Positions 1 to 64,000 of a DNA stretch of 64,000 nt are shown here, piece after piece; the stretch's first letter is position 1, and every line of letters starts with the position of its first letter. The stretch covers positions 128,001 through 192,000 of IMG/VR virus record IMGVR_UViG_3300035498_000877. One strand, written 5' to 3'. Source of the stretch: a virus (taxonomy: Duplodnaviria > Caudoviricetes). The position numbers were made by a program, and so were the translations under genes. Under the pieces are notes generated by a model. It was given only the letters and a program-made list of their open reading frames with translations, did no database searches and was not told the DNA's origin.

Positions 1-1799
1 TCATAAATAACAGAGCATTTATTATCATCCCAAGAAGCATTGACAAAAGCATTATAAGTATTAATATCACTAGTAAGTGCCTTGATGTTAGTTGTTAATT
101 TATCAAGAGCAGCTTGTACTGCTGTAGATATAGGTTTATCCATATCTGAGGTATTATTAACATTGCCCAATCCTAATTGATCAGCTGTAACATTGTGAGG
201 ATTATCAGTATTAGTAACATGATTGTTGAATGTAGATAATGGAACTGCACCAATCTGAGTAGCTGTTGTCCTGTGAGGATTATTGAAATCATTGATATGA
301 TTAAACATATCAATTTTAGCTTCATCAAGTGCAGATATCTTCTCTAATATAGAAGTAATATTATTATTTGTAATCTCAAATTGCCTTGTGACAACTTTCT
401 GGGTTACAAATCCATCTTCATTCTCACCAAGTTCATTATACCATTCAGGTCTATTCTTTATATCTGACCAATCTACCACATTAGCAGGCAATGTTTGACC
501 AGCTAAAGCCATATCATTAAATATATCAATAAGATCTCTCCAAGTAGTATCATAGTTTTCATCAGATATCTTAATAAGTAACTGACCAGATGTACCACCA
601 ACTGGAACACCTTCACCATCTTTTCCATCTACATAATCAACACCTTTAACAGGAGTATATCCATCAGCTCCTTTAATATTAACTGGTGTAGGTGCTTCAT
701 CTACTTCTTTAGATAATGACCATGATAAATTAAAATCTTCATCTACTGAAGGGTACCATACTTTATCACTAACTCCTGATCCACCAATTGCTTCATCGTT
801 TGTTTCTCCAGAGAATAATTTAATAAATCTTCCCTGTACCCAAACATACATTGTTGTTTCAGGATATTTAATTACCATATCACCAGGTGTCATTGATTCA
901 AATCCAACTTCTTGCCATGCTTGTCCGGCCAATTTAACATATATAATACAATCTTGAGTTTCATTCGTCTCATGATCAGTTGCAGGTATTAATGCAAAAT
1001 ATGTTAATGAAGGATCTGAAACATCTGGGAAATTATCACCATATTCAAGAATATAGTTAGGATTCCAATTTCCTGAACTATACTCTACTAATGATGCTTT
1101 ATAAGTTCTATCATTCCATAAGATATTCTTATAGTTAAAGAATGATTCTCTCAAGTTAGCAAATGTATCATCAATCTCTTCTCTTGTGTATGTTCCAACC
1201 TGATGTGCCGTAACATTATGAGGATTATTAAAATCATAAATATGATTTTCGAAATCAGATTGATTTGCTTTATTATTCCATAATCCTCTTTCTTTCTCAG
1301 TAATATGTAATGATGTATTTTGAACATGAGCATTGAAAGAAGATAATGGAGCCATTGAGTTCCATTTACTGCGTTCTGCATCAGTCATATGAATTGATTT
1401 ATCATTTGCATGTGAATTGAATGCAGTTACTGAAATCTTTGTATCTAATGCATCTCCAATAGCTTTCTCGCTAGGTATCTTTTTAGTAGATCTTTGAGAT
1501 GCATCAGAGTTAATTGAATTAATAACTTCAAGAGCACCAATCTGTCCTCTGACTCCAGACCATGTCATTATTTGCCCTGGAATACCAGGATCAATAATAT
1601 CTTGTTTTAAATTTATAAGACGATAAATTGAATCTATCTCATCTTTTAATGTAGCAGAGTCATCGTCTGTAGTTTGATGTACAGCTTCATACACTGTAAT
1701 TGGGTATGAATAGTCATAATCATAGTCAGGGATTGGTTCTTGATCGTTAACTAGCCAAATTCTTGATTGGACTATAGTTCTGTTTCTTAGTTCACCCAT
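1..1799 (-). CDS. Tail fibre / virion appendage protein, 5' part (runs off the window start)
   Basis: Absent from the ORF track because there is no stop in the window. ATG at 1799 follows AAAGGAG. Reads MGELRNRTIVQSRIWLVNDQEP... with NNPHNVTAHQVG and GLGNVNNTSDMDKP fibre motifs and a short collagen-like GADG/DGKDG segment. N-terminus is paralogous to 34251..38414. Confidence 0.8.
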   Translation of the reverse strand, partial: MGELRNRTIVQSRIWLVNDQEPIPDYDYDYSYPITVYEAVHQTTDDDSATLKDEIDSIYRLINLKQDIIDPGIPGQIMTWSGVRGQIGALEVINSINSDASQRSTKKIPSEKAIGDALDTKISVTAFNSHANDKSIHMTDAERSKWNSMAPLSSFNAHVQNTSLHITEKERGLWNNKANQSDFENHIYDFNNPHNVTAHQVGTYTREEIDDTFANLRESFFNYKNILWNDRTYKASLVEYSSGNWNPNYILEYGDNFPDVSDPSLTYFALIPATDHETNETQDCIIYVKLAGQAWQEVGFESMTPGDMVIKYPETTMYVWVQGRFIKLFSGETNDEAIGGSGVSDKVWYPSVDEDFNLSWSLSKEVDEAPTPVNIKGADGYTPVKGVDYVDGKDGEGVPVGGTSGQLLIKISDENYDTTWRDLIDIFNDMALAGQTLPANVVDWSDIKNRPEWYNELGENEDGFVTQKVVTRQFEITNNNITSILEKISALDEAKIDMFNHINDFNNPHRTTATQIGAVPLSTFNNHVTNTDNPHNVTADQLGLGNVNNTSDMDKPISTAVQAALDKLTTNIKALTSDINTYNAFVNASWDDNKCSVIY

Positions 1800-1856
1800 A
1801 ACAATTTTTCACTCCTTTACGTAAAGATAACTTTAAAGTTTTAATAGGAGGTTCAT

Positions 1857-3815
1857 ATGGAAATTAATGTAGGAGATAGAGTCCAAATTAGATCTGGTGC
1901 TGTAGATGTCTCTAATGGTGTAACCGCCAAAGCAGGAAAAATGTATGGCGATGGTGGTCCATTATGGGCTACTATTGAATCAATATCAAGTGGATATAAG
2001 ACTAGCAATAAATATGGTTTACCATCTGTAATTACTAAAGTTAGATGTACAGATGCTACAGGAAATGTTGTAGTATGGCAGGTACAAGATTCTGATGTTG
2101 TAAATGTTATAAGTGCATCAGCTGCAAAAACAACTAATGTATCTGGAACTCCAGCTGCAAGTAGTAACTCAACCACAGTTAATACTGCTAATATGACAAC
2201 TCAAACTAAATCATCTAAATCATATAATACTGTAGAATCTAGAAGTGTATCATCTTTTGTTCCAGATGGTCGTACCGATAGAAATAACTCTGTCAATAGC
2301 AGTAGTGGACGAAACACATTGCGTGGTAGCTGGAACTATGGAACTAATTCATCAACGAAAACAGACGGTATTAATATATCAAATCCAACAGCAGCTGCTA
2401 CTAAAAAAATCACACCATCATCTATAGGTACTATTGAAGATATTGCATATCCAAATGCTGGTGGAACATGGAGAGATTTAACAACTAAAGAAAAAGCTAA
2501 TATAGGAACTAACCATTTACAAGTAGACACATCAGTACTGGATGGATCAAAGCAAAGAACATCTTGGCAGAATCCAGATAAGAAAGCTGAAATGCTTAAT
2601 AATAAACCTGATGAAATTCAAAACTCATCAGGATTCCCATATAAGATATCAGATCCAGCTAGTCAATTAGCAGCTAAATATGATTATAGAATATTACCTG
2701 GTGACTCTAGATATAGTAAGTCAGTTAGTTTGGAAACTAAACTTAGAGAAGCTAGAGCACAATTTGGAATACAAGTTCATGGAAATAATAATATTGGAAA
2801 AGCTGTTACATATTATATGTATAACAGGTATAAACAGCCTGATCCAAATATTGCATTAAGTAAATTAACAACCCATGTATTCTTTACAAGACCTGATTTA
2901 AATATATTGAGATGTAGTGGAGGTCAAGCAATTGATGCAGCAGATCAAGTTAAGAATCATACTGAAGCAGCTATGTTATTTAAGAGAAATCCAGAGATAT
3001 TCAAATTATTAACTGATGGAACTAGATGTGGTGATGGAAATAATTTTAATATGTTATTATCAAATCAAGTCGTTTCATTTCAATTAACTGATGAGCAATT
3101 AAGTACAATAGAATCAAATAAGACATGGAATGATTATTCTATATTTTATGGAGATGCATATAGTGGAAGAACCGGAGGAGAATTTCAATGTACATTCAGT
3201 GAATTATATGATTTATCAATCATCAATATGATAAAATTATGGATTACTTACATTGATAATGTATCTAGAGGTGCTTGGAGCCCTTCATATAATTTATTTG
3301 GATCTGGGGTTTCACATAATTCATTCTATGATAGCCATGTATATATGAAGGAACTAGATTATGCATGTGCTGTAAATGTTTTGAAATGTGGTCCTGAAGG
3401 AGAAGAGATTTATTATTGGACTAAATATTATGGAGTATATCCTATAACTACTGGAGTTAGTGCATTATCATATGATGCAACTCAAGGTATTAGTAATAAT
3501 TCTCAAATACCTATTACTTTCAAATATAGTTTCAAGAAAGATATGTCTCCAATATCATTAATAGAATTTAATGATACTGCAAATCTAGATTCATATGTAT
3601 CTATTGATTCATATAATCCTAAATATAATCAAAGCTATAGACCAATAGTTGGAGTTCCATTTATTGAAATGAGCTTGGGCAGCTCACAAATGAAAAATCA
3701 TGGATATAATACTAACAGGCAGAGTACTAACATCAGACTTAAATTTACAAGTTCAGATAAAGCTGATTCAGCTCTGAGTGATAATGTATTATTTAAAACA
3801 AATTTGCATAAATAA
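1857..3815 (+). CDS. Baseplate / tail-tube-fold virion protein (T4 gp48/gp54-like C-terminal domain) with N-terminal SH3-like domain
   Basis: AGGAGG RBS. FFTRPDLN motif and F.E..D..I...W...DY...Y.G.YP...ITF.Y tail-tube pattern. N-terminal INVGDRVQIRSGA followed by a Ser/Thr linker. Confidence 0.6.
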   Translation: MEINVGDRVQIRSGAVDVSNGVTAKAGKMYGDGGPLWATIESISSGYKTSNKYGLPSVITKVRCTDATGNVVVWQVQDSDVVNVISASAAKTTNVSGTPAASSNSTTVNTANMTTQTKSSKSYNTVESRSVSSFVPDGRTDRNNSVNSSSGRNTLRGSWNYGTNSSTKTDGINISNPTAAATKKITPSSIGTIEDIAYPNAGGTWRDLTTKEKANIGTNHLQVDTSVLDGSKQRTSWQNPDKKAEMLNNKPDEIQNSSGFPYKISDPASQLAAKYDYRILPGDSRYSKSVSLETKLREARAQFGIQVHGNNNIGKAVTYYMYNRYKQPDPNIALSKLTTHVFFTRPDLNILRCSGGQAIDAADQVKNHTEAAMLFKRNPEIFKLLTDGTRCGDGNNFNMLLSNQVVSFQLTDEQLSTIESNKTWNDYSIFYGDAYSGRTGGEFQCTFSELYDLSIINMIKLWITYIDNVSRGAWSPSYNLFGSGVSHNSFYDSHVYMKELDYACAVNVLKCGPEGEEIYYWTKYYGVYPITTGVSALSYDATQGISNNSQIPITFKYSFKKDMSPISLIEFNDTANLDSYVSIDSYNPKYNQSYRPIVGVPFIEMSLGSSQMKNHGYNTNRQSTNIRLKFTSSDKADSALSDNVLFKTNLHK

Positions 3816-3832
3816 GAAAGGAGTAACATAGT

Positions 3833-6595
3833 ATGCTTGAACAAATTGGAGATGAGGATATCGTCGTTCAAAATTATACTAATAACTTTGATATCAAAGA
3901 ATATATACAAGATGAATTAATACCTGCAGCATTTCCTGATATTAGTGTGAGCAAACTAAATCTCGGATTTACTGGTATTATATCAGAATTTATGTCTCAA
4001 GTTATTGAGGATTCACAAGCCACTGCTTCACTTATGATGAATGAATCATTTATAACAAGAGCAGTATTGCAAGATTCCATATATTCGGAAGCATCATTAT
4101 TTGATCTGGGATATAGTTTTGCAGTTCCATCAAGATGTAATTTTGCTGTGCAATTATGGATAGAAGATATTTTAAAATATGCTAAAGCTGTAAAGAATAC
4201 AAGTACAATGCGTTATTGTCTCGATAAAGACACTAAAGTTGTATTAGGAGATAATACATATAAGTTTGATTATGATGTGTATATTGATTTTCAGTATATT
4301 GATGGAAAAAGAGTTTATAATGTCTATTATAATATAGAAGAAACTAATTCAATATCAATTATAACAAATAAATATATTAAGCATCAAGTAACATCAATCG
4401 GATGGTTAGTATTATTCGTAGAACTTCAAGAGTTTGATAGAAAGGTTGAAACAAATTCTATTACTGATAACTTAGTTACAGTAAATAGTGATATATCTCT
4501 TAAGTGGACTAGACAAATAGCTGGTATTGATTTGATTTATATAACTCCTGGCGGAGATAGACAAACAATGACACTTAAGAATATTTATACTAAAGCTCAG
4601 ATAGATCCATTTGCTTGGTATAAATTTAAAACAAATAATGAGATAGTACTTTCATTCTCAAATAATAAAGGATATTTTGCACCTGCATTCAATAGTAAGA
4701 TTGAATCAACTATATATACGTGCAATGGAGCATCTTCTAATTTTGATGAATATGATAATAAATCAGGATTACCAGTACAGAAGACAGGATCAAATTATTC
4801 ATATAATGCAAACACAAAGATGGTTGCATTATGTTATGGAGGTTCTACTGGTGGAGCTGATAAAGGAGATATTGAATTATTAAGAGATGATGTTATATTA
4901 GCTCATAATACAGCAAATGCAATATCTACTGATCATGATTTGGAATTATGGTTTAATAATTATGCTAAGAGATATAATACTAAAGCAGAATTCTTTAAAC
5001 GTAGAGATGATCCAACTGGTAGATTATTTTCACAATTCATATGTATTGTGAATGATTCATATATTTATCCTACCAATACACTATCTATAGATATTTCACA
5101 AAGTGATTGTGATTTTGTAAATACTGATAGTAATGGGATTGCTAATGAGTTTATTATTAAACCTGGGCATCTGTGGGAATATGCTGACAATGGTGATACA
5201 ATAGTTAGAGATAGATTAAGAATGATTACATCTTTAGATGGTGCTGCAATGGTTACTGATGATGCATTACCTCAATTGAACAGTAATAGACAATTTATGT
5301 TTGTTAATCCATTTTATATTAAGATATCAAGATCACCTGCAATATCAGCAATGTATAATTGTCTTATAGATCATACATCATATCCTGAAGATGTACCAGT
5401 AACTTCAGAATCATTTTATCAGTTCCAATTAGCAACATTCAGTATTGAAAGAACAATGTCTAAGAAATACAATAATAAATATAAGATACAAGTAATTTGT
5501 GTACCAGTAATTACTACTGATACTGATATTGATTATGTTGCTGGAATTGGTACTGAAGATTATCCATTATATGAAAATAATCTAAGAATGATTCTTGTTA
5601 CTAGATCTGCATCAGATGGTGAAACAGGATATATTGAAATGGAACCAGTAGAATTTCGTACTGGTAGTTCTATATTATTTGAAACATATATTGCAGTGCA
5701 TGATAATATAGATTCAGATATGATGCTTGAAATAGATATGGATAAAACTACTGGTATTAGATCGCTAATACAATCTGGTACTAGAAAAGGAAAAGTTTAT
5801 ATTGATGCTCAAGAAACATCATTCCATTTTATATGTCTCATCAAAGATTTCGATGGTAAAGCATCTGATCCAATATATAGTGACAGCAGATATAGTGGTT
5901 ATTTAGTAGCTAATAGATTTGCTAATTCACATAGAGATCTTACACTATATAAATCATTATCAATGATGAGATCAAATATTACATTTGCTGGAGATAATGG
6001 AAATTATAATGTTAGAGCTTCACTGATACCAATGTTAAGATATGATATACCACTTGATGATACAAAAATGGCTTATTTTATTAGAGCTTTTAATGATCAA
6101 TATACAGCTATGGAACCTGTAATAAACAAGTTGGATGGTAATTGCTCAATCGATTTTAAACTATATAATACATATGGAAGATCATCTAATTATTATATTG
6201 GGCCATCTGATGATAGTGATAATCTATATGATTCAAATATCTTGCTTGATAATGTATATGTAAATATTAGATTAGTAATATCAGTATATGATAGATCATT
6301 ATATACTCAGACAGTAGCTAATGTTACAAATGATATCATTAGTTATATTAATGATTTAAGTGATAATGATGAAACAGATCTACATGTATCAGATTTAATA
6401 CATGATATTATTGAGAATCAACCTAATGTAAGGTATTTGAGATTCTTAGGGTTTAACGATTATGATGCTAACAAACAATCAATATTTGTAAAGTATGATG
6501 ATATATCTGAACTTGATGAAAATCAGTTACAATGTAGGGTACCTGAATTAATTAGAGTTGATTCTGATAGTATAGAAATAACTGAGGAGACTTAA
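3833..6595 (+). CDS. Baseplate wedge protein (T4 gp6-like)
   Basis: NESFITRAVLQDSIYSEA N-terminal motif, GGSTGGADK...STDHDL central motif, size 920 aa, adjacent to other baseplate genes. Confidence 0.65.
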   Translation: MLEQIGDEDIVVQNYTNNFDIKEYIQDELIPAAFPDISVSKLNLGFTGIISEFMSQVIEDSQATASLMMNESFITRAVLQDSIYSEASLFDLGYSFAVPSRCNFAVQLWIEDILKYAKAVKNTSTMRYCLDKDTKVVLGDNTYKFDYDVYIDFQYIDGKRVYNVYYNIEETNSISIITNKYIKHQVTSIGWLVLFVELQEFDRKVETNSITDNLVTVNSDISLKWTRQIAGIDLIYITPGGDRQTMTLKNIYTKAQIDPFAWYKFKTNNEIVLSFSNNKGYFAPAFNSKIESTIYTCNGASSNFDEYDNKSGLPVQKTGSNYSYNANTKMVALCYGGSTGGADKGDIELLRDDVILAHNTANAISTDHDLELWFNNYAKRYNTKAEFFKRRDDPTGRLFSQFICIVNDSYIYPTNTLSIDISQSDCDFVNTDSNGIANEFIIKPGHLWEYADNGDTIVRDRLRMITSLDGAAMVTDDALPQLNSNRQFMFVNPFYIKISRSPAISAMYNCLIDHTSYPEDVPVTSESFYQFQLATFSIERTMSKKYNNKYKIQVICVPVITTDTDIDYVAGIGTEDYPLYENNLRMILVTRSASDGETGYIEMEPVEFRTGSSILFETYIAVHDNIDSDMMLEIDMDKTTGIRSLIQSGTRKGKVYIDAQETSFHFICLIKDFDGKASDPIYSDSRYSGYLVANRFANSHRDLTLYKSLSMMRSNITFAGDNGNYNVRASLIPMLRYDIPLDDTKMAYFIRAFNDQYTAMEPVINKLDGNCSIDFKLYNTYGRSSNYYIGPSDDSDNLYDSNILLDNVYVNIRLVISVYDRSLYTQTVANVTNDIISYINDLSDNDETDLHVSDLIHDIIENQPNVRYLRFLGFNDYDANKQSIFVKYDDISELDENQLQCRVPELIRVDSDSIEITEET

Positions 6596-6614
6596 TAAAG
6601 GAGGATTGCATAAT

Positions 6615-6809
6615 ATGAACGCAGTAAACTTATCAGAAGTAGATGACTTACAGGAAACAATTGACAATCTAGATTATGGGCAGGAAGTTATATGGGAAGA
6701 TAGAACATATATAATACTTGCTGATTCAAAATCAAATAATATTTATCTTCATCCATGTGGATGTAATCCAGAATTGGAAGATATATCAATATCTGAATTG
6801 ATAAAATAA
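6615..6809 (+). CDS. Small hypothetical protein
   Basis: GGAGG RBS before ATG 6615; ends at a bidirectional terminator. Confidence 0.55.
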   Translation: MNAVNLSEVDDLQETIDNLDYGQEVIWEDRTYIILADSKSNNIYLHPCGCNPELEDISISELIK

Positions 6810-6810
6810 A

Positions 6811-6844
6811 AATAAAGAGAGGGATATTAATCCCTCTCTTTATT
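6811..6844. terminator. Bidirectional rho-independent terminator
   Basis: AATAAAGAGAGGGAT...ATCCCTCTCTTTATT hairpin between convergent genes. Confidence 0.8.
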
Positions 6845-7529
6845 AATGTTTATTATTATATTTATTATTATACTTATTATTGTTATTATTCTTATTTTCT
6901 GCCTTTGTTTCTGATGTTGCATCTTTTGATTCAGCTTCATTAGATTCATTCTCAGTAGTATTTTCGTCAACAGTCGTAGATGTATTAGCGATTGTACTTA
7001 ATGCACTTAATGCTTTATCAACAGCCGCATCTGTTGGAGTTGTATCTGTTTTCTCTTCAACCTTTTCTGGCTGTTGTACTGGAGATACTCCACTCTTATC
7101 AATTGCAATACCGGTAGAATTATTAACTATTGAATTTAATCCAGTACTTTTGGTTTCTGCAGCAATATCTATTACATTTGCAATAGTTGTTTTAGCACTT
7201 TGAGATCCATCTCCAATAGCTGCAACATGTACAGTTGACTCATTTGTTTCAACAGGTGTATTATCAGTAGATACAGGAGTACTTGGAGCAATTACTTCCT
7301 TCTTCTCTGATGGTCTGTAATTCTCATATTTCTTGTATATTGTTGTAAGATTAGTTCTGGTAAGTGGTTTTAACTCACCTGTCTCTGGATTAACATAGTT
7401 AACAGTAAGGCCATTTGTCTGAATGATAGTTGCAATAAGTGTAAGATCAGCATAAAATGGCTCTTTCCTTGGAGCAAGACCATAACCGCGTGGAATCATT
7501 CCTTTACCTAAAACTTGAATTTTTAACAT
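6843..7529 (-). CDS. Hypothetical protein with low-complexity T/E/N-rich C-terminus
   Basis: Likely start ATG 7529 (MLKIQVLGKG) after AAAGGAG; the longer track start overlaps the upstream gene. Confidence 0.7.
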   Translation of the reverse strand: MLKIQVLGKGMIPRGYGLAPRKEPFYADLTLIATIIQTNGLTVNYVNPETGELKPLTRTNLTTIYKKYENYRPSEKKEVIAPSTPVSTDNTPVETNESTVHVAAIGDGSQSAKTTIANVIDIAAETKSTGLNSIVNNSTGIAIDKSGVSPVQQPEKVEEKTDTTPTDAAVDKALSALSTIANTSTTVDENTTENESNEAESKDATSETKAENKNNNNNKYNNKYNNKH

Positions 7530-7560
7530 TGTAATTTCTCCTTTACATAAATAATATTTT

Positions 7561-8286
7561 TTATTCAAATAGTTCAGCTGATGTTTTTGGTAATATATAT
7601 GTGTCACTAACAAGATCACTTTTAATTCCCATCGAAAGTAAATATGTATTTACAGTATTCAATGTTACTTTATTAGTAGGACTATTTTCCAATTCATCCA
7701 ACTGAACATATCCTTTGGTTGCTATAGACTGATTCATTTCACGTTTCATTATAGTATCATCTGATCTAGGACCATGGAATTCTTGTAGAATTTTATCAGC
7801 TCCCAGTGATACTAATAATGATGCTTCGATATCTGAATCTCTAGCATTCTTATCTTTATCTACAACCTGATTAGTCATTGCAGAACGTTTCTCATTTGAT
7901 ACTGAGATACCATTCTTCTTATGTAATAATTGCTGAGTACGTTTTACATTAATATACCCAACAAGACATTTCTCTTTAGAACATACAACATGTTTCTTAT
8001 CCATTGTAAGATGGGGCATATATACATATTCCATTAATGGAATATTTAATACCTTAGCTGCTTTCTCAATATTATTCATATCAAGTCCATGTTCATATTC
8101 TACAATATCAAGTACAAAATTTTCATTATCATCATTTAAGAAATCTTTCATATATTTAGCAAACTCATTATCATTCATTGATCCAAATAATTCTTTGTAT
8201 TTATCTGTATTAGCACCTGATGGATCCAATGCATCAAATGTATCATATATAATCTTTTCTATTTTAGCTCGATTTTCTACAATCAT
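7561..8286 (-). CDS. Split multisubunit RNA polymerase beta subunit, C-terminal fragment (phiKZ/AR9-type, probably virion RNAP)
   Basis: VGYINVKRTQQLLHKK..RSAMTNQV..KNARDSDIEASLLVSLGADKILQEFHGPRSDD parallels the RpoB C-terminal block (Y..KL.H..DK.HARS...QQP...GQR.GEME..AL..YGA...LQE.LT.KSDD). Confidence 0.75.
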   Translation of the reverse strand: MIVENRAKIEKIIYDTFDALDPSGANTDKYKELFGSMNDNEFAKYMKDFLNDDNENFVLDIVEYEHGLDMNNIEKAAKVLNIPLMEYVYMPHLTMDKKHVVCSKEKCLVGYINVKRTQQLLHKKNGISVSNEKRSAMTNQVVDKDKNARDSDIEASLLVSLGADKILQEFHGPRSDDTIMKREMNQSIATKGYVQLDELENSPTNKVTLNTVNTYLLSMGIKSDLVSDTYILPKTSAELFE

Positions 8287-8750
8287 TACGATTCTCCTTT
8301 CACAGAATTTATATTATAAATCATCTGATTTAAATCATTCAATGTTATTCCTATAAGATATTTATCAGAATTATTATAAGAATTATTGAGATAACCAGAA
8401 GGATATGATTCAGTTCCTTCTATATGAATTAATAAAGATGGTTTATTTCTATACATTTGTTTTTTAACTGCTACAGATCCTGAATTAAAATAAACTCCAA
8501 GTGCTTCACATTGTTCACATATCTTAGTAACTAATGTATCCTCATCAAGTTCATCAAAAAAAGAATACAATATTGATTCTATATCTAATCCTATTTGTGG
8601 AATTGAAGGATATTGCCCAGGCTTACTAAAGAGAACATACAAAATAGTATTCTTTACTACTTCTATTTCACTGCGTAATTTAGGCTGCCCAAATTCATTT
8701 AATTCAAAAGTAGTATCATATCCAATTCGTTCGGATTCCAAATCTATCAT
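8286..8750 (-). CDS. Baseplate gp25/GPW-like protein
   Basis: ILYVLFSKPGQYPSIPQIGLDIESILY matches the gp25 pattern (L.T..GE.P..P.FG..l..lLF); 154 aa. Confidence 0.65.
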   Translation of the reverse strand: MIDLESERIGYDTTFELNEFGQPKLRSEIEVVKNTILYVLFSKPGQYPSIPQIGLDIESILYSFFDELDEDTLVTKICEQCEALGVYFNSGSVAVKKQMYRNKPSLLIHIEGTESYPSGYLNNSYNNSDKYLIGITLNDLNQMIYNINSVKGES

Positions 8751-8808
8751 AAATTATCACCTCTCTTAAAGATAATTAATTATAAGAATTGTGATTTAGG
8801 AGAAAAAA

Positions 8809-8833
8809 ATAAGGGAGATTTAATCTCCCTTAT
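8809..8833. terminator. Rho-independent terminator hairpin
   Basis: ATAAGGGAGATT-T-AATCTCCCTTAT. Confidence 0.7.
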
Positions 8834-8836
8834 CCT

Positions 8837-9562
8837 TTATAATGCTACGCTTACTAAGTCATCTGCGATTTCAGCATCAGCAGTATCTACTAGATCTGCA
8901 TCTACATATGTGTCTTCATTAATTTCAATACTATCAACAATATCTAAATCATCATCTGATGACTGATGTTTCTTATTGTAGATGAAGTATCCAGCTGTTG
9001 CTGCAGCTGTAACAACGATTGCTACTGATCCAATTATGATGCATCTCTTCTTGAAGATGTTCTTATGAAGCTGAACACCAATTTCATTTAATTCACAAAT
9101 CAAGTTTGGTGTCATTACACAGTCATCAATAACTGATATAGCATTCCTGGTATCTGCCTTAGCTGCCTTTGTTTTCTTTGCATTAATATCGAATTCTGGA
9201 GACACCTTAGTATCGCCAAGCTTTCTAGCATATGTGCAAAGTATTGAAGATACACTGATAATGTCTGTCAATGTCTCAGCTGATACCGGCTTCTTATTGA
9301 ACTTAATTGTTCCATCTTCTTTTTCAGAAGCGCCTAACAATGCTAATACAACTGGTTTATTGAACTTACTAATCACGCATCTAAGACTCTGCAATGCTGA
9401 TGCTTTGATAGCTGTCATTTCTTCCTTTGTAGAATTCTCTGTGATTTTTGCCAGCTCAATGTCAACTAGATTCAAATCATTTTTAATGGCGTTCAATGTA
9501 GCTGTTAACTGATCCTCTTTGTTATCCTTTGCAAATAATCCTTTTAATAAATTTTTCTTCAT
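8837..9562 (-). CDS. Hypothetical membrane-anchored protein
   Basis: AAGGAGG RBS; one hydrophobic helix (IIIGSVAIVVTAAATAGYFIY) followed by an acidic tail. Confidence 0.75.
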   Translation of the reverse strand: MKKNLLKGLFAKDNKEDQLTATLNAIKNDLNLVDIELAKITENSTKEEMTAIKASALQSLRCVISKFNKPVVLALLGASEKEDGTIKFNKKPVSAETLTDIISVSSILCTYARKLGDTKVSPEFDINAKKTKAAKADTRNAISVIDDCVMTPNLICELNEIGVQLHKNIFKKRCIIIGSVAIVVTAAATAGYFIYNKKHQSSDDDLDIVDSIEINEDTYVDADLVDTADAEIADDLVSVAL

Positions 9563-9622
9563 GATATTATCCTCCTTAAATAATTTTAAATTTTTATTTG
9601 TTTACCATATTCAGTTTTAATT

Positions 9623-10012
9623 TTATATATAAGCATTCAATAGATTGTTTATATATGATTGGAGATCATTATTATGAAACTCCTTGTACTTTTTATCACC
9701 TTTGGTTATAACACCAGAGAATGATGAGTTAGATACCTTGTAAGTTGTACTTATCAAGATATTCTCTTTTGTAAGATTATCATATGCATATATATTGACA
9801 ATTAATTTGCCAAGTCTTTTTTCTTTTGTAAAATATGATATTGCATAATCAAAGTCCTTAGTTTCACCCTTATCATTTGTGAATTTAAATTTAATGATAA
9901 GAGGTATTACCTTTTCATCTTTTATCGTATATAAAGATAAATCAGTAATTTTAAATTTATCACATCCTTTTACAGATGCGATTAAATTGTCTAATGAAAC
10001 TTTCACTGCCAC
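9623..10012 (-). CDS. Hypothetical protein
   Basis: GTG start after AAGGAGGT; putative early promoter at ~10060. Confidence 0.7.
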   Translation of the reverse strand: MAVKVSLDNLIASVKGCDKFKITDLSLYTIKDEKVIPLIIKFKFTNDKGETKDFDYAISYFTKEKRLGKLIVNIYAYDNLTKENILISTTYKVSNSSFSGVITKGDKKYKEFHNNDLQSYINNLLNAYI

Positions 10013-10059
10013 CGATATACACCTCCTTCTTCGGCATATTACTTTCTTTATCTACTATA

Positions 10060-10068
10060 ATAATATAT
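10060..10068 (-). promoter_or_regulatory. Putative phage early promoter motif ATATATTAT
   Basis: Recurrent ATATATT(A/C)T motif upstream of non-structural genes. Here it is preceded by TCGCATAT, as in the copies at 52.0 and 63.9 kb. Confidence 0.5.
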
Positions 10069-10095
10069 CATTATTAGAAGGAGATATGCGATTTA

Positions 10096-10791
10096 TCAAT
10101 ACTCTTCTCCAAACACAGATGCAATAGTTTTTAGTATCGATGTAATTATAGCTGATAAGTTTATATCATAAGCTCCTTTATTTTTAAAACATTCCCATGT
10201 ATGATAATAAAATCCATTAGTATAAAACAAATCTAATATCTTAGAATATAGCTCATATATTTTTCCATCATAATATTTTACATGCATTTCTTTCATAAAC
10301 ATTTCATCAATATCTTTTGTATTCTCATAGAACTTATTATTCATATTATACTCATATGCCAATGTATTCATATTAGATATTTCAATATCCTTAAGTCTAT
10401 CTTTGGAAGTAATTATAATTATCCCCATGATAAGATCATGTAATGAAGTATCATTTTGAAAGAATTCTAATAACGCAAAATATATTTTGAGTCCTTGGTT
10501 CATGTCATAAGGATTATAGATGTTATGTAATATCTGAAGTTGTTTAACTGCTATATTATAATCTTCAAATCTGTATAACTCATAACAACTATTAGATTTC
10601 TCTACCATATAAATTACATATTCATATAGATTATCATTACTATTAGTTCTTGGATTTATGCCTAATACATATTTAGGCATTTTATCAGTGTGAGTAGGTG
10701 CAAGGATTAGATCATTTTTTAACCACGGGAGATCGATTAAAATTGTTCTAAAAGGTTCTTTAATGTTATAATCTGTAGATGCAGGTATCAT
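10096..10791 (-). CDS. Hypothetical protein
   Basis: 231-aa ORF with AAAGGAGG RBS. Confidence 0.7.
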   Translation of the reverse strand: MIPASTDYNIKEPFRTILIDLPWLKNDLILAPTHTDKMPKYVLGINPRTNSNDNLYEYVIYMVEKSNSCYELYRFEDYNIAVKQLQILHNIYNPYDMNQGLKIYFALLEFFQNDTSLHDLIMGIIIITSKDRLKDIEISNMNTLAYEYNMNNKFYENTKDIDEMFMKEMHVKYYDGKIYELYSKILDLFYTNGFYYHTWECFKNKGAYDINLSAIITSILKTIASVFGEEY

Positions 10792-10836
10792 AATTATACC
10801 CTCCTTTAAGTTTTTTATTTTTTGTTACCTATCTTA

Positions 10837-10875
10837 ATAATATATAATTTATTTCATTAGATAATTATATATTAT
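10837..10875. promoter_or_regulatory. Divergent pair of putative early promoters (ATATATTAT on each strand)
   Basis: Minus-strand motif 10837-10845 faces 10791; plus-strand motif 10867-10875 faces the gyrA-like gene. Confidence 0.5.
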
Positions 10876-10919
10876 AATAATGAAGCTTTAAAAATAAATA
10901 GGAAGGAAATATATTAGTT

Positions 10920-13274
10920 ATGAATGAAAAATTTGTGGAAAAATTTATTGATAGAAATATTGGTGAGTTAGCATTGGAGCAAGATTGTGTACATGGATAC
11001 AATGTAAATGCAGCTCGAATCACGCCCAACATTATCGATGGATTGAAACCAGTTCAAAGAAGAGCTATCTATATTATGTCTCTAAAAGACAAAGGAAAAT
11101 CATTTAGAAAACTTGCAAGTATTAGTGGTGATACATTTGGTAAGATTCATCCTCATGCTCCAACTTCTATAGATGATGCAGTTGTAAACATGGAGCAAGA
11201 GTGGAAAAATTCAATACCCCTAATAGATGGAGAAGGAAATTTCGGAGATATTAGTGGATCAGTAGCAGGTGCCAGCAGATATATAAAAGCTAGATTATCT
11301 GATTACTGTAGAGAGTGTTTCTTTTCTGATTGGGATAATGCAGCTGTTGATATGAAGCTAGGTGCTGATGAAGAAACAATGGAACCATTGTACCTGCCAG
11401 CAAAATATCCAAATATATTAGTAAATGGATGTCTTGGTATTGGATATGGAATGGCAGCAAATTTCCCATGTTTCAATTTTAAAGAAGTAATAGATGCATG
11501 TATACTATTACTGATAAATCCAAAAGCTAATGTTGTATTAATTCCAGATTCACCTACTGGATGTGATATTATTGAAACTAACTTTGCATCTATATGTGAA
11601 AGAGGGAATGGATCTTATACCATGAGATGTACATATGAGATTAATGATAAAAATAATATGATTAAAATTACATCATTGCCTTATATGGTATTCTCAAATG
11701 ATATAAGAAGAAAGATTGCTGAAGTTAAAGAAAAAGGTGGATTACAAGAGTTAATTAAAATGGATGATCTTTCAGGAAAGAAAACTGAAATTAATCTGTA
11801 CTTGAAGAATGATGTAAATCCATATAAGTTTATCAAGAAATTAATTAAGAATGTTTCCGGATTCGAAAATGGATATCCGGTAAATATTACTGTAGTTAAT
11901 AATCTTAGAAACTATGATTACTCAATTAAAGATGTATTACTTCAATGGATTGAATGGAGACGTGAACAAAAAAGAATTATATTCATTCATAAGAAATCAT
12001 CATTAATTGCAGAACAAAGAGCAAATGATGTAAAGTTATTTATTATGAATAAAAAGAATCTTCAGACTACTATTGAGATATTTAGATCTAGTAGAAATAG
12101 AGCTGAAATTGAATCTAGATTGATAGCTAAATATAAGGATTCTGAAATTCACATGGATTCACTACAAGCAAGAGCATTGTCAAATATGAGAATGATTGAA
12201 TTATCAATAGAGTCATATGAGGCATGCGTCAAACGTAGGGATGAAATTATTGAAGAACTAGATAAGCTTGAAAAGATATTAGCAACACCTAATGGCATTG
12301 ATAAAGAAATCATTGCTGAACTAAGAGATGGTGCCAAAAGATTTGGAGTTCCTAGAAGAAGTAATGTAATTCCTTATGAGATTAATACATCAAATGAAAT
12401 ATCTCAGACATGTATATTGCAGTTATCATCTGAAGGTAATATCTTTAGACGAGTAGCTACTAATGTTGATGAGGAACCAATACCTACTGACTCAAATGGA
12501 TTTGCAGCTAAGGTAGAAGATGATTCTTCATTTGTGCTAATAGATGAAAATGGATATCATGCATTTATCAAAGTTAAAGATATTCCATTAGATAGTGAAG
12601 TACCAGTTAATAGATATGCAAAACATAATACAACTGGTAATATAGTTGCACTATTGCCTATTAACTATGATGCAGATATCTGTTGTGTATTAATTTCTAA
12701 GAAAGGACAAATTAAGAAACTAAGAGTTTCTGATTTAACGACTACAAAGAAACCTTATATGGCATTAGATGAAGATGATAAGATTGTGAGAGGTATTATA
12801 GTTGGAACTAAATCATATAATGATATTCTGGTATATACTAAGAATGGACAGGGGCAAAGATTAGATCCTAATGGATTGAGAATTACTTCTCCATTAGCTA
12901 AGGGAGGAAATGGATTCAAATTAAATGCAGATGATGAAATTATAGGGTGTTACAAAATAAATCCAAAGGAAAATGCTTATCTGTGCTATGTTACAATGAA
13001 AGGAAAGTTCAGATTAAATGCTATTCAATATCTTCCAGTAAGAGATAGTAAACATGATTCTATGGTAAAGTTAATATCACTTAATGATCGTGATAAACTG
13101 ATATCTATTATTGGATGTAATAAACTAGATAAAGTACAAGTTTATTATGATGATATGAGTAGTGAAATCATAGAACTTGATAAACTTGAAGAATCCACAA
13201 TGGGTTCTGAACCTAAGAAAGTAACAAAGAAGAATGCTGTATCAAATAATATAATTAAGGCAAAATTGGTATAA
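10920..13274 (+). CDS. gyrA: Type IIA topoisomerase subunit A (GyrA/ParC) with C-terminal beta-pinwheel region
   Basis: DGLKPVQRR, IHPH, DGEGNFG, catalytic ASRY, P.ILVNG..GIG.GMA, PDSPTG, RFGVPRRS, then repeated C-terminal blades. Confidence 0.93.
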   Translation: MNEKFVEKFIDRNIGELALEQDCVHGYNVNAARITPNIIDGLKPVQRRAIYIMSLKDKGKSFRKLASISGDTFGKIHPHAPTSIDDAVVNMEQEWKNSIPLIDGEGNFGDISGSVAGASRYIKARLSDYCRECFFSDWDNAAVDMKLGADEETMEPLYLPAKYPNILVNGCLGIGYGMAANFPCFNFKEVIDACILLLINPKANVVLIPDSPTGCDIIETNFASICERGNGSYTMRCTYEINDKNNMIKITSLPYMVFSNDIRRKIAEVKEKGGLQELIKMDDLSGKKTEINLYLKNDVNPYKFIKKLIKNVSGFENGYPVNITVVNNLRNYDYSIKDVLLQWIEWRREQKRIIFIHKKSSLIAEQRANDVKLFIMNKKNLQTTIEIFRSSRNRAEIESRLIAKYKDSEIHMDSLQARALSNMRMIELSIESYEACVKRRDEIIEELDKLEKILATPNGIDKEIIAELRDGAKRFGVPRRSNVIPYEINTSNEISQTCILQLSSEGNIFRRVATNVDEEPIPTDSNGFAAKVEDDSSFVLIDENGYHAFIKVKDIPLDSEVPVNRYAKHNTTGNIVALLPINYDADICCVLISKKGQIKKLRVSDLTTTKKPYMALDEDDKIVRGIIVGTKSYNDILVYTKNGQGQRLDPNGLRITSPLAKGGNGFKLNADDEIIGCYKINPKENAYLCYVTMKGKFRLNAIQYLPVRDSKHDSMVKLISLNDRDKLISIIGCNKLDKVQVYYDDMSSEIIELDKLEESTMGSEPKKVTKKNAVSNNIIKAKLV

Positions 13275-13279
13275 CACAA

Positions 13280-13309
13280 AATGGAGATAGGCATCAACCT
13301 ATCTCCATT
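13280..13309 (+). terminator. Terminator hairpin after gyrA
   Basis: AATGGAGATAGG-CATCAA-CCTATCTCCATT. Confidence 0.7.
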
Positions 13310-13342
13310 ATATATCATTTAATAGAGGGAGGAAAAATTTTA

Positions 13343-13528
13343 ATGAAAGAATTATTCATATCGACAATACAAATATTACTATCAGTGGGGATTACAGCAT
13401 TCATACTATTATTCTGTGTTGTAATATCATGTTTTGTATTCAATAAATTTGTTGATGAAATTAGTGAATCCAATAAGGATAAAGAAAATAAAGGAGGCTA
13501 TGATAATGACGTTCGAGAAGATTTATGA
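13343..13528 (+). CDS. Small membrane protein
   Basis: GGAGG RBS; N-terminal hydrophobic helix; ATATATCAT motif upstream at 13310. Confidence 0.6.
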   Translation: MKELFISTIQILLSVGITAFILLFCVVISCFVFNKFVDEISESNKDKENKGGYDNDVREDL

Positions 13529-15623
13529 TGATCTTGTAAATAGAAATATAAGTCCACAAGATGCTCGTGATCTATTATCAACAAAAGAGAAGAGTAAACA
13601 GATTAATTCATTTCTTCATAGAGATTCTTATACTCAGGAACCTTTAAATACTAATGAATTGCAAGATCTAAATGCATTAGTAAATATCTTACAAACTATA
13701 TTCAATTCATCAGTACCTTCACCAGTTGCAGATACTGATTATGATATATTGGAAGAAATGTTAGTAAATATGGGTATACCAAGATTAACTGGATCTGTAG
13801 AATTAAATGATTCTAAGAAGATATCTCATAAGTTTACAAATCTTAGAGGTACTCTTGATAAAGTTTATTATTTGACAAATGATGAGCCTAGAACTAATAA
13901 GTCTCGAAAGACATTAGATGAATGGATTAAATCTACTGAGAGACTTTATTATGAGAAAACAGGAAGGAATATAAATCTTAATGAAACAAATGTTATTTTA
14001 CAGCCTAAGTTTGATGGTGTCTCTGCTATTGATGAAATTACTGACAATAATATGATATGGATCACTAGAGGTGATACTAGAAATAATAAAGCATCGGATG
14101 TATCGCATATACTAGGAAAGTTCAATGATCAATATAAAGACTATAATAACTGTGGTATCAAGTTTGAAGTAATGTGTTCTGAAGAGAATAAAGACAAAAT
14201 AAATTCTTTGATGAAAGTTAAATATTCAAACTCTAGACAGGTGGTAATATCTACTTTGAATTCAAATGAAGTTGATTTCAAAGTTGAATATCTAACTCCA
14301 ATTCCATTGAGAGAAATGTATGTTGGAGATATAGTTGAATCAGTATCACCATGGTTATTAGGATTACCAGAATGCAGATGCAAATTGAAAGATAGAGATC
14401 AGATCAGAAGATTTGCGTTCAGTCATCGATATGTAATAATAGATGGACAACGTTTCAGAACTGATGGATGTGTCATAACAATTGCAGATAAATCTATTGC
14501 TGAAGTATTAGGAAGAGATAATAATATCAATAACTTCGAAGTAGCATTTAAGTTCACGGAAGAAGCTGCATATACAAAGGTAAAAGATGTTGAATTCTAT
14601 GTATCTAACTTCTCTTATATAACACCAGTATTGGTAGTGAATGATGTTATCATGAAAGGAAATAATGTCAATAGAATTTCATTATCAAATAAGGAAAGGT
14701 TTGATGAGCTTGATCTTCACTATGGAGATATGGTAAAAGTATTATATGATATAATACCATATGCTGTAATTGATAATAACTGCAAGAGAGTTCCCAATGG
14801 TAGAAAGATTGAATTCATTGATCATTGTCCAATGTGTAGAGCTAAGTTGGATTTAAATCAAACTATTGTCAGATGTACAAATCCTGAGTGTCCATCAAGA
14901 ATAATTGGTAGAGTATTGAATTATTGTGAGACGTTAAGAATTCATAATATAGGATATTCAACACTTGAAACATTACATTCATACGGATTATTAGATGAAG
15001 GAATCAAGTCATTATATCGATTAAAGAAACATACTTCTGAAATAGAAAACCTAGAAGGATTTGGAAAAGCTAAAACTAGAAAAATTATATCAGAGATTGA
15101 ATCAAAGAGAACATTAAAAGATTATGAATTCTTTGGTGCAATTGGTATTGATCAATTATCAACTAAAACATTCCAGCTAGTATTTAAATCTATCAAATTA
15201 GTTGATATGATGAATATGATTAAGAGTAAGAATTCTAAATTGATATTAGCTAATTTAAAAGCAATCAATGGATTAGGACCAATCAAAGCACAAAAGTTTG
15301 TTGATTTTGTGTGTTCTGAGAGAGGAAAATCTGAATTAGGAAAACTATTAAAAGAAGTTAAATTAATTGAGACTTATGGTAATGAACAGTATATTGGAAG
15401 AGTAACATTTACTGGATGTAGATCAGATGATGAAACTGCTGGATATTTAATTAGCATAGGCTATGATCCATATGGTTCATTTTCTTCAGCTACTAAATAT
15501 GTAGTAAGACCCAATGATTCATTTACTTCATCTACTGTGGAGAAAGCATTAAAGAATAACATACCAATTATTAGCATCAATGAAAATAATATCATAGATC
15601 TACTAAGGTCTAATATTAAATAG
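13506..15623 (+). CDS. ligA: NAD-dependent DNA ligase
   Basis: QPKFDG adenylation motif, TRGD, RTDGCV, AFKF, OB domain, CPMC..CTNPEC zinc finger, HhH repeats, C-terminal BRCT (VTFTG). Start re-assigned to the ATG (13500 or 13506) after AAGGAGG. Confidence 0.93.
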   Translation: MTFEKIYDDLVNRNISPQDARDLLSTKEKSKQINSFLHRDSYTQEPLNTNELQDLNALVNILQTIFNSSVPSPVADTDYDILEEMLVNMGIPRLTGSVELNDSKKISHKFTNLRGTLDKVYYLTNDEPRTNKSRKTLDEWIKSTERLYYEKTGRNINLNETNVILQPKFDGVSAIDEITDNNMIWITRGDTRNNKASDVSHILGKFNDQYKDYNNCGIKFEVMCSEENKDKINSLMKVKYSNSRQVVISTLNSNEVDFKVEYLTPIPLREMYVGDIVESVSPWLLGLPECRCKLKDRDQIRRFAFSHRYVIIDGQRFRTDGCVITIADKSIAEVLGRDNNINNFEVAFKFTEEAAYTKVKDVEFYVSNFSYITPVLVVNDVIMKGNNVNRISLSNKERFDELDLHYGDMVKVLYDIIPYAVIDNNCKRVPNGRKIEFIDHCPMCRAKLDLNQTIVRCTNPECPSRIIGRVLNYCETLRIHNIGYSTLETLHSYGLLDEGIKSLYRLKKHTSEIENLEGFGKAKTRKIISEIESKRTLKDYEFFGAIGIDQLSTKTFQLVFKSIKLVDMMNMIKSKNSKLILANLKAINGLGPIKAQKFVDFVCSERGKSELGKLLKEVKLIETYGNEQYIGRVTFTGCRSDDETAGYLISIGYDPYGSFSSATKYVVRPNDSFTSSTVEKALKNNIPIISINENNIIDLLRSNIK

Positions 15624-15636
15624 CAGGAGGAAGTAT

Positions 15637-16170
15637 ATGGCAGGTTTGGTACATCCGAAAGATAGGATAAGATTATTAAATACAAAATATGCAACATGCG
15701 GAAGTCCTAGGGTTGGTAAATTCTTTGCTACTAATATACCCAATGATAGAGATTTAACATCAATAATTATTCAAGCAAATAATGGATGGACAGAATTAAT
15801 TGATTTTACTATGATAAAAGAATCAACTGAATTTACTCGAATAATAGCTGCAGATAAAGAGACATTGGTTTCCGATGATTATCCAATTCCAACATATAAT
15901 CTTAACAATAGTACGATTGGATTTCATGGAGAAGTATTATATGAGATAAATGTAAAGAAGGCATCTCAGATAACTAAAGATGATTTCCTGAGAGTATATA
16001 GAGGAAAAAGTAAAGAAGGTAAGATTGAATTTGCCCATCCAGATTTAATAGAACCTAGTGTAGAAACTTCACATGGATATATCATAAATACTAAATCTGG
16101 ATTTTTTAATCTAGATGGAATCATAGTGTGTACAAATGATTCAAAATATAATCATATATTATTAAATTGA
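15637..16170 (+). CDS. Hypothetical protein
   Basis: AGGAGG RBS; 177 aa. Confidence 0.7.
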   Translation: MAGLVHPKDRIRLLNTKYATCGSPRVGKFFATNIPNDRDLTSIIIQANNGWTELIDFTMIKESTEFTRIIAADKETLVSDDYPIPTYNLNNSTIGFHGEVLYEINVKKASQITKDDFLRVYRGKSKEGKIEFAHPDLIEPSVETSHGYIINTKSGFFNLDGIIVCTNDSKYNHILLN

Positions 16171-16238
16171 TAATTTAAATTCATTATAGTCCTAAACAAT
16201 TTAAATTAACAGATAACAAAAGTAGGAGGAATACCATA

Positions 16239-17249
16239 ATGGCAAAAAAGGTTAAGATCAAAATTCCCAAATCAGTTTTAGAATTAAGACTGAGTCCTAA
16301 GAAGTATGCTAAGAAACATGATATTAGGTTATCGGGAAAACACATGTCGAAAAAAGATAGGAAGCAGGCACAGAAACATTTGGAGAAAGAGTATGCAGAG
16401 TTTGCATCTTCTGGATTGAATAAGGCAGTAAGAATTCTTGCTGAAAATAATGTCGAGTCCAAAAAGATTATGAAAGTATCTGATGGAGTTGAAAATATTA
16501 TTTACAATCCAGATATAATGAAAAGGATTGCAAAGATATACAAGAAGCATCCCGAAGAGTATCCTAATATGATTTATTTGCCAAATATAATCATGAATAC
16601 ATTAGTATACTTGAAGTCGGATAATGCTACTGAGGAAGATAAGAAGATTGCAGAGATAATTGATCCAGAACAGTTAGTTTCATTCTGTGAAAAGATTCTT
16701 AAGAAGCAAATTAAGAGATATAAGAATCTTGGTCTATCTGATGAGAAAGCTTTCCAGTTGGCAACAGCTGTACCAACTACAAAACAGTTCAAAGTTAACA
16801 GAGGTTGGTATAGAAAGTTAATTGTATCAATGTATGATATGGCAAGTAATGAGGAAGTGGAAGTTGAACAAACAATCAAGTCAGTATTAAAGGTTGATAA
16901 GAAAAAGTATATCAAGAAGTCTGATTTCAAAGAGGGATTCTATTCAACATTCATTCTTCAGAAGAGCAGCAACAATGTTAAGAACTTTACAGATACTCAG
17001 AAAGAACTTCATGAGGAATTAATCGAGAAGACACTTCACTATCTTGATGATATTCCTAAAAAGAAGTGCAGAGAAATCTTAAAGAACTATATTAAGATCA
17101 GAAAGAAAGCTGAATCATTAAAGCAGGATAAGAAGCGTGTAATCAAATTCATTGATCATGCTAATTCAAATAGCCCATATATAAATATAAAGACTGTAGT
17201 TCAGGATCTAGTTGCAGCTGATCCAAATAATGAATTATACTTATCATAA
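16239..17249 (+). CDS. Lys-rich hypothetical protein
   Basis: AGGAGG RBS; 336 aa, strongly basic. Confidence 0.75.
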   Translation: MAKKVKIKIPKSVLELRLSPKKYAKKHDIRLSGKHMSKKDRKQAQKHLEKEYAEFASSGLNKAVRILAENNVESKKIMKVSDGVENIIYNPDIMKRIAKIYKKHPEEYPNMIYLPNIIMNTLVYLKSDNATEEDKKIAEIIDPEQLVSFCEKILKKQIKRYKNLGLSDEKAFQLATAVPTTKQFKVNRGWYRKLIVSMYDMASNEEVEVEQTIKSVLKVDKKKYIKKSDFKEGFYSTFILQKSSNNVKNFTDTQKELHEELIEKTLHYLDDIPKKKCREILKNYIKIRKKAESLKQDKKRVIKFIDHANSNSPYINIKTVVQDLVAADPNNELYLS

Positions 17250-17273
17250 AAAGTAATTGGAGGAAATAATGTC

Positions 17274-17783
17274 ATGGCAAAGAAAGTTAAAATTGCAAAA
17301 GGCACATTGTCTGTAATTGAGGCAACATCAGATGCATTGAAGCCTCGTAAAGATGGATCTTATAAGATCAAATTCAAAAAGAAGAAAGATAGAAGAAAGC
17401 TTAAAGAGAATTGTATTCATTGGGTAAAAAAGAAAAAAATAATTCCGCCAGTAACATCAAGTGATGCTAAACCAGGATATTGGAAATGCTTGGTATGCGG
17501 AGAACTTATTCCGATCAAGCCAAATGATGAACAAACCAATGCAAATATTAATCAGGCATTCAGAGAACAGCTTAACCAGATAATGTTATACTCTGTAAAA
17601 CTTGGTGGAGATGATGATTCTACAAAGTTACTTCTCACAATGAGAAAAGGACTTATTAAGTTTGAGAAATTACAGAAGAATGTTCTTAAGGCAATGAGAA
17701 AGAGAGAAGCAGCACAAAGTAAGGCTAAGACAAATGGTGCTGACTCATTTAATGTTTATCAGTCATACAATTATAGAAACTAA
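17274..17783 (+). CDS. Basic hypothetical protein with possible Zn-binding motif
   Basis: GGAGG RBS; C.HW...CLVCG; shares the MAKKVKI N-terminus with the upstream gene. Confidence 0.7.
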   Translation: MAKKVKIAKGTLSVIEATSDALKPRKDGSYKIKFKKKKDRRKLKENCIHWVKKKKIIPPVTSSDAKPGYWKCLVCGELIPIKPNDEQTNANINQAFREQLNQIMLYSVKLGGDDDSTKLLLTMRKGLIKFEKLQKNVLKAMRKREAAQSKAKTNGADSFNVYQSYNYRN

Positions 17784-17790
17784 AGTATAT

Positions 17791-17827
17791 AAAGAATTGG
17801 GGTTGTAAAAATCCCAATTCTTTTTTC
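17791..17827 (+). terminator. Rho-independent terminator
   Basis: AAAGAATTGGG...CCCAATTCTTTTTTT. Confidence 0.7.
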
Positions 17828-17843
17828 AGAAGGAGAATAAATA

Positions 17844-18503
17844 ATGGAAGAAAAAGAGATTATTAAAAAGATATTAAATGATGGCCGAGATTGGAAAGAT
17901 GTAAATGATGAATTACCTGAGTATGGAAAACGTGTAGTCATTCATTATACAAATGATGAATATACAGTTTATGAAACTGATACTCAGATATATAAAGCAG
18001 AAGCTATGGCAGTTGGTGTATTGGAGGAACATGATGGAGAATTCCATATTTGTCCACCATATATCAAATATGAGTATAGTCCTCTTACTAAGAGAAGTGA
18101 GCTAATCAATGGTACAAAAGTAACTCATTGGGCAGAGGCAACTGAAGAAGATCTTAAAGACTGGGATGATCAGTATATGCTCGATAATAAGTATGAACAA
18201 TTCGATTTCCAAGTCAGTGAAGATATGGAAGAGAATGTATACAAGACTATTATCAGAGCAAGATCAATAGTAAATGATATCATGGCAATTAAAGTGTCTA
18301 AAGATAAAAATGATATGATGTATAGATTAAATTCGGTAATAGATCATTATCTGGGTGTCGAGGATATGACAATAGAAACTTTGAAGGCAATGGCATCAAT
18401 TCTCGGAGATATGCAAGCAATGATCGACTATAGTGAACATATCAAAGATGGAAAATTAGTGGAGAATGTTAACTATGGTGAGCAGCAAACAGATTTATCT
18501 TAA
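17844..18503 (+). CDS. Hypothetical protein with DUF551-like N-terminal domain
   Basis: WKDVNDELPE....VVI and VTHW motifs; AAGGAG RBS. Confidence 0.6.
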   Translation: MEEKEIIKKILNDGRDWKDVNDELPEYGKRVVIHYTNDEYTVYETDTQIYKAEAMAVGVLEEHDGEFHICPPYIKYEYSPLTKRSELINGTKVTHWAEATEEDLKDWDDQYMLDNKYEQFDFQVSEDMEENVYKTIIRARSIVNDIMAIKVSKDKNDMMYRLNSVIDHYLGVEDMTIETLKAMASILGDMQAMIDYSEHIKDGKLVENVNYGEQQTDLS

Positions 18504-19122
18504 AGAGGATCTTCCTACTTGGGATGAAATTTATAATGAATTTTATCTCAAAAAATCAAGTATGTATAAACCAGGTATACAACAAAAGATGGATTTATAT
18601 TGGAAGATACCTAGAAAGCTATATGTATTATCAACAGTATGTAATCAGTTAAATAAAATGCTTTCTGATATAGATTACAATCAATATCTAAATCTAATAC
18701 GTGAATTATCTGATATAGTTAAAAGTGAATATACAATAACAGACATTCACTTTACATTAGTATATTCACGTTCAAAAAGTGATAGTATGTTATTATTTCC
18801 AATCAGTCAAATTAAAGTTGGAAAAGATGAAGTACCTGCTGTATTCACAATTGATATGCCTGATGGGAAAGAAAACATATTTGCACCAACAAGAAAATAT
18901 TTCCATGACAATGAGCGATTGATCAGTGTCAATAAATATATTAATCATGAATTGGAACTTGGGATATTAATAGGAATGGAACAATTTCAAAACTATTGGT
19001 GCATTAATAGTTCTACGGAAAAAGAAAAATTTTGGGATATAATAAGATTAATTCTTAGAGATGTAATTGTATATTTTTCGGGTGATAAACCAGGATGGAA
19101 GGATGAAAAGGAAGGGGCATGA
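18466..19122 (+). CDS. Hypothetical protein
   Basis: 218-aa ORF overlapping the upstream stop; ends in a terminator. Confidence 0.65.
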   Translation: MLTMVSSKQIYLKEDLPTWDEIYNEFYLKKSSMYKPGIQQKMDLYWKIPRKLYVLSTVCNQLNKMLSDIDYNQYLNLIRELSDIVKSEYTITDIHFTLVYSRSKSDSMLLFPISQIKVGKDEVPAVFTIDMPDGKENIFAPTRKYFHDNERLISVNKYINHELELGILIGMEQFQNYWCINSSTEKEKFWDIIRLILRDVIVYFSGDKPGWKDEKEGA

Positions 19123-19134
19123 ACCCCTTCCTTT
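19107..19134. terminator. Bidirectional terminator
   Basis: AAAGGAAGGGG-CATGAA-CCCCTTCCTTT between convergent genes. Confidence 0.75.
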
Positions 19135-19138
19135 ATTT

Positions 19139-21157
19139 TTACGGATTTAAATTCTTATCTTCATACTCTTTGAAATATGTTGTTGGATCTACAGATGAAT
19201 CGGTTACTTGTGCAACTGAATCATAGTAAATATTATTAGGTACTGGATTAACTTCAGATACTTTTGTATATCTTACCCAGATATCATATACTGCATCTTT
19301 CCTATCTCCGATAGACATTGATTCAAAATATAATCCATCTGCTTTCAATGTCACAGTAGCATATGTGTGTCCTGTAATATTTGATCCAGCTAATATACTC
19401 CACTCACTTGGATCTGATTGATACTCCCATGAACCACCAGCTTGGATAATACGGCATGTTGATGAATTAATCATATCAGATATTTTTTCTCTTGATTGAG
19501 AATTAGGTAAATAAGTAATGATACCATAGAATCTCATTATATAAGAATTATCCAATAATGAAGTTTCAAATCCTGGATCAAGTCTTTGTGGATGTATTGT
19601 GTAATCCATTATTGTATCATAATAAATATTACCACCAGGAGTATTTGGATCTGGCCAACCTCCTATAAGAGGTCTTAAATAATCAGCTAATTCTTGTAAT
19701 TTAATCTCATGACTCATTTGTCCAGTCTCATCTTCTGTATTACCAATTACAGTACCCCATTCACATTTTATTTTATCAGGAATAACTGCCTTATCCTGAA
19801 TATGCCTAGTCTCTATAGAATCTGATTTAATGTGATGAGACCATACAGAATTATCCCATATTTCATTTTCTGTAACATAATCAAGATATGCAAGAGTTTT
19901 TAATCCAGGAATTCGTATATCATCCGATATAGTTGTAAGATCATTATTGATATAATATTTAATAGAACCATTTACGGTTCCAGGAAGTATCTTAATTGCT
20001 GTAACATAATTAAAGCTAGCTAAATATTCTTTTGTGCAATATCCTTTAATCAGTTCATTAAATGCAGTATCTAATGATCCATTTGTATTTAATATATCTT
20101 TAACTATATTTACCATATTTAAACTCATACCATCAGTAGAGTCATTAAAGTATTTATTATCAAACTTTGAATATACTCCCATATTAGATATATCCCAAGA
20201 ATATGTTCCATCCTGATTCAATCTACAAATAGCTACTGCATTATATGAATCATGTGTCTTACGAACAAAATATGCTTTCCTATAATATTTAGCTGATGCT
20301 CTAGGAAGATCTACTAAATCTTCAACAACTTGGATATCGTCAATCCAATCTGATATATGCTGTGCAGTACTATCATATGATGTAATTCTATTCTCAACAT
20401 ATTCAACTACAGCTCTTGTAGATGGATAGTGTGAACTATCATTATTTTCAGAATCAGAAAATGCTGAAACTTTATTTGATAAATTTTCCTTTGTTTTAAA
20501 TATATCATAGTGAGCATTATTATCGTCCATATGATTATCCATTGTATCAAGAACCGAACTAACTCTATCATCAAGTGTATTATTAATCTCATCCACTAAA
20601 TCCCATAATTTAACAAGATTTCTACGTATATCTGTATGAGTAGTATCAGCTGTTGAATAATTATGTTTAGCTATTAAATCTGATATTGTATCTGATACGA
20701 CATTATTAATATCCAATTGATCTAATGTAACTGAATGTGGATTATTCGTATTATTGATATGATTATATAATTCTTCCAGATTTACTTTGAAATCATAATT
20801 ACTAATCATATTATTGACTGCTTGTTGTTGTGGACCAGATAATGGTTTATCAATATCAGCAGTATTATCAACTCTTCCAAGACCAACATCTTTAGCAGCT
20901 AATGTAACATCACCCTGTTGATTATTAACTGAAGTTACTGGGAATACAATTGTACTTTGTCCACCAGTTAGAATATCTATTTTCAAATCAGCAAGTATTT
21001 GACGAAGATTTTTATTAGTAGCAGTCTGATCATCAAATACTTGGTCTAATATCGTACTAGGATATATTTGATCAACTTTTGATGAACGTGGGTTATTCTC
21101 ATCTTCCAGAACAAATAAATCTCTCGGCAAATTATTCACAATTCTATTATTAGCCAT
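19139..21157 (-). CDS. Tail fibre-related virion protein
   Basis: PVTSVNNQQGDVTL, GLGRVDNTADIDKPLS, HINNTNNPHSVT and YPSTRAV fibre motifs; AGGAGG RBS. Confidence 0.75.
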   Translation of the reverse strand: MANNRIVNNLPRDLFVLEDENNPRSSKVDQIYPSTILDQVFDDQTATNKNLRQILADLKIDILTGGQSTIVFPVTSVNNQQGDVTLAAKDVGLGRVDNTADIDKPLSGPQQQAVNNMISNYDFKVNLEELYNHINNTNNPHSVTLDQLDINNVVSDTISDLIAKHNYSTADTTHTDIRRNLVKLWDLVDEINNTLDDRVSSVLDTMDNHMDDNNAHYDIFKTKENLSNKVSAFSDSENNDSSHYPSTRAVVEYVENRITSYDSTAQHISDWIDDIQVVEDLVDLPRASAKYYRKAYFVRKTHDSYNAVAICRLNQDGTYSWDISNMGVYSKFDNKYFNDSTDGMSLNMVNIVKDILNTNGSLDTAFNELIKGYCTKEYLASFNYVTAIKILPGTVNGSIKYYINNDLTTISDDIRIPGLKTLAYLDYVTENEIWDNSVWSHHIKSDSIETRHIQDKAVIPDKIKCEWGTVIGNTEDETGQMSHEIKLQELADYLRPLIGGWPDPNTPGGNIYYDTIMDYTIHPQRLDPGFETSLLDNSYIMRFYGIITYLPNSQSREKISDMINSSTCRIIQAGGSWEYQSDPSEWSILAGSNITGHTYATVTLKADGLYFESMSIGDRKDAVYDIWVRYTKVSEVNPVPNNIYYDSVAQVTDSSVDPTTYFKEYEDKNLNP

Positions 21158-21266
21158 AATTAACCTCCTATTTTATTTTTATTTCATTATTAATTTCGTT
21201 CTAATTCGAATATATATTCTCAATATGCAAATAAACAAATCTAAATAATAAAAATGAAAGGAGAAT

Positions 21267-21572
21267 ATGTTTATGCGTGCAGGAATTAATAACATTATTA
21301 TGGAAGATGAAAGTGATATTTATAATTATATTACTAAAGGGATTCTTCCCTCTGGAAAGAACAGAGATATTTTGATTAACAAAATTGCAAGTGGAGAGTA
21401 TAATGATATTCTTGAAAATGCAGTTCAGACAAAAAAGAATGTAGAAGTGATTTGTAAAAATCGCAAGAAAAATACTATTGCGGCTATTATTGCAACAACA
21501 AGTGCATTTATATTAGGCACCAGTTATGGAACTAAGAAAACTGAACACAAACAGAAAAAGTTAGAAAAATGA
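21267..21572 (+). CDS. Small membrane-anchored hypothetical protein
   Basis: AAAGGAG RBS; C-terminal hydrophobic helix; ATATATTCT motif at 21212. Confidence 0.65.
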   Translation: MFMRAGINNIIMEDESDIYNYITKGILPSGKNRDILINKIASGEYNDILENAVQTKKNVEVICKNRKKNTIAAIIATTSAFILGTSYGTKKTEHKQKKLEK

Positions 21573-21578
21573 TAAAAA

Positions 21579-21609
21579 ATATAAGGGGGTAAGCACAACC
21601 CCCTTATAT
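21579..21609. terminator. Bidirectional terminator
   Basis: ATATAAGGGGGT-AAGCACA-ACCCCCTTATAT. Confidence 0.75.
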
Positions 21610-21840
21610 AATTTGACTGTATATAATAGCATACTAGAGTATACTAATTTTTTGGAAAATAAATGTTGTAATTTTCATGCAATATACTTTACTTTACACA
21701 TTTTATAGTTACATTATATCAGCTTCTTATAGCTCACATGTCTATCCTATCTGATACTTTCAATATGAAATTGTCGAAATTGTTTTGGATTTTGATTGGT
21801 CTTTTTAAGAATAATATAGTTGGGTTTATGAATACTAATC

Positions 21841-22404
21841 TTAAATTACTTTTCCATTTGCATCTTTACGAACTTTTGTCTGTAAGTAAGAAGGTACTGG
21901 ACTCTTAGCTCTAATCTGAACTGAATCCTTTGATGTAGTTGTCACTGTTCCCAATGACTCTTGGGTCTTTGGATCTCTAACCTTAGATGTTTTAGTCTTA
22001 CCAGGAACATCTGCAAGATAAATAGATCCACCAACTGTTGGCTGCTGTGGAAGATCAAACTTCTTACCACATTTAATCTGTTCCATAACTATGTATGGAA
22101 TAGCTTCAGAGATACCGCTTGTGACGATTTCTGCTGTATCGAGAACTGCTTCCTCAGACTTCTGTGGAAACTTAGCTTTCTCGATTGTCTTCTTGATATC
22201 AGATCTAATCAAATCTGATATTGATACTTCACCATTTTGTTGTCCATCCTTGCCGTATGTCTTGATCTTGAATGAAGTATCATTAGCTAATGCTGAAGTC
22301 AAATCTGAAAAACCAGACTTAGAGAATGATCCCTTGCCAGTCATTATGTCATTGATCTTGTCTTCACCTTTAGCCTTTGATAGTACATCGTTCACCATCT
22401 TCAT
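21841..22404 (-). CDS. HU/IHF-like DNA-binding protein (divergent)
   Basis: C-terminal half IKCGKKFDLP..GSIYL..VPGKTKTSKVRDPKTQE resembles the HU arm (L..G..V.l..fG.F......R.gRNP.TGE). Start re-assigned to ATG 22404 after AAGGAGG. Confidence 0.5.
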   Translation of the reverse strand: MKMVNDVLSKAKGEDKINDIMTGKGSFSKSGFSDLTSALANDTSFKIKTYGKDGQQNGEVSISDLIRSDIKKTIEKAKFPQKSEEAVLDTAEIVTSGISEAIPYIVMEQIKCGKKFDLPQQPTVGGSIYLADVPGKTKTSKVRDPKTQESLGTVTTTSKDSVQIRAKSPVPSYLQTKVRKDANGKVI

Positions 22405-22627
22405 GTCAATGGCCCTCCTTATTAAATTTTTAAAAATCTTATATGTCAGGATTTTTACAATATAAGTAGTATACAAAATACTTTTAATACTGGATCTATC
22501 CCGATATATTCAATGAAATAATATATAATTAAAAAACATATATGAGTTGAGGGAATCAACCCTCAACCCACATATGTTGTTCAAAGAAGGCGCTTTATAC
22601 AAAAATGAGTAACCGGCAAATTTATTA

Positions 22628-23062
22628 TCAAATATTGTTGTTACCTGTATTACCATTATTACTATTATTACCATTATGAATATGTGTAGACATTTCTATT
22701 ACAATCTCATATTCTCTAGTAATGTTAGCAATTTCAGAATTTATCCTATCGAATTTCTCTTTTAATTCTTTTGATTTCTTATAAAGCTCTTGATTTAAAG
22801 TCGTACCACTCAACTCTTCATAATTAGATAATAGTGTCATATTTGTTTCTAGTGTCAATATTATCATATCATATATGATATTCTCTCGTTCTTTTTCCTT
22901 ATCAGCAAGTTTTTGTTTTAAGTCTCTTTCTCTTTCAAGGAATGTCGTTTGTTCATCAATCTTATTAATTACGTTATCTTGTTTCTTTTGTATAAGAAGT
23001 GTTATAATGGAAAAAACACCTGTGATTATAGATATAATGACTGTTGATAAATATTTATCCAT
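22628..23062 (-). CDS. Single-TM coiled-coil protein (holin-like candidate)
   Basis: N-terminal TM (VIISIITGVFSIITLLI) followed by a long coiled coil. Confidence 0.55.
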   Translation of the reverse strand: MDKYLSTVIISIITGVFSIITLLIQKKQDNVINKIDEQTTFLERERDLKQKLADKEKERENIIYDMIILTLETNMTLLSNYEELSGTTLNQELYKKSKELKEKFDRINSEIANITREYEIVIEMSTHIHNGNNSNNGNTGNNNI

Positions 23063-23113
23063 CTTTATGCCCCCCCTATCAGAATCTAAATATTAATGAA
23101 TACAAATACTTAC

Positions 23114-23707
23114 CTAAATCCTTCGTATAGTATTATATGTTTTTAAAGTAGTCTTCTGATACTTTAATACTACCAAATTAAATAATGTAAATATCAATAT
23201 TAATATAATATACCCAATAAAACTTATTAGCCATAGATTAGTAACTTTATGGTATGGCAGCCATATTATAGCAATAGCATCCTCATCATAAACAGTAATA
23301 TGTTGAAAATATACAATTTGGTCAACATTACCATTCTCATATGTACAATAACCTCTATCATTATCCAGAAGTATATTATCAAGAATTTCAAAATCTTTTA
23401 TATCATTTGGAGAAATATTATAATCTTTTCCACATATCCTTGTAATCATATTGAAATCAGTTGAATATACTTCTGCCATCTTTGATATATTTGGATTATA
23501 TAGTTGCAATTGTTCAATTATTTGATTCTCTTCATCTTCATCCAATGTTGATGATGAATCAATAGGTAAACATAAATCTTTACTATCTTCCATCTGATTA
23601 ATTTTTTTATCGCAGATATTAATCATTAAAATTACAAATGCTGCAATTATGATGATTGATATTATTTCCGGATTAAATAATAATCGTTTGGCCTTCTCAA
23701 TTTTCAT
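23114..23707 (-). CDS. Two-TM membrane protein with extracytoplasmic domain
   Basis: TM near residues 15-31 and TM near 157-180 flank a ~125-aa soluble domain; AAGGGG RBS. Confidence 0.65.
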   Translation of the reverse strand: MKIEKAKRLLFNPEIISIIIIAAFVILMINICDKKINQMEDSKDLCLPIDSSSTLDEDEENQIIEQLQLYNPNISKMAEVYSTDFNMITRICGKDYNISPNDIKDFEILDNILLDNDRGYCTYENGNVDQIVYFQHITVYDEDAIAIIWLPYHKVTNLWLISFIGYIILILIFTLFNLVVLKYQKTTLKTYNTIRRI

Positions 23708-23807
23708 TTAATCATCCCCTTTTATATTAAAAAGAACTTAATATATTACTACCTTACTACATTGTTTGAGAAAAATAGGTGAGGTACTGTACCTCAACCT
23801 ATTAAAA

Positions 23808-24794
23808 TTATCTAGCATATAATCTATAGACAGCTTCAATTGCATCTCCTTCAGATAACTGGATAGATGGTCTAGTAAAATGCGTGAATATTCTGCATGC
23901 TTCCCACATATTTTTTGATGAATTATACCATCCAGATACAAGGGCAAATTCATTCACTCTAGGTGATGCCCCAGTAGTTGTAAAGAATCCTCTTCCATCA
24001 TGTTCATCAACAGATATATTCATTTCTACATATGATTCAATTGAATTAGATGATGTGGATGAGAATACTGTATCATCAACTACTGATAATTCATCTTCAT
24101 TATCAGTAACCCATGCATGTACAATATGCGGAGCTGGATCGTCAAATGTTTTAATATAATATGAAGTAACAGGATCAGTAGTAGCTGATGCTTGATATGT
24201 TGTACTTTGTCCAAAATATTTAGATGCATCTATAGTAGTTCCATCATTGGACATTCTAAAAGGTATAGCTCTATAAAGAGTTCTATTCTTATAATCAGGA
24301 GCTATAGCTGTCATATTATCTTCTTTTGCTGCTCCATCACCCATCATAAATCCAAAGATATAATTTAATGCTGATATATTAACTCCTTGATTTATTGAAA
24401 GAGTTCCATCAGTTGTAGAACATTCTGCATTATAGTAGATTGATTTATATTCCTCTCTAGGTACACCAATCTTCATCAATGGAGCTTCATCATTTAGATC
24501 TCCAACTCTTAAAGTTGTTTCCTCATCTAATCCAATATTGAATAGCTTATCAAATACAAATTGATATGCTCCAATTGGAACTATGTTATGATCCTTATAA
24601 TAAACTTCATCAAATTTGGTAATAAATGTTTTATTTCCAAATGGATCAGTATAAGGTACTAAGTGTTTACCTCTACCAAATATTACTTCACCTCTTAATC
24701 CACCCAATCCACCATGCTCTGATGCATGTACTTTATCTATCATCTGTATACGTTTAGTTTTAGATCTATTATTTGTGTATTTATTTTTTCTCAT
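23808..24794 (-). CDS. Probable virion structural protein
   Basis: 328 aa; HNIVPIGAYQF..LF, FMMGDG, IPFR, INEFAL-type motifs seen in jumbo-phage baseplate/tail proteins (from memory, not searched). Confidence 0.5.
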   Translation of the reverse strand: MRKNKYTNNRSKTKRIQMIDKVHASEHGGLGGLRGEVIFGRGKHLVPYTDPFGNKTFITKFDEVYYKDHNIVPIGAYQFVFDKLFNIGLDEETTLRVGDLNDEAPLMKIGVPREEYKSIYYNAECSTTDGTLSINQGVNISALNYIFGFMMGDGAAKEDNMTAIAPDYKNRTLYRAIPFRMSNDGTTIDASKYFGQSTTYQASATTDPVTSYYIKTFDDPAPHIVHAWVTDNEDELSVVDDTVFSSTSSNSIESYVEMNISVDEHDGRGFFTTTGASPRVNEFALVSGWYNSSKNMWEACRIFTHFTRPSIQLSEGDAIEAVYRLYAR

Positions 24795-24873
24795 GATATA
24801 TATTTCCTTTCTTTTTTCTGATTATTTGATTTACCCTCTAGTTAATAATAAAAATTATAAAGGAGAATTAAAT

Positions 24874-26193
24874 ATGTTATCTAATAATAGTCCCTTATCA
24901 GGTGCTAGCTTGTACTTATGTAAATATAAAGTTAATATGGTACTTATGCTAGGAGAAGATTATATTCAACTTGATAATTCAAATATATTAACAATAGAGT
25001 ACCTTAATGATTATGAATTCAATATACGTGCTGTTTTAAAAGTTGGTCTACGACTAGATATACGTAGAAAAATATGGATATTAAAAAATAAACGTTCTGT
25101 TACATGTAAATTTGAATTAACTGAATTTGGTATGGATAATGAGGAAGAGAATTCAATTACATGTGAACGCATTGTATGGAATAATGTATTTACAGCTTAC
25201 TTTAATGATGAGGAAGAAAGTACTGATACTGCTGTAATGGAAGCTCGTATTAATGCCAATGAAGGAGTTGGCAATGCTGAATCAGCTATTGATTCTGAAA
25301 ACCTCTATGAAACACAAAATACTCTTGATCTTTACTTATTTGATCCTGAATTACTTGATGCATCTAATAAGAAGTTTAATATAGTATTTAAGAAAGATAT
25401 ATTGCAACAATGTGTTGCTAGAGTATTAACAGCTACCAAACATAAAAAAGTATTAATGAGTCCATTTGAAAATGATGAAGTATATTCAGAATTATTGGTT
25501 CCTTATAATCCTGCATATAAAGTATTAATGTATCTAGATCAAAAATATGGATTCTATAAAACAGGAGCTATCATATATTATGATGTAGATAAATTATATA
25601 TATTAAACAGTAATGGCAAAGTAACCGCTAAAGAACAGGATGAATATACTCGTACTATTCTATATGCAGCACAGATAGATGCAGGTACCCCTGGTAATGG
25701 TATGTTTATTCGCAATGGGGAGATAACTAATTATTGCTCTATAAATGAGATGGATGTCAATACTGAGAATTTCTCATTATCTACGAACGAATCATCAGGT
25801 AGTGAAGCAAAGGTAGTTATATCTGATGATATAACTATTGATACTGCATCTGCAAATCAATCATATATGAGTCAACGTAATGAACGTATTGTATATGCTT
25901 CCAAAGATAGTAATAAATATATATCATCCATAACTAAAGCTAGAATGGAAGAGAATGAATGTGTTCTCTATGTAACTGCAAATAACCTTGATATCAATTC
26001 ATTCAAACCTAATAAAGAGTATCAAATTGTTTTTGATGAAACAACTAAGCAAGAACGTTATGGAAAATATTTCTACCGTCTAGCATATGCTTATCATTAT
26101 TTCAAACTTGAATCAGATCAATATTATTCATGCTCTAGTCAGATGTCATTCAAGAAACGATGTGACGATCCTGATTCAGAAACTACAGAATGA
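24874..26193 (+). CDS. Probable baseplate hub (T4 gp27-like) protein
   Basis: Start re-assigned to ATG 24874 after AAAGGAG. C-terminal FKPNKEYQIVF...YRLAYAYHYF resembles hub-protein C-termini. Confidence 0.45.
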   Translation: MLSNNSPLSGASLYLCKYKVNMVLMLGEDYIQLDNSNILTIEYLNDYEFNIRAVLKVGLRLDIRRKIWILKNKRSVTCKFELTEFGMDNEEENSITCERIVWNNVFTAYFNDEEESTDTAVMEARINANEGVGNAESAIDSENLYETQNTLDLYLFDPELLDASNKKFNIVFKKDILQQCVARVLTATKHKKVLMSPFENDEVYSELLVPYNPAYKVLMYLDQKYGFYKTGAIIYYDVDKLYILNSNGKVTAKEQDEYTRTILYAAQIDAGTPGNGMFIRNGEITNYCSINEMDVNTENFSLSTNESSGSEAKVVISDDITIDTASANQSYMSQRNERIVYASKDSNKYISSITKARMEENECVLYVTANNLDINSFKPNKEYQIVFDETTKQERYGKYFYRLAYAYHYFKLESDQYYSCSSQMSFKKRCDDPDSETTE

Positions 26194-27364
26194 TAGTTAG
26201 GTTCTGAGTAGCTCTAGTCATTGCGGTATAAAGTAGTCTTTTATAAATATCATAATCAACTTCTAATGTGTTATCAGTTAAGAGAGTTACTTTATCCCAA
26301 TGGCTAAGTCGAGCTAATTGCGGTGTTAATGCATATGCATATTCAGCTTGAACAAATTCATCAGGTATTATCTGCCTTGATTGTAAATCTAGATCATTTA
26401 AATAAAATCTATCAAGATATAAATCATCAAATATCTCATGGTAGAATTCTGCCTTAAACTCAAATGGTACATATCTAGTATTCAAAGCATGTTTATTTAT
26501 CCTATTTATGTTTCCAACTACTCCTCTAGCTAAATATACTTTTATTTTCTTCTCATCAGCATTAACTAATTTATGTTTATACATATTATTCATTATAATG
26601 ATTCTTTCATTATTAATGGTATAATAAGTTTTTTGTTTGAGTATTTTAGTTCTATAAATCATATTTGTTTTATCTCTCAATTCATCTGACATTGCTATTA
26701 CCATATCAGAAGATTTCAAATTAAATAGATTCATTTGTTTCTTTGGAACTACTGAAATATTATCATAGTTTCCATATTCAATCTTTTTATTATTTAATAC
26801 AAGATGAGAAAAATATACAAGTGGATTTTTTATATACTCTGGAGCTACCTCATTTAATTCAATATTCGGATCTTTCATATATAAAGTAGATAATTGATCA
26901 GGGATCAACATTGGATCTCTTACTAATATAATTGGAAGTCCTAATGATGATAAATCAGTTAATGTTTCCATTGGTACCAATAATGAATCTAATACTACTA
27001 TTAATTTATAATCTGGCCATACTTTCTTAATAGGTTTTTTCTTCCACTCATATTCCATTACAGAACTATTTGGATTTAATATTGGTAATGTATCATAATC
27101 GACTTTTCTACTATATCTATATAAGAATCCATTCAAATAATATGCATGATATTTTTTATATGCCAACTCTAATACTTTCTTTTGATTATATGATAAATAT
27201 ATAACTTCTCTAGGATCAAATCCAAATTTATCAAGAAACATTTGTAATAGATCCCATGTACCAGTACCAACAACTCCAGATATTTCTATGATCTGGTGAG
27301 ATTGTTTCTTGTACCATTTTTCCAATTTTGATAGACCATAATATTGGTCTGTTGTCATTGTCAT
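26183..27364 (-). CDS. RecD/Dda-like SF1B helicase homologue with degenerate ATPase motifs
   Basis: ISGVVGTGTW (Walker A lacks Lys), IVVLDSLLV (Walker B lacks DE), VRDP, YAYALT...WDKV, RLLYTAMTRA. Confidence 0.75.
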   Translation of the reverse strand: MTMTTDQYYGLSKLEKWYKKQSHQIIEISGVVGTGTWDLLQMFLDKFGFDPREVIYLSYNQKKVLELAYKKYHAYYLNGFLYRYSRKVDYDTLPILNPNSSVMEYEWKKKPIKKVWPDYKLIVVLDSLLVPMETLTDLSSLGLPIILVRDPMLIPDQLSTLYMKDPNIELNEVAPEYIKNPLVYFSHLVLNNKKIEYGNYDNISVVPKKQMNLFNLKSSDMVIAMSDELRDKTNMIYRTKILKQKTYYTINNERIIIMNNMYKHKLVNADEKKIKVYLARGVVGNINRINKHALNTRYVPFEFKAEFYHEIFDDLYLDRFYLNDLDLQSRQIIPDEFVQAEYAYALTPQLARLSHWDKVTLLTDNTLEVDYDIYKRLLYTAMTRATQNLTIIL

Positions 27365-27459
27365 TATAATTCCTCCTAGAATTTAATTTTTATAGATAGA
27401 AGTTCAATTATATATTTTATTTATGTAACTATAATATATTATATCTAAGGAGGATAAAC

Positions 27460-29010
27460 ATGAGTAAATTTTATGCAAGTATTGATGAGGTAATTAAAAA
27501 TCCGAGATTGAAAAATCTCAACAAAATTGATCCAAGTAAGTTGACTGTTTATAAATGCCAAGTTACAGCAATATCATTAGTCAGAGAACAGTTCAAAGTA
27601 TTAAAGAAAAAGAAGGGTAAAAGAGTAAGATGTGTCGACTATGATACATTTATAAAAATCACAGTCGGAGGACCAGATTTCATTCAGATGGATCTTTATA
27701 TCAGGGAAGCAAGTGATACTTCTATTATTAATTCTCAATTACCATTGGATACAATGCTAAATATCAGGGCTGAAGGTGTTGATGTAGATCTATTCCATAA
27801 GGCATATAAACATAAAGATGAGTCAGAGAATGCAAGGAAATATAGAGAATATTTCAATAAACATAATTTATCATCATATGATTTATTCAATTATTTCAAC
27901 AAATCAACACTTACTGATATTATCGGAACAGATGTGTCAATCGAAATCTTAGCTCAGTGCGGAGGAACCCCATATTATGTGATGATGTATTCTGACAGTT
28001 TTTATTATAATAATGGAGATAATGAAAATGCAGAATGCATCTTCAAAATAAAACCAACATATTACTCTTTTAGATTTAGAAATCAACATATGTTGGAGGA
28101 AATCGATTACTTTACTATTCAGGATAAAATATTATATAAGAGCAATGATTTGGATTATGACTTAACAATGGAAAAATATTTTGGGGTCGAAGATGAATTT
28201 GCAGGAGATACAATGTCAACTATACCTATTGATGATACTAATGATACTGAGCCATCTATATCTGTAGCTGATGATAGTACCAATGATTATGATTATATTC
28301 CATTAACAGCTTCTGAATCTAAAGAAGATTTATATAATGATATTGAAAAATCGATAGATACAGCAATGGCTGGAATCAAAGAGGAAAAATCAAAAGATAA
28401 CATTAAGTTAGAACCTAAAGAAATATCTAAAACATTACCAAAAAAGAAAGATGATAATGATTTAACTAAGTTAGATATTAAGTTTGATATTGATAATTTT
28501 CAAAATGAATCTAAAATTGAATTAAGCTATAAATCATATACTAATGAAAGTACGAATGGTATAATTTGTCAAGTTTTGGATTATCTAATCGAACAAGAAA
28601 GACTTAATCATCACGACAATCCTACAATTAATAAAACTGATTTCATTAATCAGTATAAGTTATATAATAATGGGGTATCAATGTCAAGAAATAGAGTAGA
28701 TCAGTTGTTTAAAGATTTTATTACAGTTGGATTTATATCTGGAGAATATGAAACTGATCGTAAAACTAAAATTAAATCATATCCATTAAATATAACATTT
28801 AATGGTGAGAAGATTGTAACAAAAAGTGTGGATGCAGGTATATATTTAAGTCAAATATTAAAATATGATATTTATTCTATTATTGATACAAATAGTGATA
28901 ATAATCTAGAACCTGGAAACTTAAATCTATATGTATCAGAAGAAAATAACACAGAAAATATTACAGAGAAAGAGGATGATAAAAATGAAGCTGGAGTATC
29001 AGACAATTGA
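27460..29010 (+). CDS. Hypothetical protein
   Basis: AAGGAGG RBS; 516 aa with an acidic linker and a possible C-terminal winged-helix-like segment. Confidence 0.7.
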   Translation: MSKFYASIDEVIKNPRLKNLNKIDPSKLTVYKCQVTAISLVREQFKVLKKKKGKRVRCVDYDTFIKITVGGPDFIQMDLYIREASDTSIINSQLPLDTMLNIRAEGVDVDLFHKAYKHKDESENARKYREYFNKHNLSSYDLFNYFNKSTLTDIIGTDVSIEILAQCGGTPYYVMMYSDSFYYNNGDNENAECIFKIKPTYYSFRFRNQHMLEEIDYFTIQDKILYKSNDLDYDLTMEKYFGVEDEFAGDTMSTIPIDDTNDTEPSISVADDSTNDYDYIPLTASESKEDLYNDIEKSIDTAMAGIKEEKSKDNIKLEPKEISKTLPKKKDDNDLTKLDIKFDIDNFQNESKIELSYKSYTNESTNGIICQVLDYLIEQERLNHHDNPTINKTDFINQYKLYNNGVSMSRNRVDQLFKDFITVGFISGEYETDRKTKIKSYPLNITFNGEKIVTKSVDAGIYLSQILKYDIYSIIDTNSDNNLEPGNLNLYVSEENNTENITEKEDDKNEAGVSDN

Positions 29011-29461
29011 TTATTCAGGAAAGATCGTAACACTTTGTGGTTCAAAGAAGTTTAATAAGTATTTTGATTTACTTAGAATGGATTTAACAATGAAAGGAAA
29101 TTTAGTATTCACACCAGAATTTGAATTTTCAGACTATGGTTATATACGAGAGATGGATGAAAATCAGATTAAAATTCTTCATGAAGTACATTATGCAAAG
29201 ATGAGAAAGTCTGATCGTATATTGATTGTAGCACCATTCAATTATGTTGGTGATGATACTGAAAGAGAAATTCGTTATGCTAAAATGATTGGTAAACCAA
29301 TTGATTATATCACATTTGAAGATTATGAACACAATGAATTTCATTCTAAACTGAATTTAGATCCACGTGATTTAGGAGATCCATATATTCCAGATAATAA
29401 TAAGATGAATTATATAAATCATCCAGATAGAATTATCAATTCATTGAATAATTTCTTCTAA
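28985..29461 (+). CDS. DUF4406 / nucleoside 2-deoxyribosyltransferase-like protein
   Basis: IVTLCGS.KF...GNLV..P...H..K...SD.I.IV...Y.G..T..EI.YA...GKPI pattern; start re-assigned to ATG 28985. Confidence 0.7.
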   Translation: MKLEYQTIDYSGKIVTLCGSKKFNKYFDLLRMDLTMKGNLVFTPEFEFSDYGYIREMDENQIKILHEVHYAKMRKSDRILIVAPFNYVGDDTEREIRYAKMIGKPIDYITFEDYEHNEFHSKLNLDPRDLGDPYIPDNNKMNYINHPDRIINSLNNFF

Positions 29462-29493
29462 AAGAAAGAGGGTTTAATAGCCCTCTTTTCTTT
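29461..29493 (+). terminator. Rho-independent terminator
   Basis: AAAGAAAGAGGGT...GCCCTCTTTTCTTT followed by a T run. Confidence 0.7.
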
Positions 29494-29544
29494 TTTATTT
29501 GTTTTTCTGAACGAGATGATAACATAGAAAAATAAATTACGGAG

Positions 29545-32529
29545 GTGAATACAGTGAATAGAGATCTTTATTCTAATGACGAATTTACTAATATGAAAAA
29601 AGCCATTAATGAAGAAATGTTACGACGTGGTACATATAGATGGTGGAACCCTTTAACTACTCCTGCAATTGGTGAAGATAAATCTTCTCCCATAATTCTT
29701 GATGAAAATGCAGATAAGATAGAAGTAAATGATAAGACATATACAATCAATAATCCATCTGAAGGATCAATAGAGCCTACTAGAAATATACAATACCCAG
29801 CTCATGGAGAAAATCCTTCTGGAGAAGATCCTAATTATGAAGTTAATTCTCCATCCACTTCAGCAGCTGCTATTAATGTAGATGAGTTTAAAAACTATCT
29901 AGTTGGTCTATCGAAAATCAAAGATATTAATCTTTTTTATGGAAGAGATGAATGCAATTATCTAGCATATAGAGATCCTCAAGGTATACAAGATGTAATA
30001 GAAGATGCCCAGTCAGATGTATTAAATAAACCATTGGCTGAATCAGATAATCCATATATCAAGAATGATCCTAATGGAAAAGTTGCTGATAGGGTAAATC
30101 CATTATATCCAGTATCAGATACATTGGTACAATATCCAAATGAAGATGGTCAATATGTAATGCCATCTGGTGAATATGATGGAGAAGAATTAAAACAATA
30201 TGAGAATATTGGACCTACTAATTTCTATGATGATTATGGAGCACAAGCTGGTGATAGTAATTTCCATCCATATAATAGATATGTATCATTACATACAAGA
30301 AGAGATTGGAATGATCAAAATGATTATAGACAAACTATATCTACATCTAAATTAGAAGGAGGAAAATCATCTATTAGATTTGGTACTAATCCAAGAAATC
30401 CCCAGATGGGTGATCAATATGGATCAAGACCAGTATTTGGTGGAAAAGTAGGATCATGTAATATTGCATGTACTGGTATGTGTTACATGACATGTGATAA
30501 TCAATGCTCAGAATCATGTTCAACAACATGCTGGGCTAGATGTGGAAACTCATGTACAATGTCATGCGGAAATAGTTGTACTGGATGTAGTTCACAATGT
30601 ATGAATACATGTAAAACTAAGTGCGAAGATGCTACAGGATATTCATGTGTTAAATCAGGTGCAATGACAGTAAAGATTGAAACTACAGGTGGAGAAATTG
30701 GAATACCTGCTGAGAATCATATATCATCAACATATCATACATGTGATGGATGTTCATTCAGTTGCCAATTCTATCCGAATAAGAAAACAGAATGTTGGGA
30801 TGCTGGATGCATGGGCAAATGTTTTGTAACATGTTTGAATTCATGCAGTGATTCATGTTTTGGTGGATGTATAAATAATAATCCTTCTGATACAAATGAT
30901 ACCACATATAAAGTAGGTAAAGGAAGAGGATGTTCTTCTGGATGTACATTAAACTGTATTGGAACTTGTAAAGATTCTTGTGTTGGTTATTGCATCACAG
31001 GATGTTTCATGTCATGTATAGCATCATGTGAAGATAATTGTACATTTAGATGTAGTACAATATGTGGAAATGGATGTAATCAAGGATGCACTCAAGGATG
31101 TACAGGGTGTCATTATGAATGTACTGGAGCATGTACTGGACTTTCAGATAGTAGAACATGTGTAGGATGTGGATCTGTTGGCGGATGCACAACTAACTGT
31201 ATGATGGATTGTAATGGAAATTGTATGGCTAGTGGATGTAGATCTATATGTGGTACAGAATCATCTGGAGCTTGTTCATCAAATTGTAGATTGAATTGTA
31301 CAGAATCATCATGTACATCAATGTGTTCAGAAGCATGTAGTACTCAATGTAATACATGCGTAAATACATGTGGACATCAATGTGGAATGTGTAGTTCTTT
31401 ATGTTCTACAGGCTGTGAGTCAGAATGTAATATAACATGTACAGGAGCATGCGAAAATTCATGTACTTCGAATTGTGTAACATCTTGTTCATCAGAATGC
31501 GGTGGATGTTCTAATTTATGCTATTCATGTACAGGAATGTGTATAGGAGTATGTAGTGTTAAATGTGAAGTAACATGTTCTAACTGTGCAGGTCTATGCT
31601 CATGGTGGTGTGATACTCAATGTAATCAAACATGTTTCTCAGATTGTATCAGTAGATGTATCAATAGTTGTTCTGGATCATGTGCAACTTATTTAACATC
31701 AGAAGCTAAAACTACTAAAGGACCTGAAAGAAAACCAACTGCACAAGGATGGAGATATCCAAATCCTTCTAATAGATGGGAAGAAAGAGAATCATTTAAA
31801 TTATTCCATGATGTAGATCCATATAAACGACCTGAAATAATTAAAGAAATATTACCTATTACTATCACAATGGTAAAAGTTAATAAATATGTAATACTTG
31901 AAATGAGTCTTGATAATGTTAGTGAAAATCTTGAGATAATAACAGATATTACAGATACAGATATTATTACTACCAGAGGATCTATTAAGAAGAGCGATAT
32001 CATTAATGCTTATAAATATCATTATGGAAGTTATAGAGTTGAAAGATTATCTAGGATCAATAAATATGAATATGTTTATAGATGGGATATCAATAAATTT
32101 GGAACATTTACTGGAAATAAAGATATTCCATATTGGAATGATGAGAATAATCTAGTAGTAATCACAAATGATTTAATAAAGTACCAGATATATTCAACAC
32201 CATATGTAGCTGGTGTATATGATGTTAATAAAACTACAGGTGAAATTACAGTTAATGATGATGCATTAAATGAATTAATTAATGGAACTCTAATTAATAA
32301 AGATGGCAATCATGGATTATATGTAGTAAAGATATTCCAGAACGAAGAGAAATCTATAACATCAGATATGATATCAATTGATCTTCCATTTGGACTTGAT
32401 ACAATTGGATCAACTGTTGATAAAGATGGAAACTTTATTATTATAATTCGTGAAACTGTATTTTTATTAGAATCAGAAAAGGAGGAACTAGAAGCAAATA
32501 ATGGGCAAGATAAAGGAAGTACTGTATGA
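29545..32529 (+). CDS. Giant Cys-rich CXXX-repeat protein
   Basis: About 88 Cys (hand count) in 409 aa at nt 30457-31683, mostly C-x-x-x spacing, flanked by Cys-poor N- and C-terminal regions; GGAGG RBS. Confidence 0.85.
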   Translation: MNTVNRDLYSNDEFTNMKKAINEEMLRRGTYRWWNPLTTPAIGEDKSSPIILDENADKIEVNDKTYTINNPSEGSIEPTRNIQYPAHGENPSGEDPNYEVNSPSTSAAAINVDEFKNYLVGLSKIKDINLFYGRDECNYLAYRDPQGIQDVIEDAQSDVLNKPLAESDNPYIKNDPNGKVADRVNPLYPVSDTLVQYPNEDGQYVMPSGEYDGEELKQYENIGPTNFYDDYGAQAGDSNFHPYNRYVSLHTRRDWNDQNDYRQTISTSKLEGGKSSIRFGTNPRNPQMGDQYGSRPVFGGKVGSCNIACTGMCYMTCDNQCSESCSTTCWARCGNSCTMSCGNSCTGCSSQCMNTCKTKCEDATGYSCVKSGAMTVKIETTGGEIGIPAENHISSTYHTCDGCSFSCQFYPNKKTECWDAGCMGKCFVTCLNSCSDSCFGGCINNNPSDTNDTTYKVGKGRGCSSGCTLNCIGTCKDSCVGYCITGCFMSCIASCEDNCTFRCSTICGNGCNQGCTQGCTGCHYECTGACTGLSDSRTCVGCGSVGGCTTNCMMDCNGNCMASGCRSICGTESSGACSSNCRLNCTESSCTSMCSEACSTQCNTCVNTCGHQCGMCSSLCSTGCESECNITCTGACENSCTSNCVTSCSSECGGCSNLCYSCTGMCIGVCSVKCEVTCSNCAGLCSWWCDTQCNQTCFSDCISRCINSCSGSCATYLTSEAKTTKGPERKPTAQGWRYPNPSNRWEERESFKLFHDVDPYKRPEIIKEILPITITMVKVNKYVILEMSLDNVSENLEIITDITDTDIITTRGSIKKSDIINAYKYHYGSYRVERLSRINKYEYVYRWDINKFGTFTGNKDIPYWNDENNLVVITNDLIKYQIYSTPYVAGVYDVNKTTGEITVNDDALNELINGTLINKDGNHGLYVVKIFQNEEKSITSDMISIDLPFGLDTIGSTVDKDGNFIIIIRETVFLLESEKEELEANNGQDKGSTV
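30457..31683 (+). repeat. C-x-x-x periodic cysteine repeat region
   Basis: e.g. CNIACTGMCYMTCDNQCSESCSTTC...CFSDCISRCINSCSGSC. Confidence 0.9.
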
Positions 32530-32770
32530 AGAAATTGATGAATCTATATATTCAAATAAAGATGCATCAGAATTTCAATTTCTATATAATATGATGGATA
32601 GTGGATATATGAATGAATATGAAGAATTTGAAAAACGTCAATTGGAAGTTAGAAATAAAATATTGAAAACATTATCTGAAGCATCAGGTAATATATCAAA
32701 TTCTAATTCATCAGTTATTTTAGGCACATCAGATTATAATAAGAAAGTAGTTTTAATTTGTGACTTATAA
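32501..32770 (+). CDS. Small acidic protein coupled to the Cys-rich gene
   Basis: AAGGAGG upstream; overlaps the upstream stop; followed by a terminator. Confidence 0.65.
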   Translation: MGKIKEVLYEEIDESIYSNKDASEFQFLYNMMDSGYMNEYEEFEKRQLEVRNKILKTLSEASGNISNSNSSVILGTSDYNKKVVLICDL

Positions 32771-32772
32771 AA

Positions 32773-32801
32773 ATAAGAGGAAGCATTTAGCTTCCTCTTA
32801 T
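32773..32801. terminator. Bidirectional terminator
   Basis: ATAAGAGGAAGC-ATTTA-GCTTCCTCTTAT. Confidence 0.75.
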
Positions 32802-32808
32802 ATTATTT

Positions 32809-34131
32809 TTATTCTAAGTGGTATAATTGTTTTATCAATTCATTTACATATTCATTTGATACTGTAATAATCAATCGATATGTTCTACGAATATTTGGAT
32901 GTACCACAAATAAAGTTCTTCGTTGCCAATCAATATAGAATGCTTCATCATCTAATATTAATCCATTTTCTCTAAATTGGATCTTAATAAACCTTTCCAT
33001 TGGAATTCCATGTTGCAAATGATGATCAATTACTACTCTCAATGAATCATTCAATATTCCATCTATTGATACTGAATTCTCTCCATATTTTAATTTGAAT
33101 ATAGGCCATCCTAAAATAGACCATCCTATTGGTAAATCAAAATCATTCAGATTTATAGAATCTGAGAATATTGGAATAATTGATTTATCTGTATCTGTTT
33201 TAAGATTTATATGTTTCTTTATATTTGGAGAATCTAAAGTAAAGTATCCTATTGTATTAAACTCACATGATACTGTAAATGATATATCAAATGCTCTTTT
33301 AATTTGTCCATCTTTAATACCAGCACCAGCTTGTGGTTCTCCAATTACTACATCAAGGTCAGCAATATAATACATAAAGAATTCATTTGTATTAGATCCA
33401 CCTTTAAGCTTATATGTTATTGGATAATGCCATATCTTATTCATATATGTCAGAAATTTATATACTGAATTATTCTCTTCTATTGGATTACCAGTTACAT
33501 GCGAAATTAAACTACAGAATTCTTCTGGTATATATAACTCCAATGGAGCCTTAATAAATTGATTATGTCCCAATGGTACCATATTATTCAAATATGCCAT
33601 ATAGTTAATTTGTTCTGAATATGTATTAAAACTCAATACAATATCTATATCAACAGAGCACCTATTATAGTGACCATGGATATAGGTTTTATTTTTTTTA
33701 TCTTCAGCTAGTGGTATTAGCGATCCATCTCCCCAGAATGCATGTGTATTCGTAATTCGAGATGCCATTAATGTATTAGATAAAAATGCATTATTATCGC
33801 GACTAAAATTTATTCTAGGAATAAGTACCATAATTGGCATTTCTTTTTTATGCAATTGATGTGGTAGATGAGTTATCTGCCTACTTGCTAATGTAGTATT
33901 TGCTAATACAGTTTTAAATAAATCTTGTGGAAATACATTTTCAAGTAGATATTTCTCTATTATTGCAACTACATTTCCATATGTATGAGAAGCTGCTGTA
34001 TTACAGATAGCTCCAGTATTCATTATATGTTCTCCATATTCAGCTCCGGGATTTGTCTCATATTGGATTCCTATTGGTCTAACATATCTATTTGCTAAAG
34101 CAGGATTCGTTTGAGGATCTCTTGTATCCAT
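32809..34131 (-). CDS. Probable virion neck / tail-completion protein
   Basis: Start re-assigned to ATG 34131 after AAAGGAG; located in the structural region; function inferred from context only. Confidence 0.45.
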   Translation of the reverse strand: MDTRDPQTNPALANRYVRPIGIQYETNPGAEYGEHIMNTGAICNTAASHTYGNVVAIIEKYLLENVFPQDLFKTVLANTTLASRQITHLPHQLHKKEMPIMVLIPRINFSRDNNAFLSNTLMASRITNTHAFWGDGSLIPLAEDKKNKTYIHGHYNRCSVDIDIVLSFNTYSEQINYMAYLNNMVPLGHNQFIKAPLELYIPEEFCSLISHVTGNPIEENNSVYKFLTYMNKIWHYPITYKLKGGSNTNEFFMYYIADLDVVIGEPQAGAGIKDGQIKRAFDISFTVSCEFNTIGYFTLDSPNIKKHINLKTDTDKSIIPIFSDSINLNDFDLPIGWSILGWPIFKLKYGENSVSIDGILNDSLRVVIDHHLQHGIPMERFIKIQFRENGLILDDEAFYIDWQRRTLFVVHPNIRRTYRLIITVSNEYVNELIKQLYHLE

Positions 34132-34250
34132 ATCTTTCTCTCCTTTCATGATAATAAAATTATTACTTAATAATTTTGTCGAACATATTAAAACCCAAAC
34201 CCAATATTAAATAGTATATCTATAATAAACTGAAAAGGAGTGAAAAATAT

Positions 34251-37200
34251 ATGGGACTTATTGGACGTAGTATAGAGCAAACCAGAATTTGGATAGATCC
34301 ACATCCAGATCCTGCTCCATCGTTAAATTATAAAGAAGTATTTCCGTATACTACATTAGATGCTGTATATGATGATATGAATAATGTTCCAGATGGTGTC
34401 AACCTTAGAACTATTTTGGAAGAAATAAAATCAGAATTATCTCAGAAGCAAACTAAAATCCCTGGAAAATCAGCCAATTACATAATGACATTTGCCGGAA
34501 CTCAAGGTGCTGTGGGTGCTATTCAAATGAGTAGGGAAATACCATGGGATCCAAATAAACAGAGTCATGATAAAATTCCTACCGAAAAAGCAGTTGGAGA
34601 ATTAATCAGAAAACTTGGACTGGTTGATGCTAATGGAAATGTTATTGAAGACAGTGCAGCAATACATTGGTCAGATATAATTGGAAGACCTTTATTATAT
34701 GAAGATACTGGAAATAATGATGATGGATTTATGACCCAGAAAGCTGTTTCAGAACATCTTGCTGATATTAGAACGGACTTAGCTGATCTATATAATGATA
34801 CATCTGGTAAACTGGAAACTGCAATAGAAGCAATTACTTCTCATTCTAATAATAAAAATAATCCTCATAATGTTACAGTTAGCCAGATTGGTGCTGTAAG
34901 TGAGGAGGAATTCAATAATCATCTTATTTCAGATACTGCACATATTCCATCACAAGTTGGACTTGGTAATGTGGATAATACATCAGATATGGATAAACCA
35001 ATATCTACTGCAGCTCAAAAAGAATTTGATCAGATTAATACTGTATTGAAAACTATACAAGATGATGATACATTTATTCATACTATTGATTATTCAATTG
35101 AAACAGGAGTAATGACTGTATCATATTTAAATGGTGTTACTAAAACCATGAATATTCCTATTAATGGAACATGTGTTGATATTGAATATGACAGAGATAC
35201 CAAGAATCTTGTATGGACAGAATTATCTGGAGAAGTTCATAATGTCAGTCTTCTTGATCTATTTACGGTATATGAAGGTGGGACTTCTGATAATATTACG
35301 GTATTAATTGAGCCTGATGAATTGAAAAATGCTGGATTTAACTATGGCAATACAAATTCCACTTCAGATGGATTCATTGAATTAGTTACTAAGGAAATTA
35401 ATAATCTTTGGAATAAAGGTGAAATGCCAGCAAATGCCGATGATGATGCAGATAGCCCAGGTATTGGTCAGATTTCTACACAACAAACTGATGACATGTG
35501 GGAATCAAGTATATTACCTGATGAAAGTGGTACTGAGCAAATTACAACTCGTATTTCATTGACAAATGACGAGATTGAAGATCTGTGGTATAATGCAACA
35601 TTACCAAATGAAGAAGCTGATGAATATGATGAAGTTGCAACATCTGATATTGGATATGCAGGATATCAAGTAATCACAGCATATATCAATGCTCACTCAA
35701 TTACTGAAAATGAAATTTCAGATGGTGCAATCAATACTAGAGTATTAGGTGATGAATCGGTAACAACTATCAAGATTGCTAATTCAGCAGTAACTACTAA
35801 TAAATTGGCAAATGCAGCTGTCACTAATGAAAAGATTGATAATTATGCTATATCAAATAAAAAGATTGCAAATAGAGTTGTTGATGGAAGAACTCTATTT
35901 ACTTCTAATAAGAGTAATAGAGTACTTGCAGTTGGAACAAACAATACTGATCCATCATGGGTACAGGTTAATACTGATATGATTGAAAATAATTCAATTA
36001 CTAATGAAAAATTAGTAACTGGATCAGTATCAACTGCTAAGTTGCAAGATAAATCAGTTACAACTAGTAAACTTGATGATAGTTCAATTACTAATGAAAA
36101 GATATCAGCTAGCTCAATTACAACTGATAAGATTCAGAATGGAACTATATTAGGTGAAGATTTTGCAAAGAATATTGTTATTCCTGGAACTCCATCTATT
36201 ACAGTTAGACCTGATACAGGAGATAACTCAACTAAGATTCCTGATACACATTGGGTTACACAGACAATAGATAATTTTGTATTTGATACAGATAACTATG
36301 GAGACAGAACTGTTACAGGTGCTAAACTATTTACATCAACAACAAGACATAGAGTACTTGGTGTATTGAGGGCAAATACAGATCCAGAGTGGGTTCAAGT
36401 TGATAATGATATGGTTGCTAATGATGCTATCAGTACAGTTAATCTTATTGACAAAGCTGTTACTGGTAGTAAGATTGCCAATGAAACAATTACTGATACT
36501 AATTTAGCAAGTAACTCAGTAACTACAGCGAAGATTGCTGATAGTAATGTAACACTTGATAAGATTGAACCTCATCATACTGCTAATAGAGTTATTGCTA
36601 CAATTGCCGATAATGCTAATCCAATATATACTCAAGTCAATAATGATATGATTGCAAATAATGCAATTAATGCAGCTAAGGTTCAAGATCAATCATTATA
36701 TCCATCTAAGGTACAACCATCTTCAACAGCTAATAGAGTTCTCACAACTACATTAGCTAATGCTAATCCATCATGGACTCAAGTAAATAATGGTATGATC
36801 GCTGATAGAGCTGTAAATGGTTCCAAATTATTCACAACATCAACTCCTTATTCTATACTTGGAATTACAACCCAAGGAACCGATGCAGTATGGACTAAAT
36901 TACTTGCTGATATGTTGGGTGATAAAGCTGTTACAAATAGAGCTATTGATGATAATGCTATATCGAATAATAATATGCAGACTGATTCTGTATCAGAGGA
37001 TAATATTATTGATGGATCTGTTACTGCTAATAAGATAGGTGAAAGAGCTGTAGAAGGACGTCACCTATTTACTTCGGAAAATCCTAATATGATATTAGCT
37101 GTTACTAGTGTTCCATATACAAATGCAGTATGGTCTAAAGTAACATCAGAGATGATTGATGATAGAGCAGTTACAAGAGAGAAATTATTTAGTGATCCAA

Positions 37201-38414
37201 CTCCTTATACAGTAATTGGTATTACTGAAGAAGATGGTGTTCCTGAATACTTAAAGATTAGAAATGAATTTATTGAAGATGATACAATTCTTCCCAATAA
37301 ATTAACTCGAGACTTTGTATTATATGGAACTCCACAGTTAACAATATCACCAGCTGACGATGCTGATAATCATCAATTAGCAGATACACAATGGGTACGT
37401 CAAACCATTGATTCATTATTAAAAGACTTTGATTATATCTATGGAACTGTAGATGAAAAGATGATCAAAGATTATAATGTAACTGGAAAGAAATTATACT
37501 TGAATGAGTATAAGGGACCTAGAGTATTAGGATCTACAAACTATCATGAAGAAGCTGAGTACTTATTAGTCGAAGGCGAAATGATAGCTGATGGTGGAGT
37601 TACTGAGAATAAGATTCAGAGAGATGTTCACTTATTAGGATCTCCTGGAATCGAATTGAGACCTAATACTGATGCTTCAGATTCAACTGGTGAAGGTCAT
37701 CTTATTCCTGACTGCCAATGGGTTATTGATCGTATTAATGATGCTGGTGGCAACTTGGGTACAAGTAGTTCATCTTCTGCTACAGTTGGAACAGTAGCTG
37801 ATGAAGGAATTACAACAAAGAAGTTACAGAATAGAGCTGTTACTGGTGCTAAGTTATTTACAACTCCAACAGCTGATCGTGTATTAGCAGTACTATCTTC
37901 AAATGCTGATCCTGAATATACTCAAATTAATCATAATATGCTTGAAGATAGAATTATTGAAGGAAATAATCTATTTACTACTGATACAGTAAATTCTATT
38001 CTTGCAGTTACTAAAGCAAATGGAGATTCAGTATGGACAAAGATTGTTACTGATATGATTACTGATAAAGCTATTACAACTGAAAAGATCAATGATAACT
38101 CAGTAACAAATGCTAAGATTGTAAATAAATCTATTACTAGAGAAAAACTTGCAAATGAGGCAATGATTGGAAATGATCTATTGCAGGATAATTCTGTATC
38201 TACAACAAAGATTCAGGATAGTGCAGTAACTACAGCAAAGATTGCTGATGGTAATGTAACAAGTGAGAAGTTAGCTTCTGATCTTGTATTACCAGGCCAT
38301 CCAACAGTTAGCTCAGATGCAGGAATTGGTACCAGATCTCTCAGATGTGTTGTTATATCTCCTAATGAACCATCAGGTGGAGAGAGTGGTGATATCTGGT
38401 TTAGATATGTATAA
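34251..38414 (+). CDS. Long tail fibre protein with (A/S)VTTxKI(A/D)D beta-helix-type repeats
   Basis: Many 10-aa xSVTTxKIxD repeats interspersed with LFTSxxxxRVLxV units; NPHNVT and GLGNVDNTSDMDKP motifs; C-terminal PSGGESGDIWF. Confidence 0.85.
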   Translation: MGLIGRSIEQTRIWIDPHPDPAPSLNYKEVFPYTTLDAVYDDMNNVPDGVNLRTILEEIKSELSQKQTKIPGKSANYIMTFAGTQGAVGAIQMSREIPWDPNKQSHDKIPTEKAVGELIRKLGLVDANGNVIEDSAAIHWSDIIGRPLLYEDTGNNDDGFMTQKAVSEHLADIRTDLADLYNDTSGKLETAIEAITSHSNNKNNPHNVTVSQIGAVSEEEFNNHLISDTAHIPSQVGLGNVDNTSDMDKPISTAAQKEFDQINTVLKTIQDDDTFIHTIDYSIETGVMTVSYLNGVTKTMNIPINGTCVDIEYDRDTKNLVWTELSGEVHNVSLLDLFTVYEGGTSDNITVLIEPDELKNAGFNYGNTNSTSDGFIELVTKEINNLWNKGEMPANADDDADSPGIGQISTQQTDDMWESSILPDESGTEQITTRISLTNDEIEDLWYNATLPNEEADEYDEVATSDIGYAGYQVITAYINAHSITENEISDGAINTRVLGDESVTTIKIANSAVTTNKLANAAVTNEKIDNYAISNKKIANRVVDGRTLFTSNKSNRVLAVGTNNTDPSWVQVNTDMIENNSITNEKLVTGSVSTAKLQDKSVTTSKLDDSSITNEKISASSITTDKIQNGTILGEDFAKNIVIPGTPSITVRPDTGDNSTKIPDTHWVTQTIDNFVFDTDNYGDRTVTGAKLFTSTTRHRVLGVLRANTDPEWVQVDNDMVANDAISTVNLIDKAVTGSKIANETITDTNLASNSVTTAKIADSNVTLDKIEPHHTANRVIATIADNANPIYTQVNNDMIANNAINAAKVQDQSLYPSKVQPSSTANRVLTTTLANANPSWTQVNNGMIADRAVNGSKLFTTSTPYSILGITTQGTDAVWTKLLADMLGDKAVTNRAIDDNAISNNNMQTDSVSEDNIIDGSVTANKIGERAVEGRHLFTSENPNMILAVTSVPYTNAVWSKVTSEMIDDRAVTREKLFSDPTPYTVIGITEEDGVPEYLKIRNEFIEDDTILPNKLTRDFVLYGTPQLTISPADDADNHQLADTQWVRQTIDSLLKDFDYIYGTVDEKMIKDYNVTGKKLYLNEYKGPRVLGSTNYHEEAEYLLVEGEMIADGGVTENKIQRDVHLLGSPGIELRPNTDASDSTGEGHLIPDCQWVIDRINDAGGNLGTSSSSSATVGTVADEGITTKKLQNRAVTGAKLFTTPTADRVLAVLSSNADPEYTQINHNMLEDRIIEGNNLFTTDTVNSILAVTKANGDSVWTKIVTDMITDKAITTEKINDNSVTNAKIVNKSITREKLANEAMIGNDLLQDNSVSTTKIQDSAVTTAKIADGNVTSEKLASDLVLPGHPTVSSDAGIGTRSLRCVVISPNEPSGGESGDIWFRYV

Positions 38415-38426
38415 GGGGGATGAAGT

Positions 38427-38771
38427 ATGATACTTGAATTGAAAGATGGAACTCAAGTGATTGTTAATTGTATATTCGGAGGACCTAAGAAGATTGATGG
38501 AAAAGAAAGGGATGTTCTCAGAATTGAAATAGATCCAAAGCAATATACAAAGAGTTCTTTAGAGACATTATTTAAAGACAATCCAAATACAGATATGCTT
38601 TATACATATTCAACTAATGATGCCAAAGAATCAGATAGAAAAGAAATTGGATCGGGATACAATTTATTTGTATCCCTCCAATTAGAATCAAAACACAGAT
38701 TGCAAGTACCAGGATCTACTGTAACTGAAAGTACTGACTCAGTATATATGGTTACACTAGCACATGAATAG
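38427..38771 (+). CDS. Hypothetical protein (possible fibre assembly factor)
   Basis: Directly downstream of the fibre gene; AAGGGG RBS. Confidence 0.6.
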   Translation: MILELKDGTQVIVNCIFGGPKKIDGKERDVLRIEIDPKQYTKSSLETLFKDNPNTDMLYTYSTNDAKESDRKEIGSGYNLFVSLQLESKHRLQVPGSTVTESTDSVYMVTLAHE

Positions 38772-38782
38772 GAGGTGATAAT

Positions 38783-39607
38783 ATGCCTATATCAAATAAT
38801 ATTCATGGAGAATGGCATGATAACTGGAATAATATGGTAAATGTAAATGGTGTTTGGAGAGATGCAATTTCATATGTAAATGTAAATGGGAAATGGAATC
38901 AGATGAATAAACTGGAGATTGAAGAAAGTGATATCGTAGGATTTCATATTATATATAAATTAAATAAAGAAAAGAAATCTACACAATTTCCATATCTCTC
39001 ATATAATGAGCATATCCCTTATAATATAAATCTAACTGGTGATACAGCTGGTAAAATGGACTTAGGTGATAAAGGAGTTATATTTACATATAATCATACT
39101 GCTGACAATGAAGCAGGTATTGTTGAATATGATGGATACATGTATGCTGAATTAACTGATGGAAATTATATTGACATTGGTTATTCTAAAGAATATTTTG
39201 GAAGTGAAGATAGAGTTACTTCTGTATCACCAAATATTTCAGAAGTATGGCATACTTATAAAGCACATAATTTGGATATTAAATTCCAAGGATATGAAAT
39301 GTTTCAGTGCGATGGATATTATATATCTGGATGGAATAATATGTTTAATACAATGCCTTATGTCAGCAGAGAAGATGAGAAAGAATCCAATGATTCTTCA
39401 TATCGACATTTGAATGATTATATTATGCTACCATATGAAAGTAGGGATCAAGATGCTTTTAGTCCAATTGCTGAAATTGGAATAGCTAGAGATATCCATA
39501 CTGACTATACGAATATGGTAGGAAGTTATGGTTCATTAGATCACACAATATATTGGATAACAGTCAACGGTGTAAAGAAACCATTTGTATTTGAAATATA
39601 TGAATAA
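38783..39607 (+). CDS. Tail-associated protein
   Basis: N-terminal tandem VNVNGxW motifs typical of fibre tips; AGGAGG RBS. Confidence 0.6.
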   Translation: MPISNNIHGEWHDNWNNMVNVNGVWRDAISYVNVNGKWNQMNKLEIEESDIVGFHIIYKLNKEKKSTQFPYLSYNEHIPYNINLTGDTAGKMDLGDKGVIFTYNHTADNEAGIVEYDGYMYAELTDGNYIDIGYSKEYFGSEDRVTSVSPNISEVWHTYKAHNLDIKFQGYEMFQCDGYYISGWNNMFNTMPYVSREDEKESNDSSYRHLNDYIMLPYESRDQDAFSPIAEIGIARDIHTDYTNMVGSYGSLDHTIYWITVNGVKKPFVFEIYE

Positions 39608-39640
39608 TATAAGAGGGGATATTATATCCCCTCTTATATT
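39606..39640 (+). terminator. Terminator hairpin
   Basis: AATATAAGAGGGGATAT-T-ATATCCCCTCTTATATT (17-bp inverted repeat). Confidence 0.75.
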
Positions 39641-39684
39641 CACTTTTTTATAAATATTAACATTATGAAAGGAATGGTATTAAT

Positions 39685-41189
39685 ATGAGTAATAAATTTA
39701 TTGGTACCAATTCAATTCGTGATTTAGTTAAATTAAGTAAAAAGGATAGTAAAGACAGAATAGAAAAACATTTAAGTGATACAAATCCACATAATATTAC
39801 TAAATCTACAATTGGATTGGATAATGTGGAGAATTATAAAGCACTGAGTACTGAGGTACAAGAACTTACTGATAATGAAAAAGATATAGTTAAAAGTAAT
39901 TTGGGCATAGATGATTACATTTCTGCAATAATTAATGATGTAATTAATGAAATGATGTAGTAACAGGTGTATTTGGTTTTAGTATTGATCAAACACAATC
40001 AGATCCATCATCAATGATATCATATATAGAAGGTACAGCTAATGAAAACTATACAGCAGTACATATGGATTATGATAATGATGTATTTGATTATGGAGAT
40101 TGGGGTAATGTTTGGTTTATTAAAAATCTAAGACCATGTATGCTTAATTATGATGGTACTGAAGCATATCTATTAGATCCTAATGATTATACAAAGAAAG
40201 CAGATGGTACTGATTCAGATATATCAGATAGTACATTTGATGGAAATGTAATGGTAGGAATACCTAAAGTGTATTTTAAAATAGTACCTATTGATGATGA
40301 TCATTGTAATTTTTATTTCTCAGATAAAAAAGTAGATGATAATTATCATTGCTGGGCTCACATAAATAATTATGGTGATGAAATACCATATTGTTACTTA
40401 TCTGCATACGATGGATCATTGGTGGATAGTAAACTACGCAGTATTAGTGGATTAATGCCTGAATTAAGAGGTATTAACACACTTCAAGAATTTATAGCTC
40501 CAAATAATCAAAATGATGATAATATTTGGTCTATGAATACATATAGTGATTGGTTATTAATAGTACTATTAGGTTTATTAATATCTAAAACAACAAATTC
40601 ACAAACATCATTTGGATTGGGACATTCAAATGGATCTAGTACTAGTAACACGTATAAAGGATGTATTAATTGTGGATTAGCTAATGATAAAGGATTATTT
40701 TGGGGTACAAATGTAACTGGAAGTCCAGTTAAAATATTTGGTATTGAAAATTTCTGGGGTCAATACTATAGGTTTATGCTAGGAGCAATTTATAGTAATG
40801 GTATCCAGAAAATAAAACTTACATATGGCACTCAAGATGGTTCTACTGTAGAAGGATATAACCTAACAGGTAATGGATATATCACAATAGATGATTCTAC
40901 TGTATCAGGCACAGTCTCATCATATAATTCTAAATATAATTCAGGATATTTATTACAATTAGCATTTACTGAAGAAGGTATTTTTATTAAAAAAATGGAT
41001 GAATCATCTGATTATAAATCATTATATTATGATACATCTTCAATATATTTGAATGGCGGTACATATATTATGACTTCTAGTAATTATTATTACAATAAAA
41101 ATGATATAAGTATAGTGACTTTATCTGGATTTATAAGTTATGATTCTCAGAATATTTCATATATTAAATGTTTACCAAAAGTTAATTAA
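39685..41189 (+). pseudogene. Receptor-binding protein with Mtd/C-type-lectin-like domain, split by a 1-nt frameshift at ~39950
   Basis: ORF1 (39685-39960) carries NPHNIT..IGLDNVEN fibre motifs. The frame of ORF2 stays open back to 39951 (NDVVTGVFGFSIDQTQSDPSSMISY) and has no RBS. ORF2 carries DGNVMVGIPK and FGIENFWG motifs. Confidence 0.6.
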
Positions 41190-41219
41190 TAGAAGAGGGA
41201 TTTAATCCCTCTTCTATTA
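41187..41219. terminator. Bidirectional terminator
   Basis: TAATAGAAGAGGGATT-T-AATCCCTCTTCTATTA. Confidence 0.8.
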
Positions 41220-41224
41220 TCTGT

Positions 41225-44200
41225 TTAATCTAGATCATATTCTTGTTGTATTTCTATTATTGAAGATTTTTTTGTTTTTGAATTAATTTGTAATATGTGA
41301 TTATCTGCAACCATATATGCGGCTAACTCTAAATCATGAACTTGGTTACCATATTCATCATATAATCTAGCAGCCATTCCATAATATTCATTAGCAGATA
41401 TAATTACATGTGTTGATACCTGTCCAGACTTAATCTCGTCAGCCCACTCACTATTCAGCATATTAACAATCATTTCATCTGATATTGGAGCTAATCCAAA
41501 ATCTTCAAAATCCATTGTTTGATCTAGTATAGCTTTTCCCTCTAATGTAGGTAAATCAGATACTGTATATTGATAATTCTGATTACTCAAACTTCCAGTA
41601 CTAGAAGTTCTTACAAGTATATCATCATCCGTATCAACATTTGGAGGATAATTTTTAAAGTCTTTATTATCTTCATCTACTTGTTGCCATACAGGAGTTA
41701 ATAAATATTCTTGTTCTGTATCTGAATAATTATCTCCATCTAGTACAGCTTCAAGCACGTCATCAAGATAAGTTCTATAATTCCATCTTACATATGATCT
41801 GTTTATTTCATTAGATTCTACATAAATGAAATCATCAGCAAAATATTCATTTGAATCTCTATTAATTTCTATTATCTCAAGATTCTTTAATGAAGTTAAT
41901 CCATGCATAAAAAATTTAGTTGGTGATATAATAGTAACTTCATCATTCAGTAATTTTCCATTAACCCAGAATTCAAAATGTTTTTTGTCCAAAGGCTTAT
42001 TAAGTCTTCCACCAAGATCAATATATCCTGATTCTGGAATAGTTCTTAATGTATATACAGATCTCATTGGATATGGAGTAGAGCAAATCATTAAATGTTC
42101 ATATGCAACATATGTATTCAAGAAAGTTACATCAGTTCCATCTCCATTTATCTCTGCATATAGTGTGGGTTTATTTGTTGAAGGATTTATTAATGGAAAT
42201 CTTCCCTTATCAGTTAATACATATAATCTATCAGTCTGTATTGAGACATTATCAAGATGAAAGGTTATATATGATTCTGAGTCAGGTCTTATGAATGTCC
42301 ATTTTTGAGGTGTCTTATCAATGATAACTTTATAGTCAGCAGTATCAGCTACATCATATTGAACTATTACTTGGAATTCATTTGGTATTATAGCCATTCT
42401 ATTAGATACTTCATGGATATATCCATCTCCAAATACTTCAACCTTTTTAGTCTCAAACTCAATAAGTATAGTAGCTGATTGATTCATTGTTTGATCATCA
42501 TTCTGGAATACAGTAAATTCCATTGACATATTTTCATTAGGAGCATTGATTGTGTGTATTGGAGTAAATGTTAATATATGTCCATCTTCCAAGAAATCAG
42601 AAGTTACATATCCAAATACATGTACATCATATGTTGCATTGTATGCCCAGACATCTCCATTATTAAATCCACTACCAGAAGTTCCAATTACTGACTGCAC
42701 AATAGTAGTTTGGGTTTCCCATCCATGACCTTTTGATTTATCATCTTTAAATCTAACTTCAAATTTAGATCTATCAAGTATATCCTCAAATCTACCAGCT
42801 GTCTCATTGTATATCTTTATATCCTCTAAATGTATTTCATTTTTGTAATATTGATATTCAGGTATTTTGACGTTCATTATATATCCCAAGGTACTATCAT
42901 CTTCATTTGGATATCCAATTTTAAATGATTGCTCAAAATAGAATGGGAATAATTTTCTTATGCGTAGATGCCTACCTGTATTAACTATTGTATTCTTTGC
43001 AGCTTTATTTACATAATCATATACTGTAGTCTCAATATTAAGTACTGCATTTCTTTTCAGTTTCTCATTCTTTATCTGAGTAGCTACAGTTTTATTCAGA
43101 TATAAAGCCATATCATAAGTATATTTTCCTTTACCAATATATGACAATGTAAATCCATACTTATGATTTTTTTCATCTTTTGTTACTTCTAATTTCCATT
43201 TATCTGTATCTGATAAATCTTCCCAATCTTTTGTAGTCCAGTTGAATACTGATATATCATCAATTGTAATATCATCAATATAAGTATTAGTACCATATTC
43301 AAGTCCTTCATATGCTACTTGATGTTTTTCATCAGTAATCTCATGTTGAACTTCATTGAATGTTACTGCTGTATTCCATGGTGCAGTTGGATACTGTGAT
43401 TTTAATGAAGGATAATCGGAAATCCAATCATCTGATAACCAGTTAACTACAAACTTATTCCACTTATAGTCAGCATACTCTGGTAGTTCATATATAATAT
43501 ATCCAGTGACTGCAAATGATCTGACTTTATATAACATTCTATGACCTTGATGTGTTTCATCTGATTCTACAATAACATTCTTACCAACTGATACATTTTT
43601 AAATTGTGAATAATATCTAGGAAGATCTTCATATGATGCACATGTAAAATCAGCTTTAACTTGAGCTGCATTCAGTACTGATGTTTCAGGCCATTCAGTT
43701 ATATTAGTATTATTGATATTTTTTGAATTATGAATTCTTACTTGTTGAATTAATTGATATTCGCCTTTGAATGGTTGATTCATTGGTACTATTTCTGGAT
43801 CTTCTATAAAAGGATCTGTTGGAGGTACAGTTGTTTGAATTCCATTCCATCTCTTTGTATCATCATATCTAGTACCTTGATACCAGTGATAATCCTGATC
43901 ACCATTTTGAGGAGCTTCTTCAACATCATTAATATCAACATCTCCAAACATAAATGTACTATTATATTCTGAACTATTAAATTCATCATCGATATTATTA
44001 AAGGTATCTGTAACTACTTCAGCATTAGGATTACCTGGATCTAAATCTTTAAATGTCAGACCACTTTCAAGTTCTACCTGTGATATTCCTTTATAAGGAT
44101 CATTTGTTAATTCAGATACAAACATATGAAGTGTTGTATTTTCACAATCAGTATATACTTCTTGACCAACAGTATATCCAGCACCTGGATCCACTACTTT

Positions 44201-47200
44201 TATATCTTCAATTCTATATACATAATATTGCTCTGCTGGTTCAAACAATGATGAGTTTTGTAAATCAGCTACTGAGTTGGCATTAACATAGATACTATCA
44301 ATACTTCCATCTGTTACTACATTGAAGTCAGTTATTTGTTTACCAGCTAAAAATACTTCATATTGAATATCTAAGTCATGTGTATTTTCAAATTGATATA
44401 CAAGATTATCAGTATCATTAAATTGATTGGCATTTGTTTTATCAGATGTATCATCATATAAAATAGTATTATCTGTAATATCAACTTGTTTTGATGATAT
44501 AAGTATACATAATCCAGATCCTATACCAACATCTTTCTTAGTTTCATATAATCCTGTAATATCATATTTAATTGCATATTGCAATAATGGAGTTACTGAT
44601 GTTACTACTCCCTTTTCTATTGAAGATACTAAGAAATAGAATTTATCTTCAAACTTATCTGATACTAATTCAACTATATCTCCAATTGAATATCCTGTTC
44701 CACCAATAGATGCTGCTGATGATTCTATTCTATACCAAGTATCTGATATATAGTCATATGGTATATCATTTATTCTATTATCTATTGCTTTTATTAATGG
44801 ATCTATATCAATTCTATATAATGGAAGATCATCAATTGCTGAATCAATAATCGTTACTTGTTTTATTACATTAGATGCTGTTTCTGAGAAAGTGATTGAT
44901 TCATCTTCTATATTATTAAGTATTTTATTCTTGTAAACATTTACACTCATTGATAGAGCATCTGCTAAATATCTAATTGATTTACTATCATCCCATGCAG
45001 AATTATCAATCAGAAAGTTTGATAAATTTGTACAAGACTCTTTCACTAACTCATAGTAATTAATATAAGCTTCATCATCAAGATTATTTTCTGCTATATA
45101 AGTATATGATTCATTGAGTAAAGTTTCAGTATCAGATAGTAAACCTGAGACATCAATATTTTCTCTACAATCAATATACTCTTTCATTTGCGAACATAAA
45201 TCAATTAATTTATCATATGTCTCTTCTATGTACTCTAACAAATTAGTACTAATATAAGATCCATATTTCTTAATTAAAGAACTCCATTCTTGATATGACT
45301 CTTTTGCATCATCAATATCATCTTGTAAATCAATATTTAATTTTGGATCATATGTTTCTATATTAGTTTCAATAGATAATATGATATTAGTAATCTTCAT
45401 TACATATCTATCTACTGCATGATCATTCATAATTTTTTCATGAGTTACTGTTAGTGGTTTAATAGTAATACCTAATCCTGGACCATCTGATATAGAATCA
45501 TATAAATTATTTTGCCATAATGGATTTCTAAAACTTGTAGCAATATCATCAATAAATTCAATTGACTTAGCTTTGTTGATATTCCCTTCTACTTCAGTAA
45601 TCTTATATACACCTATATTTTTGACATATATAATATCATTAATATCATGATCAAATCCACCTGTTACCAATTCAATAGTATCAATTTTATATACATCTGA
45701 ATATGTAGGCTGATCACTATCTGGTATATATTCAGTATCTATAGTATTTAGATATTCAATAATTGCATTAAACAATTCTGAGTACTCATCAAGTTTTCCA
45801 AGTATATCTTTTTCAGGATTTACAACTGAATCAAGTGTATTAAATGTATTCTCTTCTTCATCTAATAGTATTTTCCAAGTATCAAGTTGATTCTTTAAAT
45901 CACTCAAACTATTAAGTGCTAATGTTTGATTATCATCATTTGATCCTGATAAATATGATAGAAATGACTTTATTGAATCTCCATATAATTTAATCGTATC
46001 AAATACTTTTTGTTCACTTTCTGTCCATGGAAGTTTATCACTATCAATAATAGCATATAAATTATTCAATGATTGTACAAATGTGTCTCGATAAACTAAA
46101 TATGTTGATATGTCAGTAATCATAGATTCTAGTACTTCATCACAATAACTTAGTTTATCTAATATGGCATCATCTTGATCATATCCAAAATTCTTCCAGT
46201 AATCAATTAATACTAATTTGAGATTATGAATATCATTATCACTAGTATTTATATACTCCATTATATTACCAATCATTTCATCAGAGTAACTAATATTTGG
46301 AACAAATGTACCAAATAATTTTGATGTTGATTGGAATAATAAATTTCTAGCAGTTTTTACTTCATCTGACCATGGGTACTCAAATTGATTAATATCATAT
46401 ATTAAACTAGTATCATCAGGATTTTCTTTTTGGAATATCATTAGTGTTTTTAAGTTATTAATCGTATCCATAAACTTATTCATATCTACTGAATAACTCT
46501 TTTCAAATACTGCATTAATTTGTTTTTCAAATCCATCTGATATAAATACTGCTTCTTGATATTCTTCTAGTTTATCTTCATATACTTTATGATTATTATT
46601 GTCATTATATACTTCAGCAATTACTGATTTTATGGAAGCAAATAATTCATTATATTTATTCATCATTGCAGTAATATCATTTATCTGATCAATAGTAAAT
46701 GTATTAGTATCCAGATCATATATAGTCTTTATAATAGTACCAAGTAATGATTGCATTTCAAATAATTGATCTTTGATCTCAATAACATTATCAGTATTTA
46801 ATTGATAATCATTTCTTTCTAATACATCAATTACATTTACCAGATCATGATATACATTCTGTATTACATTATCTACTTCAAGTTCAACTCCACTAATAGT
46901 AGGAAGGAATTTATCAGTATCAAATGATTCTCTTGGTCTTCTAGCAGTATGTGATGAGAAATCATAGTTATCAGTAATCTTAGCAATGTAATCAAAGTAT
47001 GATGGAGTCCATTGTTTATTTAAGTACTGCTCAAAATTAGTTACTTTCTGATATCCTAACCAATTTAAATTGATGGCTTCTTTCATCTTATCAATTGCAT
47101 CATCAAATGGAAATTCATTATTACTATTTTTCAAGTACGTAGCTAATCCTAATTTGTAATATGGATCCATAGTATTCAGGAATAAATCATTAAACCTTTG

Positions 47201-49222
47201 ATATGATGGATTATCTATTACATGCTCTATAGCTTCATATCTATAGTTGGTAGTAGTAAGTCCTTTGTATATTGATTGTATACCCATCCAATAGAACTTC
47301 TCCATGAAGATTTCTCTAAATGTACCTTCTTTTTCATACTCAAACTGGTTCATATCATCATCCCACGATGCAGTAGCTCTAGTAATTGGAATAGTCTCTT
47401 TATTCACATTGATAGTATCAGTATAGAAAAAGAATGCTTTAAATATTCTATTGGATATAGAAGTACTATCATCAGTTTCTGATAATAAATATACATCAGG
47501 AAAATGATGTTCTACATTTAATATGTATGGTCTCCATACTTCATTATTTGAATCATATTCAAATGTCCAGAAATCAGTAGTATCTATAGGTCTTTGAAAT
47601 CTGATAGTACCTTCTAATCCAGATTCCCATAAATCCTTCTTTTTCATTCCACTCAGTATAATAGATACATAGTACTTATCTACTATCTGCTGAGGAATAT
47701 AAATTAGTGGTGATAAATAAAACCATAAAGTTAGACTTTCATCTCTATTAGGTGTATCTTGATCATCTAACCACTCACTATATATTCCATCTTTCTTAAT
47801 TTCTTTAACAGTCTCTAGGAACTCCTCATACTTAGTATCATATTCATCATTATGATCAATCTCTAGTACATCAAGAAACTGATTATATGCACTATAAATA
47901 TTTCCTAAATCTGTTTTAAGTTTTTCTAACCACGTATTTAGTACTTCATCATTATTATTTACTTTAATATCAAATCTAAAGTCTTCAATAGTATCAGCAC
48001 CTATAACAATTAAGTTCCTTAATTTATCAAGGTATGAAATGTACTCATTATCAGCATCATCTCGTTCATATTCAAATGCATCTGATAGTACTACTGGTCT
48101 TATCATTTCTTTAGTTTCATCATGTGATTCTTTCATACCATTATTCATATCAACATAAATATTTCTATTTGCTCCTGATGATCTGAATTTACCATATACT
48201 TCCTTACTTATTTCATGATTAATAGTTACTACTTTCTGGAAGTCAGCTAAGTATGGTCTATTGATAACATCAGTTGGTAGTAGTATAGGAAACTCATGAA
48301 GAAATTTAGGTACAAATACGGATAGCCATAAGTTCTGTTCAGATGTTGTTTCTGATAGTATTAGGTTTCTATTGTACTCACTCATTTCAGATAAATCAAT
48401 ATATCCATCTTCAATAGGTAGAAATTCCATATTATCACCTAATACATCAACTGATGTAACATCATCTGTTCTATATCCTGAATCATTACTAACTTTATTT
48501 ACAGTAATAACTACTTTGGATGAATTACGTATATGATCATTAGTTAAATATGATACAGGTAATTTCCATCCCCATATTTCTTCACATTGATATCTACTAA
48601 TGAATACTCTACATGATGCATTGGTATCAAATTTATATATGTATATAGGAAAATTAGCTTTCTTCCAGTAAGTATTATAGTTCCATCTAATAGTAACTTC
48701 TTTATCATCTATTCTAATCTCGTACTCTGAATATACTCTTTGATTTACAAACATCATACAGAACCATTTGAATTTATCCCAATTATTAAGCATATCTTCT
48801 ACTTTAATCCATTTACGGAAGTACTGAGATAATTTAAATTTATCTCTCATATCAGATGATATAAAGTTTTCTGTTGGTATAATAATAGAACACGTATTAG
48901 ATGATATATCTATATCCACGTCTTTCATAGTACAATTCCATTGAAAGAAATGTGTATTATCATGATTATTTGCTTTTAATTTATGAGATGAATTTAAATA
49001 GATATCTTTTAATGTTTCTACTACTTTATCTTGACTAAATGTATTAGTAGTAATTGCATCTTTTCTAAATGCACTTGATCTAGTTCCATCATAATCAGGA
49101 ATTTCATATCCTTCACTAATTAATGTATTTCTATTGAATAATTGATCAGCTGTACTAATATTTTGATCAAATGCTTTTTGGTACCATTCTGGATCAAATG
49201 GACTCCATTTATTTTCATACAT
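41225..49222 (-). CDS. Very large (2665 aa) virion structural protein
   Basis: AGGAGG RBS; long helical middle region; repeated GG.GY..GD-type beta units; C-terminal GYIDL.G.LNKPL...FWVNG. Confidence 0.7.
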   Translation of the reverse strand: MYENKWSPFDPEWYQKAFDQNISTADQLFNRNTLISEGYEIPDYDGTRSSAFRKDAITTNTFSQDKVVETLKDIYLNSSHKLKANNHDNTHFFQWNCTMKDVDIDISSNTCSIIIPTENFISSDMRDKFKLSQYFRKWIKVEDMLNNWDKFKWFCMMFVNQRVYSEYEIRIDDKEVTIRWNYNTYWKKANFPIYIYKFDTNASCRVFISRYQCEEIWGWKLPVSYLTNDHIRNSSKVVITVNKVSNDSGYRTDDVTSVDVLGDNMEFLPIEDGYIDLSEMSEYNRNLILSETTSEQNLWLSVFVPKFLHEFPILLPTDVINRPYLADFQKVVTINHEISKEVYGKFRSSGANRNIYVDMNNGMKESHDETKEMIRPVVLSDAFEYERDDADNEYISYLDKLRNLIVIGADTIEDFRFDIKVNNNDEVLNTWLEKLKTDLGNIYSAYNQFLDVLEIDHNDEYDTKYEEFLETVKEIKKDGIYSEWLDDQDTPNRDESLTLWFYLSPLIYIPQQIVDKYYVSIILSGMKKKDLWESGLEGTIRFQRPIDTTDFWTFEYDSNNEVWRPYILNVEHHFPDVYLLSETDDSTSISNRIFKAFFFYTDTINVNKETIPITRATASWDDDMNQFEYEKEGTFREIFMEKFYWMGIQSIYKGLTTTNYRYEAIEHVIDNPSYQRFNDLFLNTMDPYYKLGLATYLKNSNNEFPFDDAIDKMKEAINLNWLGYQKVTNFEQYLNKQWTPSYFDYIAKITDNYDFSSHTARRPRESFDTDKFLPTISGVELEVDNVIQNVYHDLVNVIDVLERNDYQLNTDNVIEIKDQLFEMQSLLGTIIKTIYDLDTNTFTIDQINDITAMMNKYNELFASIKSVIAEVYNDNNNHKVYEDKLEEYQEAVFISDGFEKQINAVFEKSYSVDMNKFMDTINNLKTLMIFQKENPDDTSLIYDINQFEYPWSDEVKTARNLLFQSTSKLFGTFVPNISYSDEMIGNIMEYINTSDNDIHNLKLVLIDYWKNFGYDQDDAILDKLSYCDEVLESMITDISTYLVYRDTFVQSLNNLYAIIDSDKLPWTESEQKVFDTIKLYGDSIKSFLSYLSGSNDDNQTLALNSLSDLKNQLDTWKILLDEEENTFNTLDSVVNPEKDILGKLDEYSELFNAIIEYLNTIDTEYIPDSDQPTYSDVYKIDTIELVTGGFDHDINDIIYVKNIGVYKITEVEGNINKAKSIEFIDDIATSFRNPLWQNNLYDSISDGPGLGITIKPLTVTHEKIMNDHAVDRYVMKITNIILSIETNIETYDPKLNIDLQDDIDDAKESYQEWSSLIKKYGSYISTNLLEYIEETYDKLIDLCSQMKEYIDCRENIDVSGLLSDTETLLNESYTYIAENNLDDEAYINYYELVKESCTNLSNFLIDNSAWDDSKSIRYLADALSMSVNVYKNKILNNIEDESITFSETASNVIKQVTIIDSAIDDLPLYRIDIDPLIKAIDNRINDIPYDYISDTWYRIESSAASIGGTGYSIGDIVELVSDKFEDKFYFLVSSIEKGVVTSVTPLLQYAIKYDITGLYETKKDVGIGSGLCILISSKQVDITDNTILYDDTSDKTNANQFNDTDNLVYQFENTHDLDIQYEVFLAGKQITDFNVVTDGSIDSIYVNANSVADLQNSSLFEPAEQYYVYRIEDIKVVDPGAGYTVGQEVYTDCENTTLHMFVSELTNDPYKGISQVELESGLTFKDLDPGNPNAEVVTDTFNNIDDEFNSSEYNSTFMFGDVDINDVEEAPQNGDQDYHWYQGTRYDDTKRWNGIQTTVPPTDPFIEDPEIVPMNQPFKGEYQLIQQVRIHNSKNINNTNITEWPETSVLNAAQVKADFTCASYEDLPRYYSQFKNVSVGKNVIVESDETHQGHRMLYKVRSFAVTGYIIYELPEYADYKWNKFVVNWLSDDWISDYPSLKSQYPTAPWNTAVTFNEVQHEITDEKHQVAYEGLEYGTNTYIDDITIDDISVFNWTTKDWEDLSDTDKWKLEVTKDEKNHKYGFTLSYIGKGKYTYDMALYLNKTVATQIKNEKLKRNAVLNIETTVYDYVNKAAKNTIVNTGRHLRIRKLFPFYFEQSFKIGYPNEDDSTLGYIMNVKIPEYQYYKNEIHLEDIKIYNETAGRFEDILDRSKFEVRFKDDKSKGHGWETQTTIVQSVIGTSGSGFNNGDVWAYNATYDVHVFGYVTSDFLEDGHILTFTPIHTINAPNENMSMEFTVFQNDDQTMNQSATILIEFETKKVEVFGDGYIHEVSNRMAIIPNEFQVIVQYDVADTADYKVIIDKTPQKWTFIRPDSESYITFHLDNVSIQTDRLYVLTDKGRFPLINPSTNKPTLYAEINGDGTDVTFLNTYVAYEHLMICSTPYPMRSVYTLRTIPESGYIDLGGRLNKPLDKKHFEFWVNGKLLNDEVTIISPTKFFMHGLTSLKNLEIIEINRDSNEYFADDFIYVESNEINRSYVRWNYRTYLDDVLEAVLDGDNYSDTEQEYLLTPVWQQVDEDNKDFKNYPPNVDTDDDILVRTSSTGSLSNQNYQYTVSDLPTLEGKAILDQTMDFEDFGLAPISDEMIVNMLNSEWADEIKSGQVSTHVIISANEYYGMAARLYDEYGNQVHDLELAAYMVADNHILQINSKTKKSSIIEIQQEYDLD

Positions 49223-49319
49223 AATTGCTATTACCTCCTGTTATTAATATTTAAAGCTAAGTCGATCACCATCCTCTAATAAATATAAATACCTATTAAT
49301 ATCGAAGAGGAGGTTAATT

Positions 49320-50471
49320 ATGGCTACTACTTTACAAAACTTAGAGAATACTATTGAAGACTTAAAAGCTGATATATCAGATCTTAAAAAATCTATTAGT
49401 GGTCTTCAAATTGATTTACAAAATACTGTTACTAAGAATAAAAAAATATTACCTGGAATTGGTACTAAGATTGGTTATGATTCAAATGGATTAGTTACTT
49501 CATCAATGGAACTTGAAGTAAGTGATTTACCTACAATTTCTATTAGTAAAGTAACTGGACTTAGAGATGAACTTGATAGTTATGTTACTTCAGATTATTT
49601 AGATAAGAAATTAAAAAATCTAACTACTACTATTGATAAGTCAACTCCAGTAGCTACTGGTATTAAAGTTAATTATGATAAAAATGGATTAATAGTATCT
49701 AGTAGTGATGAGTTATTATCAGAGGATATACCTCAATTATCTATTGATAAGATAACTGGTCTTACTGATAGATTATCTAATATTGAATCATTATTAAATG
49801 AAACTACTACTGAAGATACTAAATCTAATACTATCTTTAATGCAGGTGAATATACTAAAATAACTATAGATGCAAATGGTAATATAGTTAAAGGTTCTAA
49901 ATTATCTATCAATGATATACCTATTGATATTATTACTAGATTAAATGAATTAGAACTATCAATAGGTTCATGTGTAAATCAAGATGTTATAACTACTCTA
50001 TCATCTAAAGTAATTAATAAACTAGATGCTAATGATCCTATTATTTCAGGTACATATACTAAAGTATCAGTTGATCAGAATGGTTTAATTACTAATGGAT
50101 CATCATTGGAGTATGAAGATTTACCTGATAGACTAATAAATGAAATAGATAGTATTAAATCTCAACAAGAAGATATGGTAACTGGTACCAAATTAGTTGA
50201 TATAGTTAATCAGATAAATGAAAGATTGAGTATTATAGATACTTTATTCACAACATATGATGAGCAAATAAGTAATAAAGCTACTAATGAAGATCTTACT
50301 AGTTATAAAATGGATATGATTCATTTAGAAGATTTAGTTAATGAACTTAATGAGAAAATACCTAATGATACTATTATGGAACAACTAAATCTGATTACTA
50401 AGAATTTATCTAATTTAGATGGTAGAATATCAGTAATAGAAAATAAATTAAATATTACTTCAGATATTTAA
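49320..50471 (+). CDS. Fibre-repeat / coiled-coil virion protein
   Basis: Four G.YTK(V/I).(V/Y)D.NG.(V/I)..G..L...D(L/I)P-type repeats separated by coiled coils; AGGAGG RBS. Confidence 0.7.
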   Translation: MATTLQNLENTIEDLKADISDLKKSISGLQIDLQNTVTKNKKILPGIGTKIGYDSNGLVTSSMELEVSDLPTISISKVTGLRDELDSYVTSDYLDKKLKNLTTTIDKSTPVATGIKVNYDKNGLIVSSSDELLSEDIPQLSIDKITGLTDRLSNIESLLNETTTEDTKSNTIFNAGEYTKITIDANGNIVKGSKLSINDIPIDIITRLNELELSIGSCVNQDVITTLSSKVINKLDANDPIISGTYTKVSVDQNGLITNGSSLEYEDLPDRLINEIDSIKSQQEDMVTGTKLVDIVNQINERLSIIDTLFTTYDEQISNKATNEDLTSYKMDMIHLEDLVNELNEKIPNDTIMEQLNLITKNLSNLDGRISVIENKLNITSDI

Positions 50472-50690
50472 TTTTTTATTTTTCAAAAAATAAAAAATTG
50501 GAAACTTCCCCTTAGAATTATTTTACGTAACAAGTAAAGCATATATCAATATGTTTTACTTGACGTATACGTTTACTGTAAAACTCAACTTTAGGTTGAT
50601 TTTACGTAAACATACGTTTTTACGTAAAATATATAATTGAAAATTCGAGCACTTTTTTCGGCACCTTTAGACCAGCAAATTTGCTGGGGT
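50470..50690. other. Non-coding nested inverted-repeat element (candidate origin or structured RNA)
   Basis: Outer stem 50520-50530/50620-50630 encloses two hairpins; separate hairpin at 50470-50499; perfect 16-bp palindrome at 50672-50687. Confidence 0.6.
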
Positions 50691-50740
50691 TAGAGCATAA
50701 AATAATTTACGACTATAAAATTTTATTAAAAATAATAAAA

Positions 50741-50769
50741 ATAAAGAGAGGTTAAATACCTCTCTTTAT
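50741..50769. terminator. Terminator hairpin (identical core to the one at 55243-55279)
   Basis: ATAAAGAGAGGT-TAAAT-ACCTCTCTTTAT. Confidence 0.75.
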
Positions 50770-50777
50770 CTTTATTT

Positions 50778-51155
50778 TTATTCTCTAACATTTCTGTACA
50801 TCTCTACCATTTTATGTGATATTCTGTAAACTAGTTCATTTACATCTTTCACTAAGTTTTCTTTCCAGTCTTCATTAGGATATCCTTTGATTTTTGATTC
50901 GTACTCATTAATATCAGTCTTAATACTGAATAAAGACTGATATAATATATTGCATGAGTTACTTATTAATTTTTCTCTTGGCATATTTAGCTTATTCTCC
51001 TGCAATTCAATTACATCCTTTTCATGTAATATCTTACATTCAAGAATAGATATTTGGAATATCTCTAACTGGTGTTCTGCGTTTATTGAATTATTAGATT
51101 TCTTCTCTTCTGTGTTAAATTCATCAAAGCAATTTTGTTTTGTTAATAAAGCCAT
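50778..51155 (-). CDS. Hypothetical protein
   Basis: GGAGGAGG RBS; 125 aa. Confidence 0.7.
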   Translation of the reverse strand: MALLTKQNCFDEFNTEEKKSNNSINAEHQLEIFQISILECKILHEKDVIELQENKLNMPREKLISNSCNILYQSLFSIKTDINEYESKIKGYPNEDWKENLVKDVNELVYRISHKMVEMYRNVRE

Positions 51156-51158
51156 CTT

Positions 51159-51233
51159 TTAATCCTCCTCCGAATCATCAATTTGGTATTCTGTATCATA
51201 TAGGTCTCTATCATTATATTCTATATCATCCAT
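51159..51233 (-). CDS. 24-aa acidic micropeptide MDDIEYNDRDLYDTEYQIDDSEED
   Basis: AGGAGG RBS; fills the gap between two operon genes exactly; below the ORF-track cutoff. Confidence 0.55.
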   Translation of the reverse strand: MDDIEYNDRDLYDTEYQIDDSEED

Positions 51234-51245
51234 AACATCTTCCTC

Positions 51246-51773
51246 CTATTTGATACCTGTTAACTTGTACAACACATCCTGGAAGTCTCCGAATCTGCGA
51301 TATCTGTATTTAGATTGTGCTAAGCACATCTTTACAGTTATATCAACTTCGGTTTCCTTGTCATTAACTTTCCTACCCCATCTTGTGACTTTGAGATTTA
51401 GATTTTCTCCTTCGCATAATCCTTCAAAGAAATGTGCAGGAATGTTATCGAATGTATCTCCGAAATATGGGAGATAGTATTCTTTGTCACCTGATGTTAC
51501 AGTTAATCCATGATCAGATAAATTGTCGCCTTCTTCTGATACTAACCATAGATTTACTATTTTATCATTTGCAGGTTCAAGAATTTGATGATTATCAATT
51601 GCCAACTGTAATATATCCAGCTTAGCACTATCCATGAACAAGTCATTGATACGAGTTGGTGAGTTAGGAATTATAAAAGCATCAACTGCAAGTGTTCCTG
51701 TGATTGTTACCTTATCTTCTGTTTCATCGATTGTTAGATTAGTTGCCTCTTTGTTCATTAATTCATTACTCAT
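51246..51773 (-). CDS. Hypothetical protein
   Basis: AAAGGAGG RBS; 175 aa. Confidence 0.75.
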   Translation of the reverse strand: MSNELMNKEATNLTIDETEDKVTITGTLAVDAFIIPNSPTRINDLFMDSAKLDILQLAIDNHQILEPANDKIVNLWLVSEEGDNLSDHGLTVTSGDKEYYLPYFGDTFDNIPAHFFEGLCEGENLNLKVTRWGRKVNDKETEVDITVKMCLAQSKYRYRRFGDFQDVLYKLTGIK

Positions 51774-51774
51774 T

Positions 51775-51909
51775 TTATATTTCCTCCTTTGAGATTCTTA
51801 TAGGTTTAATTTTGGTTGTTTTTACTTCTGTCATTGATATCTTTGTGGTTTTAACATTAGTAGTTTTTACTTCCACCGTTGAAATCTTTGTTGTTTTAAA
51901 ATTACTCAT
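51775..51909 (-). CDS. 44-aa Thr/Lys pentad-repeat micropeptide
   Basis: MSNFKTTKISTVEVKTTNVKTTKISMTEVKTTKIKPIRISKEEI; AAGGAGG RBS; first gene behind the duplicated promoter cassette. Confidence 0.7.
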   Translation of the reverse strand: MSNFKTTKISTVEVKTTNVKTTKISMTEVKTTKIKPIRISKEEI

Positions 51910-52031
51910 GATTAAATCCTCCTTAGATAATTAATATACCATATTCAGTTTTTATGTAATAATGATAACTTACTCTTATCTTATTACACTATTAGAATAT
52001 ATCGTTAATACTGAAGAATATGCGATAAAAA
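51901..52031 (-). repeat. Promoter-leader-RBS cassette, copy 1
   Basis: Reverse complement of 51901-52003 matches 63885-63987 at 102 of 103 nt; TTTTTATCGCATATT is also shared further upstream. Confidence 0.9.
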
Positions 52032-52059
52032 GAAAAGAGGGTATTTAAACCCTCTTTTC
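52032..52059. terminator. Terminator hairpin
   Basis: GAAAAGAGGGT...ACCCTCTTTTC. Confidence 0.7.
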
Positions 52060-52070
52060 AATATTTATTT

Positions 52071-53726
52071 TTATAACTTAATATGCACCTCTTTATTCTT
52101 CGATAACTCAAGATGTCTATTGCAAATAGTTGGTCCAATATATACCATAGTACCATTTCGATTCTTTCTCCAGAATCCTCGACGCTCCCATGAATCAACA
52201 TAGTATTCTCGTTTGATTATACCACCTTTTTTAGTTGCTTCCCTGATATAACTCTTTGCTTCATTTGATGTCATTAATATATGGCGTATTGCATATTCTG
52301 GTTTATTATTCTGGACCCTAGATTTTGATGATGTAGCATGAGTATTTGTAGGTTGTTTTAACTTGGTTTCTTTAATCATCTTAGATCTTTCAGGTCTATC
52401 ATGTAATACTAATAACATTGCACACAAACTCATGATTGTTTCTATGATGCCAGGAAGATCAAATATTCCTTTTGGAATGAAATCCATTACTTCACATATC
52501 CCAGCTGGAAAATTATCTCTAGGATTCTTTAGATGAATATATGTATCAATCAATGATATATTGGCTACTTTGAAATCATGCAGATTTACAAATCTCAATA
52601 ATGCTATTATAGACATATCATGGTTTACATCATGCTTGATATAAAATTCACAACAATCTGAATCCTGATCATATTCAAAATGAAAGATAGATGGCTCCTC
52701 AGTTCCTTTAAATACATTAACTTTTAGAGTTTTATCAATTCCAAATCGTTTTTCAATTAAAGCATTGCCTAAATCAACAGCTTCATCCTTTTCATATTTA
52801 TCCTCCAGATATTCATTAATAAACTTCCATTCTCTTTTGGATAAATCTACTATTGGAATAATATTTCCATCTTTCTCATTGCCCATTATTACTTTTGGAA
52901 AAGTACCTTCTACTTCGGATTTGAACTTAGGTTCCATGACAGCTTCAGTATGGTGGTGCCAATTATTCAAACCAACAAGGTGTTTTATATCATTTAAATT
53001 AGATGAGGTAAATACCATCTTTAATACACTCTTTTCTAATTTCGTATGATATTGAAACTGGGCTAAATCATTATTCATCAATTCATCACCGATACTACTA
53101 ATTATAATATCTAATGTAGTTTGAATATTATCAATAACATCAAAGAATCTTGATCTGGATGTTTTAAGATTATGCTTTCTGATAAAATTATCAATATCAT
53201 AATCTTTTTTAGATACCATCAATGGTTGTACATCCGAATGCATCTGAAAACAATTGTCTTTTCTTAATAGAGCATGATATATTTCACACACATTATCATT
53301 ATCATTAAATATATAAAATAATATAGTAGCACGTGCGCTGCTATCATCGATACCACTTATCATGTGAAAATATATTGTGCATGGTTTACTATTATTGAAT
53401 CTAACCTTACAAATTACATTCTCATTTGGATATTTCTTATACAATCTATGGATATTGTCATTAATTTTATCAATATTATCAATGTATGATATCCCTGTTG
53501 TATCTCCAGAAGTTAATTCTGTATTAACAGTAATTTGTGGCAGTTTTCTAAAATATAGATCATGTAAACAACTTTTTGTATATGTTGTAATATCATCCAT
53601 CATATCTTTTCTAAACTTCTTTACATTCGGATTTATATATGTAAATATATCACTCCGCATTACTTGCACTTTGTTATTTGTGATAGATCCTGGTGTTACT
53701 CTAAAAGTATTCATTTTGTAAGACAT
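52071..53726 (-). CDS. Hypothetical protein
   Basis: 551 aa; AAGGAGG RBS; basic C-terminal WERRGFWR motif common in phage proteins. Confidence 0.75.
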   Translation of the reverse strand: MSYKMNTFRVTPGSITNNKVQVMRSDIFTYINPNVKKFRKDMMDDITTYTKSCLHDLYFRKLPQITVNTELTSGDTTGISYIDNIDKINDNIHRLYKKYPNENVICKVRFNNSKPCTIYFHMISGIDDSSARATILFYIFNDNDNVCEIYHALLRKDNCFQMHSDVQPLMVSKKDYDIDNFIRKHNLKTSRSRFFDVIDNIQTTLDIIISSIGDELMNNDLAQFQYHTKLEKSVLKMVFTSSNLNDIKHLVGLNNWHHHTEAVMEPKFKSEVEGTFPKVIMGNEKDGNIIPIVDLSKREWKFINEYLEDKYEKDEAVDLGNALIEKRFGIDKTLKVNVFKGTEEPSIFHFEYDQDSDCCEFYIKHDVNHDMSIIALLRFVNLHDFKVANISLIDTYIHLKNPRDNFPAGICEVMDFIPKGIFDLPGIIETIMSLCAMLLVLHDRPERSKMIKETKLKQPTNTHATSSKSRVQNNKPEYAIRHILMTSNEAKSYIREATKKGGIIKREYYVDSWERRGFWRKNRNGTMVYIGPTICNRHLELSKNKEVHIKL

Positions 53727-53761
53727 TTCTATTTCCTCCTTTTTATTGATATAATTTAGTT

Positions 53762-53786
53762 ATATATCATTATTATAAGAATATAT
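53762..53786. promoter_or_regulatory. Divergent putative early promoter motifs
   Basis: Plus-strand ATATATCAT at 53762-53770 faces the helicase. Minus-strand ATATATTCT at 53778-53786, with upstream CGCAT, faces 53726. Confidence 0.45.
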
Positions 53787-53817
53787 AATTTCAAAGAAAG
53801 GAAATGCGTGATATAAC

Positions 53818-55242
53818 ATGAATTTAGATATTTATAATACACATATGGAATTATATCCATATAAGAAAGATGATTATCCTGTAATTGAAAAGATGTATAC
53901 AGCAGTTGATAAATTTACAGGTTTAGATAAGCCTTGTGGATATATGATAGAAGATGGTAAACTATTATTGCCAAGAGGTACATCAATTTCTAGATTGGAA
54001 AGTATATGCGATGTAAAAGCAAATTATATTAAAGAATCAGATTCTTTAGAAAATATGGATAAAAAATTCTATCCAGTATATGAACCTAGAAATGATGTAC
54101 AAAAAGAAAGTATTGAATTCTTAATAGGTAAACAACATCAATTGGCATTGAACTTAAAGACAGGAGTCGGTAAAACATATTGTGTTGCATATGCGATTAC
54201 TGAATTGAATGAGAAGGCTTTAATAATTACACCTAATGAATCTATTAAACAACAATGGCTAAATACATTTGTTAAGATGTTTGACTATAGGTCAAAAGAT
54301 CTTATGAATATTGCTGGATCAAATATAATAGCTGGATTGATTGATGGATCAATAGAAGAAAGAAATGTGTACTTTGTTAATCATCAAACACTACATAGTT
54401 ATATGACTTCTACTAATGGATATATGTTGCATGAATTTTTCAAGAAGATTAAAGTTGGTATTAAAGTATATGATGAATCACATATGAATTTTGGAAATAT
54501 TCTATTGATGGATTATTATTCCAATACTAATAGAACTTGGTATATTACTGCAACATTTGACAGATCGGAGAAAACTGAATCAGAATGTTTTAAGAGAGCA
54601 TTTAGTTCTGTTGAAGCATACGGAGATATTGAGTCAGCTAAATTGGTTGATAAACATGTAGTATATCATGTAGTAAAAATTAATAGTAGAATATCTCCTA
54701 AAGATAGATCTAGAGTAATCGGATATGCTGGAATGACTGCTGCATCATATGGAAGATATGCATTCTTGAGTGATCCAAATAATACAGCTTATCATGCAAT
54801 ATTAGAGATACTGAATAAAGTACAAAATGTTGAAGGCAAAGTTCTTATATTTGTACCTTTGATAGAAGCAGTAGATGAGGTTGTAAAGAAACTTAAGAAA
54901 GACATCCCAGATAAATCAGTAGCTGCATATCATTCTAAATGTACAGCTGATGAAAAAGAATCAGCAGAGAAAAAAGATATCATTGTATCTACAATTAAAT
55001 CATGCGGAACTGGTCGAGATATTCCTGGACTAAGAGTATTGATATGTTGTGAACCAGTAGCATCGAAAGTGGTTGCTGAACAAATGATCGGAAGGTTGCG
55101 TCCATATGGAGAAAATATGGACACTTACTTTTGGGATGTAATTGATATATGTTTAGCTCCAATAAATTGGTGGTGGAAAGCTAGATATAAAAAGATACAG
55201 GATCTTGTAAAGAAAACTGTATATATTGATATAGATAGTTAA
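53818..55242 (+). CDS. Superfamily 2 DNA/RNA helicase (UvsW-like)
   Basis: PRNDVQ Q-motif, LKTGVGKT Walker A, VYDESH, TAT, GTGRDIPGL, QMIGRLR. Confidence 0.9.
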   Translation: MNLDIYNTHMELYPYKKDDYPVIEKMYTAVDKFTGLDKPCGYMIEDGKLLLPRGTSISRLESICDVKANYIKESDSLENMDKKFYPVYEPRNDVQKESIEFLIGKQHQLALNLKTGVGKTYCVAYAITELNEKALIITPNESIKQQWLNTFVKMFDYRSKDLMNIAGSNIIAGLIDGSIEERNVYFVNHQTLHSYMTSTNGYMLHEFFKKIKVGIKVYDESHMNFGNILLMDYYSNTNRTWYITATFDRSEKTESECFKRAFSSVEAYGDIESAKLVDKHVVYHVVKINSRISPKDRSRVIGYAGMTAASYGRYAFLSDPNNTAYHAILEILNKVQNVEGKVLIFVPLIEAVDEVVKKLKKDIPDKSVAAYHSKCTADEKESAEKKDIIVSTIKSCGTGRDIPGLRVLICCEPVASKVVAEQMIGRLRPYGENMDTYFWDVIDICLAPINWWWKARYKKIQDLVKKTVYIDIDS

Positions 55243-55279
55243 AAAAATAAAGAGAGGTTAAATACCTCTCTTTATTTTT
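55243..55279. terminator. Bidirectional terminator
   Basis: AAAAATAAAGAGAGGT-TAAAT-ACCTCTCTTTATTTTT. Confidence 0.8.
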
Positions 55280-55291
55280 AATTACCACATT

Positions 55292-56422
55292 TCAATATTT
55301 CAATTTAAATTCATTAAATAATTGAGATTTATCATTTCTTATCTTTTTATATTTGAGAAGTAATATGTATATAATTCTATAATCAGCAATACGCCCTGGT
55401 GAATTTAATAACTCATAAATATTACATTTACTCAATTGAGGAGTCTCACTGCATTCATATTTGTTTACTGGAATCAAACATGATTTGCCCGAATTAACTC
55501 CATTAAAATTATACTTAACTATTGGATTAGTTACTTCATTAGCATCTACTGATATTTCAATCGTCGATTGTAACTTATCATCTATATATATTCCCAAAGT
55601 ATATGTAATCCTGTCTTTATCATACCATCCATATACATATAAAGCACAATATGTTCCTTTTGCAAATGAATATTTGATACCTGATTCAGATGAAGATGCA
55701 ATATCTATATATAATGGATGGGAATTTGTGGGTTGACAATTTGGCAATGCAGTAATCATATATTTCATAAATAAATATAGATCTGTCGCCGTAAACTTAT
55801 CATCTATAAATTTATTCTCTTTAACAGTATTATCTGGTGTCGCTTCTTTGAATTTCACCGGATGGCTAAATAAATTATAATAATATCCAGATACTAAAAT
55901 AAGTGCCACAGATATAAATTTATCATATGATTTATCTACTTTTGAATACCAGCTCATTTTGGCAAATTCTTCAGTATCAATAAATATATCTTCTTTATTC
56001 GTATAATATTCAACTGAATGTTTTATTGGATTATTTAGATCACTTACACAAATCTTGCATATATCTTTATCATTAAAATCTAATCCCTTATATGATATAT
56101 CAATCTTAACATCTTTAATAGTCGTTAATTCACGATAACGAATTATAAGTGAAATAAATTTTAATTCATGTTCCACATTGATCTGAGATGATAAACTTAC
56201 GATAAAATAATCAGATGATAAGTCTGATCTAGTATCACATATTATTTCATAATACCGATAATTTATCTCTTTATTATCTGAGTGCGGTTTTGGTATCATT
56301 ACCAATTCCAAATTCTTTGGATTTCTTTTAATGATATTTAATATTGCATCTCCAAATTGATTGAATGTTATAGGTGTTTCACTGGGAAAAATATTTTTAA
56401 GTGCATCCTCAAGAATACTCAT
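55292..56422 (-). CDS. Hypothetical protein, paralogue of 56659..57219
   Basis: N-terminal ~185 aa align by eye with the 187-aa neighbour. Confidence 0.75.
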   Translation of the reverse strand: MSILEDALKNIFPSETPITFNQFGDAILNIIKRNPKNLELVMIPKPHSDNKEINYRYYEIICDTRSDLSSDYFIVSLSSQINVEHELKFISLIIRYRELTTIKDVKIDISYKGLDFNDKDICKICVSDLNNPIKHSVEYYTNKEDIFIDTEEFAKMSWYSKVDKSYDKFISVALILVSGYYYNLFSHPVKFKEATPDNTVKENKFIDDKFTATDLYLFMKYMITALPNCQPTNSHPLYIDIASSSESGIKYSFAKGTYCALYVYGWYDKDRITYTLGIYIDDKLQSTIEISVDANEVTNPIVKYNFNGVNSGKSCLIPVNKYECSETPQLSKCNIYELLNSPGRIADYRIIYILLLKYKKIRNDKSQLFNEFKLKY

Positions 56423-56433
56423 TTATTTACCCC

Positions 56434-56640
56434 CTATTTATAATTGAATTGTGATTCTTTAGACTTATAACTTTTGCATCGACATGTAGGAGTGCACATT
56501 AAATCTGGCCATGTTCCTGCTACTACATGTTTCATAACAACCTCATTTAATTCATCAATTATTTTCTTTTCATCTTTTGAATACATGCATACTGAATTAT
56601 GCATGCATGTGTCACATTGATAAGTACTTTCTTGTTCCAT
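56434..56640 (-). CDS. Small Cys-rich protein, paralogue of 57224..57427
   Basis: CDTCMHNSVC...GTWP....CRCKSY; AAAGGAGG RBS. Confidence 0.7.
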   Translation of the reverse strand: MEQESTYQCDTCMHNSVCMYSKDEKKIIDELNEVVMKHVVAGTWPDLMCTPTCRCKSYKSKESQFNYK

Positions 56641-56658
56641 TGTTATTTCCTCCTTTAA

Positions 56659-57219
56659 TTATAAATTATAATAATATTTAGCTGCAATTTTAAGTGCTGC
56701 AAAAATTGGATTATCTAAATCATCATGCTGTACTTTTGGTGATGAATAATACCACTTCATATATTGCTGCTCATCTTTAAAGAAATCAATAAAGCAGTCA
56801 TTAATATTAGCATAATAATTAATAAGATCTTCTCCATCTTTATGTATATCAATATTGCATATACCATTTGGACTAAAATTGTCATCTTTATACCATATAT
56901 CAATTATAGTATGATCGAAAGATCTTAATGTACTATATCTTATATTGAATTCAATTAATCTTAATTCTTTCTCATTAGTAATTTGCACAATCATATCTAC
57001 TTGATAATATCCAACTGGATTATTAGATCTATAATCACATAACTTTATATGATGTCTATAATTTAAGTGATTTTTATCATCAAAAGATTTTGTTGTAACT
57101 GGTTCAAGTTCTGCTGGAATATTTAAAACATTCCGTAATAGTTTATCTCCAAAATCCCCAAATGATATTAATGCTTGATCAACATCAATATCCTTTATTG
57201 CTTCCTCTATAATTGTCAT
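56659..57219 (-). CDS. Hypothetical protein, paralogue of 55292..56422
   Basis: Start re-assigned to ATG 57219 (MTIIEEAIKDI). Confidence 0.7.
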   Translation of the reverse strand: MTIIEEAIKDIDVDQALISFGDFGDKLLRNVLNIPAELEPVTTKSFDDKNHLNYRHHIKLCDYRSNNPVGYYQVDMIVQITNEKELRLIEFNIRYSTLRSFDHTIIDIWYKDDNFSPNGICNIDIHKDGEDLINYYANINDCFIDFFKDEQQYMKWYYSSPKVQHDDLDNPIFAALKIAAKYYYNL

Positions 57220-57223
57220 ACCT

Positions 57224-57427
57224 TTATCCCCTCTTTTCATCTTGTACAAAATATTTACATTTTATGACCGTCTCTGTTAAACATTCTGGCCATGTTCCCA
57301 TAGATATTGCTCTTGATAAAAATCCCTCTAATTCGGAATTTCTCTCTTGTACTTGTTTCGTGAGTTTACATACATTAACACATACACATGAATCGCACGT
57401 GCATCTTATTTTTACTTCTGTTCCCAT
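57224..57427 (-). CDS. Small Cys-rich protein
   Basis: CDSCVCVNVC...GTWPEC.....KCKYF; AAAGGAG RBS. Confidence 0.7.
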   Translation of the reverse strand: MGTEVKIRCTCDSCVCVNVCKLTKQVQERNSELEGFLSRAISMGTWPECLTETVIKCKYFVQDEKRG

Positions 57428-57439
57428 ATCAGATCTCCT

Positions 57440-58522
57440 TTAATTCATTAATGATGGTAAATTGATTGGGTAATCTAAGAACCGCTTATTATTTAAAGAA
57501 CTCAAAGAAGCCATATCAACTTTATCAACTATTTGTGATTTTATATTATCAATATCAGATTCACTCAATAATTGATACTGTGTTTCTATATTAGTACACA
57601 TAAATGCTGTTTTGATATCTTGCCTATATTGTGCTGGAAATGACTCTAATATGGAATCTATTGAACTGAAGTCTTTCAATATAATTTCATTATCCAATCC
57701 ATTTTTTATTATATTAAGAAACTTGCCATATCCAAATCCTTTAGCAGATTTAATATTTCTAATCTTTGATCCTTTAATAGACAATAGTAATTTATAATAC
57801 ATTTCAGAATTGAATATTGCTAAATCAAAAGGTGATTCATCTTTTACTATACTTCTTACTGTATCTTCAATTGTACTATATACACCAAAGTGATTAAATC
57901 TCCTTTTAATATAAATATCTAGGAAATTTCCTTGAAACATATATAGGGTATCAAATATATCTGCACTAATGATAACATTCTTACTATTATCAAATGTGGA
58001 TACTATATATGGAATTATAGATCCATCAAATGTATCAGCTTTCAATAAATAACATTTATCAATATATGATAATATCAATTCTACTTCTGGAATGATTGTA
58101 TTATTTAGCAATTCCCCAACCAATTTGAATTGAGGATTCTGCATATATCTATTATGATAATAATTCCTATAGAATTTATTATATACAGACATCTGTTGTT
58201 CATTATTAGATAATGAAGTGATATAGAAATACATTTTCACATCACATTTTTCTTTTCTGAAATATGCTTTATAACTTGCCATTAGATTTAATATTGCTGA
58301 TTCTAATTCTATAACCATCTTTTGTTTATAGAAATTTACCATTGGTAATATTCCTTTATACATCGAAATATTATGTAATACACATTCTAAGTTTATAAAT
58401 ACATTTACATTATCTCCAGGCTGTATATTCAATGTACTTCTATGTACATGCTCATCAATCATATTCCATTTTAGCATTAGAGAACCTGCCGTAACTCCAA
58501 TACCAGGTTTATATACCTCCAT
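57440..58522 (-). CDS. FEN / 5'-3' exonuclease-like protein (PIN-like plus H3TH)
   Basis: VNVFINLECVL, VIISADIFD, and H3TH-like KGSKIRNIKSAKGFGYGK; adjacent to primase. Confidence 0.55.
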   Translation of the reverse strand: MEVYKPGIGVTAGSLMLKWNMIDEHVHRSTLNIQPGDNVNVFINLECVLHNISMYKGILPMVNFYKQKMVIELESAILNLMASYKAYFRKEKCDVKMYFYITSLSNNEQQMSVYNKFYRNYYHNRYMQNPQFKLVGELLNNTIIPEVELILSYIDKCYLLKADTFDGSIIPYIVSTFDNSKNVIISADIFDTLYMFQGNFLDIYIKRRFNHFGVYSTIEDTVRSIVKDESPFDLAIFNSEMYYKLLLSIKGSKIRNIKSAKGFGYGKFLNIIKNGLDNEIILKDFSSIDSILESFPAQYRQDIKTAFMCTNIETQYQLLSESDIDNIKSQIVDKVDMASLSSLNNKRFLDYPINLPSLMN

Positions 58523-58533
58523 TTTTGTTCCTC

Positions 58534-59505
58534 CTAAATTGTTGATTCTGTTAGTTTGATTTGATTCATTGGAACCCCTATATCTTTCGATAATACATTC
58601 TGATATAAAGTTATTTTATTATACAGAAATTTATACTTCTTTAATTTTATCTTTTCTTCTTTCATATCAATATCTGAATCAAGATAAATATTAACTATAA
58701 TATTAGATCCCATTAATCCTTTACTGATTGCATAATCAATTCCACTTATATAATCACTTCCAAGTACCGCGATATATGCAGAATTATTTCCTGTATTAAA
58801 ATTCTTATATGCTGATAATATATCAAATATTCCTTCAGCAATATTTACATATACTAGATCTTTTGAAAATATATCTATTGAAGTTGCAATAGTATAGAAT
58901 GATCTTACACTTGGTTCTCTAACTACTGGAATCTTTCTCCATCTGACATCATCTCGAAAATTTCGTGATAAAATGTATGATCTGTCATCAGACATGAATG
59001 ATATTGAATCTTGTATAGATGGTAATGTATTACTGGTGATACTACATCTTCGAAGATATTTTTTAACAGGTTCCATAGTCCATACTATTTTAAATTTCTC
59101 AATATCCTGATATTCAAATCCTTCTCCTAATCTATGTTCTATATATTGAACTTGCTTAGAATTTATGTCAATATTTCCTAATTCAAAATTCTTGCCAGAT
59201 TTATGATAATAATTAATTCGGTTATAATTATTATTGGTTATAGGATTAATATTTTTGATACCTAATTTATCCAAGAAAAATTTATTTACTTGACCTTTGG
59301 AATTACATAAGAAACATATATACAACAAAGGCTCTGATGGATCATAACTACATTTTATATAGCAATGAGAATCTTGAGCATTCTTTTGGCTATCCCCACA
59401 TATAGGACATCTTATGCGGTACATCTGCTCATTCACTTTTCTAAATACAGGACTTTGCTTTTGTATCGCTTCTAAAATCTCAGTTTTATCTAAAGATGCA
59501 ACCAT
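58534..59505 (-). CDS. DNA primase (Zn finger plus Toprim)
   Basis: RCPICGDS...CFLC, IAEGIFDILS, YLDSD, KDIG. Confidence 0.88.
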   Translation of the reverse strand: MVASLDKTEILEAIQKQSPVFRKVNEQMYRIRCPICGDSQKNAQDSHCYIKCSYDPSEPLLYICFLCNSKGQVNKFFLDKLGIKNINPITNNNYNRINYYHKSGKNFELGNIDINSKQVQYIEHRLGEGFEYQDIEKFKIVWTMEPVKKYLRRCSITSNTLPSIQDSISFMSDDRSYILSRNFRDDVRWRKIPVVREPSVRSFYTIATSIDIFSKDLVYVNIAEGIFDILSAYKNFNTGNNSAYIAVLGSDYISGIDYAISKGLMGSNIIVNIYLDSDIDMKEEKIKLKKYKFLYNKITLYQNVLSKDIGVPMNQIKLTESTI

Positions 59506-59541
59506 AACTTTCCTCCTTATTCACCTTCTTACTTCAAAATC

Positions 59542-59570
59542 ATAATATATATTTTAAAATTATATATTAT
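59542..59570. promoter_or_regulatory. Divergent pair of putative early promoters (primase / tubulin)
   Basis: ATAATATAT at 59542-59550 (minus strand) and ATATATTAT at 59562-59570 (plus strand). Confidence 0.5.
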
Positions 59571-59642
59571 TAGTATATAGAGGTTATGAATTAACTTAGA
59601 ATTTAAACCCTATAAATTCAAATGTAAAGGAGATTTAAAATC

Positions 59643-60803
59643 ATGGAAAACAAAAATGTAGGCATTATAGGAATTGGTAACTGTGGTTGCCAAATCGCAA
59701 ATTTAGCCGAGAAGAAGTATCCGACTCTATTTGATTGTATTTATTTTAATACATCATCAGATGATCTCGCTATGGTATCAACAGATACTGGACTAAAGTT
59801 CAAATTAGGAGATGAAGACATTAAAGGATCAGCTAAAATTAGATCTAAATCATTTGAGTATTTTGAGAAAGAACTTCCTCAAATTATATCAAACGAAGCA
59901 ATCCAAAATGTAATTCTAGAAAAGAGTCATATATTTATCATTACTTCTGTAGCAGGTGGTACAGGATCCGGAGCTGCACCAGCTATGCATAAGATAATGA
60001 GTAATCTGTTCCCTGACGTGAATTTCATTATGGTGGCTATTCTTCCTAAACAGGAGTCATCAGAATTAGAGTTGGAAAACTCATTAGAGTTCTTAGAAGA
60101 CCTATATGAAAATCTTGGAACAGATATCACATATATGATGTATGATAATGAGACTACATGCAACGAGAAGGGATCATTATCTTTAACTAAAGTAAATGAA
60201 AATGTAGTTGAAGATATCAGGATTCTTACAGGTGTAGATAATTATCCAACACCATTTGAGAGCATTGATGCGGCAGATATGGATTCACTTCTTACAACTC
60301 CTGGCAGGTTATTAGTTGCCAGAATAAATAAAGGTGTAACTGAGAAAGCTATGGAAGATAATAAACTTGATGAGATCATTATTAAGAGCATTAAGTCTTC
60401 ATGTCATGCAGAGACTGACAGGAATAAGAAAGTTGTTAGATGGGGAGTTGTAACATATTTCACTGAAGATGTGAATAATTTGTATGTTGCGAGTTTGGAT
60501 GCATTGAAGGAATTCTTGGGAACTCCAGTAGAAAGATTTAACCACAATGCAATCAATTCTGGCAAAGAGGATATGAACTTTATATATCTGATTGCCGCAG
60601 GATTATCACCAATTAATGATAGAGCTGTTAAGATTAAAGAAAGAATTGAATATCTCAAAGAACAGAAGGCTGATAATAATAGTTATGTATTATCAGGTAC
60701 TTCTACAAACACAAATGAGAATAGAAAGAATCTTAATAACAAAACTAATACTTCAGGTGAAATAAATTCACAAGAGCTTTTAGCTTCACTGAGAAGAAAA
60801 TAA
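59643..60803 (+). CDS. Tubulin/FtsZ-family GTPase (PhuZ/TubZ/FtsZ-like)
   Basis: GIIGIGNCGCQIA, FNTS, SVAGGTGSGA signature, DNE, T7-loop SIDAAD. Confidence 0.9.
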   Translation: MENKNVGIIGIGNCGCQIANLAEKKYPTLFDCIYFNTSSDDLAMVSTDTGLKFKLGDEDIKGSAKIRSKSFEYFEKELPQIISNEAIQNVILEKSHIFIITSVAGGTGSGAAPAMHKIMSNLFPDVNFIMVAILPKQESSELELENSLEFLEDLYENLGTDITYMMYDNETTCNEKGSLSLTKVNENVVEDIRILTGVDNYPTPFESIDAADMDSLLTTPGRLLVARINKGVTEKAMEDNKLDEIIIKSIKSSCHAETDRNKKVVRWGVVTYFTEDVNNLYVASLDALKEFLGTPVERFNHNAINSGKEDMNFIYLIAAGLSPINDRAVKIKERIEYLKEQKADNNSYVLSGTSTNTNENRKNLNNKTNTSGEINSQELLASLRRK

Positions 60804-60811
60804 AATTCTGG

Positions 60812-60837
60812 TAGAGAGGGAATAAAATCCCTCTCTA
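60812..60837 (+). terminator. Terminator hairpin
   Basis: TAGAGAGGGA...TCCCTCTCTA. Confidence 0.65.
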
Positions 60838-60879
60838 TCAATCACTTTTTTAAGTAACTAAATTAAAGGAGGCAAGTAA

Positions 60880-63192
60880 ATGAAATTAATCAAAAACATT
60901 AAAGACTGGAGCAAAGATAAATTATATAAAAATATATTAACTCCAGTTGATGATTTGATAGATCAAAATTTAAATGATATATCAACCACCATTGGATCAT
61001 TTGTAATAAGATCTGTTAGGGGAAAATTTCAACGTTCTATTACTATTCCAATTGGAGGTCAAAATTCATATAATAAATGGATGGAAGATGCATTGTATGA
61101 AATATTATATGAATGGAATAATATTAAAAGTGCTAGTAGATTAGAATTATCTGCAGGTAGTAGAGCAAGAGATAAAGATGTAATATACTATAGACTTGAT
61201 GATGGAACTCATAATTTGAAGTATAGAAATTTTAATATACTTCTGCATATTCAATCATCAACAGTATCTGTGACAAATATGAGATCTTCAACAATGAAAA
61301 TCTATACTATTATCACATATGATTTATCACCTGATTTTGTTGTTAAATTTGAGAATGATATGCTCAAACATCGAAATTCATTATTGAAAATAAATAAAGA
61401 TCTTCCAACAGTAAATCTATATCAAGATTATCATGAGTCAGATGGTTATACGTATTGGGAATCATGTGGTAAGATTAGTAAGAGAAGACTTGGCACAATA
61501 TATTTGCCATATGATCAAAAGAAACAGATTGTTGATACCGTAAATGAATTCGTTTGTAATAAAGAATATTACCGCAAACATGGTATTGTTCATAATTTAA
61601 AAATTCTTTTATATGGGGAGCCGGGTCCACAACCAGTTTCTGAGATAATTCCAACTCCAGATGGTATGAGAATATTTGGTGATATAATGCCAGGTGATAT
61701 GGTATTTGGACCTGATGGAAATCCTACTGAAGTAGAAGAAGTTTATGAATATACACATTTGGATGTGTATACTGTTCTATTAGGTGATGGACGTAGGATT
61801 AGATGTGCTGGTGAGCATAAATGGCCAATAATAACAAATGATGGTAATATCATTGAGAAAAGCGTAGATGAATTACATGCAGAAAGATTGTATGATGAAT
61901 CAAGCAATCCAAGATTCTATATGCCTTTAGGTAAAGCTGCCCAATATCCAGAAAAAGAATTACCTGTAGATCCATGGGTACTCGGCGTTATTCTAGGATG
62001 TTGCAACTTTAGTAATCCGGATCAATTATCAATAAATACACAGCATGAGCAAATCGCAAATGCAGTTGCATTTATATTAGAGCTTGATGTTAAATCATTT
62101 GGTGATGATACTTGGTATTTCTATAATAAAGATGGATCAGCAGTAAGTACAAAAGAGTTCTTCTCAAATATACCAGAAATATATCAACTTTATGATGGCA
62201 ATGATCATTTTGATCAAATAGAGTATAATATATTTATTCCTGATTATTATATATTCAATTCAAAGATTAATAGATTACAATTAATTAGAGGATTGATGGA
62301 TGCAAGAGGCAAATTTAATGAAATTACAAATCCAAATGTAAATCCGAAGAATCATCTTATATTCTATTCAACTTCAAAGAAATTATGTTCACAAGTAACA
62401 TTTATTATTAGAAGCCTAGGATATATGTGTAAAGATAATGAATACTCAACCATTATTTGTTGGAATGGAGATAAGTATTTATTCTATCAAGAATTAAAAG
62501 AAGATGATAAGAATTATGAAGAAGAATCTGTTAGATCAATAGCTATTATAGATATCATAGAGATGTTTTATAAAGAAAATATGCATTGCCTCCATGTAAA
62601 GAATGATAAGCATATGTATCAAACTACAGATTTTGCTGTAACATTTAATACCGGCAAAGATAGCATAGCTAAAATGATTGCTTCAGAATGGAATAGGGAA
62701 ATCTACTATATCAAAGGCGGCAAAGATGGTAGGTTTATACCACATGCTTTAACTGATGTTGATGATAATATCAGGTATCCTTTGTATTTGATTTCTGATA
62801 TTGATAAGTATCCATATCTTATCAATGAACCAGATATAAATATTACTGATGGAGAAGCAAAGGAAGATGCAATAAAACAGAAACAATTATTTGGTGAAAT
62901 GATTAATGCACTTGATGGAGTATTATCTAATGAAGATGCTATTATAATAATGACAACAAATCATATTGAGAAGTTTTCTGATACTTTCCTGAGACCAGGA
63001 AGAGTTGATCTTAAAATGTATATTTCATATGTCACTCCAGAGGTATTCAGAAAATATGTATTTGATTTTTATCATGTAGAATTACCAAAAGATATTAAAA
63101 TCAAAGATAAGATAACGGTTGCTATGATGCAATTTGATGTTGTATTTATGAAATTACCTGTAGATGAATTTGTAAAGAAATATACTCTATAA
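60880..63192 (+). CDS. BCS1-like AAA+ ATPase containing an intein
   Basis: After removing the intein: ILLYGEPG|TGKD, SDID, INALDG, IIIMTTNH, LRPGRVD. Confidence 0.85.
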   Translation: MKLIKNIKDWSKDKLYKNILTPVDDLIDQNLNDISTTIGSFVIRSVRGKFQRSITIPIGGQNSYNKWMEDALYEILYEWNNIKSASRLELSAGSRARDKDVIYYRLDDGTHNLKYRNFNILLHIQSSTVSVTNMRSSTMKIYTIITYDLSPDFVVKFENDMLKHRNSLLKINKDLPTVNLYQDYHESDGYTYWESCGKISKRRLGTIYLPYDQKKQIVDTVNEFVCNKEYYRKHGIVHNLKILLYGEPGPQPVSEIIPTPDGMRIFGDIMPGDMVFGPDGNPTEVEEVYEYTHLDVYTVLLGDGRRIRCAGEHKWPIITNDGNIIEKSVDELHAERLYDESSNPRFYMPLGKAAQYPEKELPVDPWVLGVILGCCNFSNPDQLSINTQHEQIANAVAFILELDVKSFGDDTWYFYNKDGSAVSTKEFFSNIPEIYQLYDGNDHFDQIEYNIFIPDYYIFNSKINRLQLIRGLMDARGKFNEITNPNVNPKNHLIFYSTSKKLCSQVTFIIRSLGYMCKDNEYSTIICWNGDKYLFYQELKEDDKNYEEESVRSIAIIDIIEMFYKENMHCLHVKNDKHMYQTTDFAVTFNTGKDSIAKMIASEWNREIYYIKGGKDGRFIPHALTDVDDNIRYPLYLISDIDKYPYLINEPDINITDGEAKEDAIKQKQLFGEMINALDGVLSNEDAIIIMTTNHIEKFSDTFLRPGRVDLKMYISYVTPEVFRKYVFDFYHVELPKDIKIKDKITVAMMQFDVVFMKLPVDEFVKKYTL
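61627..62649 (+). mobile_element. Class 3 intein (Pro1) with degenerate LAGLIDADG endonuclease, 341 aa
   Basis: PQPVSEIIPTPDG (block A), CAGEHKW (block B, His and Trp), MHCLHV (block F Cys), AVTFN|T (block G). Confidence 0.88.
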
Positions 63193-63255
63193 CAAACAAT
63201 ATAGTAGTGGGGTTTATCCTCACTACTATAATTCTTTTAATAGGAGGGACTAAAA

Positions 63256-63834
63256 ATGAAACTATTCTCTGATAAATTGAGGGAAGCTGGTATTAGTTCA
63301 TTTTCTTCATTTGAAGATCTATTTAATATAACAAATAATATTATTAACTCAAATGTGACTCATCTAATTCCAGTATGTGATCCAAGTGATAGTATGTCAT
63401 ACATGAGATATGATGAGATGGCTACTATAAGTCAATATAGTACTATAGAATTCATTCAAGCTGTGTATGTTGAGATCAGAATTGATTCTGACAGTATGTA
63501 TATGAAATTTAATCGTTCATGTATCAATCCTTTGAATAATGGAATCAATGCTAAGATATATCCAATATTCTCTATCAATTTCACAGATGCCGATCTTGGT
63601 AATAAGAAATCAGTATCTATGTTTGATGGTGGTAATGATTATTTGATCAGTCTACTAAAATATGATGTAGAAGGTAGAGCTGTTATATGCGATGCTATTC
63701 ATATTGATAAGAAAGATCAATTATCAATATTAGCAGCAACAGAATTAAGACTATCCAATCCTGAACGATATAATATGTTTGGGGTTGAAGAAATATTTGA
63801 TTCTCTTGGGATATCATTTAGACTATCAAATTAG
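63256..63834 (+). CDS. Hypothetical protein
   Basis: AGGAGG RBS; 192 aa. Confidence 0.7.
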   Translation: MKLFSDKLREAGISSFSSFEDLFNITNNIINSNVTHLIPVCDPSDSMSYMRYDEMATISQYSTIEFIQAVYVEIRIDSDSMYMKFNRSCINPLNNGINAKIYPIFSINFTDADLGNKKSVSMFDGGNDYLISLLKYDVEGRAVICDAIHIDKKDQLSILAATELRLSNPERYNMFGVEEIFDSLGISFRLSN

Positions 63835-63856
63835 GAGGGAATAATTCCCTTCTAAT

Positions 63857-63987
63857 TTTTTATCGCATATTATATCAGATTAATGATATATTCTAATAGT
63901 GTAATAAGATAAGAGTAAGTTATCATTATTACATAAAAACTGAATATAGTATATTAATTATCTAAGGAGGATTTAATCATGAGTAAT
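63857..63987 (+). repeat. Promoter-leader-RBS cassette, copy 2
   Basis: Inverted near-identical copy of 51901-52031, preceded by a terminator hairpin at 63829-63857. Confidence 0.9.
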
Positions 63988-64000
63988 AAGTATGATGTTA
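63979..64000 (+). CDS. Start of an ORF running off the window (MSNKYDV...)
   Basis: AAGGAGG RBS within the duplicated cassette. Confidence 0.6.

Follow-up and report, generated by a model that had tools for sequence, protein, structure and literature searches.

Radical SAM/SPASM maturases are known as enzymes of small modified peptides (RiPPs). The CXXX system of NCBIfam combines a maturase family (TIGR04115), a C-x3-C repeat target (TIGR04114/PF27846) and an accessory family (TIGR04116). In the cellular genome G313 (locus L041), the maturase scores 510 bits against TIGR04115 and the canonical targets, peptides of ~75 aa that contain ~12 Cys, have a TIGR04116 protein and an ABC exporter encoded next to them; short peptides with a ~90-aa accessory protein were also how the preliminary description of the locus studied here had summarized the canonical system. 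Thioether-forming SPASM maturases related to this chemistry include PapB and, grouped with it, SCIFF/CteB and CcpM. PapB links the thiol of a donor Cys to an acceptor further towards the C-terminus (CSAND motif), four residues away, each link lowering the mass by 2 Da, and acts repeatedly on one substrate (PMC12373016).

Here, we analyzed a 64,000-nucleotide stretch of DNA (the window; positions 128,001 to 192,000 of IMG/VR record IMGVR_UViG_3300035498_000877) that encodes a giant Cys-repeat protein. Its source is a 289-kb gut-type jumbo phage, and the Cys-repeat system is found in a widespread group of ~290-kb gut phages.

The reading that we favor, with a probability of roughly 70%, is that the Cys-repeat gene encodes a protein-sized, tail-fibre-like and thioether-linked substrate of a dedicated phage TIGR04115-type maturase.

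The Cys-repeat protein and its 89-aa partner

The locus forms a two-gene unit with the following features (positions in the window):

29464-29489, + strand, terminator-like hairpin (11-bp stem, T tract) that ends the upstream gene and after which the two-gene unit starts
29545-32529, + strand, Cys-repeat gene (994 aa, 108.9 kDa; GTG start, GGAGGTG Shine-Dalgarno)
29545-30456, + strand, N-domain, aa 1-304, with a conserved helix at aa ~11-27 and invariant R27 and R28
30457-31683, + strand, Cys core, aa 305-713, with 88 Cys spaced as C-x3-C or C-x2-C, presumably the region on which the radical SAM maturase acts
31684-32529, + strand, C-module, aa 714-994 plus stop codon, beta-rich, variable and swappable among relatives
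32501-32770, + strand, 89-aa acidic partner ORF (29-nt overlap that couples it translationally to the Cys-repeat ORF; own AGGAGG)
32773-32801, both strands, bidirectional terminator-like hairpin (12-bp stem) that closes the two-gene unit and a convergent 446-aa gene

The preliminary description had already recognized this organization. Its coordinates and Cys count for the 994-aa ORF were reproduced exactly: 88 of the 89 Cys lie between residues 305 and 713, and the flanks that it called almost Cys-free contain a single Cys in the N-terminal 304 aa (C137) and none in the C-terminal 281 aa. The overlap with the acidic ORF (16 acidic versus 10 basic residues, pI 4.6) and the terminators bracketing the two genes were likewise recovered.

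Spacings between core Cys are dominated by four residues (68 cases), with nine of three and three of five; after 2000 shuffles of the core region, the count of four-residue spacings had a mean of 8.2 (sd 2.7) and a maximum of 19. S, T, G and N make up most of the separating residues. With just four tiny arrays of 2.0-2.6 copies, the core is no recent tandem array at the DNA level. An alignment of 88 sequences with 49-62% overall identity shows 79 of the 88 core Cys to be invariant and the other nine to be at least 90% conserved, while the residues between them vary and include no conserved acceptor. Among eight genomes compared, six have exactly 88 Cys, mean identity is 57% in the N-domain, 67% in the core and 39% in the C-module, and the C-module ranges in length from 25 to 281 aa. 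Inteins are inserted at seven or more different sites of the core; their invasion of both the core and the maturase active site (see below) is as expected of conserved, important sequences.

The family comprises at least 154 clusters, every one on large phage contigs. A search of 1.84 billion proteins with the N-domain returned just 25 representatives, and all non-fragment matches carry 42-105 Cys: this domain occurs solely fused to a CXXX core. Searches of GenBank phages with the locus (DNA and tblastn) gave zero matches, and an 8-mer pattern search of viral contigs with the N- or C-domain gave zero relatives, after which relatives of the locus were reached via the maturase.

AlphaFold2 (AF2) models reach a pLDDT of mostly 60-88 for the N-domain, with a dip to about 40-50 near residues 221-241, and of 70-96 for the C-module; prediction fails on the Cys core (~25-30). 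No significant fold match was obtained for the model of the full protein (Foldseek best E 0.02; VIA best Z 3.9), and all atlas leads for the C-domain were below 0.9. The sole PHROG hit of the protein is a weak one to phrog_6085, a family of unassigned function, and its Pfam and NCBIfam scans gave no match.

The 89-aa ORF is a real gene, always coupled to the Cys-repeat gene: it is found directly downstream in every relative sampled, with a size of 83-93 aa, and it travels with the target and not with the enzyme, having stayed with the target in the source genome, where the two are separated. AF2 predicts a beta-alpha-alpha-beta-beta fold (pLDDT 76.6). The protein has no Pfam, NCBIfam or PHROG family, with chance-level matches alone (FliL, OmpH). 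A resemblance to the trigger-factor N-domain was set aside as a weak row (E = 0.56, Z = 4.3) in a search with no significant fold match, and a role as C-domain-specific chaperone was dropped because the ORF persists where the C-module is 25 aa. Its co-evolution signals with the N-domain (rho 0.44) and the C-domain (rho 0.40) are weak and similar, and a complex prediction combining both domains with the 89-aa protein scored 0.02 against a mark of 0.32, a value that speaks neither for nor against binding.

The earlier proposal that this ORF is a TIGR04116 accessory did not hold. Neither the protein nor the six-frame translation of the genome matched TIGR04116 at E <= 10, with the 101-aa ORF of G313 as positive control (E = 4.5e-10, model positions 2-88 of 90), and an hhalign comparison of the 89-aa family with the ~95-aa ORFs that neighbour other maturases gave a probability of 0.1%. 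The size of the 89-aa ORF would fit, but its linkage to the target also argues against such a role. The 89-aa protein may instead be a stoichiometric partner of the target, acting as an assembly or holding factor.

A TIGR04115-type maturase and its pairing with the target

The preliminary description had suggested looking for radical SAM genes outside the window, and the genome proved to contain one of the TIGR04115 type:

G000:C1:69564-71804, - strand, TIGR04115-type radical SAM/SPASM maturase (746-aa ORF)

This gene and the Cys-repeat gene are on opposite strands, the maturase gene being 88 kb upstream of its target and 58 kb before the window start. The maturase scores 330.4-333.3 bits against TIGR04115 (model positions 5-359 of 359; curated cut-off 350) and is the only strong match to this family in the genome. 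Its second family is PapB, at 141 bits (141-159 bits when orthologues are included). SPASM-type Cys are present as a C-x2-C-x5-C-x2-C block at residues 650-662, with more Cys at 582, 600, 616 and 681.

A 148-aa mini-intein splits the CxxxCxxC motif of the enzyme. The motif (C192-x3-C-x2-C) exists only once residues 196-343 are removed, orthologues align seamlessly without this segment, and the motif is uninterrupted in the intein-free orthologues of L008, L010, L031, L053 and L055. The segment matches Hom_end_hint (E = 5.8e-7; 30.2 bits versus a cut-off of 32.1) and, weakly, Hint and Intein_splicing, and it presents Cys196, T270-x-x-H273 and H342-N343, followed by Cys344 at the +1 position. 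Since the motif is interrupted, cluster binding would require splicing. The intein was ruled out as the cause of the sub-cut-off score: intein-free orthologues score 363.1 and 353.2 (above the cut-off) as well as 335.3 and 329 (below), the last value being that of L008. The natural intein-free orthologues of L010 and L008 are 602-604 aa long. The maturase also bears an extra N-terminal extension of ~195 aa, whose hhalign comparison with the ~95-aa ORFs that neighbour other maturases likewise reached a probability of 0.1%.

All 11 related phage loci (L008-L011, L030-L032 and L052-L055; 10 of them independent) carry orthologues of the maturase and of the Cys-repeat gene as a same-strand tandem, the maturase being the immediate upstream neighbour at a distance of 0.03-2.7 kb. 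The preliminary description had read the large protein as a scaled-up CXXX radical-SAM substrate with a TIGR04116 accessory, and had pointed to HMM searches and to co-occurrence in related phages as ways to check this. The substrate part gains strong support from the presence of the maturase and from its position next to the target in all of these loci; the accessory part falls with the lack of any TIGR04116 match.

At the level of profiles, the 18-position repeat model TIGR04114 matches six repeats in the genome, all inside the Cys-repeat ORF, with a best score of 18.0 bits against a cut-off of 20, and hmmscan of the whole protein reported nothing. Orthologues reach 23.4 and 20.2 bits when neighbouring repeats are summed, and precomputed matches to PF27846 (tSAM_targ_Cxxx_rpt), marked faint or weak, are found on all homologues. 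No TIGR04116 or TIGR04119 protein was found in the source genome; searches for TIGR04117, TIGR04118 and TIGR04119 gave only weak cross-matches within the Cys-repeat and maturase genes. With its 994 aa and folded N- and C-domains, the Cys-repeat protein is unlike a canonical precursor peptide of 75-79 aa.

The 88 kb that separate the two genes in the source genome, and the four other radical-SAM-type genes in the same genome, could be taken to mean that the Cys-repeat protein is just an ordinary structural protein rich in disulfides or metal, with a radical SAM gene that is linked to it by chance or serves another target. This is highly improbable in view of the adjacency of the genes in every related locus, the match of the maturase to the one family defined by CXXX-repeat targets, the recurrence of the pairing in a cellular RiPP locus as well as in small phages unrelated to this one, and the lack of any other CXXX-repeat ORF among those of the source genome. 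The idea of a radical-SAM modification of the Cys-repeat protein is well supported.

Proposed modification and tail context

According to our favored reading, once the maturase is made, its intein would splice out and restore the [4Fe-4S] site; the ~195-aa N-extension of the enzyme, the N-domain helix of the target, or both, would then bring enzyme and target together. The maturase would work along the 409-residue core and use many of the 88 thiols to form covalent links, most likely intramolecular thioethers of the kind made by PapB and by SCIFF or sactipeptide maturases. As inter-Cys residues are not conserved and every i+4 position is a Cys, the acceptors may be backbone alpha-carbons or the following Cys. 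This would give a rigid rod or knot, resistant to proteases and reduction, between the conserved N-domain and a swappable C-module, a layout that suggests a tail-fibre-like host-recognition protein produced in an anaerobic gut host, suspected to belong to the Bacillota.

More tentatively, and by analogy, the core might become a continuous thioether ladder, with the sulfur of every Cys bonded to the residue at i+4, yielding a protein-sized RiPP that forms an enzymatically stapled tail-fibre shaft proof against reduction and proteases. As this residue is the next Cys, a majority of the Cys in such a ladder would serve as donor and acceptor at once. If true, a virion protein would for the first time be seen to carry cross-links installed by a radical SAM enzyme, on the largest known substrate of a radical SAM peptide maturase, with recognition via a folded N-domain and not a leader peptide.

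The literature searched contains no published chemistry for TIGR04115 members, so that "thioether" is used here by analogy only. The same gap leaves some room for other outcomes at Cys, such as formylglycine-like oxidation, C- or S-alkylation or bound clusters, or for the modification of a few sites, the remaining Cys binding Zn or Fe or forming disulfides. The SPASM clan includes the Cys-oxidising anaerobic sulfatase maturases (weak match TIGR03942), the lack of a conserved acceptor between Cys would suit such chemistry, and the core has no AF2 fold, as in metal-dependent domains. However, the characterised families nearest by score (PapB, HxsB, CcpM, the quinohemoprotein amine dehydrogenase maturase and SCIFF) are Cys-based cross-linkers, and the strict i, i+4 register mirrors the donor-acceptor spacing of PapB; we thus consider these outcomes unlikely.

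The neighbourhoods of both genes contain tail genes:

34251-38414, + strand, 1387-aa tail-fibre gene (phrog_892 tail fiber, E = 3e-45)
40014-41189, + strand, phrog_5302 tail protein, paralogue of the gene after the maturase
G000:C1:67970-69493, phrog_5302 tail protein after the maturase (E = 2e-59)

Further tail-fibre or tail genes are present in the window at 19139-21157 and 49320-50471. The same 1387-aa-type tail-fibre gene also comes after the cassette in the relative L055, and short CXXX proteins with a TIGR04115 maturase reside within tail-fibre clusters of the small phage MT835573.1 and of a prophage-like contig. With tail-gene neighbours, a conserved N-terminus and a variable C-terminal module, the Cys-repeat protein has the setting and layout expected of a tail fibre; judged from gene context only, it is likely tail-associated.

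A maturase substrate could also be a non-virion RiPP-like product of protein size. It would act within the infected cell or once the cell has lysed, its role being for instance that of a metal or redox sponge, a weapon against competitors or a decoy in defence. The canonical cellular system, with its short exported peptides made beside an ABC transporter, offers a precedent; in addition, no similarity of the terminal domains to known tail-fibre folds or PHROGs was detected, and a helicase and other non-structural genes are near the Cys-repeat gene in the source genome, as is a 5'-3' exonuclease downstream of it in relatives. Still, we give this possibility low odds: neither an exporter nor a signal peptide was seen for the phage system, target and maturase both have tail or tail-fibre genes around them, in the source genome as well as in jumbo relatives and unrelated small phages, and fibre proteins typically pair a conserved N-domain with a C-module that can be swapped.

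Significance and comparison with known systems

No paper on a giant Cys-repeat phage protein with a maturase was found in the literature searched. What we describe is probably the enzymatic stitching of a large, likely tail-associated phage protein, a process not described in the papers searched: the apparent substrate of a TIGR04115-type enzyme is a multi-domain phage protein of 109 kDa in which 88 target sites are fixed. If confirmed, RiPP-type chemistry would extend to structural proteins, phages would have a new means of hardening what is probably a host-recognition organelle in a gut environment that is reducing and rich in proteases, and the uncharacterised TIGR04115 family would gain a tractable, highly repetitive substrate on which to study its chemistry. 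Stapled Cys-ladder rods would also be of interest as stable protein scaffolds.

The phage system has a TIGR04115-type maturase and a C-x3-C target repeat in common with the canonical CXXX system. It differs from the latter by its 994-aa target with 88 fixed Cys between two folded domains, by a different ~90-aa protein coupled to the target in place of TIGR04116 and an exporter, by the additional ~195-aa N-terminal domain and the intein of its maturase, and by the location of its genes among tail genes.

Short CXXX systems of small phages and prophages (L039, i.e. MT835573.1; the Bacillota MAG contig L028; the TAG-recoded contig L029) have maturases scoring 300-423 bits and CXXX proteins that share the Cys repeat, match phrog_6085 and sit in a tail-fibre module. 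These proteins are much shorter (193-312 aa, about 25-60 Cys) and are devoid of the jumbo-phage N-domain, C-module and 89-aa partner. L039 and L028 nevertheless share with this N-domain a helix motif of the type D-F-x-x-L-K-x-x-I-x-x-E-x-x-R-R, the profile of which matches both (E = 1e-5 and E = 4e-3, respectively). In L029 and L039, a ~95-aa ORF that is TIGR04116-like in size and position precedes the maturase, that of L029 having no match at E <= 0.01; ORFs of L029 remained broken when read with code 4, TAG=Q being the right reading.

Compared with the ranthipeptide system PapB/PapA (freyrasin), which needs a leader peptide and an acidic or C-terminal carboxylate acceptor, the phage core always has Cys at i+4, does not conserve an acidic acceptor and belongs to a substrate ~20 times larger. 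A Hint-type intein also interrupts the radical SAM proteins of the NF038136 (Rv2578c) family, as here; the phage maturase belongs to a different radical SAM family, and its intein lies inside CxxxCxxC and is variably present in close orthologues.

The isopeptide chainmail of HK97-type capsids is a covalently cross-linked virion protein, with isopeptides that form autocatalytically. Both systems share the idea of a particle protein stabilised by covalent cross-links; unlike in HK97, a separate radical SAM enzyme would here act on Cys in a probable tail component.

The cysteine-repeat protein and its partner gene

The viral record (289,234 bp, GC ~29%) in which the window occupies G000:C1:128001-192000 has a CheckV completeness of 100%. 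The preliminary description of the locus (ORFs, cysteine layout, overlap and flanking hairpins) was correct in every element.

29464-29489, plus strand: hairpin with T tract
29545-32529, plus strand: Cys-repeat ORF (P0002; 994 aa, 108.9 kDa), GTG start behind GGAGGTG
32501-32770, plus strand: 89-aa ORF, 29-nt overlap with the Cys-repeat ORF, own AGGAGG, pI 4.6
32773-32801, bidirectional: hairpin with T tract

P0002 contains 89 Cys, of which 88 lie in the core (residues 305-713, DNA 30457-31683) and one at residue 137, with none after 713. Their spacing is four residues in 68 cases, three in 9 and five in 3; shuffled sequences (n = 2000) averaged only 8.2 +/- 2.7 spacings of 4 and never exceeded 19. 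A recent DNA tandem array as the origin of the core was ruled out by a repeat search of the DNA. The protein had been likened to the CXXX target repeat TIGR04114; the only matches to that model in the genome, six in number, are all inside this ORF, and the best reaches 18.0 bits, under the cut-off of 20.

Searching with the non-repetitive N-domain (residues 1-304) collected a family of at least 154 clusters (711-1346 aa), many on contigs of 250-298 kb, with 83-100 Cys (median 89) and all carrying faint or weak matches to PF27846 (tSAM_targ_Cxxx_rpt), the Pfam form of TIGR04114. In an alignment of 88 sequences sharing 49-62% identity with P0002, 79 of the 88 core Cys never vary and the remaining nine are at least 90% conserved, while positions x1-x3 between them are merely S/T/G/N-rich; six of eight genomes have exactly 88 core Cys. 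The C-module (residues 714-994 in P0002) varies from 25 to 281 aa, with a mean identity of 39%; the N-domain and the core average 57% and 67%. When 1.84 billion representatives were searched exhaustively by profile, the N-domain turned up in just 25 proteins, all non-fragment matches bearing a CXXX core with 42-105 Cys. AlphaFold modelled the N-domain as a block with pLDDT mostly 60-88 (dip near residues 221-241) and a β-rich C-module (70-96), and failed on the core (~25-30); fold searches with this model gave no significant match.

Inteins occur in 14 family members at seven or more sites (about 309, 313, 325, 506, 616, 655 and 670 in P0002 numbering), all within the core beside a conserved Cys.

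Intein-bearing Cys-repeat proteins (1244-1346 aa, Hint/LAGLIDADG): P0011, P0019, P0021, P0023, P0027, P0033, P0042, P0065, P0093, P0095, P0117, P0120, P0121, P0123

The 89-aa ORF is a real gene. Its position is kept in every sampled locus, with BLAST similarity in 6 of 11 (21-34% identity) and shared ends (N-terminal M-G-K-I-x-x-V-x-Y, C-terminal V-L-I-x-E). Its proposed identity as the accessory protein TIGR04116 must be abandoned, as no match was obtained at E <= 10 when the positive control, a 101-aa ORF from a canonical cellular system, gave E = 4.5e-10. Pfam, NCBIfam and PHROG scans returned no family match, and the ~95-aa ORFs preceding the maturases of contig L029 and of phage L039 (MT835573.1) are unrelated to it. 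The predicted β-α-α-β-β fold (pLDDT 76.6) had no significant match in fold searches. Since this ORF couples to the target and not to the enzyme, its product is suggested to be a stoichiometric partner or holding factor of the target.

A distant maturase and its linkage to the repeat protein

The preliminary description saw no radical SAM maturase in the window; searching all six frames of the complete genome revealed one strong TIGR04115 match, covering model positions 5-359 of 359 with 333 bits versus a cut-off of 350.

G000:C1:69564-71804, minus strand: maturase, 746-aa ORF, TIGR04115-type, 88 kb from the target
L001:2554-2997 (G000:C1:70776-71219), minus strand, outside the window: 148-aa mini-intein without endonuclease, preceding the second Cys of CxxxCxxC

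In hmmscan, TIGR04115 (330 bits) ranks far above PapB (141), HxsB, CcpM and the quinohemoprotein amine dehydrogenase and SCIFF maturases. An additional N-terminal domain of ~195 aa has no family match. Residues 196-343, which interrupt the cluster motif, begin with Cys, contain T-x-x-H, end with His-Asn and are followed by Cys. Because they match Hint-domain models and are precisely present (L009, L011/L030, L032, L052, L054) or absent (L008, L010, L031, L053, L055, where the motif reads C-x3-C-x2-C) among orthologues, this active-site insertion is, on sequence grounds, a mini-intein, and it presumably splices. The L052 insertion holds a LAGLIDADG domain, and the 890-aa L032 maturase carries a tandem pair of intein-like segments at this site (L032:6727-7617). 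Intein-free orthologues score 363, 353, 335 and 329 bits; the phage clade thus lies on both sides of the curated cut-off, which rules out the intein as the cause of the low score.

Maturase relatives in IMG/VR are 71-75% identical, and each record also encodes a Cys-repeat protein (59-62%). Further contigs were added through the protein family. A chance linkage of maturase and target has to be set against their occurrence in the same order on one strand in 11 of 11 loci, 10 of them independent (L011 and L030 encode identical proteins). The order is a tail-fibre-like gene, the maturase, 0-4 small or variable genes, the Cys-repeat gene and an overlapping ORF of 83-93 aa. As L055 has the downstream genes of the window (first a minus-strand gene of 440 aa, followed by a fibre gene of 1384 aa) yet keeps its maturase upstream, the 88-kb separation is, by this gene order, a derived rearrangement, after which the 89-aa ORF remained with the target and the maturase beside a phrog_5302 tail protein (E = 2e-59).

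The genome contains at least four paralogous genes of this tail-protein type: L001:3-1271, minus strand (G000:C1:67970-69493, directly downstream of the maturase), window 40014-41189, G000:C1:281702-282889 and 287934-289094. A 2,664-aa ORF among the tail genes (41225-49222, minus strand) has no PHROG match at E <= 0.001.

Predicted chemistry

Of the characterised families the closest is PapB, which links a Cys thiol to an acceptor lying four residues further along the chain (CSAND) and thereby removes 2 Da (PMC12373016). By analogy, the maturase would form thioethers repeatedly along the core, possibly to α-carbons or to the next Cys, since there is no conserved acceptor residue and every i+4 position is a Cys. 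Thioether formation has as its rivals another kind of Cys chemistry and metal loading; likewise, a non-virion role competes with the presumed virion location of the protein.

Other radical SAM genes occur in the genome. At L051:2185-6146 (G000:C1:114185-118146), a second radical SAM cluster consists of a 372-aa HemN-like gene and two radical SAM genes of generic type (269 and 326 aa), which converge on a 337-aa gene weakly resembling Peptidase_U32. Homologues of the 337-aa gene occupy the interval from maturase to target in L008, L009 and L055. A 170-aa ORF (G000:C1:243168-243680; 27 bits to PF04055) adjoining a 587-aa ORF probably encodes the activase of an anaerobic ribonucleotide reductase, which fits an anaerobic host.

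Comparison with known CXXX systems

Of 401 cellular genomes, two had a TIGR04115 match: G005 itself and, when 400 more members of its phylum were sampled around it, G313 (510 bits). The latter harbors a canonical RiPP locus with a maturase, a TIGR04116 protein, an ABC exporter and two peptides of 75-79 aa, in which the CXXX unit recurs ~12 times. The two "cellular" sequences closest to the phage maturase are, from their gene content and coding, themselves phage-like. L028, a Bacillota MAG contig, has tail PHROGs upstream of the maturase, and downstream it encodes a CXXX protein of 225 aa. L029 (CACZGA010000053.1), assigned to an Erysipelotrichaceae MAG, gives unbroken ORFs once TAG is read as Q: a 95-aa ORF, the maturase and a 312-aa CXXX protein; in-frame TAG codons number 12-15 in the maturase, 19 in a 644-aa upstream ORF and 9 in the CXXX protein, and because of this recoding the contig is probably a mis-binned recoded phage. 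The human-faecal phage MT835573.1 (L039) has a tail-fibre cluster, with a phrog_5302 tail protein (E = 3e-77) among its members, in which a CXXX protein of 193 aa, a 94-aa ORF and a maturase are encoded.

Among 677 ORFs, a profile of P0002 residues 5-45 ranked the L039 protein first (E = 1e-5) and the L028 protein second (E = 4e-3), the match to the L029 protein not being significant.

Window 29578-29637 (P0002 residues 12-31): helix motif, N-terminal of the repeats
L039:5436-5495: helix motif, N-terminal of the repeats
L028:3937-4005: helix motif, C-terminal of the repeats

This points to a helix with two invariant Arg common to otherwise unrelated CXXX-repeat proteins, which may be a maturase recognition element.

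A literature search found no paper on TIGR04115 chemistry or phage CXXX proteins. The maturase family and the CXXX repeat were already catalogued. What is new is a target of protein size with a fixed Cys register and two domains, an enzyme bearing a fused N-domain and an intein, the 89-aa partner, and the setting of the system among tail genes.
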